A stretch of DNA of 58,291 nucleotides, filler included, from Sluysia triapertura (lineage: Eukaryota): the NCBI GenBank assembly GCA_046118255.1. It is 4 parts of 4 records of this genome, joined end to end, with 100 filler letters (N's around TTAATTAATTAA, not from the genome) between each part and the next. Parts side by side here need not be neighbours in the genome. Positions count along the whole stretch, not along the records: positions 42,077 to 58,291 come from JBJNIA010208480.1; 3 more parts are not named here. One strand, given 5' to 3'. Positions 1-58,291 of this stretch are shown here, piece by piece; positions within the stretch are counted from its first letter, which is position 1, and every line of letters starts with the position of its first letter. The notes below the pieces were generated by a model. That model was not told the origin of the DNA, did no database searches, and saw nothing but the letters and a program-made list of their open reading frames with translations. The position numbers were made by a program, and so were the translations under genes.

Positions 1-1013
1 GTTGTAAGACGCTTACTGTAACCGAACCCTGCTAAAAAATATTTTGCCGTAGGTTAAGTATTAGAAAAACCACAGCATAAGCTACGTGTTAAGAAAGATC
101 TAGTTAATTTATAAAGTTAGTAAAGATTATAACAAAGAACCTCCAATATTTATCTTTTGTTAAAGCTGCAAAACATCTATGTGTATCATAGAGTACTCAC
201 ATTAAGATAAGTAGTAATTTAATTTAATTAATTTTCATAACCAAAATTTATACATAAAACAAATACAATTAAAATAAAACTACGGTAAATTTATAAAATT
301 CGAAAAAACAATTATTAATAAATTTATAAATAATAAAATTATAATAATGATAAAAGTTGAATTATAATAAAGGTCTAGCCGTTATAATGATTTTATACTT
401 GACCTTAAGGGCCAACTAAATAGTAGTGAATTTATATTTTAAATTGATTTTGTGATTGGACTTAAGGACCAACCGTAAAATTAGTATTTTACATGTAGAT
501 TTTAACTCACTGTGAGTTTGCAAGCTACGTAGAACAAACTTACGAATTAATTAATAATGAATGCTCGTGTTCTCCGATTGTCCTTTCTTTTACATAAGTT
601 GATTGCTTGAGAATGAAAAATCGTATCCCTCTAATCGTAGACGGGGATACGATATCGTTGACTGAATAATGCACTTGAAAATTACTGGAGCCCACAGAAA
701 AGGATCAGATGCTGGGACGTTAAATTGTTGATTTTACTGACGAAGTTTGACTCAAACCCAAATAAGATGTATGATTCAAAATGATGTAGTATAATTTGTG
801 TTTTCTTTATTTTTATGTCTGTATTTATATACGCATAAAGACATATTTTAAATTTTAATTTACTTAAACAATTTTTTATTTTCGATTATTCTTTTGAATT
901 CTTTTTTAATTTACAATAATTAGAAGAAGAATTTTTTAAATAATAATAATTTAATAATTTTTTTACAATAAAATATAAAAATTAAAAATATAAAATTTTT
1001 GTACAACATTACA
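1..1013 (-). mobile_element. Terminal ~1 kb of a structured non-coding repeat (possible LTR/LARD-like element); homologous to 44610-45821
   Basis: Shares colinear blocks with 44610-45821: aaaaaatatt(c)tttgcc, ggtctagcc, gattttgtgattgg..cttaa..gaccaacc, tagtattttac, aacttacg.attaat, tatccctctaatcgtag, agacat. Both copies end in ...ttACA, i.e. TGTAA on the minus strand. A minus-strand TATATAAATA lies at ~822-831. Confidence 0.75.
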
Positions 1014-4000
1014 ATATGGTTGCTGTAAGTGACTATTTATAAGAACAGTTAATTTACAATTCTGATGATTAATTGCACTGAATATAACTATATATTAGAT
1101 TAGTAATTAAAAGTGTTATGAAGAATCAGTTAGACATTGCATTTTATAAATAGTTAGTTTTCATAAATAGTTAGTTAGTCTTAAGTCATGTACTGCTGAA
1201 ATTTATTTTGTCATAGGTTCAGAGTTAAAAAAACCACAACAGTATACTCTAGATGAATCCATACTAATCACAATAATAATCATATATATATATATATATA
1301 TTAAAAATGCATTTTTCTTAATCATGAATAAAAATATAAAATTATATTTATTTCAATAAAAATTCTAAATATTATTATTCATTAAGGCAATCCCTATTTT
1401 ATTTTATTTTACTTATAGCCATAATGCAAATATAAATTTATTGATATAAAATATCATTTATTTTTGTTATGACATATTATATTTCAACCTATCTCTCAAA
1501 AAATCTAATGTTGACTTTATACAAAACACCAGTATATAATATTACACAGAAACACAAATCAATACTGTTTATACATCCACTAACTCAATTGAGTAAGCAT
1601 TTGCAAACTCTTAATGACCTACGATTTAAAACAAACAAATATGTCATTTAACACTGGTTATTCTTTTTAAACAATAAATGTAGAAAAGTACAACCAGAAA
1701 CACAAAAAATGATTGTTTTGTTCGGTTTTAATAAACAATATTTCCTTAACAATGATTTATGAAAATCTTGCAATAACGTGTCTACAAAATCAATTAGGTA
1801 AAAATAATTAAATAGTAATTACAAACAAGCACAACGAGTACAAATAATACATAGTTTAATCCTAAGTCAGTAACTAAAATATTTAAAATCATATTACTAG
1901 ATTTAAATATTTGAAATTTTGTAGGATTGTGCTTGATATTTCTACTTTTTACATTACTTATATTGTAAAATAATAATTTATTGCAACATATTTATAAAAA
2001 GATAATATAAAACTCTGATAATTTAGAATAATAGAAACAATTTGGACACGTGTGTTAAAATAATTTGTGTAACGCGTTTATTATCTATAAATAAATAGTT
2101 CGAAGAATAACAAACTATCATTTTTTAAAAACAAGATATTAGATAATGTATAATTACATAATATATAGGAATCGTTTCTAGGCTCTTTATAATAATGCTG
2201 GTGAAAATGTAAATACTACTTAGTAAATAGTAAAATTTTACTATGGACAAATTCTCTTTGAAAATTGATATGACGATCCTATTTTTGACCTATTTAATTA
2301 CTAACATGTGAAACTTTACTCGAAAGTCTATTAATGAGTTGTTTTGATTGCGACTTCGATAATTTACAAAATGAAATGTTTATGACTACAAAAAATAACT
2401 TAATCGTTCGCTCCTATTTACTGTTACTAGGCTTATCATTTTTCATAAATTATATTGTTGATCAGAAACGTCAGATGATTTTGCTAAACTCCAGACAATG
2501 TTTAAATATAACAATTGTGCACATCAACTTTTTGTCTGACATCCATTTTTTACGAAAATATGTATCACAATATTTCAAAATATATCATTCAAGTTACGAT
2601 AATTGCGCTTTATTTTACGATTACAACATTGATGGTAATTATTTAATTTTGTTAACATTAATTTTTCCATTAACGGATATCCTGTTATACAAAAAATATC
2701 ATGTAAACACTAAATAAACAAAATGATAAGGAACATGAAAAAATAAATTTAATTAACAATTACTAAATATAAATTTTGTTCATATTTTAGTATTAGTTGG
2801 CAGTGTTTAGTGTGACTTATCTGTGCTGTGCATAAAAATTGTTTGTAAATAGCAGTATTGGTATTATATAAAAGTAGTGCACATTTTTGTAACATACACA
2901 TTTCGATTATCCCTAAAATATAAAAATTTTAATTTGATATGCTAAATTCGTTTCCTGTTTTCAAATGCATGCATAGTTTTGACTGGATACATTTTGTGTT
3001 AAACATAAGTGTATATATCACTTTTGTTTATAAAGGATAGAAACAATTTATCGAAAACGGAAGGCATCATATTTTCATTTCGTAATTTTTAGACTTAGAA
3101 ATGAATGTTTTTTATTGTTACTAATACTATTTTTGTGTAATATAAAATGTTTGAAAATAAAGCTAAGTTACAATTTATATTTTCATTTAAATAACTATAA
3201 ATTGATCAAAATTTCTCATATAAATTATACTTTTTGAAAATGTATTGTTTAATAAGGTTAAATTGATTTGCATCGATGTACGGTATTGTTTATTATTGAA
3301 AATTTAATTTGGATATAGTTACCAAATACAATATTATCGGATTTCACAAAGTCCTAATTTGTGAATGAACATTTGCAATTTAAATAACAAAGATGTTAAT
3401 AATTTAATACATTAATATTTGTTATCATGATCATTAAATAGAAATTATCAAAATATACTAATTTGTAAAAATTATATTTAAATGGCACTAACTTGTATTT
3501 TGAGTGCTATATAGACTATCAAATAATATAGATTAATTAACAGATTTTTATCACATTGCTATACTAAATATTATATCAGTTAATCTTTTCGGTTTTTGAC
3601 AAGAAGGAAATTGAATTGGTCTCTCTTAACATTTCCCTCTCTCATTTCAAAATAACTTTTTTAAGTTAAATTTAATGTTATTTAATTTCTTAGAAGTTAA
3701 TAATTTTAGCAATTGGTTTAATATCTAATTTTTAGTGTAAACAGTCATAAATAATTTTATTTCTTTATTTAAATCACATGGCAATCAAAGGTTTTTAAGA
3801 ATTACCTCACTTATATTTAATCTAAATTAAGATGTTCTTTTGTCTTGAGTTCATTTGAATATATGTTCCGAGTAGCCTGCAGTGAGGGGCTAAAACCCTG
3901 CAGATTTAGTTAATATGATGTGCGGGTTTAATATTAACCGATGAGGTTTAATGTAAAGCGCTTCCTTGATGTAGATATTAATTTCGATCTAGGTTATAAG

Positions 4001-7000
4001 ATTTAGAATTCTTGTAGTTCTCACTCAAAATTGAATATTTCAATGTCGACTTAAGTTTAGACTTAAATCCAAAATTCTAGAGTTCAATAATTTATACTTA
4101 CTTCCTATACTTAAAATTGAGTTACAAATTGTGAAAATTGTATAGTTGTTATAATAAAACTTGATTATTATATGTTAAACAATTTCTTTCTAGTTATAAT
4201 ATGTAGAAATATATCTAAGGTAGATTGTTTTTATGTTTGTATAGAAATAGCTTTTTTGTTATTTTCGTGAAATATCTGTGATACTGTGACTTACTCACTG
4301 AAGGGCCAGCACATGGATTTGCAGCGTTGAGATATTAAAACTAGAGGTAAATATATACAATTAGTTCTGTGTAACTTTTTGCCACAATTAATATTATAAC
4401 AAATAACTTTTCGAGTAATTTTATTCACAAATTAAATATTGATGATACAATTAATCAAACGATATTAAACAGTAAATGTTAATTATTGATAGTATAATTG
4501 ACTACAGTAAAATCGAAATATATCAAAATGTCTATGATAAAATTGTTAGTATAATTATAATAAAACGAAATGATATTAAAAGAAAGTTTATTTAAGAAAA
4601 TTGTATTATTATGACTTTATATTCAATGTCAAAAATTTAAATATACAATCAATTAATATTCAGAGTCAAACAAAAATTCAATTAATACGTAATAAAAAAG
4701 AAAATTAAAATTTTAATCAATATTAATATATACTAATATTGAGGTAAAAATTTTTTCCTTTTATAACAGTTTATGTTGTACTAAATTTTTCAAAAGTTTA
4801 ATTAAAATCTAAGTGCATTTTATTAAATAATTAAATTTTTCTTAATAATGATGACAAAATTGCTTTTAATAAAATTTTCAATTCAAACAAATGATTCTTT
4901 TCAAATAATAGCTGCGTATTGGAAGAGAAATCTTTAGATACTAATTTCTTTAATTCAAAAATTTCTTCTTTAAATAATAATTTCGTTAATTCAAATAGTG
5001 ACTGTGTATTATAAAAGAATTGTGATTCTAATTTTAATCTACTTCTTGCTAAATTTAAAATATGAAACTTTACTGTTAAAACTTCTGACTTTGTAAACTC
5101 TATTTATGGATTTTTTAATGTCACAATCATAACTTTAAACAAATTTAATAATAATAAATTTTTAATAATATTATTTAATATAATAATAATAATTTTATTT
5201 TAATAAATGGTAAATTTTTTTCATCTTTAATTCATTAAAATTGCATAAAAATATATTAAAAATAATTTATAAAATTAAATACCTTCACACATTAAATATG
5301 AAATATTTTTAATACATAAGAATATATTACAGATAATTTATGAAATTAAAACCTTTACATTTTTGAATATTAAAATATTAGCATACTTTATTTATTAAAT
5401 CAGACATTACAGAAGCATTTTATTTACAATCATTGAATATTACGTTGTTGGTTTTCAACAAAATCCTATTTTTCAAGTACATATGTTTCCTAACTTTAAA
5501 TTTATAAATTTACTGTCATAAATCTTTTAATCTCTCTCTCTATATACAAATAATGTTGATATTACCAATATATTTTATTGTATATATTACAATTTCTGCT
5601 CAGTAATAATGTTATTCATTTTATGCATATATCCCCTGAACGTTTAAATAAGGATAAAAATAAGGGAGATTAAAAAACATAGTTTTAATTTACTGTACAC
5701 TTCAGTTTAAAATGACGCTAAATTATTAATTTTAACGTTCTGATATATAAGGACTAAAATTCATTTGTTAAATTAACCTAGTTAATACTATAAATCTAAT
5801 TTTTAGGGAGTTGTAAATTCAACACTAATCCAATAAGGAAGATATATTTTTCACAAACATATTTCAGCAGTTATTGTAGACATAAATCCTTGAGCTAGGT
5901 ACAATTTAATTTTCATAAATTACTTAATTGTATTGCATTTAAATCCTATCAACGAGCGCTTCATTGTGTTAAACTCGCATCACAAGCGAACTTTTTAATA
6001 AGTTTTTAAGACCAATTATGATTGTAGGTTTTACACAGATATTGTAAATATTATTGAAAATAAAATTGCATTACCTTACTTTACAATACCAAACATCAAA
6101 GGTACTTAGAAACACCTTTAAACAAGTAGGAAGTTAGAAATTAGCAAATATGTATGTCGAAAAAAGGCAAGATTCATTTACATTTAATTAGTTTCCAGAA
6201 AATATCACAAATCAAACGTATATGTCAATAAAATATGTAAAAGCTGTTAAGATTAACTAGGAAGGCAGATATAAATGAATCAAATGCATAGTTAGAATTA
6301 TTATAATACAGAGTAAAAGTATCCTACCAAAACGATAATGTATACTCTAATAAACTATTATAATATATATGGATTATTGTAGAATTAAATTCGTTGGAAA
6401 GTAAAATATTGATTAGAGAAAGCTGATTTTAAAGGTCTCATGTGATGAAACTTAAATAGTTATTGGTCATAATAATTCGTGAACAAGGAAAATGATATTC
6501 ATGTTTTAATAAAGATAAATTTTTTAAAGTTAATCTTTTGTCAATTTTGTAAAATTTCTAACCACTTTTATAAATCAAAGTAATAAAACAACAAATTATT
6601 TATTACACGTTTATATAATACAAATTTTTACGTAACAGTTACAATTCATTAGTTTTATGAAAGCATGAGTCATAAACCAATACATAATGATTATTTATTT
6701 TACTTTTACTTACATATACTCATTACGCTTATAATCATTCACACACTACACAAAAAATATAAATTTAATTTTTATTATTTCATGTATATATATTGATTTT
6801 TTAACATTACAATTAGCATTAAACTTGTAATTCCTAAATTATTTTAAATTTATAAAACGGAAACTTTTTTTCATATTTATACAATTATCACAATCCAATT
6901 AACAAAATTTATTTCATCTCATTTTAAATATATTTAATGAAAAAATTGTATATCAGTTTTAGATAACTGAATTTATGAGTCATTTATAATAAAAACAACG

Positions 7001-7255
7001 ATGAGTCATCAATTTGACATTTAAATTAATATGAATTCGATTATTATGGATTTTATTATTCAGTCAATTTTGAATTTTCATTCAAAATATGAATTAATTT
7101 CGTTTGTTTAAGCGAAATATGTACTCAAATAATGGTAAAAGTATTTATAAATGAAGTGTATAGAAAAGTGACACAATAATGAAATCAAATTGATAAATAT
7201 TGGTCAATAAAATATTAAGATTTTAATTGGAAGAAAATATTTGAATAATGAAAAT

Positions 7256-7471
7256 CAGAGCCGTAACTTGGCTGATGCAACTTGTGCACCCGCACAGGGC
7301 CCAGGTCTGAGGGGGTCCTTATAGGGCAGACGAATGAATACATGTGCTCCGCTCAAAATTTATGTATGTTGACGACATTCTTATAATCGTTTTCTAATCC
7401 ATGAATTTGCTGTTTGGGGTCCAGAATTTAATATGTTGAACAGGGCCTGTCAGTGGCTAGTTAAAGTACTG
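7256..7471. mobile_element. hAT-type MITE
   Basis: GC-rich insert with degenerate TIRs cagagccgtaact / agttaaagtactg and subterminal cagggcc motifs. 8-bp TSD atgaaaat (7248-7255) / atgtaaat (7472-7479). Confidence 0.75.
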
Positions 7472-8044
7472 ATGTAAATATTTGAATTAGAAAATATATC
7501 TAAATGTTAGGTTCTATAAATGAGGTTAAAGGATGAGGTGTAAAAAGAGTGTCATTAGTTTGCAATATAAAGAAACACATTGGTGGCAAATACTGATTGA
7601 ATCTTTTATTTATCTTTTTTTTAGCATTTACCTAAATTTTGTTTTGTCGTGGTTAAGTAAATCTTTAGCCATTATTAATTGGCTACTAAGATTTGTGTAT
7701 GTTGGAATGTTATATTTTTGGTAACTTACATTAATTTATTGAGCTTTTGCACTGAGTGATTATTGACTTTGTATTGAGTTTTATGGAAAAGTAGTTACTG
7801 AATTTTGATATTGTGATAAAGTTGAATATGTTGCTATTCGAATTTGTTTTATTTTGTTATAGAGTTATTTTGTAGAAAGTACTACGTAAAAAATTATCTG
7901 TAAGTGTATAATTTCGAATCAGTATTTGGTTATATTCTTCTCGTTATTGTGTATACTTCTGTATGACATAGATCTATCTCTACTTTATAATCTATCCATA
8001 ATACAGATAGGTGCTTAAATTCATTTACATAATAATAATTTCAG

Positions 8045-8174
8045 GCGAAGGCAGTATTCGAATATATATTCGTGGTCGTCCAGTTAATCTTTATGTTCCA
8101 CCGGATATGAAAGAAACTATTGATGTCAAGAATAGTCAACCCATGCCCGATGAAAACATGAAAATGGAATGGGT
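8045..8174 (+). CDS. Internal exon of echinoderm microtubule-associated protein-like (EML/EMAP) gene, HELP motif
   Basis: Flanked by ttcag and gtaagt. Encodes EGSIRIYIRGRPVNLYVPPDMKETIDVKNSQPMPDENMKMEWV, matching the EML HELP region (G.VKMF.RGRPITM..P...LKLEWV), with the intron falling inside the Val codon. Confidence 0.9.
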
Positions 8175-8480
8175 GTAAGTATTTGATAAATTTACAGTTT
8201 TGTTCATTTTCTTTATTTTTTATCTTACAAAAACATCACAGTCGTTATTTTTGGAATTGCATAAGAAATATTTTTGAATTATTTTTATTATTTAAAGATT
8301 GTAGTTTAAAATTAAATCTATGTTGATAAATTAATTGTTTCGTTTTATTTATTTTTGATACAATTAAACATTGAGAATCTATAAATTCTGTGGTCTTACA
8401 ACTTAAATTTGATTTTTTATTACAATGAATCACGAAGCAAAAATTTTTATTAGGATAAACAAAAAATTTAAAATTTGAAT

Positions 8481-9857
8481 TTAAATTTTGTTTTTCTTTA
8501 ATGCTTTCCCGAGCATATTTCGTTTTCGATCTTCCAAAGGTACTAAAGAAAATATAGGATATAAGTGATCAGCAATAATAGTAATGATATTAATAACATC
8601 AAAAATTGTAATTACTTTTAAGTAATGTTCGTAGACGAAGTAATCTGGAACTACCACGGAGAATAACATTGATGAAGTGTTCGCAGTAGGATAACTTCTG
8701 AGCAGACTTGTGTCCGTGATTACGAGAACTTGTCATCGAGGATTGAGCCTAGTTATAGAATCGATTATTAGATTACTCTAGATTAATTGTTCTTGACTTG
8801 ACAATAATATTTTAGCACTGAATGGCTGTTGCGCTTGATTTGTTGGTTCCGAATTACTGTCTCTATTTGATCGTTTCCCAAGATCATTTCGCCATTTCAC
8901 AAAAAAACTTATCAAGGCTCATGTAACTTGAGAGTTTTCTTCTTCAGAAGAATCATCATTCCAACTTCTAGTTAATTCTTTATTTAACTTCTTTGGACAT
9001 AATACTGGGTAAAGATTGAAAATATTAACTGGATCTGTTGATATAATGAATGATTTTTCAAATTGTCTGTTTTTGAACAACATTCTTACATACTGACAAA
9101 TAATTTTAGAAGTTACTATCATGTCTTCAACAACTAGGTATTCTGTTTTAGCTAACATTAAAGTTAACTCGATTTTCTCATTCTGCGAATAAGCTTGAAC
9201 TAATCTTGAAGTATCAACTAAAACGTATATTTTATGATTTTCTAACAACACATACATTCGATCACTATAACGACAAATACAATTGCAATTATTGTCTAAA
9301 CTTAAAGTTTGCATGAGTATTGATGGTGAAGGGAACCACTTCAAAGTTCCATCATTCGATACACTAACATTTTTATCTATAAATTCAACAGGTTCATCGA
9401 TTTTAATGCCAAGAAATTCTGACATTTGGAAGACTAAAGGTTCTTGGCTTTTACCAACATTACATAAAAATTGATTACATAATGTTGAAAAGTAAACGAA
9501 AAAAATATTCTGTTTGTGTTCCAAATAAAACTAAATCGTGAAAGGATTTAATACATTCAGGTGCACCAAGAATTCGAAACTCATCATGAAATTCATTTTC
9601 TATTTATCTTTATTCCAATGACAAATAATTAATTTTACTTTAGAAGAAATACGAATTCGGACTAATTGTTTTTGGTTAGCTTTACTAACGTTAATCGTTG
9701 ATTGTGGTAGTACATTGTTATTTAGTTGGTGATAATTTGCTTCTGAGTGCGATTTCTTATGAGATGTATCAAGAGATAATTCTCGGATATTGTAAGAATA
9801 ATTAGAAATGCTTTTTATATTATCAATGATGGAATTAACTCTATGATCATATGTTCT
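8481..9857 (-). pseudogene. Frameshifted/stop-interrupted gene of unknown family, antisense within the presumed EML intron
   Basis: 201-aa ORF 8919-9524 plus coding-like segments upstream (RTYDHRVNSIIDNIK..., IENEFHDEFRILGAPECIKSFHDLVLF) and downstream (...MLFSVVVPDYFVYEHY) in shifted frames. Confidence 0.5.
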
Positions 9858-10767
9858 ATATATAAATATTTTGTTGTCACAAAGAACAAGACACGATACA
9901 TAAGAATAGGTTTCTTATGAAAATCTTTTAGCATAAAAATCTTTGTTTTTAGCATAAAACAAAAATCTGAAACAACTTTTTTCTCAATTTTCTGGTATTA
10001 ATGATAAATTACTAATTACATTACATGAAACCTTCACAATTATATGACATTTCAAATCGTGCAGCAATAAATTAGTATCATAAATTTTAAAAATGTGATC
10101 AGCTTTCTAAAAATCTTAACAATGATTATTCTAATTTTTTGATGTGATTTTTGCCAGTCATTCTCATTGGTTGTTGAACTAGAAAAGTAGATATAGTGAC
10201 AAGAGCCACAACCAATGATTGCGTTGAAAATTTTATTTTTGTTGAAGACAACAAATTGAACATACGAATTAATAGTGTCATCATTGATAGTGGTAGTTAC
10301 TAAAATTAATGAAATTAATAAAGTTGATAATACAAATAGTGTCGAGTTGAAAATGATAATAATAATAATAAAAATCAAATTAAAAAACATAAATATTCTT
10401 TATTTCTATAAACATGATCTATTTCTTCTATTTCTTTTATTTCTTACATATATTTGAAGCTCTTAAAATGGTTGAATATTAAAGAATTGTGAACTTGAAA
10501 TGTTTTGGATTACTTCTACAGTTATGAAATTGTGAATACAATGTTTTGGTTAAAGTTGATTGTATGTTGATGATTTTGAATGAAGAGATGATTTTAATGT
10601 TGTAACTTTATAATTAAGAAGTTTTTGAGATGAACTTTACTTGTAGATTAATGGTTTTACTAAAGATACAGTTTGGATGTTGAAAACCTATGGACTTAAG
10701 TGTTTTGAGATAATACACAGATGTTTTATATGAATTTTTAAATATACATTTGTTAGACTTCGTAAAA

Positions 10768-10840
10768 TGGACTGACCGGGGATCGAACCCGGGACCATCG
10801 TCTGCGCAGTCCGACTGCTCTACCACTGAGCTATCAGCCC
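10768..10840 (-). tRNA. tRNA-like gene with Ala acceptor identity (G3:U70, A73) and non-canonical anticodon arm
   Basis: GGGCTGA TA GCTC AGTGGTA GAGC AGTCGGACTGCGCAGACGATGGTC CCGGG TTCGATC CCCGG TCAGTCC A followed by TTTT. Acceptor, D and T arms pair fully; the anticodon/variable region is one nt too long and mispaired. Confidence 0.85.
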
Positions 10841-13192
10841 TGTCTAACAATTTCATTTTCAATATATTCAATTATACTACTTGGCAATTTTATGCCTTTT
10901 ACCCCAACACATTGATGTTTTTGAATGAAAGTAAGGTTTGGATGTTAGAAGATTGTGACTTGAAAATGTATTGGATCTGAAGGAAATAAATTGTAGCCCA
11001 GGTTTTGGTGCATTCTAAAAGGTAGTTGTGCGATTTTGATAAATATGATTATGATTATATTGATATATAACTATGTTTTTAATGAATTTTTAAAATGTAC
11101 ATTATTAATTCTGAAAGTGAATATGGTTTTGATGTGATGATACAAAAAAAATTTGTAACAGTTATAGGTTGTACAATAGATTAATACAACTTTATTCTAA
11201 ATTAAATTCTTTCATTTACATTTACTTATCTTTTATTTTTATTGAGATTTTTTAATTTTTAAAATTTCCAAACAACAATAATCGTGGTTTTCGAAATGTA
11301 TGTATTTACTACAACTGTTCTTTATTATTTATTAATTGTTTTATTTGGAATTATAAAAGAGAAATGATTTGCAGAACTAAAATTATCCAAAGAGCATACT
11401 TTCAATAAAAGTTGTTTGGAAATGTGATAAAATTATTTTCTTCATAATCTTTTAGTGATTTGGCATTCATTGGTAGTTGAAACAGTACATAATCTGCACA
11501 TATTTTATATATTCTTTATATATCATTATTATATTTTAGAAATATTTGCAAGAAGCATTAACAATAATATATTTTATAATTTTAATATTTATAAATATAA
11601 TAATAATTTTCTCAAATAACCAATTTCTGATGATTTCAAAATAAATCAATACATTATAAATATTAATCGATAAATATATTTATCGACAACACTGACAAAA
11701 ATAGACAACATTTAAAACACACAACTGTACTTACATATTGACTCGAATTAGTTTTGAGGATTATACGTTATATCTAATTTTAGTAACTGAATTGATTTTA
11801 TGTTTGTCAATTACATCATTTGTTAGAAACATTATTTTCGTTATTATTTTAATATATGTAAATAATAATTTGTTTTAATAATGTTAAATTATTAAAAAAA
11901 AACTTAAGAATTACTTCGTTTTTGTACAGTAGCAGTCATTCACAATTTCTGGCTTTATTATTAATAATTAAATTTTAAAAATAGTAATAAGATGATTTAT
12001 TTAGTGACAGTTTGAAAAAATTAATTGCCATAACTAATAATATAGACTATAATAGACTCAATTTTATACAAAAAATTCAAAAATTATAATTATATCATCA
12101 GTCGACAAGAATAATTTTTCAATTAATAAATAACATGTGTAATATCTTATCTAAAAGAATTATATTGTTTACTGTTGAAAGAAATCCATAAATCTTTAAA
12201 TGTTTACGTTATGAAATAACTTTCATAACGTAAAATTATATTATAACGTAATATAACGTAAAATTATAACGTAATTCTGAAACCAAAATTAATATCAATT
12301 ATATCGAATAATATCAATTTTTATTTTCAAGAGATAATCAGAACTTCAAAAACATAAGCATTTATAGATCAATGTCTTAATTTTAAGTTCTATTTTGGTT
12401 TTTATTGGAAGTATTGTGTTACGCGACTGTTGAAATAATTTAAATAATATTATTTTGTTTTTGTTGGAATCATTCTACTCATTATAAACGCAAATCAAAA
12501 TGGTATAATATTAATATAAATAATAAATTATTAATAATAATTATTATTTAATTTTGACAATTTGTTTAAGTGGATTTAATAAATTTATGCATTTTTGATT
12601 TATCCTTTCAAGATTCTGCTTTCGATAAGAAATAAAAGAGTTATTGAAATATTCATATTGTATACTGAAGTCTGTAATTTAATACAAATTATTTAACTGT
12701 CACAATGTATTACTTTTTTCTTATTATATGTGCCAACACATTTCTAATCACTTGAATATTGTCGACTATTATTTTGTTAATAAATATCGTATGACAAGAC
12801 TGTACCAAGTAATTTTATGTGTGACATATGGGAATTTGCAAAGTATATTGTTAAATCTATATTGTTTTCATTTTTTAATTTCAAGAACTCAATAATAAAT
12901 ATAAATTTATAAATATATTACAAATTTGTTTATAATTTCCGCGAACTTAGGATTCACGGAACAACGTATATAGCATATTTTATTTACATATTATACAAAT
13001 CAATAACTTAAACGTCATTAAATTTTAAGGAGAATCCAAATATTCGGTTATGTTTTATTATAAGCAATGTCGTCAAGGATGAAATTTATAGAAAACAAGC
13101 AAGGTTGGAATTGTTATAATAATCAAAGTATGCCTCCACATTATCTAAACACATTTGCCACTTAAGCGGCAGGTTGTTCGAGCCAATGGTAT

Positions 13193-13857
13193 TGTTGTGT
13201 CTTTTATACTTTTTATTTTACAAATTATTAATAAAAACCCGATAATTAAACAACTTCAGAATCTCGATATATTCTTTGAATAATCAAAAATTACAATTTA
13301 ATAGATAACAATTATTCTTTATGACAACGACAATACAAACTACTCTTTATAACAAAATACACATTATTCTTTATAACAAAATTGCAAATTACTCTCTATA
13401 ACAACGTAAATTAATCTTTAAAAACAAGTTAAAAAGCCAGAGGTGACACAACTTAAATCTTTGCACCCGACTTAATGCAAAATATAATCAATACGAAACA
13501 GATCACTAACAGATCCTCTAACTCTAAATGTTTATATTAATCAGTTACTAAAGAATAAGCCCTGATATCACCGTTAACCACAGATGTATCAAGGCAGCGT
13601 CCTTCAGCTAGAAAGTTTTGATATTTCACTTTAATTCTTATCTCTGTCGATTTTTATTTCTAATTTTATGCAAAAATGTAACAGCTTATATAGCAGTTTT
13701 ATGATGCTGTTGGAAATTAAAATCAAGAATTGAACAAGAAGGAAATTAAATCCGTCTATTCTCTTTTAGTCGGCAATAAGCGACTAATTTTACTGATTGA
13801 ATTTCGGCAGTAATTTCCGTCTATGTTCAAATTCAATCTAATTTTAATTATCTAATG
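13193..13857 (-). mobile_element. Putative LTR (partial, cut by contig end)
   Basis: On the minus strand: TATA-like ctatataagc (~13684-13693), an aataaa-like signal near 13215 and terminal ...gacacaACA. Contains an internal ~25-bp minisatellite and shares acaagaaggaaatt with ~3598. Confidence 0.35.
13309..13428. repeat. Degenerate ~25-bp minisatellite (ttattctttataacaa core, ~5 units)
   Basis: Successive units ttattctttatgacaa / ctactctttataacaa / ttattctttataacaa / ttactctctataacaa / ttaatctttaaaaacaa. Confidence 0.7.
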
Positions 13858-13957
13858 NNNNNNNNNNNNNNNNNNNNNNNNNNNNNNNNNNNNNNNNNNN
13901 NTTAATTAATTAANNNNNNNNNNNNNNNNNNNNNNNNNNNNNNNNNNNNNNNNNNNN
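13858..13957. other. Artificial contig-joining linker N44-TTAATTAATTAA-N44
   Basis: Exactly 100 nt; the palindromic 12-mer gives stop codons in all six frames. Identical at three places in the window. Confidence 0.97.

Positions 13958-14020
<63 letters not shown>
13958..14020. repeat. (TTA)n microsatellite
   Basis: Direct reading; located at a contig end. Confidence 0.95.
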
Positions 14021-14024
<4 letters not shown>

Positions 14025-14556
14025 TATCATTATTACTACTGTCACTATTATTGTATTATAGTTATAATTATAATTATTATTACTTCGTTTGTTTTTATTG
14101 AGACGTCAGCGATTTATAATAGTAAAACTGATTTATTTAATTAATATCAGAAGTTAATTCCTTGTAGAATTGACAAAAATAAATATAAAACTAAGTACAA
14201 TACTTTGCGAAATGAAATTAAAAGCAAATAAATTCTGTTTTATATAAAATATTGTTTACAAATAAAGCATTACATATATTGTGGTTTAAAATCTATAAAT
14301 GTTTTCTATTTGTTCATTTTAAAGAAACTGAGAGTCGTTTTTATTTTATTCATACTTCATCTCTCAAATCAAACATGAGTTAGAACTACGATTTTCCAGC
14401 ATTAAAATCATTTAATATTAGTGAAAATATTGTTGCGTTTTTAGAGTTGAACAAAAATAATTTTAAGAGAATTAAAAGTAAAATTGTAATTGAAATATAT
14501 TTTATTGTTCCTATTATATGATTTCATTTTTAATTTAATATAGATATAATGCTTAC

Positions 14557-15182
14557 AAAACAATTTAGTTTAACATAGTTTAAAATAGCCTCTTCTTAAA
14601 ACATATTGTTATATATGATTGGAATGAAAATCTTGCCAGATAGAAAATAATATTTATTTAACCAGTAACGAAAACATGTAAATTGAGAAATATAAACAAA
14701 ACATCATCTTTAACCAATCATCTTTAAACATCATCTCCCATTTCTCTCATCATCAACGACGAAATTACCAACAATTATTCGCAGACAGTTTCTAACGAAA
14801 TTAATCTTCTTCTCAATTCCATCTTTCCACAAAAAATACGTCAGCTTTTTCAAGTTGCTCCGCTTAAACTCCGTCATGTGCCACAAAATAATATCTTTTA
14901 AATGATAGCTATCTGAAAAAATTATTTAATTATAAGTTAGAAATTAGACATTTAAAAAAGGATTTAATAATGCACTAAAACTAAACATTTCTTCATAAAA
15001 CATTGAAATTTTTCAGATTTACAGACGATTCATGTTTTGTTTCTATTTTCAACTTACATATTGTCTTTATTAATTAAATATTATTTTCTATCGCTCAAGA
15101 CTGTCGTTCCAATCCTATATAACAATGTTTTAAGAAGAGGCTATTTTTCAAATCCTGAAACTATGTTAAAATAAATTGTTTT
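14557..15182. mobile_element. Foldback/MITE-like element with ~100-bp inverted arms
   Basis: 14557-14656 (aaaacaatttagtttaacatagttt aaaatagcctcttcttaaaaca...gatagaaaataatattta) is the reverse complement of ~15075-15182. Confidence 0.75.
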
Positions 15183-15359
15183 ATTTTTAAGTATAAACAT
15201 TGTTTTATAGAATTTTCTATCAATATTAAACTATGACGAAATAATTTTTCAATTTAATTGGTGAAAATAATAAAATAAAACAGTGAATTTGAATTAAAAA
15301 TCCTAAATAATTTTAAACAGATTAGAACTCATCACATTTAATTCACAAATAAAGAAAAT

Positions 15360-15920
15360 TACGGAAGCATGGTAAGAATAGACATACGATTCCATTAAAA
15401 TTACAATAAAAGAACGAATACTAACAACACACACATAACTGAATGCATATAAATAATAAATAAATTATAATATGGCCAAACCAATATATAGATGAAATTC
15501 TCCATATTATCACGCTACTAGATATATAATAATCATTTAATACAATAAAATACACAATTATATTTGGTTTATTTTCTATTATAAATTATATTTTTGCGTG
15601 TTAAGAATTTAATTTAATTTTCACTTCAAAAAAAGTTCCAAACAAATTTTCAATGACATAATTAATAATTATAAATCGATTTGATTGACAAAAGTTATGC
15701 TAAATAAAATTACCCATCATATTATAAAGTATGACGTAATAAAAACCATAAAAAGATGATTGTAATATGTGAATTATCGTGATAAAATGGCCAATTTCAT
15801 CTATATATTAATTAATTCGTTTTTATAATATTAGTTGACCATATTATAATTCATATATACATATTTTGTGTTAGTTTGTATTTGACTATAATCGTTTATA
15901 TTTTTTCCTTCTTCCGGTAT
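15360..15920. mobile_element. Second foldback element with ~150-bp imperfect inverted arms
   Basis: Paired blocks aattataatatggccaa / ttgaccatattataatt; perfect 17-bp aatatatagatgaaatt / aatttcatctatatatt; ttatcacg / cgtgataa. Confidence 0.7.
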
Positions 15921-17099
15921 ACCCGTTTGAGCCGTAATGTTTTTTTACTTGCTAATTACATTATATGTTTCTTACATACTAATTGTGATTATCTTTATTT
16001 ATTTCTTGATTTCACAATATTTTAAAGCAACTGAGATATCCTTTTAAAATTACTAAGATTTGTTTGTATTATTTAAGATTATTAAGATGTTTTTAAAATT
16101 ATAATTTTTATTAATGTACTATAAATATTATTACTATAATATTACTCTCATTATAATTATAATCATTATCATTATTATTATTATTCTCTTACAACAATAT
16201 TATGTTATAAATTGTTTCTTTGCTAAAATATTCATTATCCCTTTATTTTATTTGAATTTAGTCTTTTTATTTATTTCTTTAATGATGAAAAAGTAAGATT
16301 AATTGACTGTTTTTATATAAGACTGTTTCTTTATATAAATATTAAACACAAAAATCAAATCGGATTTGAAAATAAAACAAAATGAAAGTTATAAGTACTT
16401 TCAATATTATCTGAAACTACTGAATCGGATTAATTTAGGAAAAAACAAAAAAAACATTTTAAAAAGTCAATATATTTGGAAAATAAAATTAAATCTGAAA
16501 ATTAAAATTAAGAATTTCGCTAATTTTAAGTAAAATAAGCACAGAGAACCAGTTTCAAAATTAAAGTGATATTACATAAATAATTCAATTTATTATCAAT
16601 TCATAGATAGTTAAGTGATTTTTTAATATTTAAATAAAATTTAAATAAAAAGAACAGATATATGTATGTAGAATAACTTGTAAGCGGAGGACTTTGAAGT
16701 TACAAGTATAAAAATGGTACGACAATATAGAATATATGGAGATTAGATACAAAGATAGATCTAAGTATCAAATATTTAGATTCACAGAAACACCTGTTGA
16801 AACAAATCCAGTTCAATGTGATCGAATAATGTCAAGTAAGCTTCGAACTTCTTTGGAATGAAAAAATAGTTATCCAGAATGAGTCAACAATAAAAAAGTT
16901 TTACTTCATCGAAAAAGCAAGGAAATCATTGATGAATTTGTGGTAATACTTGTTTTGATAATAACTAATATTTAAAGATCAGCGACAGTGAACTTTTCGC
17001 TTCTGAATCCAAAATTTAATACTTAAATGGTATAAAGCATTTAAATCTTAGTTAAAAAAACCGTTTAGAATCGATAGAATACATTTAAATAAAAATATT

Positions 17100-17730
17100 G
17101 ATTTTTATACTATATCTTTTTTGTACATAAAAATCCAATACTGTTTACAATTATATCCGATAGATGTTCAAAATTTTGTTTACCTAATCAATATTTAATA
17201 AATGAAATTTTTCATTAAAATGTTCCAACAGATGGTCAAACTAATCAAAACACTATTTACATATTTTAAAAATAAAAAAATAAAATTTTATAAGCTTTCA
17301 TTTATTTACTTAATCACCTTCATAAAATGTATAAACTTTTTAAAAATAATTTTAAAATGAATCAAATAGTTACGTTTTTTGATTTAAAAAACGAAACAAA
17401 TTCACATAACCAAACACAAGATTTGTTCGAGATTTTTATAAACCCAGTTTTCATCACAGGTAATAAACCATTTCAGAAATCTTTTATTTGGCATTGTTTT
17501 TTCTAGTATGATTCCATAAGATTCAATATGCAAATTTTTTATTTAACATTATTTTCTTGCTAAAGAAATGAATAAAATTAAAAGTCCGAGAACACCTAAT
17601 GAACAAGTACTTAGTTGCAGAACATACTATGAAAATCCCTAACCGTTTTTCAGTAAAAATTAAATATTATCCTAAAACTAAACCGTTTACACCAATTTTG
17701 AGCAGTAATTTCTGTGACTTAAATATTTTT
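17100..17730 (-). mobile_element. Degenerate mariner transposase remnant
   Basis: Minus-strand fragments EITAQNWCKRF (HTH), RFLKWFITCDENWVY (first catalytic D, cf. FL.RIVTGDEKWV.Y) and LTICWN (cf. MLCIWWD). Confidence 0.7.
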
Positions 17731-17951
17731 TCCTTAAAATGTAGCATTGGAATTTGTTACAAGATTGTAAAATGAATAAACTTTTAAGGTTATGAGTACT
17801 CTTTATTTTATAGTTACTTTATGTCAATAGAGAATATTCACATTTTTATCTCTAAAAACGCAAAATTTAGACTATGGCTAATAATTTACAACATTAATAT
17901 AAATATTTTGGCATGATGAATCGCTTCTATAGTAAAATAATGTTAACTTAC

Positions 17952-18182
17952 ATCTAGTAAATTCTTTGAACATAACTCTGCAACTAAAGCCCCATTATGA
18001 CCATCAAATAAACCAAAGAAACTCCACTTTTCAAGAGAGTTCGGCAAACTGGTTGAAATAAAACGCTTATCTTCCATGTAAAGGCGACGACCCTGCATTG
18101 CTGCATACCCATAACATAAATACTCATTACAATTTGTTTCTGTAATTTTATTACAGTTTGCAGTTACCAAAGTCGATCCCAT
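17952..18182 (-). CDS. Exon 1 of protein phosphatase 2C (PPM1A/B-like)
   Basis: MGSTL...YGYAAMQGRRLYMEDK...WSFFGLFDGHNGALVAELCSKNLLD followed by donor gtaagt. Contains the PP2C motifs MQGxRxxMED and FDGH.G. No later exons were found in this contig. Confidence 0.9.
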
Positions 18183-20936
18183 TATAAATTACTACTAATC
18201 GAAAATTAAACTATATAACTTTATTAAAAAATAAAATTAAAATATTTTTTTCAATTTAATCATAATAAAATAAATAAAAATGTCTTAATTAAATTCAATA
18301 ACAATAATTAAATTTTTTCATATGAAAAAATAAAATTTCAATACAATGTACTTTTCATTTTAGTATATCGTCAAATATTTTTAATTTCATTTTTAAAATA
18401 AGAATTATATAAAAACCTAAATACAATTTGTAAACTAGACTAATTAAATAAAACTATACAAACATATAATTAGTTTATGAATTATTAAAACAAGAAATAA
18501 ATATCAATTTTTAGATTAATAAATTTTTATATTAATATTGTAATTATACATAAATACATTAATATTAATTTTTTACAAAAGTGTTTTTTATTTAAAATAT
18601 TTGTTTTTTGTTTACCAAAGATTTTTTAAATTTTAAATAAGGTCGAATTATTTGAACATTATTTTGAAAAAACCAAAGCGGATCTAACAACAAAATAGTT
18701 TAATATAAAAATAAATGAAGAATTCGTAGAATTATTAAGTGTTTTGAATTTAATGAATCGCGTAAAATTAGTAATAACCAATAGTGATACTAATATTGTT
18801 ACTATTATTAACAGTAAGTGAACGATTAGATATATCTGATTATTTATTTACTTTCAAGCTAGAAGTGGATGTTAAAAGTGTATATGTAGAAACACTGTGT
18901 TGGGATTACCCAACCGTTGAATAGGGAACGAATAAGTAATTGATTGAACATTATAGACGTAGTTGGAGTAAGAATGATGAAGATGAAGACTTCGATAAAC
19001 ATTATGGGAATTGAAGGATGATGAGATTGGTTCAAGAAGCATTTTGAAGACTTAAAATACCTTGAGTTACACTCTAAAAAATTAATAAACATGTTGCAAT
19101 GTACGATTCCGATTCAATGCAGAGGGATCTTAAATTACGATTTCTAAGTCTGAGTTGCAAGACAAGTAAAGTTTATATTGTTCATACATCACTCAGATGT
19201 AAAGCGATGACTATGTTTGCGTACTTAAACAAGTCAGCTTGGCAAATCGCACATGGCAATTTAAAATGCAATAAATATATCATAACCGTAGATCAAATCC
19301 AATATTAATTAGTAAGTGCTTGTAATATTTAAATTTTAATTTGTAAGTGCTTGTAATTCAACATAAATCGAATAGGTTTTTAACCAAATATTTTATATAT
19401 ACTAACTCTTAAGAACCCTAATATAATTAATAAGGTCTTTACTTAACTAAGTGTGAAAAGTTGTACCACATAATATCCGTTTTTAAATGAGATTAAGAAA
19501 CTCATGGGTGATTGGAAGATGAAAATGTGAGAGTTTTAAAGATTTTCAATTCAACAAAAATTGAAGTACGCATGCAACCAATGTTATAATAACAATATTT
19601 TATTATTATTATTATTGTTGTTGTTAAGCACCACAATAAAATCAAATAGTAATAAATTTATTAAATAAAGTAATATTATCATTCATAATAAACATCAATG
19701 TATCCATGGCGTACTTTATAATAGCATTTTGTAATATGATAACCAGCATCAATTGTAAATGTAATTGGTGAATACGAATCATACATATTGACAACTAAGT
19801 AGCATTTTCTAAATGGAAATTAATGACAACAAATTTCAGATTAAACTTACGTACAATCATTACTTAACTCAATATCTGCATTTTTAGCTTTGTTACCTAT
19901 TAAATTTTTTTCTAAACCTAATATTTTGAATGACTGAACATCCATTTTTGCTTCTTGTTTTTCTTAAATTAAAATAAATTTCAATAAATTACATTTCTCA
20001 CTTCCACAACTCATAATTGTTTAAGTCACTTTAATATTTAATTATTTGGTATCATTAACTTATATTTTAAATTAAATATACAAACATTATTGATTAAATA
20101 CTTGTTGTATTTTAGACAATGAAAATCGTGTATATACGAAAAAAATAATTTTCAAATGTGAGTTTAAATTTGTTGGATTAAAATATAAAAACGTCTTAAT
20201 CATTAACATAAAATAGATTTATTTAAATATATAAATATTAATAGAATATTTTTCTATTTTAAATTTTAATTTGAAAGGATTAAATACGGAATTTAATTTC
20301 GTTGTTTAACTTATGTGAAAATTTAAATTATTGACATTTCTAATTGGGTATGTTATTTGTTTAATTTTCTCATTTAATTTGCAAGATTTGTTTTTCATTT
20401 GTTGTCTTTGAAGATAATGGAGAAGATTATATTGATGATGATTTGGGAGTTAACCATTGTTAATTAGTATATGTACCAATAATGACATACATGCCAAAAA
20501 TATTATTAATAATTGTATTTTATCATTGTCAGATTAATTGCGGAAATAATATGTATCGTATTAAATTTTATGGTTAACAAAAATGTAGAATTATTTAACT
20601 AATGAATATTATTAGGAATGTTATTACAATATATATTTTGTAAATAATGAATTAATTATATTAATACCGTATAATGTGCAATAGCTATCAACTTCATAAT
20701 TATCATGTTAAACCTCTGGAGTTAGTTGTAGAAGAAATTATTAGTAATTTTGTATCCAAAAAATTTATTTTAAATTATGTTTAATATGAAAAGTTATTTA
20801 ATTGCTACTTTTGAGACCAAATTACTTTAGTAACTTGGAATTTTTAGTTTTAGTAATTATATATTACGTTGATTAAAATTAAAAATATTATAAATGGTTT
20901 TAAAAAAATCAATAAAGTTACTAATTATCTTCATAG

Positions 20937-21579
20937 TTATCGATATAGTAATACGAATTCTAATCATTTGAATTATTTAGAGATGATTGTAAATTTTTCA
21001 AAACAATTTGATAGCATCGTCGAATTTAATAATGTATTTAATAGTCACTTCAGCGACCGCCTAAAATATCAATTAAATTCGGATGATGTACTTGGTATAA
21101 TTAGTGTTATTGAGATATTGAAAACAGCGAACAAAAGTCAATTGGATTGGATCGCTAATAATCAGTGTCATTTATTTGATTTTATTTATGACAATTACTT
21201 AAAAGAAAACATTTCTGTTTTTGATGGAATTATAATAGCTAGTTTATCATTGTTTGGTACCTTATTGAATATTAATACAGAATTAATTCTTCGGAAGTAT
21301 AGAAATTTTTTAAACATACTTGGAAACCGAATGTATGCAAGTTCAGATAATTCATTTATTGTTTATTGCATAGAAGTAGTTGCTTCATGTTCAAGGAAAT
21401 CTATATGCAAGGAGATACTTGATAATCAATATGCATCAGTAATGTCCATAGTACTCGATAAAATATGTTTCTTCGTCAAACAATCGCCGATGATAGAGAA
21501 AGTTCGTTCTCTAAGTGCCTTAGCAATTTTAATGGATTTACCAGATGATTCTTTTATTCCAGCAACTAATATTAGTAAA
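20937..21579 (+). CDS. PSMD5: Internal exon of 26S proteasome assembly chaperone S5b
   Basis: DDVLGIISVIEIL resembles EDVLVRATCIEMV. IEVVASCSRKSICKEILD...VLDKICFFVKQSPMIEKVRSLSALAILMDL resembles VDTVGILGSNVEGKQVL...[30 protein letters not shown]. Donor gtaagt at 21580; 5' boundary uncertain (20937 or 20981), with small upstream exons probable in 20400-20900. Confidence 0.7.
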
Positions 21580-22049
21580 GTAAGTTTATATAATTTCAAT
21601 ATTGTCTTTTCTGATGAAGATTTATATTTTGTTCTGAATTCAATTATTTTTAAAACTATATTATGTTTATAATTATAATAATTATTAGTAATATTATTAT
21701 TAATGGATATTAATATAATATCATGTCTGAATTAAGAAAAATAATAAATTCTCATGACATGTGTCATGCAGCACTTTAGATACCAAACCGTAATATTTTA
21801 TCAATATATCTTTTTTCGCTTTGTTGTATTTATTATCTATTTTACTTATGTTGCAATAAAACTTTATATATTATGTTAATTGACATGAAAACTTGCTCTC
21901 TATTTTGTCTAAATTAAACTAACTTCGAATCTTGTTCACTATGAATGATTAGTACTTTTTACTTCAAAATCATTCGTAAACTTTAATCAAAATAATAATC
22001 TGTACTAAAATTAACCATCTTAACTTATTATTTATTAATAGTTAATGAT

Positions 22050-22250
22050 TTTTATTCACTTTGCAAGTATTCGAAATTCTTAATGAAAATAATATTGATA
22101 CTTGTCCTCTTTAAAAACGGTTACCTTCAATTCTCTTAAAGTTATTAAAATTCATTAACACTTAATTTTAATACCTGAAATGAAAACAGTCTTTATCTGG
22201 AAATCGTAGTTTTACTCGTCTGTGATCTAAGAGATAGAAGTGTTAGTCGA
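22050..22250 (-). repeat. Dispersed repeat, inverted copy of ~14340-14500
   Basis: ctggaaatcgtagttttactcgtctgtgatctaagagatagaagt resembles revcomp of acttcatctctcaaatcaaacatgagttagaactacgattttccag; aattctcttaaa is also shared. Confidence 0.6.
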
Positions 22251-23399
22251 ATTCAAATTTCATTTCTAAGTCTCAAGGTGAAATAAAAATTTAACACGAT
22301 GTATGTAAAACGGTAAAAATATTATTGTGAATCTATATATATGACAAAAATAAGTAAACCACATTTGATTAAAGCGATCTGTAAAATTTTAGAATGAATC
22401 AACTTTTAAAATTAGTTTCCTTTTTAGTTCAAATAGTTTTGTATTAATTTAAAAACAGTATGTTGTACTTACTCTATTCGCAATAATCAATATGAGGCAA
22501 ATACCCAGGATTGTTTATAGTGTTTATATGTCTATTATTCTAACCCAGACATTTAAACAGGAACAGAATTTTTTCGACGAAAGTCCAAATAAAAGACGAT
22601 TAAATTCTAAGATCACCGGTTGATTGTGGTTGATTGTCCCTACAAAAAGTACTATTGCCTTAAGCAAAATAAAAAATTAAATTTGTGTTAACAAACTTGT
22701 ATATAACATTTTAAGTAATGGGCATAAGCCTAAACAATCTAATAAGTGTTTAATGTATAATACAGATTAATTTATAACTACCCAAGTGACTCTATTGAAG
22801 TTCAGTTAATATTAATTTATTAGTAATCAAAGTCAATTTAAGTGGTTAATCAGAAAAATGAGTTGGGATTCACTGCAATATTTATAATTTATATCAACTA
22901 TATTTATAATTTATGCAATATGATATGTAATATCATGTTTCTATGGTTTCCATGGCTATACCTGCAAAAGTTCTGTGACCGGAAGAGTTTACACTGTTTA
23001 AGAATTGTATGACCTTCCGAAGAAATCTCCACCTCTATAAATATCATGCACCGTAAGATATGGATATCATTCATATTGTATGACAATCTGAGGAAATATT
23101 ATTTCCAAATGATACCAATCTGATCTTGCAATGAAAGTGATGCTATCTATTATTAAGTATTATTAAATAATAATAGAAAATTATCAACATCCCAAATCCT
23201 ACATATTAAAGACTGGTTAATTTTTAAAAATAATAAATAATTGACCTCATATTCTTAATATACAAACACATTTCTTAAACATTAGTAAAATCTATAATGT
23301 AAAAACCCATGATATTGATACGCAAATTTACTGATAATAAAAGCTTAAACGACAAGAAAAAGCAACTATAAATATTTGTGCGATAGCATAGTGGGTCAT

Positions 23400-23650
23400 G
23401 GATGAACGAAGCGCAGATGCTTCCCTTCTCGTAGAGGGTTGTCTTGTCTTTGCTTTGTACATAATCGATCCTTTGAGAAACAGTTTATGTTTATATCGCA
23501 ATATTGCCATCTTCGGTGGAGCTGGTTTGCCGAAATTTTCATTTAAGTATTGTTACACAGTTCCCATTTTCTTACCTGAGTGGTTACGCTCGTATACCCA
23601 CACATTTGCAAGCAACCTTTCTTCCAAACTGCGAGTCAGTAACAGCCATC
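23400..23650 (-). mobile_element. Degenerate N-terminal HTH (DUF4817-like) of a Tc1/mariner transposase
   Basis: SLEERLLANVWVYERNHSGKKMGTV*QYLNENFGKPAPPKMAILRYKHKLFLKGSIMYKAKTRQPSTR, with a degenerate GRP-like end and an internal stop. Confidence 0.6.
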
Positions 23651-24642
23651 TCAAATAAAAATTTATTAATGTGACAAATATTGGTGAAAATTAAAATATC
23701 CTTGTAGAATCCGTAGGTCCAAGGATATTTCTGATACATTTTATTAATTTTATTCATTACAAAATATATTTTAATAAAATATCTTATTATAAATTCTCTT
23801 TAATAAACCTTGATAACTTATGATAAACTTTATAAACTTTAAAACCTTCAAAAAAGCATAGTTAATATGTCTTTAAAATGGTGCTGTTGTGTGACAGAAT
23901 TTGCCCAGGTAAATAATGACCTTCAATAAATAAATAAATGCGTTTATTATATAAAAATTCAAAATTTCTAAAAAAAAAAACAACTAAAAAGTTATAAACT
24001 GGAGCTTCGAATTTCGGTTGTAGAATAACTAACAACTTTTTGAGATCGTCAAGCACATAAAACTTTTACTATTCCTTTAAATTCGTAAATAGTAGATTTG
24101 CGCAATCAAACAAAAGTCATTTAGTTATAAAGTCGCTTAGCGTCACAGAAGGTATAACCATTTCTTTACATTGGTAATTTTTGGTACTAGCGAATTTAAT
24201 TGTTAATTTAATTGTTAAACCAATTTTCGACTAATTATCAATAAACTCTTATTAATTTATAAAAGTTTATTCGAAATTTGAAATTATTTAAGAGTGCTGC
24301 ATTAATATCTACATAGAATTTGGATATGTTTTTAAAATTTTATTGGTACCAAGTTTATTATCGAGAACGATCCAATGTTGAATATGAACTTTATCATAAA
24401 GTATCTAAAAAATTTTAAACAATAAATTAAAATTATTTTACATTTGAAATTTAAATATATCTTCACTTGTTTAATAATTAAAATAAATATTCCTTTAATG
24501 TTTGTTAAATTTGTTCAATTTTTAAATCTGTAGAAAGTTTCATTAAAGATTTTCTTCCAACTTATAATTTAATCATCTTGTCAAATAATTTAAGCATTAT
24601 ATGAAAACAATTAAAAAATTAATTAAATCCTTAATCTAAAAA

Positions 24643-24978
24643 ATGTCGATTATAAAACTAGCAAATCTTATTAATCTAAAGGAAAATAATTTATCAAATA
24701 CGATAATCATTATGGATAATGCACCTATACATAAATCACATCTTGTATCTGATATATGTGTCAAGAATAATCATGAAATAAATTTATTACACCGTATTAT
24801 CCACAACTTGATCCAATTAAAAAAGTATTTTAGAAATGGAAAAATATCATAAAATATGCATATTGTCAAACTTGATTGAAAATAATGCAATCAAGTTTGG
24901 ATATCAGTTGAGAAGATTGTAACTCAGATTTTAGACATATGTGCGAAAATTTAATCAGAGCAATTGACATTGAACCTT
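24643..24978 (+). mobile_element. IS630/Tc1 (DDE_3) transposase C-terminal remnant
   Basis: IIMDNAPIHKS, then frameshifted PYYPQLDPI..VF*KWKNIIK (cf. PPYSP.LNPIE..FS.WK). Confidence 0.8.
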
Positions 24979-24982
24979 TTAA

Positions 24983-25080
24983 CACGTTGAATGTCACGCT
25001 AATTTTACATGGCTTGCCCATATGTGTTTCTAATAATCTTGCTTCGCCGGTCACCGGTGACCCCCATGGCATTCAACGTG
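24983..25080. mobile_element. 98-bp piggyBac-type MITE
   Basis: TTAA on both sides; 16-bp TIRs cacgttgaatgtcacg / catggcattcaacgtg (14/16 match). Confidence 0.85.
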
Positions 25081-25863
25081 TTAAATGAAGATCTTTTGTA
25101 AATTTATTGCAATTTTATTAAAAAGTATGAATTTTGGAGTTTTTATTACTGAATAATATATAAGCACTATAATTACAATATTCTAATTAATTAATTAAAA
25201 AGATTAAGTTAATTATGGATTAAATTATATGAAAAACCCTGTAATTGCCCCGCGCGCAGCTACTACATACATTGTATCAAATTCGTCAGGCGCATTGGTC
25301 AACCCGTGTAAGGAAATAAAAGGCATCTCTGATGATAGAGCAAAGGTGTTAATTCGGACTTCAGTTTACACTCCATAGCAAATGAATTAGAAAAGAATTT
25401 AGGAGTATGATTCTCAACACAGAATTTATCAAGAGATGAATAAAAGATTTTGATTTGGCTGATTGTTCTGGCTTGGGGTATTTTGACTCGATGTGTGCTG
25501 GATTACGAAAATAAAGTTTAAAATTTACATAAAAAGGAAAATTCACAAAATTGACTAACTTCATTTAATTTCACACGGTATGGTGTTCATTTTCTTAGGA
25601 AGTGTCTGAGCCATCGTTATTTGGTACGGAATTCTTTATATCATTCTCTTTGCCTTTGTTGGATGATTGTTTGGGTCATTGTTTTACTTAGTATCGGAAT
25701 CTTCATGATATCATCGTCTTTATTCTAGGATGTGTTTAAGTAGTAGTTATGTTTGTTTTATTAACATCATTTGATTTACTTGATATTGAAATCTTCGCAT
25801 CACCATTGACTTTATCTAAGTCAGATTATTTATTAAATCATCGTTATCATTGTATTAGTTCAA

Positions 25864-25963
25864 NNNNNNNNNNNNNNNNNNNNNNNNNNNNNNNNNNNNN
25901 NNNNNNNTTAATTAATTAANNNNNNNNNNNNNNNNNNNNNNNNNNNNNNNNNNNNNNNNNNNN
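25864..25963. other. Artificial contig-joining linker
   Basis: N44-TTAATTAATTAA-N44. Confidence 0.97.
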
Positions 25964-26745
25964 TTTAATCAACTACACCAACGCTAAATCATTTCATTAT
26001 ACACTCACCGCAAAACCAACTACACCAATTTAATCACACTCCACATATACATATTTATCGTAATCATCACCAATAACAATATCACACTACATCAAGATTT
26101 ATTTCGTAATTATCACTAAAGATTAAGAATAACTAAAACCTTTTAACAAACATTTCAAATCTAATGCATAGACCTTGTTTTCAATTTACAAAATATAAAT
26201 AAATTTCAATAAAATTACCTTTAACACTTTCCATTTCACTCAACCATAATCTTTACACATTTTCAAAATAAATTTTAGACAACTTTAAAGATTTTGTTAT
26301 CTTACACTGTGAAGCAACAACTACAAATCATGCATTGTATATACTCATAGCCGTTGCTACTTCACAGTCTTTTATTCACTTTATGTATCTTTTATTTTAT
26401 TTTATCATTTTATATGTAAGAAGTGAAAAAGGTAAAAAGAACACTTAATGTAAAAGATTAAAGAAATTAAAGACTTTTATGCATATTTATTAGTTTTATA
26501 ATTATTATTATCATTTTTATTATTATAACTTTTATTATTATTATTATAATTATTATCATTAATGTTATTACCAAATTCATTATTTACACTATTAATTTTC
26601 ATTTAATTTTCGATAAATCAGTCTTTACCGCCATCAGCACATCTAAAATCATTTTAAAACGTCATTACTATGTCAGTGCTGATGACGACTGACCAATATT
26701 AAAATTTAAATCACATAAGCTGCCAGAAAAATCTAATTTACTATT

Positions 26746-26799
26746 ACCCAATCAGAGTGAACTCAACTCTATTTACACTCAAAATACTCTGATTGGGTA
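26746..26799. promoter_or_regulatory. Inverted pair of CCAAT boxes upstream of the 493-aa ORF
   Basis: tacccaatcagagt ... actctgattgggta, a perfect 14-bp inverted repeat. Confidence 0.5.
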
Positions 26800-27059
26800 G
26801 GCAGCATTTTAGTTAAAATTAGAAATAGTAATATTCACAATTTCATTGGACGACAAATCAAAGTGAGATTTTTACAATTTAATTTACAAACACAATTTTT
26901 CTGATAGACTCAATAATTTTCAACAAAAATTTAGTATAAGCACAGTTTAATCAACAATTTTTACAATTATACTAGACAGAATTGAGAAAACAAAATAAAA
27001 AGTGATTAATACAATATTACAGAAATTTAATATCAAAATTGGTTATCATTAGTCTTTTG

Positions 27060-28541
27060 ATGGATTTTCAACCTATAACAAACATGAATTATTTGAGTCG
27101 TGCGTTTCAAGATGATTCCTTCTCAGCTTATAGTAATTCCGATTCGTATATTGGAAACAATTTTAGTACATCTAAAACTGATGCTAATGCACAGTATGTT
27201 AATCAGCCGATCATTTCCAATGTAAAACAGAATTGCGTATATGTTTCTAACTCGTTTCCTGTAGATAAATCTTTCAATTTAAATACATCGAATTCATCAT
27301 CAGATGTACAATTCGGATCAAGCTTTTCATTCCATGACAAAGTATTAGCTCAACATAAAGTGAATGTTAAAATTTATGACGTGACCAATTTGAACAACGT
27401 TACAAGTGGTCGAGACGATTTCATTTCTATTAGTTCTAATCATTCGACTGATCCAGGAAGAAGAGAATTAATACAACAGCAATTGTCACTATTCCTTCAT
27501 GCGCATGAACTGATTGAAGCACAATGTCGTAAAGATTCTAACGAACTAATTAAAGAACAATTTTATAAAGATATTATTAATTTGATTAAAGCACAATGTC
27601 GTAAAGATTCTAACGAACTAATCAAAGAACAATTTTGTAAAGATACTATTGAAATGATCAAAAAACGATTCGTCAAGCATAAAGACTATGTACTTGGTAT
27701 GATGTTATTATATAATTACGCAATTATTACGACACAATCTGAATTGTGTAACGAGACTAACGTACCTCAAATTACTAACGGTCCGCGAGTATTTCATTTG
27801 TTCCTGCCATTTAATGTATTCATATGCAGATGTGATCACATTATAAACAATAGAGGTAATGTTTTAACATTAATTATTAACTACATCTATTATAACATGT
27901 ATTTATATATTATTTATCACAGTTTCGGAAAACTAACAATCAGTGAAACTGGAACATGGAACGAGTTGGAGTCTGCAGAAATCTTCCTAAAGCTATATAC
28001 GATTTTAAATAACATTTTCTTTTTAGGAATATTAATAAATAATCAATTTTGTTATCTTTATATATTTTACTGTGCTAAGATAAAATTAAAAATTATTCAT
28101 GATAATTCTTCGATCTTGATTTTTTTTAAACTTAAAGTTGTAGATGAAGTATTGATTACCACAACCAATATTAAAGAGATAGATATCAAACAAAGTTTCA
28201 ATACCTCAGTCCTCAAAATAAATTGTAATCTAACGGTTATATTTCAGAGAATTTTAAAAATAATAAATTCTGTATCTTCCGAAAATAATATAAGTCAAGT
28301 GAGAATTAACTACAATACCATTAGATCTTCTATTTTTAAATATTTTGAACATTGTAAACAATTTTGTAAGAATACTGTTGATCATAAAATCAAACATATT
28401 TTTAAGTTAACCATGTCCTTAAAGGATCATGCAAGAGTTCATAGATGTCATACCTTCGTTCATAAGATATTAGTACATATTATCAACAAAAATGAATATA
28501 CATTTTCAAAATTCAAAATGTATAATTTATACTTTGTATAA
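27060..28541 (+). CDS. Intronless 493-aa hypothetical protein containing the first helix of a CBP/p300 TAZ1 domain and a 24-aa tandem duplication
   Basis: A 1.5-kb open frame is unlikely by chance at this AT content. DPGRRELIQQQLSLFLHAH resembles CBP DPEKRKLIQQQLVLLLHAH. A 72-bp repeat starts at 27511 and 27583. Confidence 0.7.
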   Translation: MDFQPITNMNYLSRAFQDDSFSAYSNSDSYIGNNFSTSKTDANAQYVNQPIISNVKQNCVYVSNSFPVDKSFNLNTSNSSSDVQFGSSFSFHDKVLAQHKVNVKIYDVTNLNNVTSGRDDFISISSNHSTDPGRRELIQQQLSLFLHAHELIEAQCRKDSNELIKEQFYKDIINLIKAQCRKDSNELIKEQFCKDTIEMIKKRFVKHKDYVLGMMLLYNYAIITTQSELCNETNVPQITNGPRVFHLFLPFNVFICRCDHIINNRGNVLTLIINYIYYNMYLYIIYHSFGKLTISETGTWNELESAEIFLKLYTILNNIFFLGILINNQFCYLYIFYCAKIKLKIIHDNSSILIFFKLKVVDEVLITTTNIKEIDIKQSFNTSVLKINCNLTVIFQRILKIINSVSSENNISQVRINYNTIRSSIFKYFEHCKQFCKNTVDHKIKHIFKLTMSLKDHARVHRCHTFVHKILVHIINKNEYTFSKFKMYNLYFV

Positions 28542-28608
28542 TTTATCGCCCTCAAAGCCATCATATACCATACAATGCTCTACAACATACAACAACAAAA
28601 CTTTAAAA

Positions 28609-29706
28609 TCAACTTTTTCCCCCATATATGTTGTAATCGCAGAATGTAAGGTGTTCTCGTAGTGGTTTTGATCGATGGGAGAACCAAACATCTTCATGTT
28701 TTATGATGCTGCTCAACGTCTTTATTGGTGAACGTTGGCAGATTGTAATAAATTTTTGTAACTGACAGACTACGCACTTAACTTGGATTGTAATCCTGTC
28801 GTTGCAATCATATATTGTGTATTCTGGAGTACTGTTTATTTGTTTGGGATTTGTTATTTTCAGGATTTGTCTGCCTGCAGATTTATTATTGGATAACGTC
28901 TGTGATGTAGTGTTGTCGACTGTTTCTGAAGGCTGGGCCTTTTTCTGATGTTTATTGTTGTTTTTTGCTTTTCGGTCATTGCTCTGGTTGTTGTGGTCCG
29001 ACTTGTCTTTATTTATTTTGGCGGGAGTCTTTATATAACATGTTTGATTGCGACCAGATGTAGTATTGTAGTTGGGTTTGAAACGTTGTTTGATATCGTC
29101 AGTGATTGTTTCGTTTTGATTAACTAAATTGGATCTATTTTGATACTGCGTGTGTATGGTGCTGTGGTTTGTAGGTTTGGTTGTATTGTTTGGCATTTTG
29201 CCTCCGTTGCCAATTTGTCCTCAAGTTGTGGTGCGCTTTTTGCCGGTTCGAGTTCGACCCTATTGGGCTTATAGTCGTACCTGATATACCCATTTTACAT
29301 ATTTGGACATAGGTTTTATTAGGGGTGGACAGATATTTCGAGGGTGTCCATTTATATTGCGGGGGTAGTTGAGGCGATAGTTCGCTCTGGGACGGCGCTC
29401 CTAGACGTGCGAACCCGGTAATTTTAAATTCTTGTTGGGGTTTAACTTTTAGGCGCTCCGGAGTGAAAGATCTGGAACATGTGGTGGTAAAACCGTAACC
29501 TAGAATTTTGTTTGATTTTGGCAAAGGGTTTTTGTAAGTTATTAGTGGATGTTTATTATGTTTATTACGTGAATGTTTATTCAGTATTGTGGATGATGAG
29601 GTGTTGCTTGTTGGATGTCTTTGTGTGGGGTATGTGTTTGTTTTGCTTGAAGGAATTTGTCGTCCAAACTGGTTACCACCCTTACCAACGATGACAGCTT
29701 ATTCAT
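28609..29706 (-). pseudogene. Frameshifted gene: low-complexity N/Q/T/K region plus C-terminal ubiquitin-like domain
   Basis: Overlapping ORFs 29135-29524 and 28609-29196. ITIQVKCV...FSHRSKPLREHLTFCDYNI resembles ubiquitin MQIFVK...LIFAGKQLEDGRTLSDYNI. Confidence 0.55.
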
Positions 29707-29784
29707 ATTTTCATCATGCTGTCAACGTTGATGATGGTTGATAACCAGTCATCAACATTTTATTTGACATTAATTTTGCTAGTA

Positions 29785-29844
29785 CTCCACCCAATCAAGT
29801 CGTCATCATTTTAATTCATTATTTGTTAATATGATTGGGTGGAG
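29785..29844. promoter_or_regulatory. Inverted pair of CCAAT boxes upstream of the UBL gene
   Basis: ctccacccaatca ... tgattgggtggag, a perfect 13-bp inverted repeat; further ccaat/attgg motifs to ~29930. Confidence 0.5.
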
Positions 29845-32800
29845 CTAAAAATAGCAATGCAGAGTTTCCAATGGTCATTTTTTCAATTGGAGCTAAAAAT
29901 AATCAGCAGCAATTTAGTACTTCTCATTGGCTGGCTATTATTTTGAAGGTGCTATTGAAGGTGCTATTATTTTTCTTTTGCACTTTTGTCTAATAATATT
30001 TTTATTATAATTTATTGTTAATTTAACAAAAATTTCATTTTTCAGAAATTATTGAATCAAATTATTACATTTTTTGTATATTTTAAAATAGTCAAATATT
30101 GGAAGTTTTTAGTATATGATACTTTTCTCACGATTAATTCTAATGAAAATTCAATTTCAAATATTATAATTTTTCTTATGCGATTTTTAAATAGATTTAG
30201 AATAGAATATGATGTTAGAGATGAAACATTCCTCAGAATGAATCTGTGAAGGATTCTAGAGCAATTCGAAATATTATTAGAGATATCAGTGATTTTGAAA
30301 ATTGTTCTCAATCAGATAAAAGTATGTTTTGGAAAAGTGATGATTATAATTGTTGCATGTTAAATAATGAAGTTAAATGCTACAAATTTCTTGATGTACA
30401 AGATTAATTAAAACATTATAATGAATGTTCTCAAAGTCTATTACTGAATTTCCATGTTTCTTTTTTCAAAATTTTCAAACAAAAAGTTATCGAGCAAAAT
30501 GTGTAAAGTCCATTGCACATTTGAAAACAATTGTTAAACGAGTAATCACATACGCAACACTAAAAACATCGTGTAACATTAAATTAATCAATCATAGTAA
30601 GATTCCTATGTCAACAGCCTCTAAGATTAGTGAAAATTTTAAATTTGAATTTACGTAAATTAAAGACAATAAGAGTATATTTTTGTGATGTTTTGCAAGA
30701 AAAGACAAGTATTTTAATGAAATAAGCATTTAGACGGGTCATAGTGTCAGTTATATAACATGATACGGTTATATTTTATTTAGAGTTGTTTAAATTATTG
30801 AGCTTTAGTATAAACACATTTGATAATATCGAAGAATTGGCAACTAAGTTGTTCATCGTGGTGCAAGAAAATCGCTTAGAAAATATATAAAAACCCATAT
30901 TGCTGATTGCCGAAACTTCACTTTGTATGTTGGAAATGGTTTCTTACAAATAAAAACAGTAGTGTTTGTTATTTTATCTTGTCAATTCGTGTAATGTTTT
31001 GGTGTTTTGTTGTTTGATTTATATGTTTTAATAGTTCATGAATTTAAGTATTATAAATCTTTTAAATTTAAATACAACTTTAATTTTTACGAAAACTTTC
31101 ATAAATTTAATAATGTTTATCATAAAATGTTTTATATAAAAATTAATAAAGAACAAAAGATAAAAACATTAACCTTACCACAACCATTTAAAATAATAAT
31201 ATTTAAAACGAAAAATAATAATATAAAAAGACAATTAATAAAATATTTTAAATGATCGCTTTAAAATAATACTAACATTAATACTGGAACGAGATATATT
31301 TCTCTTCTCTCATTCGACGAGAAGTAGTGTATACAATTGAAAATTTTTTGGTATTACAGCAAATATTGTTATTTTAGATATTTTATTGTTATCTTGGTTT
31401 TATATGTTATTGATTCTAATCGAGATTTTTTAAGTTTAATGTGTCTTAAAGAAACCACATTATTTCACTTAAAATCTTTTAATTGGAGTTTATTTTCCGA
31501 TTTAATGAAGGTTAAATTTTCTTAATTAAAATGATTTTAATTAGTTCTATTTTGTTTTTTGTTTTGTTCAGCTGTGGTGATATTAATTACATTAATAATT
31601 AACACAAACCTTTGTTACTTAAATATTTTTGTGATTTATTCGTAAATTTTAAGTCGTGCTGGGCTTAAGCAAATAGAAAAAAGATTAAAAGACCCTTTAA
31701 GATATATTGTACAATTTTATAAATTAAAGTCATAGATACAGACACGCACACAACATGTTTTAAGCCTTGTATTACAGCCTAACCTATTGATTAGTTTATT
31801 TTGCTTGAGTGATCTGATAAGACGACAGCAAATATAATATTTTGTTATTTAATCCAAACTAAACAATTTTATCTCTAACTCATGTTTGAAGTTCATTTAA
31901 TTAGATAAATTTACTTCGGGTATCTTTCTGATGTCTTCAGCCAATAATAATAATCCTAAAATATGACAAAGATCAGCATCCATGTTATTTCGGCTATGTA
32001 GAATTTTAAATTTTAAGAAACGTGTCTGGAATATCAACGTTTATCGATGTATTCGCATTTGTTTAAAGTGTTATCATTTTGATTTTCCTGTTTTTTCTAA
32101 TTATAGAAAAAGTTTCGTTAAATTTTTTGAACTAACAAAAGTAGAGACGAAAATTATTCAAGATCATTTTGATTAATTTATAAAATGTTGTGAAAGTGTT
32201 AGATGTATTTTATTGCCCTAAGGATGAGAAGTTCAGTAATTCTACTTTTTATATTACTGCAGTATACGACACGTTTCCAACAGTAACTATTACAAAATTT
32301 AAGTGTTGCTGTAGCCATGCTATTACTAATAATTTTAGATATAACAGACAAGATATTGAAATAAATAAACTTTTAAACGATTATTCTAATTTCTCACAAT
32401 TTCTTTAATAATTAAAAAATATTAACAATTAATAAAGACATTAAACAGGAAAGTGATTAATGATTAATAAATATAAGTCAAGATTTATTAATTTCGATTG
32501 TTTGATGATTTTAAAACTATCTTCTCTAAAAGAAAATATTTTGTTGCATAATTCCAGGCTTCTTTAGTTGACTATGTTATGTTTATATTTCTTGTTTTAA
32601 ACCGCGAATAAGGAGTTTAATCCAATAACAAAAGAATTTCAATATTAGCCTTTCGGATTAGTTCAGATTTAACCAAGATTCGATATAACATTTTTATCTT
32701 TAAAAGTTTCATTGTTTTATTTATAGGTCAAATATAAATCAATAGTGCCAATTATTCAAAAACTGAAATCAATTTTTCCACTTATCGTTTCAATCTGTAA

Positions 32801-33779
32801 AATATCTATTTTCTGACAGAAAGATTATCAAATTATGTTTTTCGGAAAATACTGCTTATAAAGTTCTCATCATCCAACACAAAATGAGAAAATGAGTCAC
32901 TTTCCAAAATAAAAATTTATTAATATTTACTTTTTTGTTTTTATACTGATACTATGAAGAATTACGCTAATAACAGAAATAATTATTAATTTGCTTTAAT
33001 TACTGATAATATCTAGAAATTAATCCTATATTAATATTTTATCTACAACTTTCAATATTTCATTTTCATAGTACATAAATTTGAAACTTTTAATATGAAG
33101 CACAATGTAACTGCATAATATTAAAATTTCACTGTAATTATTGCGTTTAGATAAATTAGTGTTTTTCATTTTGATTAGACATGGTAAAATAATAATATGC
33201 ACTTTTATGTTACATTTTTATTTTCACTTATTTTAATTATGGCATATGAACATATTTACAATTATTTTGCATTCTAATAATTATTTTTCAACTTAAATTT
33301 TAATGTTTGATTATATTTTTTGGAAACATTCAGAAATGGTTTTAAATTTTGTGTAAAAACTTGCTATCGATGATTTTGCAAAAGTATCATTAATATCTTT
33401 CTTTGAACTATATCAACGCTGCTTGTTTCATTTAAACAAACAAATATTCGAAAGTTTGGAGAATTATATTTAAAGAATTTAGGTTGCAATGAATACACAA
33501 AATTCGGATGTCCAGAAATTTATTGCATATTTGAAAATCTAAATTTTGTTGTGGCAGCAGGAAAAGTAAAATGTAACCTGAATTCAAAATTCATTAATAA
33601 TAATAATAATGATAGTAATAATAATAATAATAGTAATAATAATAAAACAATAATAATTAAATGAATTACCTAACCTACTGTCATATCTCGCCTTTATCTC
33701 ACTGTTATTATCTTAAAATGTTTTACAATTAAATAATTGAATTAAATTACATGTATATTCGCAAATGTTCAAGTTAACC

Positions 33780-33960
33780 ATATGAAAGGACAAACACAGG
33801 ATTAATTGACCACATTATTACGTTAAAAGTTTGAATTTGGTATTGATATTGTTGGACACAGTATCAGACACAATAATTATTATTACCGGAAGATTTGCAA
33901 ACAGTACATTAACAATTTTCAATTGCAAAGATTTATTTGTTCTACTGTTAGGGTAAGTTA
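33780..33960 (+). mobile_element. Possible Ty3/gypsy integrase remnant
   Basis: KFEFGIDIVG resembles PFE.IGIDIVGP; the remainder is degraded. Confidence 0.35.
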
Positions 33961-34487
33961 ATTGTTTATAAGTCTATTTTCTATTAACGAAAAAATAATT
34001 TACTACTTAACAAACATTACATCATAACATAGGTTAATTCAGATATAATAAATTTATTAACATTCTGATAACCAATTGTAAAGGAAATAATCTAATTTAT
34101 AAGTTGTATGATAAATCAATGTGTATAATTAATCGTGATTTGTAAAACATAATATTTTAGTTGAATAACTAATTCATAATCTGTAATACCTTTGTGTTAG
34201 ACTGAACGTGTATATTTATAATTAATTTTAATTTATATTTCTGTGTTTTAGTACCTTTCGCGCTATTATATCTGTAAGAATATAGTAAATAAAAAATTTC
34301 AATACTTAAACTAAAATATTCCGAGAAAAATCCTATAGTAACGTCTTTTTACTACAAAATATACTACAAAATAGGTGAAGCCGTGTTAGAAGACAATTTT
34401 GCATATAGGAATTAAGTAATAAAATAAAAACATGACAATTATGATAAAATATATTACACAATTGAATAATAATTGAATAGGAATGGA

Positions 34488-34752
34488 TAAATTTTATTTC
34501 AACTTTAATTGAAATTGGTAGGAACTATCTTAATTTTCTTATCACCTGTTTATCTTTTAATTGCAATGGGAAATGATTTGCTTACATAATGAATAAAATA
34601 TAATAAATTTTGTGTATAAATTTTATTTCAACTTTAATTGAAATTGGTATGAATTATCTTAACTTTATTATCACCTGTTAATAGGCAAAAAGTTTGTGTT
34701 TTAATTACAATGGGATAAAATAAAATATAAATAATGAATAAAATATAATAAA
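34488..34752. repeat. Tandem duplication (~130-bp unit)
   Basis: taaattttatttcaactttaattgaaattggta.gaa.tatcttaa.ttt.ttatcacctgtt...ataatgaataaaatataataaa occurs twice. Confidence 0.85.
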
Positions 34753-37044
34753 GGCAACTAGGATTCCTATTAGACTAATTATAATGTTACATAAATAAGT
34801 TATATAAAATTAAACGGAGTAAAAGACTCACTAAGATGTTGTCTTGCTTCAAACTTATGTCAAGAATATTCAAAAAATTCTACAATTTGTTAAAAAATAT
34901 GAGAACTAATCGTCTAATAATAAAACTTCTAAAACTTCAATTATACTTTTAAAAACAATAATTCCTTGATTTAGGAAGTTCACTTCAGAATTAGTCGTAC
35001 TAACATTAATATCTATATTTTTCAAGGAAATTGTAAACAGATAAAAACAAAAGGCAGGCTTAGATTTGTAGATGTAGATGAATTAGAATATAAAGTTTCG
35101 ATTGAATTTTCCATCGTATTTGCTCGATTAGAATCTGGATAATGAATTTCACATTCAGTTTTATTCATTGTTCCTTAAATAATTTGGAAATCTTCTCATT
35201 AACGTGACTGCCTCTATTTTTATATTAACTCGATTCATTTCATCGATATACTTTTGTCTATAAAAATAAGAATTAACAAGTTGAAAAACGATTGTTATTA
35301 CTTTTATCGTGATTATTATAACCAATAATAAAACGACAAATGTCGTTGGTTCATTAAACAGAATTTAAACATAAGTTGGATCATGCTGTTTACAGTCGAA
35401 ATGATACTTATTATATTGAAATAATACTTTACGTAATATTCTGAAAGTCATTTCCTCTTGTTTCTTTTTAGTAGCACACCTTTGGATACAATTTTGGATA
35501 TCACAAACAATTATATAATTAACATTTTTCGCATAAATCAACAATAAAAAATATAAAAATAAATATTATTTAAACAGCTCTTTAAAAATAGTTTCTAAAT
35601 ATTTGCAATATTTCAATAAGAAAAATCATGATATATGAATTGGCAGCTACAGCAATTAATTCATATTTCATTGGGATGATAAAAGAGTTACTATGTAATA
35701 ACTTAATTTTTCTGACAATAATATCGATAATGACATTATTAATGATGAATTACTAATGCAATAATAATAATCATACATATATTCATACTTAAACTTACAC
35801 TTACCAATAAATAAATTTATTATTATAAGGTCTCCTGCAATCCTAGACGTACGAGTGACTTTAAAATGTAACTTATTGCTTTAAACCTAATGTAGGGGTG
35901 CAATATTGTTATTTTTAATTGATAAAAAGTAGTTCTAGTATTGTGGAGATTACTTACGTTAACTTATAAAATTTGGTGAAGTGTTTTAATTTCTGTTTAA
36001 AAGCGAGATTAGATTAGTGAATTTATATTAGATTCTAATTAAAAAGCATCTCTAAGATAAATGAACTTACAACCGAATTCTAGAATCGGCTTTAGAAATA
36101 AAACAACAAATTTTACAAGCTTTATAAATTAATTATTTATATCAATTAAAATTTCCGTCAAAAGAACGAAATTAATCTTTTAAAATTTTTCTTTGATCCT
36201 TATTACCACTTGAAATCAGTATATTTTTCCATCGATAAAATTGGTTATTGACTGAATGACGATTGAGTTTATAAATTTTGCAACTATAAAAATGTAAAAG
36301 ACAGACAAATTCTTTTAACAATTAACAGTTATTACTTTAATTCAGGAGAAAATTACTCAAATTTAACAAAATTTTATTCAACAAATCTAATTAGAAAGAA
36401 ATTATAATAAATTATGTGACAGCTTATAATAAATATAAAGATAATGAGCAAAATTTATTAACAATTTGACTTTACAAGATTATTATTATTATTATAAAAA
36501 CAATAATCCAACGAACTTAGATTAGCTTTATTTTACTGATCGGAACATTTAAAAAGATCCGAGAAAAAACATAATGCTTTAAGTGATAATTTATACACAT
36601 AAAACGTGTTATTTAGTAAAAACTAACGATTAATCCTCAAACAAATTCAATATCAATTTTTTCAATAGTCAACAATTTTTTTGCCGAATAATATATCTTA
36701 AAGGTACAGAGTTGTTGAGCAACCAATTTAGTTATTACAAATTTTTTTTAAAAAATGTAGCTGCTTAAGAAAAATTTTATAAAATTATTGTTGTGAAAAC
36801 ATTACCTTTGGTGTTCTTTTTAAACTCTTAATTTAATGATACGATTAATAACGGTAACAGCTTGACTTATTTTATTATTTTATACATATTATTAATTATT
36901 ATTATTCCTTTATTATATTATTTATTATTATTGATGATGATTCATCTCTAGTTAATCGTTATTTCATGATTTTTTATATGAACATAAAATATGACACAAA
37001 ATATGATTATGATTGGCACACAGAACATTATTATGATAATATGA

Positions 37045-37045
<1 letters not shown>

Positions 37046-37101
<56 letters not shown>
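37046..37101. repeat. (ATT)n microsatellite
   Basis: Direct reading. Confidence 0.95.
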
Positions 37102-39199
37102 CATTATACAGTTTATTATTGAAATTATATTTATTATTACAATAATAGAATATATATGACTCAATATTAAAATCTTCTTAACTTTGTAACGAAATGGCTA
37201 CATCAAGTCGAAATCATTTTTAGACTGGAATATTAAACTTGAAAAATTCTAAAATCCCAAGGATATGTCTAAGAAAATTGAAAGGCTTTTTTACTGGAGC
37301 AATAAGACGAATTCTGACTAATTGAAACAGACTAATTGAGAATGATGCGATACTGAGTTCTTTTTATGTTATGAATGTTTAATTAATTGTTTTAAGTAAT
37401 TACGATTAAATGTGATTATTCTGCTTAAGTTCTGATTTTATTTAATGTAAACAATGATCCTAATGTTGCTTAATGATTTTATTTTACCTTGGAGAAGGTT
37501 CTGATGATCTGAACTGACTAATAAAAAGAAATACACAAGATGTAACATGAACTTAAGTATGTGGAAGTTGTAAGGACTATGCAGTTGTGATTTCTTTGTT
37601 TGTAAAAGTTTTGATTGTTTGAGTGTATCATATCAGAGATAAATTGCAGATTATGAAGTGAGCCACATGAATCTCTTTAAAATGACCGCTGAAAGTGATT
37701 TACAAAAAGATTTTAGTTCCACTGTACCAGTATATCATAATTGCGATATTAAAAACTAAAATAAATTTTGTTTTTCAATTATTAGACATAATTTTCAGCT
37801 ATGAAGGAAAGTATAAATATAATTTTAGGTTATTAAATATCAATTATTTTGATGAAAACTTATATTATCAGAATATTAACAAAAAAATCGTGCAGTGAAA
37901 ACTAAATCAACTCATAATAATTAAAACAAGCACCATCACAATCAACACCTCATACATAAATAAATTACTAAACAGATTACTCGATACATTCAAAACACAA
38001 ACACAGTCATAATAATTTATAATTACTATAGTTTTAAATTGTTATTATCATAATTATTATTACAATATAGTTACTATTGTTATAATAATTTAAATATTGT
38101 CGCTTTAATAACTATCGTCATAAAAATATTAAATTGTTACGATAATTTTGTAATTATTGTTATAACCAATGTTGTTAATGTTGTAACTGTTACTATTATC
38201 ATTGTTTCAATGCTTGATTTCTGTTTCCTTTTGTATGCATGTTTACTTCTTTTCTGTATGTATGTTAATCTTTATTTTTGTCTCATTTGTGTTGTTAGTT
38301 TGTCCTTATATTTTTTTGCATTGTTACTCTTAGTATTATTACTACAAAGAATGAAGGAAGACTTGCATTTAATTCGTACAATATAATGTAACCCAGAACG
38401 ACATCAGAAATTGCCAATTAATTTGTACTTTTGTGGTTTAATGATCATGAAATTGAACATCATTATTTATAAGACACAACTGAAAAAGTAAAGCAAGTCT
38501 GTATTTATTCAGTTACAGAATATTTCGAAGAACCTATTCAACCAACAGGTGGATTTAGCCATCCTCAATAGACTAGTAAATCACTACATAATTCTCATTC
38601 TATTCGTTATAAAAAGTAGAATTCGGCAAATCCACACAATTATTCAAAACAGTCTATTGCTAATTTTATGATATTCTTTGGGTATCAATTAAAATGTTTC
38701 AACTATCTTTGTATGTTTACATGTATGATAAACTTTAAAAAGCAAAGAAGGACTAATTTGAAAACATTAAAAAAAAGAAAATGAGTGTCTGATTGTCAAA
38801 CTTCATTCAAATTTAGAAGATATTGTACTATGATAGTGTTTATTTGTTGATTTACACTATCATTTTTGAAAAATATCAATTTTGTTCATTAAACTGTAAT
38901 TATACTTAAAATTGGCTATTTTGCTGTAACACATTATATTAACAATATTTTGGTTTTCAAACCTCATCTGAAAAAATGTATATCATTATTATAATTGTTA
39001 TTTTGCATAATTATTTATATTTATAAAATATTAAAATTATGTAAATTTTTTGCGTCTTTATTTAAAATTATTAACAATATCTTAATAATTAAATTAACTC
39101 AAAATTTTCAGTCTTCAGTAATCGTAAAATGGTTACTAATTATTGATTATTCTCTAACTGCAGTAAACTTTCAATGTTCACAGACTAAATGCAAATTCT

Positions 39200-40600
39200 A
39201 ATTATATATTAAAATCCTTGTAAATTCACTTAACAGGTACAATACTGTTACGCCTTAAATCAATAATAACAATAATCCAATATTAATTTAATGCACTTCA
39301 ATAAAACCTCAAATGATTTCAATATTCACTAAATCAAATACAACTTATCACCAATTTTCTTATCCTATTAATGATATTTATTCAACTCAAAAATTATTTA
39401 CTATTTTCACATTAAAAAACTCAAAGTCAACAATAGTTCTGTTTATTATGGATTTTAAGCAGGCATAATATGTTCAAAAAATAGAGGTGACGCAACAGCA
39501 TCTATATATCTAAATATCTATACCCATAAAGTTAACAACAATAATAATTATTATTATATATTTTCGAACAGCCTTAGCAGAAAAATTACAAAATAATCCG
39601 TACAGGGATTTTCCCAAAAATAAAATTATTTAATTAAATTAAAATAAATTTATAATTAGAAATACTTCAAAAGAAATCGGGCAGGAAGCGTTCCCAAAAA
39701 CTCAGATTTATTTGGCGATATCTTAAAAAATAACTGTACTGGTAAAAATTAACTGAATATTTTACACAAAAGTTATTTACTTCATAAATCTTGTTAATGA
39801 TAAAAATAATAAAATAATAATAATAAACATTATAATAATAAAGAAAAATCATGGATTTTATGTTTTCATCATCACTACACGCTATGATCGATTGTGTTTT
39901 TTATTTTTTAAATATTCGCTTTTATATCTCTGTATCGTCTAATCAATTTCAAATAAATTCACTATCATGAATTACTCTTACACAAATTATCAAAACCTCT
40001 TTTAAACATTAAACCGACTAAAATCACTTTGGCATTTACATGGTACCACCTATCAAGCAAAACATAACAATTAGATTAACAATCAACTCACATTTTTTTC
40101 TTCTATTCTACTAGATCTATTTTTTCATGAATCACTTCTTATAAAAAATAACAATTATTATTATTGACATACTAAATAATGATGAATTTAACTTTAGTTT
40201 TTACTTTTTAATTAATTTTCAATTCCTCACACTCAATTTTTTAATGAAAAATGTTTAAGATTCTCACTCCCAAACCAACCATTTCACAAATATTTCAACC
40301 TTATTTTCGAATCCTCCTATTTCATAGCAATCACTCCATACCCAACTCATTATATCTTCATCATTCTAAATATGAAAATTTCATCATTTTAAATTAAAAA
40401 TTAATTAAAATTCGACTTTGTTCAATATGGAAGCTTTCCTCGCATGAATTTGGTCAAACATCATCTTCATCGGAAGTTCTCTTTAAAACACATACATGTA
40501 CTGTTACAATGTTAACATAGCATTCCTCATTCAAAAGTTATTCACACAAAGGTAATTTTTCTTAATTAAGTTAATTAAGATTTTAATTAATTAATTAATT
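39200..40600 (-). repeat. ~1.3-kb dispersed repeat, inverted copy of 56665-57880
   Basis: Shared terminus ttaattaattaaaa(a)tcttaattaacttaattaagaaaaa.tac.ttt.tgtgaataact, followed by colinear blocks (cgatgaag...gtttgacc...ttcat, aaggcg.aaca). Confidence 0.85.
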
Positions 40601-41619
40601 ATTTTAACTTATTTTATTCTAAGTTGAAAGGTTTTATTATAAAGTTATTTAATACTTTATAAGGTACTCAGGAGGCCCTAGATATTTTCACCTTCGCCAC
40701 TCTGATTCATTTTTCTACTTTTTTATTTTAATTATTAATGTATCAAATTTATCTTTAACATTGTCAATCATGATTTTAATTCTTGAACATTTCAAAGGTT
40801 CCAAACATTTTACAAGGTTACTCGAAGGTTCCAGAAGTCTTCATAAGGGTCTCAATACCCTACAAAAGTATCTGGAACTCCAATGTGTTCTTCGGTTTCA
40901 AAATGATTACAAACATTTTACTGTTCATTGCTCTTGCTCTAGAAATATTTAATTATGTTTATATTATCATATTTCATATATTTTATATCATTTTTTCTTA
41001 TGTATATTTTATTTTAAATTGCATTAAAATAATTATATTTAAATAATTAAAAAATTATATTTTAAAATTTATATTAAAAGAAATTTGTTTTGATCAATTA
41101 TTTCATCTGCCCTATTGGAATTGATATTATAAAGATCATCAAAATTATTGGAATTAAAACAAATTTACAACTACAATTTTTAATCAACCAAAAAGATATA
41201 TTTTTAGAAGATCCATACATACAAAATAATTTGTGTTATTAGGTTTCCCACTGGTCATTTTTATTTTATAATTCTTATAAAAACATAATTTGTTCATAAT
41301 TAAAAAATCTAATGTTACAAATTATAATCTTTTTAATAGATTAAAAAATTTAAAGTTCACAAAGTCCTCCATAATTCGTATTAATAATTCATTTACAAAG
41401 ACTGCGCTTAATTACTAAGCGTTTTAATTTGTTACTGTGTGACTAATTTAATTATGTAAATTTTCGAGTGATGAAGCACTATTTTTTATGATCTTAAAGG
41501 TCATTTGATTTGTTAAGTGCACTTTGCACTTAATTATTAGTAATATGTATATTTTTTTCCACCTATAATTATTAACAAGGCATCCAGGCCTTTAAAATGC
41601 ATTTTATTAATTTTATTTG

Positions 41620-41646
41620 GATTATTGTTATTATTATTATTATTAC

Positions 41647-41692
<46 letters not shown>
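41620..41692. repeat. (ATT)n microsatellite
   Basis: Direct reading. Confidence 0.95.
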
Positions 41693-41902
41693 TTAAATTA
41701 ATTGATATTATTACCATTATTATATTATTTACATTATTGTTATGAAATAATTTTTGTTATTATTTCGATATTATTATTAAAAATTATTATCATTATAAAC
41801 TTAATGATATTAAACCCTTACGTTAGTTTTATTTTCCCACAATTTGTATATTTATATTCGGTTTCTTTCTACACAAACAATTATAAAAAAGAATTTTAGA
41901 AA

Positions 41903-41976
41903 GCTGGGTCCGCCTACGTTAAACGATTTATCTTACCTAGAAGGACGTTTACGTAGGATTTAAAGCTGTCAAAAGC
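41903..41976. repeat. Fragment of the structured repeat family at contig end
   Basis: gggtccg-cctacg..cgtagg-atttaaag is homologous to 42662-42721 gagttcg-cctaac..gttagg-atttaaag. Confidence 0.7.
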
Positions 41977-42076
41977 NNNNNNNNNNNNNNNNNNNNNNNN
42001 NNNNNNNNNNNNNNNNNNNNTTAATTAATTAANNNNNNNNNNNNNNNNNNNNNNNNNNNNNNNNNNNNNNNNNNNN
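41977..42076. other. Artificial contig-joining linker
   Basis: N44-TTAATTAATTAA-N44. Confidence 0.97.
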
Positions 42077-45000
42077 CATCAAGACTAAGGACTCTTTCGC
42101 AGTACTGACATAGTATTTCCTATAACTAAGTCTTCCGAGAGATATAAATCTTAGATTATAGGCGAACCCAGTAAAATAATTATAATTGTTCATTAAGATA
42201 AAATAAAAAATACTGAACAAATATAACTATTCCGATAGGTATGATCATGACTTTTTAAATTTTTTTAATATTTCAACTATCCAAATAATATATATATTTT
42301 TCTAATGCTAATGCCGACCATTTTTAATTAATTTTTTTATTGATAAACTTAACTTTTATTTTTCTAAACGTAATTATTTAAGGATTAATTCAAGTTTGTT
42401 TAAAACTAAACGTATTAGGATCGGTTAAATGATCGCTTTTAGTTTTTATTTAAAAAAATACTTTGAAATTGTATTGATGGATTTGTAGAGATGTGAAGGT
42501 GTTAGAAAAAATGAAATAATAATAAAATTATAAATATTGTTTAAGTTTTGTAGAAAATTATTTAATTAATTTTTGTAAAATTTCATCTTTTATTTAATTC
42601 ATGTGTGAGAATATGCAAAGGTGTTTTCACCTAACTTACGATGAAAATAGTAATCTGGATAGAGTTCGCCTAACAGAAAACGACTTAAGTCTGAATGACG
42701 GCGGTCTGTTAGGATTTAAAGAGAAAGTTTGACTTAGGAAGAGTCACGTAAAGACTGTCTACTTAAAAGAAGGAGTACGTACGAAGAATATGAAGAGTAT
42801 ATGAACACTTTTATTATATATATTTTAGATGATTTTTAGTTAGCCTTTTTACGATCTAACTTCAGTAAATAAAATATTAAATTAGCCGGTTACGGTCTAA
42901 TTGTGGAAAAATTGTTATAGTATCTTAGTATGTTAAGCTAGCCTTATTACAGTCTAGCGTTAAATGATTTTAGTTCTTTATAGCGAATCGGTAAGACTCA
43001 AACAACTACTTGTAAGGTGTATTATCAAAAACATAAAAAGTATACAATCACGATAAAGATTTTAAATACTTTAATCAGGATTAGATTTAGTATTGTAGAT
43101 TTTGGTGAGAATTTAACTTATCCTTCTTGCGGTATAAGTTAAAAAATTTCGTTAATTATTTTGAGTAAAATTTTACTTCTCCCAGTTACGGTGAGAAGGT
43201 TCAAAACCTATACAAAATAATTGTTGATTGATTAAGTGAATATTTTCTCGCAAATGGCTTTCTAAAAATTCTACCAAACCTGTTGGTATATATATAGAAT
43301 TTTCAGTAGCCATCTTGCATGTTTATTGGTTTTAAAAATTTAATTTACTTAAACAAAATCTAAAAATTTAATTTATTTAAACAAAGTAAAATTTAGTATG
43401 AAATTTTAATTTTAATTTTGATTCTATTTATTTTAAAACTTTAATTTATTATTTTATTATAATATAAATAAATATTATTTATCAATAAAATAACTATTAT
43501 ATAATAATTATAAAATAAAATAAAATGACTTCAAAATTCAGTCAATTTCAATTAATTGTTCTCAATTAATTATTAAACACTTCGATTAATTGCTGTTAAG
43601 CACCGTTACGCAGCGTCACGCCGCATCCTGAATAATTTTAAAAGATAAAATAGAATAAGATTTTAACATGAGTCCACCAACGTACTAGGCTTCCCAGTTA
43701 GGGCTAGCCGTTGGATTTGTAGATAAATGATTTTAAAGGGTAGAAAAAATTTATAAAGTGTAGTTTTTGATAGGGTATTCTTTGCTTAATAACTTGACTA
43801 TTAATTTTAATTTTAATTCTGAAGGTATTTCAAAACTTTTAATGATAATAAATTTATGAGCGTATGGTTAACTGAAAAAATCAAAATTAGTTTGTGAAGT
43901 ATTTTACGATAATCCTATGAAAATGATCTATTAAAATGATTTTACGAGATTAGATTTAAATTCTAATAGTAGAAAACGTACTCTACTATAGATTTTATAT
44001 TTGAAACTATGAAATCTTTTAAAGAATAATGAACGATTACTTAAAATTTTATTAAATACAAAAAATAATAAAGGAATTTATAATGGAAGAAAATATATGG
44101 TAGTTTACCAGGAATTAAATGAAATTAATCCCTGAGTCAATAATATTTTAATGGAGATTTTACATCAGATGTATTATAAGATCTGTTAAATTATTATTAT
44201 TTTAACTTAATATATTAAAACAATAAAAATTAACTTTTTAATTTTAAAAATTTTTAACTTAATATATCAAAATTAATTTAAGATACTAAAATTAACTTTT
44301 AAAAATTTATAATTACTTACGTTCCAATATTAAAAAAATTCAATTATAATTCAATTAAAATATCCAAAATAAATTTCAAATATAGTTGAAATAAATAAAA
44401 ATCAATAAATTAAGACACACAAAGTTATAATAGTATTAATATGACACTAAATCATGATTAGTTATGTGAATATAATGTACACACAATTCTGTACACATAT
44501 ATTATCTAATATTAAATTAGAATTTGTTAAATAGAAATAATTATTATGTTGGGTGTTTTTCTTAATCTAAAAACCTAAACTACAGCAAAATAATTAATTA
44601 TTATGAGTCCGTTTACAGTATACGACTTACTAACGGCGTACCTGTAAAATTACGTGAAAGCAATTATCAGAATTAATTCGTATAAAAAATATTCTTTGCC
44701 TTAACTTAACAATAATGGGCAAAATCGTCGTTTATATCAAGTAACAATAAATAACTTAAAAACTAATTAAGACATATATAGATATACGAATTAATTAATA
44801 ACTGCCAGAACCTTTTTAATTTCTATTTATTTTATAAATGATATTAGAATTAATGTTCTTGCAACGAAAAATATATTCAAATTTAAGTTACAAAGTGAGT
44901 ATTAATACAATTATAGTGAAAAGAACACAAATTTTGAGAACTTTCTAGTAATTTTTATTAAACCAAAATATATCAAAAATAAAACTAATATAAATTTACA

Positions 45001-45821
45001 AAAAATATACGATGAGCGAATATTTATAATAGAAAAAACATTAGAAATGACAAATTTGATAAATGATAAAAATAATGACGATAATAATTGAAATATAATA
45101 AGGGTCTAGCCCAGAAGACTCTACAATATCTATTTTATAATTGACCTTTAAATGGATTTTGTGATTGGCCTTAATGACCAACCATGAAAAATAGTATTTT
45201 ACGTTTAAATATTAACTCAACGAGTGAGTGTTCAGCTATGTAAAATTAACTTACGGATTAATCAATAATAAAAATTGGAGCTCGGCTGATGGAAGTAATT
45301 TGTTGAAGAGTGACTTGATCTGTGGTGATGTTGACGTTTGGAGATCGCTATCCCTCTAATCGTAGGCGCGGGATTTAAGCGATAATGTATAAATTGAATC
45401 GCAGAGTTGATAGAAGGTACCACAAGCTGATGATGAATTCGCACAATAACCAAAATGGAGTCTTCTGATTTATAATAATCTTTATTTGGAACAATGGTGA
45501 TCTTCTTTGTTTATAATTTAATTGTGATTGCACTTGGCCTTCTAATTTTTCATGATGGCGATTGTTTTATTTGTGACTGTCTTTACATAGTCATAGAGAC
45601 ATTTTTGAAATTTGATACATTTAAATAAACTTCTTTCTAGAAGTTTCTTTTTATGTCTTTTTAAATTTATAATAATAATAATTTTAATTTTATTATAATT
45701 ATATTAATAATATTTTAAAATATATAAATTTTAATAATTTTATAATATTTTTTAAAATTACACAAACATAAAAAAATCAAAAACATGAAATATAAAATAC
45801 AAAATTATATTCACATTTACA
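42077..45821 (-). mobile_element. Non-coding, highly structured repeat element of at least 3.7 kb (candidate LARD-like retroelement or large structured RNA)
   Basis: No credible ORF; many hairpins and long-range stems separated by AT-rich spacers. The right ~1.2 kb is homologous to 1-1013. It may be a composite of more than one copy. Confidence 0.6.
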
Positions 45822-47141
45822 GTATATTTGTCACTAGTAATTGTATCATCATCCATATTTTTGTTTTTACATCACTTTTAGAAATGGGAACATGTTTTAT
45901 AATAAATCTTTGTTCAGTTATGTTGTTTTGTTCTTATTATATACATACTACCTTTATTTGAATTACTTATTAAATTTCAGAGATGCATTTAATTATAAGG
46001 AATGCAAAGATATAATTGCTTTAACTGTGAAATATGGAATTATTGGCTTTAATATAGTCATAGAATACAGTAAATTTAATTTGACATTACTGATGTCCAT
46101 CGTGATACAATATGATAGCATTATACGATTTGTGTAATAATTATGTTACAAACGCTGCTTGCATTCCTTCAATTATATCTTAGGTGCTGGTGTGACTAAA
46201 TATAAAAAGCATTATTTGATATTCGAGAATGTTATAATTATTTTGATTTTAATGATTTAAGTAACGCAACTTTAAGATGTTTTACAAAAAGACGAAAACC
46301 TTCTCCATCACACATGATGTACTTATCGTTTTTAATTCCTTTACACAATCCTATTACTTATGAGTCCGTTTATATTGATAGAAAACGTTATTTTGTTTCA
46401 AACAGAAAATAATGTAGTTGTATTGTAATTGTATCACAATACAGTTTTAAGTTAGTTTATGTTTTACTTTTTTTTTGTTCTTTTTTGTGCTAGTGAATAA
46501 AAAAGTTTTTGTTTATTTGGATAAATTCCTTAATCTTTGTTAAAGCCTAAAGTTATGATTAAGTTAATGGTTAAATTTTTTAAAAAAATTAATAGAATTT
46601 TGGTTAAATTAATTTTTTTAAAGTTAAAGAAAAGTTAAAATTGTATAACTTTCTTAAATATAATAAAAATATAAAGCCCTCTCTAAAATATATATAACAT
46701 TCATCTATTTGGACCATTTATTTAAATGTTACGCATAACTAACATTCGTACACTAATATTTGAACACATAAAATATAAATATTTTAAATTAAATTTATAA
46801 ACATTTTACAATTTATAAATAATTTACTAAAAAATATATAAAAAATAAATGATATTATCATAAAATAAGAATGAAATATTAATTATAAAAAATAATTAGT
46901 TTTATTTTTGAATTTTTAGATAGTTTAAATGGTTAAAAAATTGAACATTTCAAAAAGGTCTTTATTTAAAATTTTTTAGGAAAATTTATTTTTCAAGTTT
47001 TGATTAAGTAAAATATTTTAATTTTATATTCATGTTTAAAACATATCAAAAATATATTTACGTAATTTTGTTAGAAAAGATTTTTATTATTTATAAAGTT
47101 TTAGATTAATTAAATATTTACTATTTCAATCTAATTATATT

Positions 47142-50100
47142 ATGGAAAAAGTTAATATAAAGAGAAAGTATTCAATAAGATTTATTAATTATGTAAGAAG
47201 TTTTATTAGTAGTTAGTACAATTTTAGAATTCTTTCACAACTGTGCAAGAAATAGAGAAATTATTTTTTTCTAATAATAAAGTTGTAAGTAATTATAATT
47301 TAAGTTATAATTATTAGATTTTCAAACCTAATTGTAAGTTAGAACTCAATTTGCTAAAAAATGAAATACATATTCGAAAAAAGAAGAAACTTTTATATCG
47401 AATAATTTTTCGACACCTGGAAGTAAGACATGTGGAAGATCCAGAAATACCTAGAGTAGATTCATCCAGAATTGTTGGATCTCCAACTTTTGACTTACTT
47501 GTCTTTTTTAATAATCCTGGTGAAGCACAACAATTTGACTTAAATGCAAATGAGTATAATTTTGTAATACATAGAAATTTTTTATTTAGAATGTTACAAC
47601 AACAGCAAATTTTTGAACCAGTGGAATTTACTATGCACGTTAGAAATGGCGAAAGTGTTTTAAATCAGATAGAGGAGGTTGTAACAGTCGATTCTACTTC
47701 AACAGCTAAATCAGTTTTACTTGAGATTAAGGATAAATATTGCCAAGATTTTCAAATAGAAAAATATGTTCTACTGGTTAATGTCGGTGGAATTGAATAT
47801 CTTGCTAAAGATGAATGTAGAATTGTTCGAATTATAGAACATTCTATTTCGTGCTCTGATATTAAATGTAATAGTGACTCATTATTGTCAACTGGGTTCA
47901 ATTATTCTAACATAACGTGTATTTTAGCCAACTGTGGTGACGATTTACCAATAGTTAATAAAAAAGGTATAAGTACAACAGTATATTCCCAAAAACGAAA
48001 AGCTTCTTCCATTAAAGATATCGGAGATAAAAATAAAGAATTTGAATATGTCTATAAAATGCGTCCAACTTGTAATGGTTTGTCTAAATCAGTACCTGCA
48101 TGGCTTTTACGTATGCTGGCAGACTTGTATTTTAACGGTTATGAAACTAATGATGTTTTTAGAAAAGGTTGTGGTTTTCCTATCGAACAAAAGAACGAAT
48201 TTCTTTACAAAATGAATAAATATGTTGATTTTAGTGTCCAAGACTTGAGTATTGAAAAAAAAGCCGTTCTTGTAAAGGTAATTTTAATTTCTTTATAAGA
48301 TATTGTATTGCATTATCTTTATTATGTAAGTCACATTTTATGCAATAATATTAAGATTATCAGTGTACATTCATTGCAATACAAAATAATCATTTATTGA
48401 AAATCAAGTATAATATTCGAGTTCATTATGTAATTAAATACACTTCACATTTATTACTTATTAGCTAAATTATAATCTCTGTATATTAAATTCAGAAATA
48501 TATGGAGCGTTACGGAAATTCAATATTTGGTAAATATGTATTGAGAAAATTAGTAAATTTTATGAGGAGTTTGCAAGTTAAACCTGGTGCAAATTTTAAG
48601 AGTGCTTCTGAAGGTAGAAATGCTATATTATTTACAGAAGAAAATAGAACACAATTACTTAAGTTAGTTTTAATTTGAGTTGTAAATTATTTAAAAGCAC
48701 ATAAAGCATTACAAGGCCTAATTAATTTTTCACAATATATTTATATTAAATATTTGTAATAAATAATAATAATCTTTAAATTTAAGAAAATGTGTTTTAA
48801 ATTACTTAAATTGTATTGGAATTATTAATATTCGAAATACATTTTCGATGAAATATGCATGTGGTATTTTTAGGTATTATTCCTTATCACCCCCAACAGG
48901 TATTGTGACTGCCAGAGTTCTAAGTTATTGTGCTTAAATCACTACCTCATAAAACTTATGTGATGCTCTTTTTATAACTTTAAACTTAACATAATTTGTA
49001 TGGCTTTTGCAATAGATCTCAATTTTCTATTTATAAATTCTTACAAGGATTTTATCTTTAATGTTACTGTTTTGGTTGTTTTTTTTCTTTGAGATTAAGG
49101 CAATTTTACTTAAGCTTATTTGTTAAGTTTATTTAAATATTAGTATTTTATGAATCAATGTCGTTCTAAATGCTCTTTAAATTGATCATCTGGATCACTA
49201 ATTATATCTTTAAAACTTAATGTTAAACCGTTTTAACGTAGTAAAATTGTGCTTGATAAGATATCATATTTAGGAGCAATACAAGATATATTGTGATGAA
49301 CAATGTTTTATGCATTATCAAATTCGTGAAATTCTCTGCACCTAGCAATAAAAATAGCGCTAAAATTTTCTAGGCCATAGAGCGAGCAGTATTAAATTAA
49401 ATTTTATAAAATTGATTTTATCATTTGCAGGTTAATGAATGAAATTCCGAAAGAAAACAAATATTTATTATGTCATATCTTATTTGTCATTGAACGCCAT
49501 TATGAAAATAGTGAAGTTACGAAATTAAATATTGAGTCTATCGGTGTTCTTTTTTCACAGTGTTTATTTCCTGATAAGATAATATTACAATTAACACAAA
49601 AGAATAAAAAAAATCGAATAGTTGTAAATTCATCTAAAATTTCTGGAGTTCCCCAAGTAAAACCAATAAATAATATTAGCTTTGATGATCCATGTTTATT
49701 GGTTGGTCAAAAAATCACAATCGTGGAAGAGATTATGCTCTTAAGGCGTCATTTGTTGTCTGACGAATTAAGAAATGAAATTAAAGCTAATTTAGAAAAT
49801 CATTTAATACAAAATGGTACTTATGTTTTAGCAAGTGAAATTATCCATCCATGTGATTCTGAACCTGAAATTTTAAACACTGACTTTCACAGTAATCAAA
49901 CAGAAGAAACGGAAGATGACAGGTACATTCTATTTTTTAATACCAGAGAAACAGTCTATTAATACATATTAAATTAAATGCTTTAACGTATTTAAAATAA
50001 TATTTGAGATTTTAAAAGTTCATGTTATATTCAATTTATATAAAAATATACACTATTGTTTTTAAGTGGTATGGGTTGATATTGAATATAAAAATAAGTT

Positions 50101-52209
50101 ATAAAATAAAACTTATATTAAAATGATGGAAAAATGCTATCACATTTAACCCCTTAACGCACACTTTAAAAAAACTGGCAAAAGTTTTATTTAAGAACAC
50201 ATTTTAGAACCTTGTTTCAGAAAAAAATCAAAATTTTAATTGTAATTCTGGATTTTGATCCACATTGCAGATTCGAATTTTGTACGTACATCAACTTTTA
50301 ATGTCATTGTGTTTCGAAAAAACGTGTTTATCACTAAAAATGTACATTTATATTTTTCAACAGAAATAATAAAAATTATTCAAAATTTTGAATCCCTCAT
50401 TTTTGATATACATTTTACTAAAGTACAATGTAAAATAAAATATAACATTAATTTGAAAATTAAAAAACACATTAATTGCATAAATATCCAATATATGCAA
50501 TTTTATTTTCTGTAATCACAAAATAACTGTCTTTAAAGATATGCTTATCTATGCAAGTTTACAAGACTTAAGTAAATATTGAACTATACAATAAAAAAAG
50601 AGAATTGAGTATTTGATATTTCATAACTAAATCGTAAAATATAAGAAACAATGGCCTTTATATAAATTCACAAAATCGCAAATGATAAGTGTAAATAAAA
50701 TGAACCCGCTCGAATTAACATACTTTGTAATTTGTTTACTGTTGTAACTGAATCTATTTACTATTTTCTATATAAAAATGTAACACGATTTTAGAGAATG
50801 TTTTGAGTTGAACAATTTTCAGTATAAATTGAATCTGATTATAAAACTATAGTGTTACATAACTTATTTAATTTTTAATCGAAAATTGCATTTACAGTTG
50901 TCAAAATGCAAACGTCTTGTTTTCAATAAATAATTTGTCAATACATATTTTATACAAATTATTGGATAAATAACAAATAAAATATTTTTAGTTGTAAATT
51001 ATAGATATTTTATAATTATGGAATGTGTCTACTTTTTATATTCAAAAAATTTTAACAAAGATATCTTGAATTTTCGTAATATCAATATTTTTCTAATTAG
51101 TTAAAAATCTGAAATTCTTTCGTTCTTGTAAAAGAACCCATGTATTCAAAGGTTTTCTGTAGTGTATTAAACAATTCTAATAATCAGTTTGTAATTTATG
51201 AGAAAATTTTACTGAGATTTTATTATGAATCTTATTTAGAATTCTCAATTAGCTAGGTTTCGGAATTTAGGTTTGGCTCTTAAATATTTGTAAATAAAAT
51301 AAATCTAACGCATTTCTAATCTAATAAATCTAATCATTTCAACGGAGCTATACATATAGAGATAGATAGATAACTCAAGCATCATCCTATAAATTGTAAA
51401 CTAAATTTGATCAACTTATTGGCAAAATATCATGGTATTAAAACTAAAAGTATTATATTAAATTCCAATTTTGTATTTTTATATTCAGTTGCTGTAGTAT
51501 AACAAGCCAGACTGCAAGTACTCAAGATTTCTTAAATGATGTAATAAGTAAATATGATGACGACGACGATGATGATGATTTGTGCTTAAGCAAAGATTCG
51601 ATTGAAAACCACGATCCTAAATGTAATAATGCTATTGAAATTGCACCAAAAAGTAATCTTGACAATCAAATATCTATTGCAAATACTGCGGTTATACGAC
51701 GTATATCTGGGTCCAAACGCTCCTCGGAAATTTTAACTCCTGTTTCCATAGTACCTAGGAAANNNNNNNNNNNNNNNNNNNNNNNNNNNNNNNNNNNNNN
51801 NNNNNNNNNNNNNNNNNNNNNNNNNNNNNNNNNNNNNNNNNNNNNNNNNNNNNNNNNNNNNNNNNNNNNNNNNNNNNNNNNNNNNNNNNNNNNNNNNNNN
51901 NNNNNNNNNACATATACTAACATCAGCCTCATTTGTTCTGATGATTTTACTTCACCAGTTTCCAAGTTACCTTGTACTAGTAATGCTAATCGTCACATCA
52001 ATGAAATAGATCCTCCTTATACTGTTTTTACACCACATCAACAAACTATTGAATCAGCACGTTATTCACCCACTTTTAGTGAAAAAAACAATTTGTTTTT
52101 GAATTTAGATTTACCTAATGTGCGCCAAATGGTTAATAAATATGAACAAATTCAACAGCAATGTCACAGTTATCAGTCGGTTTCAACCATTAAAAGAAAA
52201 ACTAGTTAA
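47142..52209 (+). CDS. ARHGAP20-like Rho GTPase-activating protein (RA domain + RhoGAP). Exons 47142-47192, 47228-47284, 47318-48277, 48496-48662, 49431-49922, 51489-52209
   Basis: All introns are GT-AG and phase-consistent. RA-like VVTVDSTSTAKSVL...KYVLLVNVG; RhoGAP VPAWLLRMLADLYFNGYETNDVFRKG, AVLVKKYMER and EIPKENKYLLCHILFVI...SEVTKLNIESIGVLFSQCLF. The 147-N gap preserves the frame. Confidence 0.85.
51763..51909. other. Scaffold gap (147 N) inside last RhoGAP exon
   Basis: Run of N. Confidence 0.97.
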
Positions 52210-54859
52210 ATACATCAATAAGGCTTCATATATTTGTATATTTTACGTAACTGTGTTTAGTTTATTTGATTATTTCCATAATTTTGTCTTTCATTAAACA
52301 TGTGCATTTGTCTTAGTAAGATTATCCAAACTCTTTTTAATTTTAGGATTCTATTTACATCTATTAATGGAAATAATTCATCTATAAAATTTCTATTGTT
52401 TAATAGTAGATATTAGTTTTATTTTTTTTCTATTTTTCTATATATTGCTAAATTCTATTCTTGAATATATTGTACTATATTAAAGTATATTTATTTTTTG
52501 TGTCATCTCATCAAAATTTAGGTGCATTATATACTTTTGTTTGTGTTTTAGTGTTAATAACAACTTATATCAATTCATATTCTGTACCTTTAAAACTTCA
52601 AATTGGAATTAAACAATTACAAATAAGAATATTTATTTACAATTAAGTCACGAAAGATACCTAGAAGATGTGGTCCTATAATTTACATGAATAAGACTGA
52701 CTTCAATTTATTTATATCAAGAAAGAGGGACGATCTGAAAAATTGTTTAATCCCAAATTGAACTTGTAAAGGTTTAGTGTACCAAAATTTCATGTTGGTA
52801 GTCACTGATTTTATATTATGAATATTTAAAAATAACTGCTGCTAAATGAATATTAAAACATTTAAATTAATGCTACTGGATTTTTATTTCGTAGCTTGTG
52901 ATATATGGAAATTTTAATAAAACGGTACTTTATTTTTAAATATTCAAAATTTGTCAATTTTTAGTGTTTAAGCATGTTTACCGCCAAGTGCTTTATCGTC
53001 TACCTTAATTCTTATGCCAGGTTTTCCCGAATTTTTGGAAAAATTAGTTGGTATAATACACTGTTTATACATTTTATACAATGCAAGACTTTTAAGGTAT
53101 GATTAAATTGTTTTTTTTGGTTATCTATTAATTTATAATAAGCTATAATAAATTTAAGCGGACAAATTCGATAATGTTGAATATAATTTGATGACTGAAA
53201 ATATTTTCATAATATTAGAATGTTTTTCAATGAAGTTTATGAAAGTTATTTTAAGTACACATGATTTATAAGCAGAAAATGGTAAATTATAAGGTTAATT
53301 CATTTGCAAATAATTATATTGTAATGATTTCTAAAATATTTTACTTTATATTATTTGATTTACTCATTAACATCGTCAATTAATTGTAAATAATCAAAAG
53401 ATCTATAAAACAATGAACTTTGAAATGTTATTTTTAAAATGAGTGTTCTATTTTGTTAAATTTGATGATCGAAGTTATTAAATGTATACATAATTATAAC
53501 GAGTATATTAATGTGATTCTGAGTATATTAATGTGTTTTGCTTAAGTTATATTGGAGATATTTTCAAATTAAAAATTAGATTTTATAAACATATTTACAA
53601 ACATTCTAAATTAAATTTAATAACATGTTTTTCGGCATTTTTCAAAATACACTAATAAATTCGGTACACTTGTGATGTATTTAAAATATTTCGAGTTATG
53701 ATTATTAACATTAGTTAAATAACAGTTTTAAATTAAATTACAAACTAATGTCTATTATAATTAGAAATTAACTCGTCTCTTTCGTAGTCATTAATTTTTA
53801 TTTCAAATAAAGTCACTGGAAATATCACGAGTAAATTCGTCTTGATAATGCAGCGAATGAGTTAAATATCGAATAATTTGATTATGTATTATGAAATTAT
53901 TAATCTATGTTATCTTTAATTAAAAGTACTTTCCAAAAGAAGTTTTAGAATAAATTTGCGATTGTGTAAAATCTATCAGTCTTGAATTGATGAACAATAA
54001 TGTTTATTATTTACTATTTTTCCGATACATATTCTATAAATATGGTTAGTTTATGCAATCGTGGATTTTACTTTTAAGTTATAAATTTACATTCCAATAA
54101 TAAAAAGTTGAAAATATCTTCAAATTTTTATATTTATATAACATGTTTTTCCATAGCAAATATTGTAAATGATTTTCATCTCTCATTGGCATGCATGTGT
54201 TACAGTAATTTAGAAATATTTTGTAAATCTAAATAATTTTCATTTAATATATATAGAAACTATCTGAAATAAATTAAATCTCTATATTTAGGTCATTTAT
54301 AAATTATAATACTATTTACGTTATACAAAACGATTAGTACTTTATCTCTAGTTTTGTGCTTTTGTATGCTTGTAAATGAATTTGTTTATTTGCTATTCTT
54401 GTAAATAGTCTTTGTTATGAGAATAAGTGATAATTGTATATTTAAAATTTATAAATAATTTTAAGTTAAGGAAATTTTTACACTTTTCGGTACATTTAAT
54501 TTGGTCATATTTTCATTACCGTTATAAACAAAAAATAATTCGTATAATGAACAATTAAAAATAGAAAATTTGTTAATATATAATAAATTACAGATAACTG
54601 TAACACTTTATGCACAAATGAATTTTTTGTGGTTCCACACTTGTATATATATTTGAGATTTTTCATATTAGTTTTATTTTCAGAAATTAAATAATTAAAT
54701 ATATTTATAGTTTTATAGGGACTTGTTATAAGGCAAAGATATCTTTTAAAAATTATATTCTACTTTAGTATTTTAATCAATGTGTAAATATTTAAAAGTG
54801 ATGATTTGTTTGTGTTCACATTGAAAATGATTAAATTGTAGTGAAGTATCGGACTTTAA

Positions 54860-54929
54860 CACATCATTAGCGGGAAGCCAAACAGACAGTCCATAAAACG
54901 GGTACTAATAACTGCCCGCTCATAATGTG
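54860..54929. mobile_element. 70-bp piggyBac-type MITE
   Basis: TTAA flanks; TIRs cacatcattagcgggaag / ctgcccgctcataatgtg (15/18 match). Confidence 0.8.
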
Positions 54930-55399
54930 TTAAGATTTATCTGTCAATATAAATAGTTTAGTATGTGCACAATACATTTATGATATTTTAAATGTTATCA
55001 ATTCAAATAGATAAACTTAATTAGATTTTTTAAATAAATTGTAAACATATTAATATTAAATCATTTAATAAACATAGTTGGCAATTATTGGGCTATAAAA
55101 TTGTTGTGTTTTTGTTATTTTTAATTTACAATATCAAATAACTCAGTAAATGACATTCGAAATCAATATATTTTGAAATAGCACTATTTTATGACAATAC
55201 ACCTTTGCAAGGTTTGACACAACATAATATCAGTAAATACTGGAACCTTCATTAATAATAAAAAAGAAAAGCATGTTACTAACCTTAAAGTCCCCTATTG
55301 TGTTGAAAATTAAACTTCAATCTCAGTGTTGTCAACAAATAGATTGAGGTATCATACCTAAGGCTATTATCTTTACACATTATATTAAATTCATTATTA

Positions 55400-55950
55400 A
55401 AATTGTCATGAATTAGAAGAAGATGATGAAGGTGAAAACATAACAATGTAAAGATGAAAAACATAACAATGACGAAGAAGATGAAGATAATGATAGTGTT
55501 GAGGAATATAATAATACCCATCATGCTGTTGATACATCTTCTCATATTGGTGATGCAGCTGCTTGTGAAAAAGATGTTCTCGATGAAGACGAAGATGATG
55601 ACAATGATGGTCCATAGAAGAAGATGATGATAACACGAATCCTGCTGCTGCAACTTCAACACAAAGAGAAGCGATGGAAGTTTCGCTCCTCGTGGTTGCC
55701 AGACAGTAGTCGTTCTTGTTCTAGTTCCTTATTGGAATGAAGATGGTACTGTCGATGACACAGTCTTACCACTGTTGCTGTATTTTGGACCCGAAGATGG
55801 ATCTTTAACTGTTGGAGACAATGGCCAATTGTTTGCAGAAAAATGGACTGAAGATGGATCGGCTGTTCGAGTTCTCTGCTCCAGTGGTCTTGGCCTTGAC
55901 CCACGAAGATCCTTTACTCAGCTTGATCCGACATTTTTTGTGTATGTCTG
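55400..55950 (-). pseudogene. Decayed Ser/Thr/Pro-rich low-complexity coding segment (strand uncertain; the plus strand reads acidic)
   Basis: Elevated GC and codon-like periodicity. Minus frame VKDLRGSRPRPLEQRTRTADPSSVHFSANNWPLSPTVKDPSSGPKYSNSGKTVSSTVPSSFQ contains stops. Confidence 0.35.
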
Positions 55951-56003
55951 AGATATAAATGTGTGATGTATTTTTCTTTTATGTAATTAAGTATATAATA
56001 AAA

Positions 56004-56650
56004 TCCAGGGTCGTTTTGTGGACTGCTTTATGAAAACGCCTTATCTGTAGTCCATTTTCCCTACAACTAAATAATCAGACTTTGATCTTTTCTGTTAAAG
56101 CCAGAAATAATATTCTCAAACTCACTTTCTGCCCTCAAAATATTAGGCTTCATCTTCCTATCACTTGTCTCTGATGCGGCTTTGAACGTGAAACGATTAC
56201 CCTATCTTTTGTCTGTGACCTCACAATTTTACAATGAGACGTAATGATAAGACAATGAGACATAATAAGATACTAGAATATCTCTCTAGTACAAAAGGGC
56301 TTTTCAGTTAAGAAAGACACACAAACTCCTCTTACTGATGATTACCGAAGACCCGACATTCAGGCAAAGGGCACAAATTCATCCCAACTTTTTCTCATTG
56401 ATGTCAAATCACCCATCGATGAATATGACAAATTAGAGCGGCCAGGTCTCTTAATATTGCTGTGTACTCTGATCTTAGGGAGAAACTCCAATCGGAACTT
56501 AAATGTCAGGTTTCCCTTTATAACTGTGTAGTTGGTTCATGGGATCGCGAAAATGACATTGTCTTAAAAAAGTTAAGTTTCCGCAAATCTGATATCACTG
56601 ATATCAAGCTGTCTTTGGAGTCGCCTTTTAACATTTACAAGGATAAGATT
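56004..56650 (+). mobile_element. 3' fragment of RLE-type non-LTR retrotransposon (NeSL/Utopia/R2-like), degenerate
   Basis: QGRF...FSVKARNNIL, then CCHC knuckle remnant TCL*CGFERETITYLL, then MRHNKILEYL, then the restriction-like endonuclease RRPDI...LIDVKSPIDE...YSDL...VVGSWDRENDIVLKKL. Confidence 0.85.
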
Positions 56651-56664
56651 AAGTTTAAAAAAAG

Positions 56665-57880
56665 ATTAATTAATTAAAAATCTTAATTAACTTAATTAAG
56701 AAAAAGTACGTTTTTGTGAATAACTCTTGAATGCATAATACTATGTTGAATTTGAAACTGTGTATGTATTTGTTTTGAAAATACCTTTCGATGAAGCCAT
56801 GGTTTGACCGAGTTCATACAAGAAAAGCCTTAATATTGAGTAAATCAAATTTAATTAATTTTTAATTATGGAATGTTGAATTTTTTATACTTAGTGTGAT
56901 GCGAGTGTAATGAATGGAACATGAGATGATTGCTATGTAAGAGGAGAATTTATAAGGAGTTCGAAATATTTCTAAAGTGGTTCGTTTGAGAATAAGAACC
57001 TTAAAACATTTTTCATTAGAAAATTTGGTGTGAAAAACCAAAAATCAATTAAACTCTGAAAACTAAAATTAAATTCATTATTATTTTATGTATGTTAACA
57101 ATAATGATTATTATATTAATGTGAGAATTAATTTAAGTAAAAGTTGATTGAGTAGAGTAAAGGAAAATAATAGATAATCGTAAATCAATTTTTTGTGTTT
57201 TGTATCTAATAAAGTTTGAAAGTATATACAATGTAACTATAAAAGTTATTATTGCCAGATTAATTCTCAAAGAATGTTGCAGTGATTTGTATGAAAGAAT
57301 GTTTAATAAAAAATTTGGAAATGATTGGATGATGAGAAAATATAAAAAGGAATACCAAAAAATTTTACCTCACAACACAACAGTAATAAGAACAATTAAT
57401 AATGCAAATGAGAAGATCAATCCTTTAAGTAATTTTTGAATTTTATAATTAACAATAATATTATTTTTCAGGGATTTTATCAAAATAGTACTTGGCTTTG
57501 TGTTATTTTTTGGAAATTTATATTTGATTATTATTAAGAAATAATCGTGAATAATTAATATTTTTCTTAGTGTTTGTTGCTTCACATCTTTAGATAGATT
57601 GTTATATCATTGATACTATTATTAACGTTATTGTAATCTCGTCATTTTACTCATTTTTAGTAATTTTTAGTGGAGATTTATAATAATAATAATAATAATT
57701 TGTATTTGATTTTCCTTTAACCAGTAAATTATTGTGTTGTTGTTGATTTGATTTTCAATAGCTTAATTTTTGGGTGAATAATTATTATTATCAAAGTAAG
57801 AGAATTACTGAATTACATTGATATTGATTTAGCGTAATTAATAATTTTCAAAGGCGCAACATAATTTTTGGTTCTCCCGG
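56665..57880 (+). repeat. ~1.2-kb dispersed repeat (copy of 39200-40600)
   Basis: See 39200-40600; it directly abuts and truncates the RLE retrotransposon. Confidence 0.85.
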
Positions 57881-58029
57881 TTCTTTTTATTTTATTTAAT
57901 AGTAGAAATTATAGAATTGTATTGTGGTCGCCAACCTTTTCACTTAAAATTAAAATTACCACTTCACATGAAATATCACATTTTCTTACATTTTTACATC
58001 TTACTTTTTCGGATCCATTAATTACATTT

Positions 58030-58130
58030 AAAACATTTTAACTCATAATTTCACAATTTACATCTTAAGTTATCAAAGATATATGTTAAAACATTCCAAG
58101 TTCACAACTCTTAAACATTGCAATCAAAAC
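58030..58130. repeat. Dispersed repeat related to ~10460-10550 (inverted)
   Basis: aaaacattccaagttcacaactctt resembles revcomp of aagaattgtgaacttgaaatgtttt. Confidence 0.55.
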
Positions 58131-58291
58131 GGAATTTCTTTTAATATCTATAACTACTCATTATCATTTCTTCTACTACTTCATAAGATTTCAACAGATA
58201 ATTATAGACATTTTAAAGAAAAAATTGTATATAAAAATGAGAAAAATACCTAAAGATTATGTATATCCTTAAATATATCCTTATATATATA

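Follow-up and report, generated by a model that had tools for sequence, protein, structure and literature searches.

The 58,291-nt stretch of Sluysia triapertura DNA analysed here, referred to as the window, carries a hairpin array that is both real and undescribed. The minus strand at 42838-43198 holds five hairpins that share one architecture, consisting of a stem, a bulged A, two pyrimidines (YY), a GYAA loop, GG and the returning arm of the stem. An earlier note had reported five such hairpins on this strand, and we found all of them in place, with stems longer than it gave in 4/5. Three have 6-bp stems and the bulged A: hp1 (42838-42861; UC/GG upper pairs, GUAAAAA loop), hp2 (42880-42902; CC/GG, GUAACC loop) and hp5 (43176-43198; CC/GG, GUAACU loop). 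The stem of hp4 (43112-43143) is 10 bp long and is followed by the bulged A, CC/GG and a GCAAGAA loop. The remaining hairpin, hp3 (42937-42958), has a 5-bp stem, then A, CU, GUAAUAA and GG, and its upper register is ambiguous. All outer pairs of the five hairpins are Watson-Crick (33/33), with no G-U among them. In hp2 and hp5 the upper stem can gain a third pair, which leaves a UAAC tetraloop. When a covariance model was built without hp2, it recovered hp2 (E = 0.01). The sixth, unbulged variant that had been proposed at 42624-42647 on the minus strand (hp6) does keep the array core, with its A paired to a U and an 8-nt loop, but it is weak in context, with a pair probability of about 0.34. 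Possible decayed hairpin cores, identified partly by eye, also occur between hp4 and hp3 on the minus strand, at 43048-43054 and about 42992.

We searched both strands of the 58-kb window with the shared pattern and a stem of at least 3 bp, and only the five array sites matched. Shuffling dinucleotides across the whole window (n = 200) gave a mean of 0.105 and a maximum of 1 match, and local shuffling (n = 5000) also gave a maximum of 1; the motif is far more frequent than in dinucleotide-shuffled sequence. Because this pattern was set post hoc, on data already seen, we added a generic control accepting any 5'-side bulged base followed by 2 bp and a 6-7-nt loop on a stem of at least 5 bp, which gave 6 minus-strand matches against a mean of 0.24 and a maximum of 3 in 1000 shuffles. 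The core alone (A-YY-GYAA-N1-4-GG) occurs at 11 sites in the window, where the five array sites have 5-10-bp stems and the other 6 have 0-1 pair. The exact AYYGYAA core is present six times in 661 nt, with an expectation of 0.7.

Matched change in the stems was assessed by comparing each 5' arm with its own 3' arm: 29/30 positions pair, a value reached by 1/120 arm permutations (permutation mean 16.6). This upholds the claim that the stems differ in sequence yet always pair, but the accompanying argument against a simple tandem duplication needs rewording, since the hairpins do stem from duplication, followed by matched change. Both hp4 and hp5 sit in tandem units of ~60 nt with similar flanks (71% identity), and they differ by one C-G to A-U swap plus the loss of one whole pair. 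Among hp1-hp3, TAG/CTA is common to all, with double changes at the next two positions. Independent events are few: a by-eye count over five paralogues at one locus gives roughly three double changes plus a single paired indel. The array arose through local duplication and then compensatory stem change.

The array lies between two copies (B3 and B6) of a larger covarying motif that we call module B. This motif consists of a 7-bp and a 5-bp stem with a bulged A on the 3' side, an inner loop of the form YCY..WAARY and a tail reading YGRACYC, and the window holds five full and two partial copies in both orientations. The full copies are B1 (41906-41957, minus), which lies across the N-linker from the array, so that linkage is not assured; B2 (42119-42169, plus), oriented opposite to the array and near the contig join; B3 (42662-42713, minus), partly decayed and situated between hp1 and hp6; B6 (43670-43714, minus), upstream of the array; and B4 (44605-44648, minus). 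The partial copies are B5 (plus), which together with a terminal block spans 1-77, with the module B part at 1-29, and is cut by the window edge, and B4b (46360-46388, minus), a degenerate and weak module B tail (E = 0.87). Weak further candidates lie at 5941-5995 and 34328-34384 (E about 3). Copies on the same strand are spaced by 1008, 935 and 1757 nt, and the stretches between copies bear no likeness to one another.

Across four module B copies, 8/12 pairs are changed on both sides and 92% of cells are paired. No shuffle of 500 scored as high, and slid controls were 18-47% paired; these controls are inflated, as the structure was read from the same sequences that were tested, and related sequences can outdo the shuffle control without any structure. 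A model of the four copies found a fifth, B6, outside its training set (E = 0.0008). Bulge position, inner loop and tail are kept across copies at a mean column identity of 61%, and G-U pairs favour the minus strand as the structured strand at B3, B4 and B6. The apical loop of B6 matches hp5 at 11/12 bases, which suggests that module B and the array hairpins share ancestry. Rfam holds no match for module B.

A terminal block of ~50 nt follows B3, B4 and B5. Next to B4 it follows on the minus strand and ends at 44547, and a further copy of the block lies at 1190-1241 (plus; 80% identical to 29-77). After module B, hp6 occupies the terminal-block position and resembles the remaining blocks modestly (best 11 of 2971 background scores). 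The block is predicted to fold better on the strand opposite to module B than on the same strand, at -5.8 versus -3.3 kcal/mol for B4, -10.4 versus -6.0 for B5 and -7.6 versus -1.5 for the copy at 1190. Four copies have a common end starting with TG, on the strand opposite to module B. We found no matching second end, paired terminal repeats or target-site duplication for this family in the window, and by eye no Helitron-like CTRR end after module B. Like dispersed mobile repeats, module B copies face both ways and have a downstream block in common, and the diverged copies scattered in both orientations over 58 kb are what a mobile element would leave. Together, array and module B look like a dispersed structured repeat family, which supports the proposal that the array belongs to an undescribed element.

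As minus-strand RNA, the 396-nt array core folds with z = -2.80 (2/100 shuffles as good), against z = -0.71 for the plus strand (19/100). Over a wider 661 nt the strands are alike, at z = -2.58 and -2.32 with only 20 shuffles. The upper two pairs have probabilities of 0.95-0.99 in hp2, hp4 and hp5 as minus-strand RNA (0.97 in hp5). Those of hp1 reach 0.70 as minus-strand RNA and 0.05 or less on the plus strand, and those of hp6 reach 0.34 on the minus strand and are lost on the plus strand. In hp3 the shared form of the upper 2-bp register has a probability of 0.12-0.13, with CU pairing with AG instead. The wobbles of the upper stem had been offered as evidence for a minus-strand RNA. Folding energies do prefer that strand, but the wobble argument is weak alone, as it comes down to three changes, all on the pyrimidine side (3/3; one-sided p = 0.125). 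The predicted folds of the core favour the minus strand, and the folded strand may be RNA.

We compared the array with known structured elements. Retrozymes and other non-autonomous structured retroelements are non-coding dispersed repeats that conserve structure. The present family resembles retrozymes in having a conserved motif at roughly 1-kb spacing and differs from them in lacking a hammerhead or other Rfam ribozyme and in the unlike stretches between module B copies. The single-stranded DNA hairpins of IS200/IS605, REP and Helitron type are imperfect, with an extrahelical base and variable stems, and occur as one hairpin per end; we found no TnpA, TnpB, Fanzor or Rep ORF around the module B copies. 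Several further candidates were dropped by eye, without Rfam backing. Comparison with consensus motifs led us to drop hammerhead, HDV-like, twister, pistol and hairpin ribozymes and Sola2, Harbinger and hAT termini. By eye, we likewise set aside RNase P, telomerase template, SECIS, group II domain VI and the rRNA decoding site, together with attC, tRNA anticodon arms, the pol III B-box and 5' splice-site microexons.

The MS2 operator has a 4-nt A-U-C/U-A loop, in which the first and last A are important, on a stem of free sequence (PMC13720505). As in the array, the free-sequence stem is followed by a single 5'-side bulged A, two pairs and then the loop, and the CC/GG orientation occurs among wild-type-like variants (PMC13720505). 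A bulged A of this style is predicted in hp1, hp2, hp4 and hp5 (pair probabilities 0.70-0.99) and not in hp3 (0.13) or hp6. The MS2-like geometry that had been claimed thus holds for four hairpins, with the A two pairs below the loop, but the loops depart from it: they are 6-7 nt long with G first and G-Y-A-A fixed, and show no A-N-Y-A tetraloop of the MS2 kind (PMC13720505). The array also differs in comprising five natural copies in eukaryote nuclear DNA, with no coat or replicase ORF found. We rejected identity with the MS2 operator on the 6-7-nt, G-first loop; the tetraloop possible in hp2 and hp5, UAAC, is not of the A-N-Y-A form either. The encapsidation signal of the yeast L-A and M RNAs is a stem-loop with a protruding A that is present once or twice per non-autonomous RNA and is read by the helper protein (PMC5666360). 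According to a figure legend there, it also shares with the array a GC pair near the loop beside the protruding A (PMC5666360). The L-A/M helper-satellite system is the closest functional analogue of the mechanism that we propose below. It belongs to a dsRNA virus of yeasts, whereas the hairpins here are chromosomal and number five or six, and our searches turned up no helper Gag-Pol.

The packaging role suggested earlier, and the Gag- or capsid-encoding partner that was to carry the same array, found no backing in the ORFs. We compared ORFs of at least 38 aa around the module B copies with Pfam, using 67 of the 77 listed after excluding 10 of low complexity, and 0/67 matched Gag, capsid, RT, Rep or TnpB; no ORF near the array or among the window ORFs scanned is of the partner kind, and no Gag, capsid or RT gene was among the ORFs nearby. 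The same families were absent among longer ORFs scanned with Pfam elsewhere in the window. No RuvC nuclease gene or remnant, such as would accompany a Fanzor or TnpB omega RNA, appeared among the 67 ORFs by Pfam, a test that nuclease-free copies would escape. Upstream of the array we identified no minus-strand host gene, and the region has no Pfam-matching ORF. We noticed just two mobile-element proteins in the window, a DDE_3 fragment at 24640 and, at 56277-57202, what we take to be a LINE tail with a restriction-like endonuclease motif and no Pfam match. An inverted copy (76%) of the 3' region of this LINE lies at 40058-40620.

Relatives of the array were sought in sequence collections and in the literature. 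At gathering score, Rfam matched nothing in the whole window but one tRNA, and it gave no match in 40000-46000 at E up to 10. In viral contigs, the single-hairpin pattern gave 99 loci, with two hairpins in 0/99, and the two-hairpin pattern gave 0. A double-core pattern gave at least 120 loci, and among the matches listed 10/120 had one stem and 0 had two. A first search of viral contigs for module B patterns gave 0, another gave 46 loci, with 1 folding like module B, and the terminal block gave 0. When the module B model was run on 29 of these 46 viral loci and on the loci L100-L102, it returned 0 matches. Metagenomes yielded 2 matches and prokaryote genomes 1; L101 and L102 carry a single hairpin each and no array. 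L100, a non-coding metagenome contig, carries RYCGYA 11 times on one strand within 370 nt (at 360-745), several of these repeats lying in hairpin-like units that resemble hp1. Two of its units scored E about 0.002 with the array model, although L100 was picked by pattern and a rough chance expectation for the scan is a few matches; blast detected no similarity between this contig and the array. The L100 core cluster may be a product of chance. Searches of phages and plasmids with blastn gave short matches only (E = 0.09 or worse), and a search for bacterial terminators gave 0. Among the matches listed from the viral, metagenome, prokaryote, phage and plasmid collections, none was a second array with two intact stems, and our searches of open-licence papers brought up no description of such a hairpin array in animal dispersed repeats.

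The window has a GC content of 20-33% in 2-kb bins, and the array lies in the part that starts at 42077. Spacers of 100 nt at 13858-13957, 25864-25963 and 41977-42076 consist of 12 bases with 44 N on either side, have stop codons in all frames, look artificial and are probably contig linkers. Above the Pfam cut-off we found a PSMD5-like ORF and a PP2C fragment, and below it RA-like and RhoGAP-like ORFs; protein and profile-library searches returned no relatives of the RA-like ORF or the PP2C fragment, which points to a divergent or unannotated lineage. The arrangement of RA-like and RhoGAP-like ORFs, together with a CBP TAZ1-like motif that has no Pfam support, suggests an animal host. The context of the array is chromosomal, with PSMD5, PP2C and RhoGAP-like genes and no viral ORF found. 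An ORF of 511 codons at 27006-28541 has a 72-nt internal repeat and no Pfam match, and a stretch before the repeat resembles the start of CBP/p300 TAZ1. On the minus strand at 10768-10840, ARAGORN predicted a tRNA Arg with anticodon GCG, which is odd for a eukaryote (Rfam score 50.3). Also on this strand, 13546-13615 forms a very stable hairpin (-27.1 kcal/mol; z = -5.4 with 15 shuffles), with no Rfam match at gathering score. A dispersed non-coding repeat occurs at 229-561 and 44949-45272 (70% identical), with several hairpins apparently kept in both copies. Long near-perfect inverted repeats are present at 26741-26810, 29681-29855, 12181-12250 and 24851-24920, an inverted-repeat pair typical of a MITE at 14557-14704 and 15032-15182 and, by eye, a short hAT-like element at 7259-7450.

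Some of this evidence bears on readings other than docking sites on a mobile-element RNA. A DNA-transposition enzyme, of HUH or Y1 type or a folded-substrate recombinase, could recognise the hairpins as single-stranded DNA or as cruciforms. In favour of DNA, no outer pair is G-U (33/33 Watson-Crick), which suits DNA or folding of both strands no less well than RNA, and under DNA parameters the outer stems are predicted on either strand (0.66-0.96). Parts of the repeat family prefer opposite strands, and most plus-strand loops end in TTAC, resembling some HUH nick or target sites. Against this, hp1, hp3 and hp6 mostly lose their upper stem and bulge under DNA parameters (0.11 or less, minus strand), Pfam found no transposase or Rep ORF nearby, and a Helitron-like CTRR end was missing by eye; we regard recognition as DNA as rather unlikely. 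Unlikely too, in our view, is that the array belongs to a non-coding RNA or UTR of the host and serves to sponge or recruit one of its RNA-binding proteins, in the manner of clustered iron-responsive elements or CsrB. Such a role would fit the one-strand bias (z = -2.80 versus -0.71), the single occurrence of the array in the window and a strong hairpin, unique in the window, just upstream of the array at 43253-43313 on the minus strand (-22.7 kcal/mol versus -16.9 on the plus strand). It sits poorly with an array placed among dispersed module B copies of both orientations, with no Rfam match and with no minus-strand host gene found upstream.

The matched stems might instead be functionless, the neutral outcome of duplication and palindrome correction by template switching. 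Template-switch correction yields perfect Watson-Crick stems, and those of the array have no wobbles; the hairpins are duplicates, and the window has further perfect inverted repeats. Under such correction, however, the bulge would tend to vanish, yet the A is unpaired in 5/5 hairpins, and the G-Y-A-A..GG letters are constant while adjacent loop bases and spacers drift. Module B, too, retains the place of its bulge, the inner loop and the tail at the 61% mean column identity, and we consider a neutral origin distinctly unlikely. Least probable of all, and very improbable, is an endogenised viral packaging signal of MS2 or totivirus type. A bulged A on the 5' side, two pairs from the loop, fits MS2 geometry, and a protruding A is also found, once or twice per RNA, in the signals of L-A and M dsRNA, but the MS2 tetraloop rule fails, no coat, Gag or RdRp remnant occurs among the ORFs scanned with Pfam, and no array was seen among the matches listed from viral, phage and plasmid searches.

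Our tentative preference is for protein docking on the RNA that a non-autonomous mobile element would produce, a plausible reading in which we hold limited confidence. The five hairpins would be duplicated, compensatorily conserved stem-loops in a single member of a dispersed family of non-coding repeats, serving as repeated docking sites on its minus-strand transcript. A protein would read the fixed bulged A and the G-Y-A-A letters, with the stem as a sequence-free scaffold, and multiple copies would give greater avidity. The docking protein would come from elsewhere in the genome, where an autonomous partner would encode it as an RT, a Gag-like protein or a transposase. Because MS2 and L-A signals are also read by a fixed bulge and loop on a variable stem, protein docking would be the likeliest function by analogy. 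In favour of a mobile element, the array region lacks Pfam-matching ORFs and is adjoined by other repeats. Against a mobile-element RNA, one array is known, in one locus, the ORFs scanned gave no partner protein, the terminal block folds better on the other strand, and the upper stem of hp3 is not predicted in the shared register. More speculatively, and improbable as a whole, module B may be a new RNA motif, acting in self-processing or as a boundary, and may delimit RNA units of roughly 0.9-1.0 kb, of which the unit at 42662-43670 would carry an MS2-style array loading it multivalently onto a helper protein; these would be hammerhead-free, retrozyme-like non-autonomous RNA elements in an animal genome.

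Hairpin arrays with free stems and a fixed bulge and loop are the design of MS2 tags and of viral packaging signals. If the neutral reading is true, the array would serve as a warning that duplicated palindromes can mimic covariation. The two covariance models built here, for the array hairpin and for module B, allow a search for the autonomous partner, and finding it would reveal a new specificity in the binding of RNA or single-stranded DNA, and perhaps a mobile element of a new class.

What the first reader, a model, noticed from the sequence alone, without database searches (positions are those of the whole stretch)
42077..45821. Multi-kilobase non-coding, pervasively base-paired repeat family (candidate new structured retroelement or lncRNA)
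The 3.7 kb has no ORF but is packed with stems: cctataa-ctaag/cttag-ttatagg, cctaacaga/tctgttagg, aaaactaaa/tttagtttt, gcaa-atggct...aaaattcta/tagaatttt...agccat-ttgc (43240-43320), atagtaga/tctactat, ttaattcgtat/atacgaattaa, tttgcc/ggcaaa and agaac/gttct. Long-range complementarity also exists (taggcgaac 42159 with gttcgccta 42664). Diverged homologues occur on two other contigs, and all three copies touch contig breaks, which suggests a multicopy family. The common end reads TGTAA on the minus strand, with a TATA-like box ~190-240 nt inside, as in an LTR 5' end. Inference: a LARD-like non-autonomous LTR element, or an endogenised structured RNA replicon that keeps structure rather than coding capacity.
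Basis: partly seen in the sequence, partly recalled or inferred. Interest (0 to 1): 0.8.

Follow-up and report, generated by a model that had tools for sequence, protein, structure and literature searches.

The report
Hairpin array in AT-rich non-coding DNA
Most of this 3.7 kb is ordinary AT-rich non-coding DNA next to a RhoGAP-type gene, but about 1 kb of it holds a real cluster of six to eight small hairpins that share one loop sequence on different stems, and their function is unknown.

Summary
It is not pervasively base-paired. Sliding-window folding gives mean z of -0.3 (+ strand) and -0.5 (- strand). Outside 42600-43720, short inverted repeats match local-composition shuffles. The 9-mer long-range pairing is at chance level. 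TATA-like boxes and TGTAA are everywhere at about 78% A+T. The piece contains no LTR pair or long repeat. The multicopy claim could not be tested, because no relative of this genome was found in any collection I could reach.

One part is real. Between 42624 and 43198 lie six hairpins, all in the same orientation. Each has a perfect 5-10 bp stem of different sequence around the loop CC-N2-4-TT[AG]C[AG][AG]T; shuffles give 0.0003 such hairpins, and the rest of the 16 kb has none. All five stem positions covary. Weaker relatives extend the cluster to 43714. A 75-nt hairpin at 43246-43320 has z -6.5 on the minus strand.

The likeliest reading is an array of identical loop sites on a single-stranded nucleic acid, weakly favouring minus-strand RNA. 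Its function and family are unknown.

The parts
42624..42647 (-). Hairpin h1. The + strand reads ttttca-CCTAACTTACGA-tgaaaa. The - strand reads uuuuca-UC-GUAAGUUA-GG-ugaaaa.
   Evidence: 6-bp perfect stem around the loop motif; dG -6.5 on the - strand, -1.5 on the + strand.
42838..42861 (-). Hairpin h2. The + strand reads agttag-CCTTTTTACGAT-ctaact.
   Evidence: dG -4.6 (-) and -1.9 (+). The U.G plus C-G upper pairs form only on the - strand.
42880..42902 (-). Hairpin h3. The + strand reads aattag-CCGGTTACGGT-ctaatt.
   Evidence: dG -6.5 (-) and -8.0 (+). This is the only member that is more stable on the + strand.
42937..42958 (-). Hairpin h4. The + strand reads gctag-CCTTATTACAGT-ctagc.
   Evidence: dG -6.6 (-) and -5.2 (+).
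43112..43143 (-). Hairpin h5. The + strand reads tttaacttat-CCTTCTTGCGGT-ataagttaaa, with a 10-bp stem.
   Evidence: dG -9.4 (-) and -8.5 (+).
43176..43198 (-). Hairpin h6. The + strand reads cttctc-CCAGTTACGGT-gagaag.
   Evidence: dG -8.8 on both strands. The MFE of the larger region adds an outer stem.
42669..42713 (-). Possible degenerate member. A 9-bp stem (CCTAACAGA/TCTGTTAGG) encloses a 27-nt loop that begins A-CC-G on the - strand, like the others.
   Evidence: stem present; z -1.7, not significant on its own. Resemblance judged by eye.
43677..43714 (-). Weaker relative. The sequence is ccaacg..ctag-GCTTCCCAGTTAGGG-ctag..cgttgg. The core CCAGTTAGGG matches the h6 loop CCAGTTACGG at 9 of 10 positions.
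   Evidence: sequence.: - strand dG -17.5, z -2.1.
43246..43320 (-). Hairpin of 75 nt with about 26 bp, resembling a pre-miRNA. It lies just 5' of the array in minus orientation.
   Evidence: - strand dG -28, z -6.5, 0 of 200 shuffles as good; + strand dG -23, z -3.5; 3 G.U pairs on the - strand, none on the + strand. No Rfam miRNA family.
42077..45821 (.). The finding as delimited: AT-rich (19-27% GC) non-coding DNA. It lies upstream of, or in the 5' part of, a + strand RA/RhoGAP-type gene whose recognisable exons begin near 45982 and 47345.
   Evidence: CpG o/e is 1.27-1.51 here, against 0.63-0.95 in the rest of the piece.

Best explanation
The 3.7 kb is not one pervasively folded element. 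It is ordinary AT-rich non-coding DNA flanking, or inside the 5' part of, a RhoGAP-type gene.

Embedded at 42624-43198, with weaker relatives out to 43714, is an array of six to eight short hairpins. Each presents the same asymmetric 11-12-nt loop on a stem of different sequence. A 75-nt hairpin lies beside them.

Shown:
- The array is far beyond chance.
- The loops are conserved and the stems covary, while the spacers have decayed to chance identity.

Inferred:
- Pairing is maintained by selection in a single-stranded nucleic acid, and the repeated loop is a recognition site for one trans-acting factor. This would make a multivalent platform of the kind seen in protein-titrating RNAs and viral packaging signals.
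- The acting strand is weakly favoured to be minus-strand RNA, reading stem-A-YC-GYAA-N2-4-GG-stem. It could be a divergent or antisense non-coding transcript running leftwards from the CpG-richer 45.2-45.5 kb region.
For: - Six hairpins match the rule 'perfect stem of 5 bp or more around CC-N2-4-TT[AG]C[AG][AG]T'. All lie on one strand within 575 nt, and the rest of the 16 kb has none on either strand. In 3000 dinucleotide shuffles of 42600-43340 the mean count was 0.0003 and the maximum 1.
- Of the 8 places where the loop motif occurs at all on the + strand, 6 carry such stems, and these are exactly the 6 inside the cluster.
- All 30 stem cells are Watson-Crick. All 5 stem positions change on both sides (11 cells). 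The covariation score is 1.17, against 0.28 +- 0.10 in shuffles (0 of 500 reach it) and at most 0.23 when partners are slid.
- Mean pairwise identity is 0.87 at the anchored loop positions, 0.41 in the arms and 0.32-0.36 in the 20-nt flanks; chance is 0.29.
- TRF finds no tandem array in this stretch.
- 42600-43340 folds better than shuffles: z -2.8 (+) and -4.2 (-).
- Strand evidence: five of the six hairpins are at least as stable on the minus strand. The three C-to-U differences in the two loop-closing pairs all keep U.G pairing on the minus strand only. The long hairpin has dG -27.6 with 3 G.U pairs on the minus strand, against -21.7 on the plus strand.
Against: - There is no evidence of transcription.
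- No orthologue or second copy was available, so covariation rests on six paralogous units that were themselves picked by requiring perfect stems. The pairing statistic is partly circular.
- The motif was defined after seeing it.
- The 39 lower-stem pairs include no G.U pair on either strand. That is more typical of DNA-level hairpins than of RNA helices.
- The hairpins are short (dG -4.6 to -9.4) and sit in very AT-rich sequence.
- The strand preference is weak: three substitutions, about p 0.125.
- Another strong hairpin (54857-54933, z -4.1) lies elsewhere in the piece, so the 75-nt hairpin may be unrelated to the array.
Confidence: 0.5

Rival explanations
1. The region is part of a non-autonomous LTR retroelement (LARD/TRIM-like), oriented on the minus strand. 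The hairpin array would be an internal cis-element of its genomic RNA, for example a packaging, dimerisation or export signal.
For: - The region is non-coding over 3.7 kb.
- Arrays of stem-loops sharing a loop motif are how some viral packaging signals are built. [quoted passage not shown]
- The piece ends at 42077, so a second LTR could lie beyond it.
Against: - The 16 kb has no LTR-like direct repeat and no long repeat of any kind.
- No PBS or PPT was identified.
- There is no gag/pol remnant.
- TGTAA and TATA-like motifs are uninformative at this base composition.
- Composition is continuous across 45821.
- Copy number is unknown.
Confidence: 0.15
2. It is a DNA-level feature: a decayed array of short dyad-symmetric units whose hairpins or cruciforms form in single-stranded DNA. 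They could be sites for an HUH-type nuclease or transposase that nicks in a loop, or replication- or recombination-associated palindromes. No functional RNA would be involved.
For: - All 39 lower-stem pairs are strict Watson-Crick, with no G.U on either strand.
- h2, h3 and h4 lie 42 and 57 nt apart and share TAG/CTA next to the loop, as recent local duplicates would.
- From memory, not tested: rolling-circle Rep origins carry conserved, asymmetric 11-12-nt loops containing TTAC on variable stems.
Against: - No Rep, transposase or helicase remnant lies in or near the region.
- Origins of that kind have one hairpin per replicon, not six in 575 nt.
- TRF finds no tandem array, and the spacers are at chance identity.
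- The loop-closing pairs are kept only if U.G is allowed on the minus strand.
Confidence: 0.2
3. It is a cluster of small RNA genes or pseudogenes, for example U5-like snRNA stem-loop I copies or spliced-leader RNA genes.
For: - The + strand loops resemble the invariant U5 loop I sequence GCCUUUUAC in an 11-nt loop (PMC2784804): h2 has gCCUUUUUAC and h3 has gCCGGUUAC.
- A Sm-like AAUUAUUUUGAG follows h5.
- On the minus strand the loops contain 5'-splice-site-like GUAAGU, GUAAAA and GCAAGA.
Against: - Rfam U5 and all other snRNA and SL models give nothing, even at E<=10 on the 1.3-kb cluster.
- Hairpins 42-64 nt apart leave no room for gene bodies and promoters.
- The 5' arm of each stem would lie outside an SL-type transcript.
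- The Sm-like site follows only one hairpin.
Confidence: 0.04
4. It is pure chance in AT-rich sequence.
Against: The six loop-sharing hairpins are not: 0.0003 expected against 6 observed, and 6 of 8 motif occurrences carry stems. Post-hoc definition of the motif cannot bridge four orders of magnitude.
Confidence: 0.02

Closest known systems
Multi-hairpin recognition arrays in RNA, for example the alphavirus packaging signal (stem-loops with repeated GGG motifs; PMC6283419). From memory: bacterial CsrB/RsmZ GGA-loop sponges and Drosophila roX-box stem-loops.
   Same: Several short stem-loops lie within a few hundred nucleotides. The stems differ in sequence, and one short motif is presented in every loop.
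   Different: The loop motif here (- strand A-YC-GYAA-N-GG, + strand CC-N-TTACGGT) matches none of them. There is no virus, no coding context, no known binding protein and no evidence of transcription. This is a resemblance in how it might work, not membership.
U5 snRNA stem-loop I (11-nt loop containing the invariant GCCUUUUAC; PMC2784804)
   Same: The loops are 11-12 nt and on the + strand read (g)CC-UU/NN-UU-AC, closed by a stem.
   Different: There is no match to the Rfam U5 model. The long bipartite stem I, a consistent Sm site and a 3' stem-loop are all missing. Six copies sit 42-214 nt apart.
LARD/TRIM non-autonomous LTR retrotransposons
   Same: A multi-kilobase stretch without coding capacity.
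   Different: No LTRs, TSD, PBS or PPT are visible in the available sequence. Copy number is unknown.
Pre-miRNA hairpins (for 43246-43320 only)
   Same: An imperfect hairpin of about 75 nt with about 26 bp, dG -28 and z -6.5.
   Different: There is no Rfam miRNA family and no small-RNA data. A similar hairpin occurs at 54857-54933, so these may be foldback or MITE-type palindromes.

Membership tests
LTR retrotransposon / LARD | Two long terminal direct repeats (TG...CA) bounding the element | tested here: not met
   The repeat finder and self-BLAST of the 16-kb piece give only A+T low-complexity matches of 170 nt or less at 66-90% identity. Caveat: the piece ends at 42077, so a partner LTR could lie beyond the edge.
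LTR retrotransposon / LARD | PBS next to the 5' LTR, PPT next to the 3' LTR, and a 4-6 bp TSD | not tested
   No LTR boundary is defined, the piece has no tRNA gene, and no tRNA set for this organism was available.
LTR retrotransposon / LARD | Multicopy, dispersed family | not testable with these tools
   Only this piece is available. The neighbouring exon has no relative in the word search, among 1.84e9 representatives, or in metagenome contigs, and the exact-protein look-up with the next exon (175 aa) also found nothing.
Any Rfam family (ribozymes/retrozymes, group I/II introns, snRNAs, SL RNAs, miRNAs, viral cis-elements) | Match to the covariance model at or near the gathering score | tested here: not met
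   There were 0 hits at E<=1 over 16.2 kb. On 42500-43800 at E<=10 there were only Ref64 (17.4 bits, gathering score 44.3) and Corona_pk3 (17.0 bits, gathering score 35.6), both at chance level.
U5 snRNA | 11-nt loop I with the invariant GCCUUUUAC, a Sm site and a 3' stem-loop | tested here: not met
   No loop has the exact 9-mer; the best are h2, with one extra U, and h3, at 7 of 9. The U5 model gives no hit.
Tandem repeat / minisatellite | Head-to-tail units with recognisable identity over the whole unit | tested here: not met
   TRF reports no array in 42600-43330. Flanks and spacers are 32-36% identical, against 29% by chance.
MITE / foldback transposon | Terminal inverted repeats bounding the unit, plus a TSD | tested here: not met
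   No inverted pair of 14 nt or more with 2 or fewer mismatches and 4 or more G/C brackets the cluster.
Structured RNA under selection (generic) | Folding energy below shuffles, and compensatory base-pair changes | tested here: inconclusive
   Met for 42600-43340 (z -2.8 and -4.2) and for the six stems. Not met for the rest of the 3.7 kb. The covariation comes from six paralogous units chosen for perfect stems, and whether the acting molecule is RNA or DNA is unresolved.
pre-miRNA (43246-43320) | A stable hairpin of about 60-80 nt that yields a ~22-nt duplex | tested here: inconclusive
   The hairpin criterion is met (dG -28, z -6.5). Processing and expression cannot be tested here.

The most novel reading that the evidence does not exclude
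A so far undescribed non-coding RNA, transcribed from the minus strand upstream of a RhoGAP-type gene, carries six to eight stem-loops that display an identical A-YC-GYAA-N-GG loop. It would act as a multivalent binding platform (sponge, scaffold or packaging signal) for one RNA-binding protein. This would be a eukaryotic counterpart of loop-motif arrays such as CsrB or viral packaging signals, possibly carried by a mobile non-autonomous element.
Probability: 0.2. Interest if true: 0.65.

Novelty: new variant of a known kind. Interest (0 to 1): 0.38.

Why it matters
If the array is transcribed and bound by a factor, it would be a compact natural example of a multivalent hairpin platform in a eukaryote from a poorly sampled lineage. 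Its loop code is readable directly from the sequence, so it could be tested by pull-down.

If it is instead the internal signal of a mobile non-coding element, it would show what such elements conserve when they carry no genes.

The practical lesson for the scan is that hand-found stems in sequence of about 78% A+T are mostly chance. The signal was a shared loop on covarying stems, not the number of stems.

Tried and rejected
**Searches that came back empty or uninformative**
- tRNA scan: no tRNA genes.
- Rfam, whole piece and cluster only: nothing meaningful.
- Pfam on nine short ORFs in the region: nothing.
- blastn (distant mode) against phage genomes: no match.
- Organism and other copies via the neighbouring gene: word search, phmmer against 1.84e9 representatives, metagenome contig scan and exact-protein look-up were all empty. 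No orthologous or paralogous locus could be fetched.

**Checks within the piece**
- LTRs or long repeats: the repeat finder, TRF and self-BLAST found only low-complexity matches.
- TIRs around the cluster: none.
- The 15-mer TTATGAGTCCGTTTA, shared by 44602 and 46357, has no extended homology.
- A relaxed hairpin descriptor (any GYAA loop) was too noisy in this composition to add members.
- MAFFT alignments of whole hairpins mis-registered h1 and h6. I therefore built no covariance model, and counted pairs on condensed 19-nt sequences (5-nt arm, 9 anchored loop positions, 5-nt arm) taken.

**Ideas considered from memory and set aside**
- Spliced-leader RNA genes: the 5' stem arm would be untranscribed, there is no ATG|GT junction, and the spacing is too tight.
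- Others: tRNA arms, Smaug/IRE/MS2-type operators, integron attC and REP elements, CRESS Rep origins, insect mitochondrial control-region hairpins, and NUMT.

**Steps not run**
- A collection-wide DNA pattern scan for the array.
- The N run 51764-51909 was left untouched.
Full report
**Context**

The piece (42077-58291) is 19-39% GC and looks like nuclear DNA of an AT-rich eukaryote.
- It has no tRNA gene and no Rfam match at E<=1.
- On the + strand lies a multi-exon gene. The 315-aa exon (47351-48295) gives a weak RA-domain hit, and the exon at 49435 gives a weak RhoGAP hit. Likely further exons lie near 45982 and 46180 (read).
- The 315-aa exon has no relative in the word search, none at E<=0.001 among 1.84 billion representatives and none in metagenome contigs. 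The exact-protein look-up with the 175-aa exon is also empty.
- The organism is therefore not represented in the collections I could reach. No other copy or orthologue of the finding could be fetched.
- I searched exons one at a time by reference.

**Check of the observation**

Every quoted stem is present, including TTACA at 45817-45821. The longest ORF is 63 aa, and the nine ORFs of 35 aa or more have no Pfam hit.

The claim of pervasive pairing fails:
- Across 61 windows of 120 nt, mean z against dinucleotide shuffles is -0.28 (+) and -0.52 (-). The other 204 windows of the piece give -0.05 on each strand.
- A whole-region shuffle suggested an excess of short inverted repeats (z about 5 for 7-mers with loops of 60 nt or less). 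That control ignores the local A+T-only tracts.
- With 100-nt block shuffles, the finding outside 42600-43720 is at expectation (92 against 86 +- 14). Only 42600-43720 keeps an excess (62 against 34 +- 9.5).
- The long-range 9-mer complementarity is at chance level (104 against 87 +- 15).
- TATAWA occurs 11.7 times per kb, and TGTAA/TTACA occurs 92 times in the piece. The proposed LTR-end features carry no information.
- The repeat finder, TRF and self-BLAST show only low-complexity matches, with no LTR-like direct repeat. No TIRs bracket the structured part.

**What is really there**

Between 42624 and 43198 lie six hairpins in the same orientation, each with a perfect stem of 5-10 bp:

| Hairpin | Start | + strand sequence (stem-LOOP-stem) |
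|---|---|---|
| h1 | 42624 | ttttca-CCTAACTTACGA-tgaaaa |
| h2 | 42838 | agttag-CCTTTTTACGAT-ctaact |
| h3 | 42880 | aattag-CCGGTTACGGT-ctaatt |
| h4 | 42937 | gctag-CCTTATTACAGT-ctagc |
| h5 | 43112 | tttaacttat-CCTTCTTGCGGT-ataagttaaa |
| h6 | 43176 | cttctc-CCAGTTACGGT-gagaag |

- The rest of the 16 kb has no such hairpin on either strand. Three thousand shuffles of 42600-43340 give a mean of 0.0003.
- The loop motif alone occurs at 8 places on the + strand. Six carry stems, and these are the six in the cluster.
- Anchored loop positions are 87% identical between units, arms 41% and 20-nt flanks 32-36%; chance is 29%. The units are therefore islands of conservation, not a young tandem repeat, and TRF finds no array there.
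- All 30 stem cells nearest the loop are Watson-Crick. All five positions change on both sides. The covariation score is 1.17, against 0.28 +- 0.10 in shuffles and at most 0.23 for slid partners (on condensed sequences).
- That pairing percentage is partly circular, because I selected members for perfect stems. The 6-of-8 association is the independent argument.
- Weaker relatives sit at 43677-43714 (core CCAGTTAGGG, z -2.1) and perhaps at 42669-42713.
- Next to the array is a 75-nt hairpin, 43246-43320. It has dG -28 and z -6.5 on the minus strand, and dG -23 and z -3.5 on the plus strand.
- The 741 nt from 42600 to 43340 fold with z -2.8 (+) and -4.2 (-).

**Strand, and RNA versus DNA**

On the minus strand the units read stem-A-YC-GYAA-N2-4-GG-stem.

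For minus-strand RNA:
- The two loop-closing pairs are CC/GG in three units and UC/GG or CU/GG in three. They stay paired through U.G on the minus strand only.
- Five of the six units are at least as stable on the minus strand.
- The long hairpin has three G.U pairs on the minus strand.

Against:
- None of the 39 lower-stem pairs is a wobble on either strand. That is what DNA hairpins would show.

I therefore favour minus-strand RNA only weakly.

**Mechanism**

The shown facts are conserved asymmetric loops, covarying stems and decayed spacers. They imply that hairpin formation in a single-stranded molecule matters and that the loop is what gets recognised.

The best-supported model is a multivalent array of identical loop sites for one trans-acting factor. 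[quoted passage not shown]

Three carriers remain open:
- a host non-coding transcript, perhaps divergent from the CpG-richer 45.2-45.5 kb region; CpG o/e is 1.27-1.51 across the finding, against 0.63-0.95 elsewhere;
- single-stranded DNA.

**Comparison with known families**

- The + strand loops resemble U5 snRNA loop I (invariant GCCUUUUAC in an 11-nt loop; PMC2784804). However, the Rfam U5 model and all other models find nothing, even at E<=10 on the cluster alone.
- LARD/LTR membership fails for the one feature I could test, the LTR pair. The remaining features could not be tested.
- Tandem-repeat and MITE definitions are not met.
- The array works like known loop-motif arrays but belongs to no described family.

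**Verdict**

About two thirds of the region is unremarkable, and the LARD or replicon reading is unsupported.

A smaller, sharper feature is real and unexplained: a roughly 1-kb array of loop-sharing, stem-covarying hairpins. Interest is moderate (0.38). It would rise if the array proved to be transcribed, conserved or multicopy.

Noticed in passing
window 54857-54933: A strong isolated hairpin with 19-nt arms (ttaacacatcattagcggg / cccgctcataatgtgttaa). The minus strand has dG -32.1 and z -4.1; the plus strand has dG -23 and z -2.3. It could be pre-miRNA-like or a foldback element.
   Followed up: partly
window 52586-52773: 33-nt inverted-repeat arms, 88% complementary and 122 nt apart, just 3' of the RhoGAP-type gene. 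This looks like a MITE or foldback element. Overall fold z is only -1.3.
   Followed up: partly
window 56300-56699 (+): A frameshifted, stop-ridden remnant resembling the C-terminal restriction-like endonuclease region of R2-type non-LTR retrotransposons (..RRPDIQAKG..LIDVKSPID.., then ..VVGSWDREND..). It is followed by TTAATTAA-type short repeats. There is no Pfam hit; the assignment rests on my reading of the motifs.
   Followed up: partly
window 55285-55950: A GC island (36-39% against about 22% around it) with acidic ORF fragments on both strands, no Pfam hit and the lowest CpG o/e in the piece (0.63).
   Followed up: no
window 42077-45821 versus 45822-58291: CpG observed/expected is 1.27-1.51 throughout the finding but 0.63-0.95 in the gene and downstream. 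This may indicate an unmethylated or promoter-like domain. The counts are small.
   Followed up: no
window 47351-52206 (+): A RA/RhoGAP-type multi-exon gene whose 315-aa exon has no detectable relative (E<=0.001) among 1.84 billion representative proteins. The lineage is very divergent or unsampled.
   Followed up: partly
window 44602 and 46357: The exact 15-mer TTATGAGTCCGTTTA occurs twice, with no homology beyond it.
   Followed up: yes
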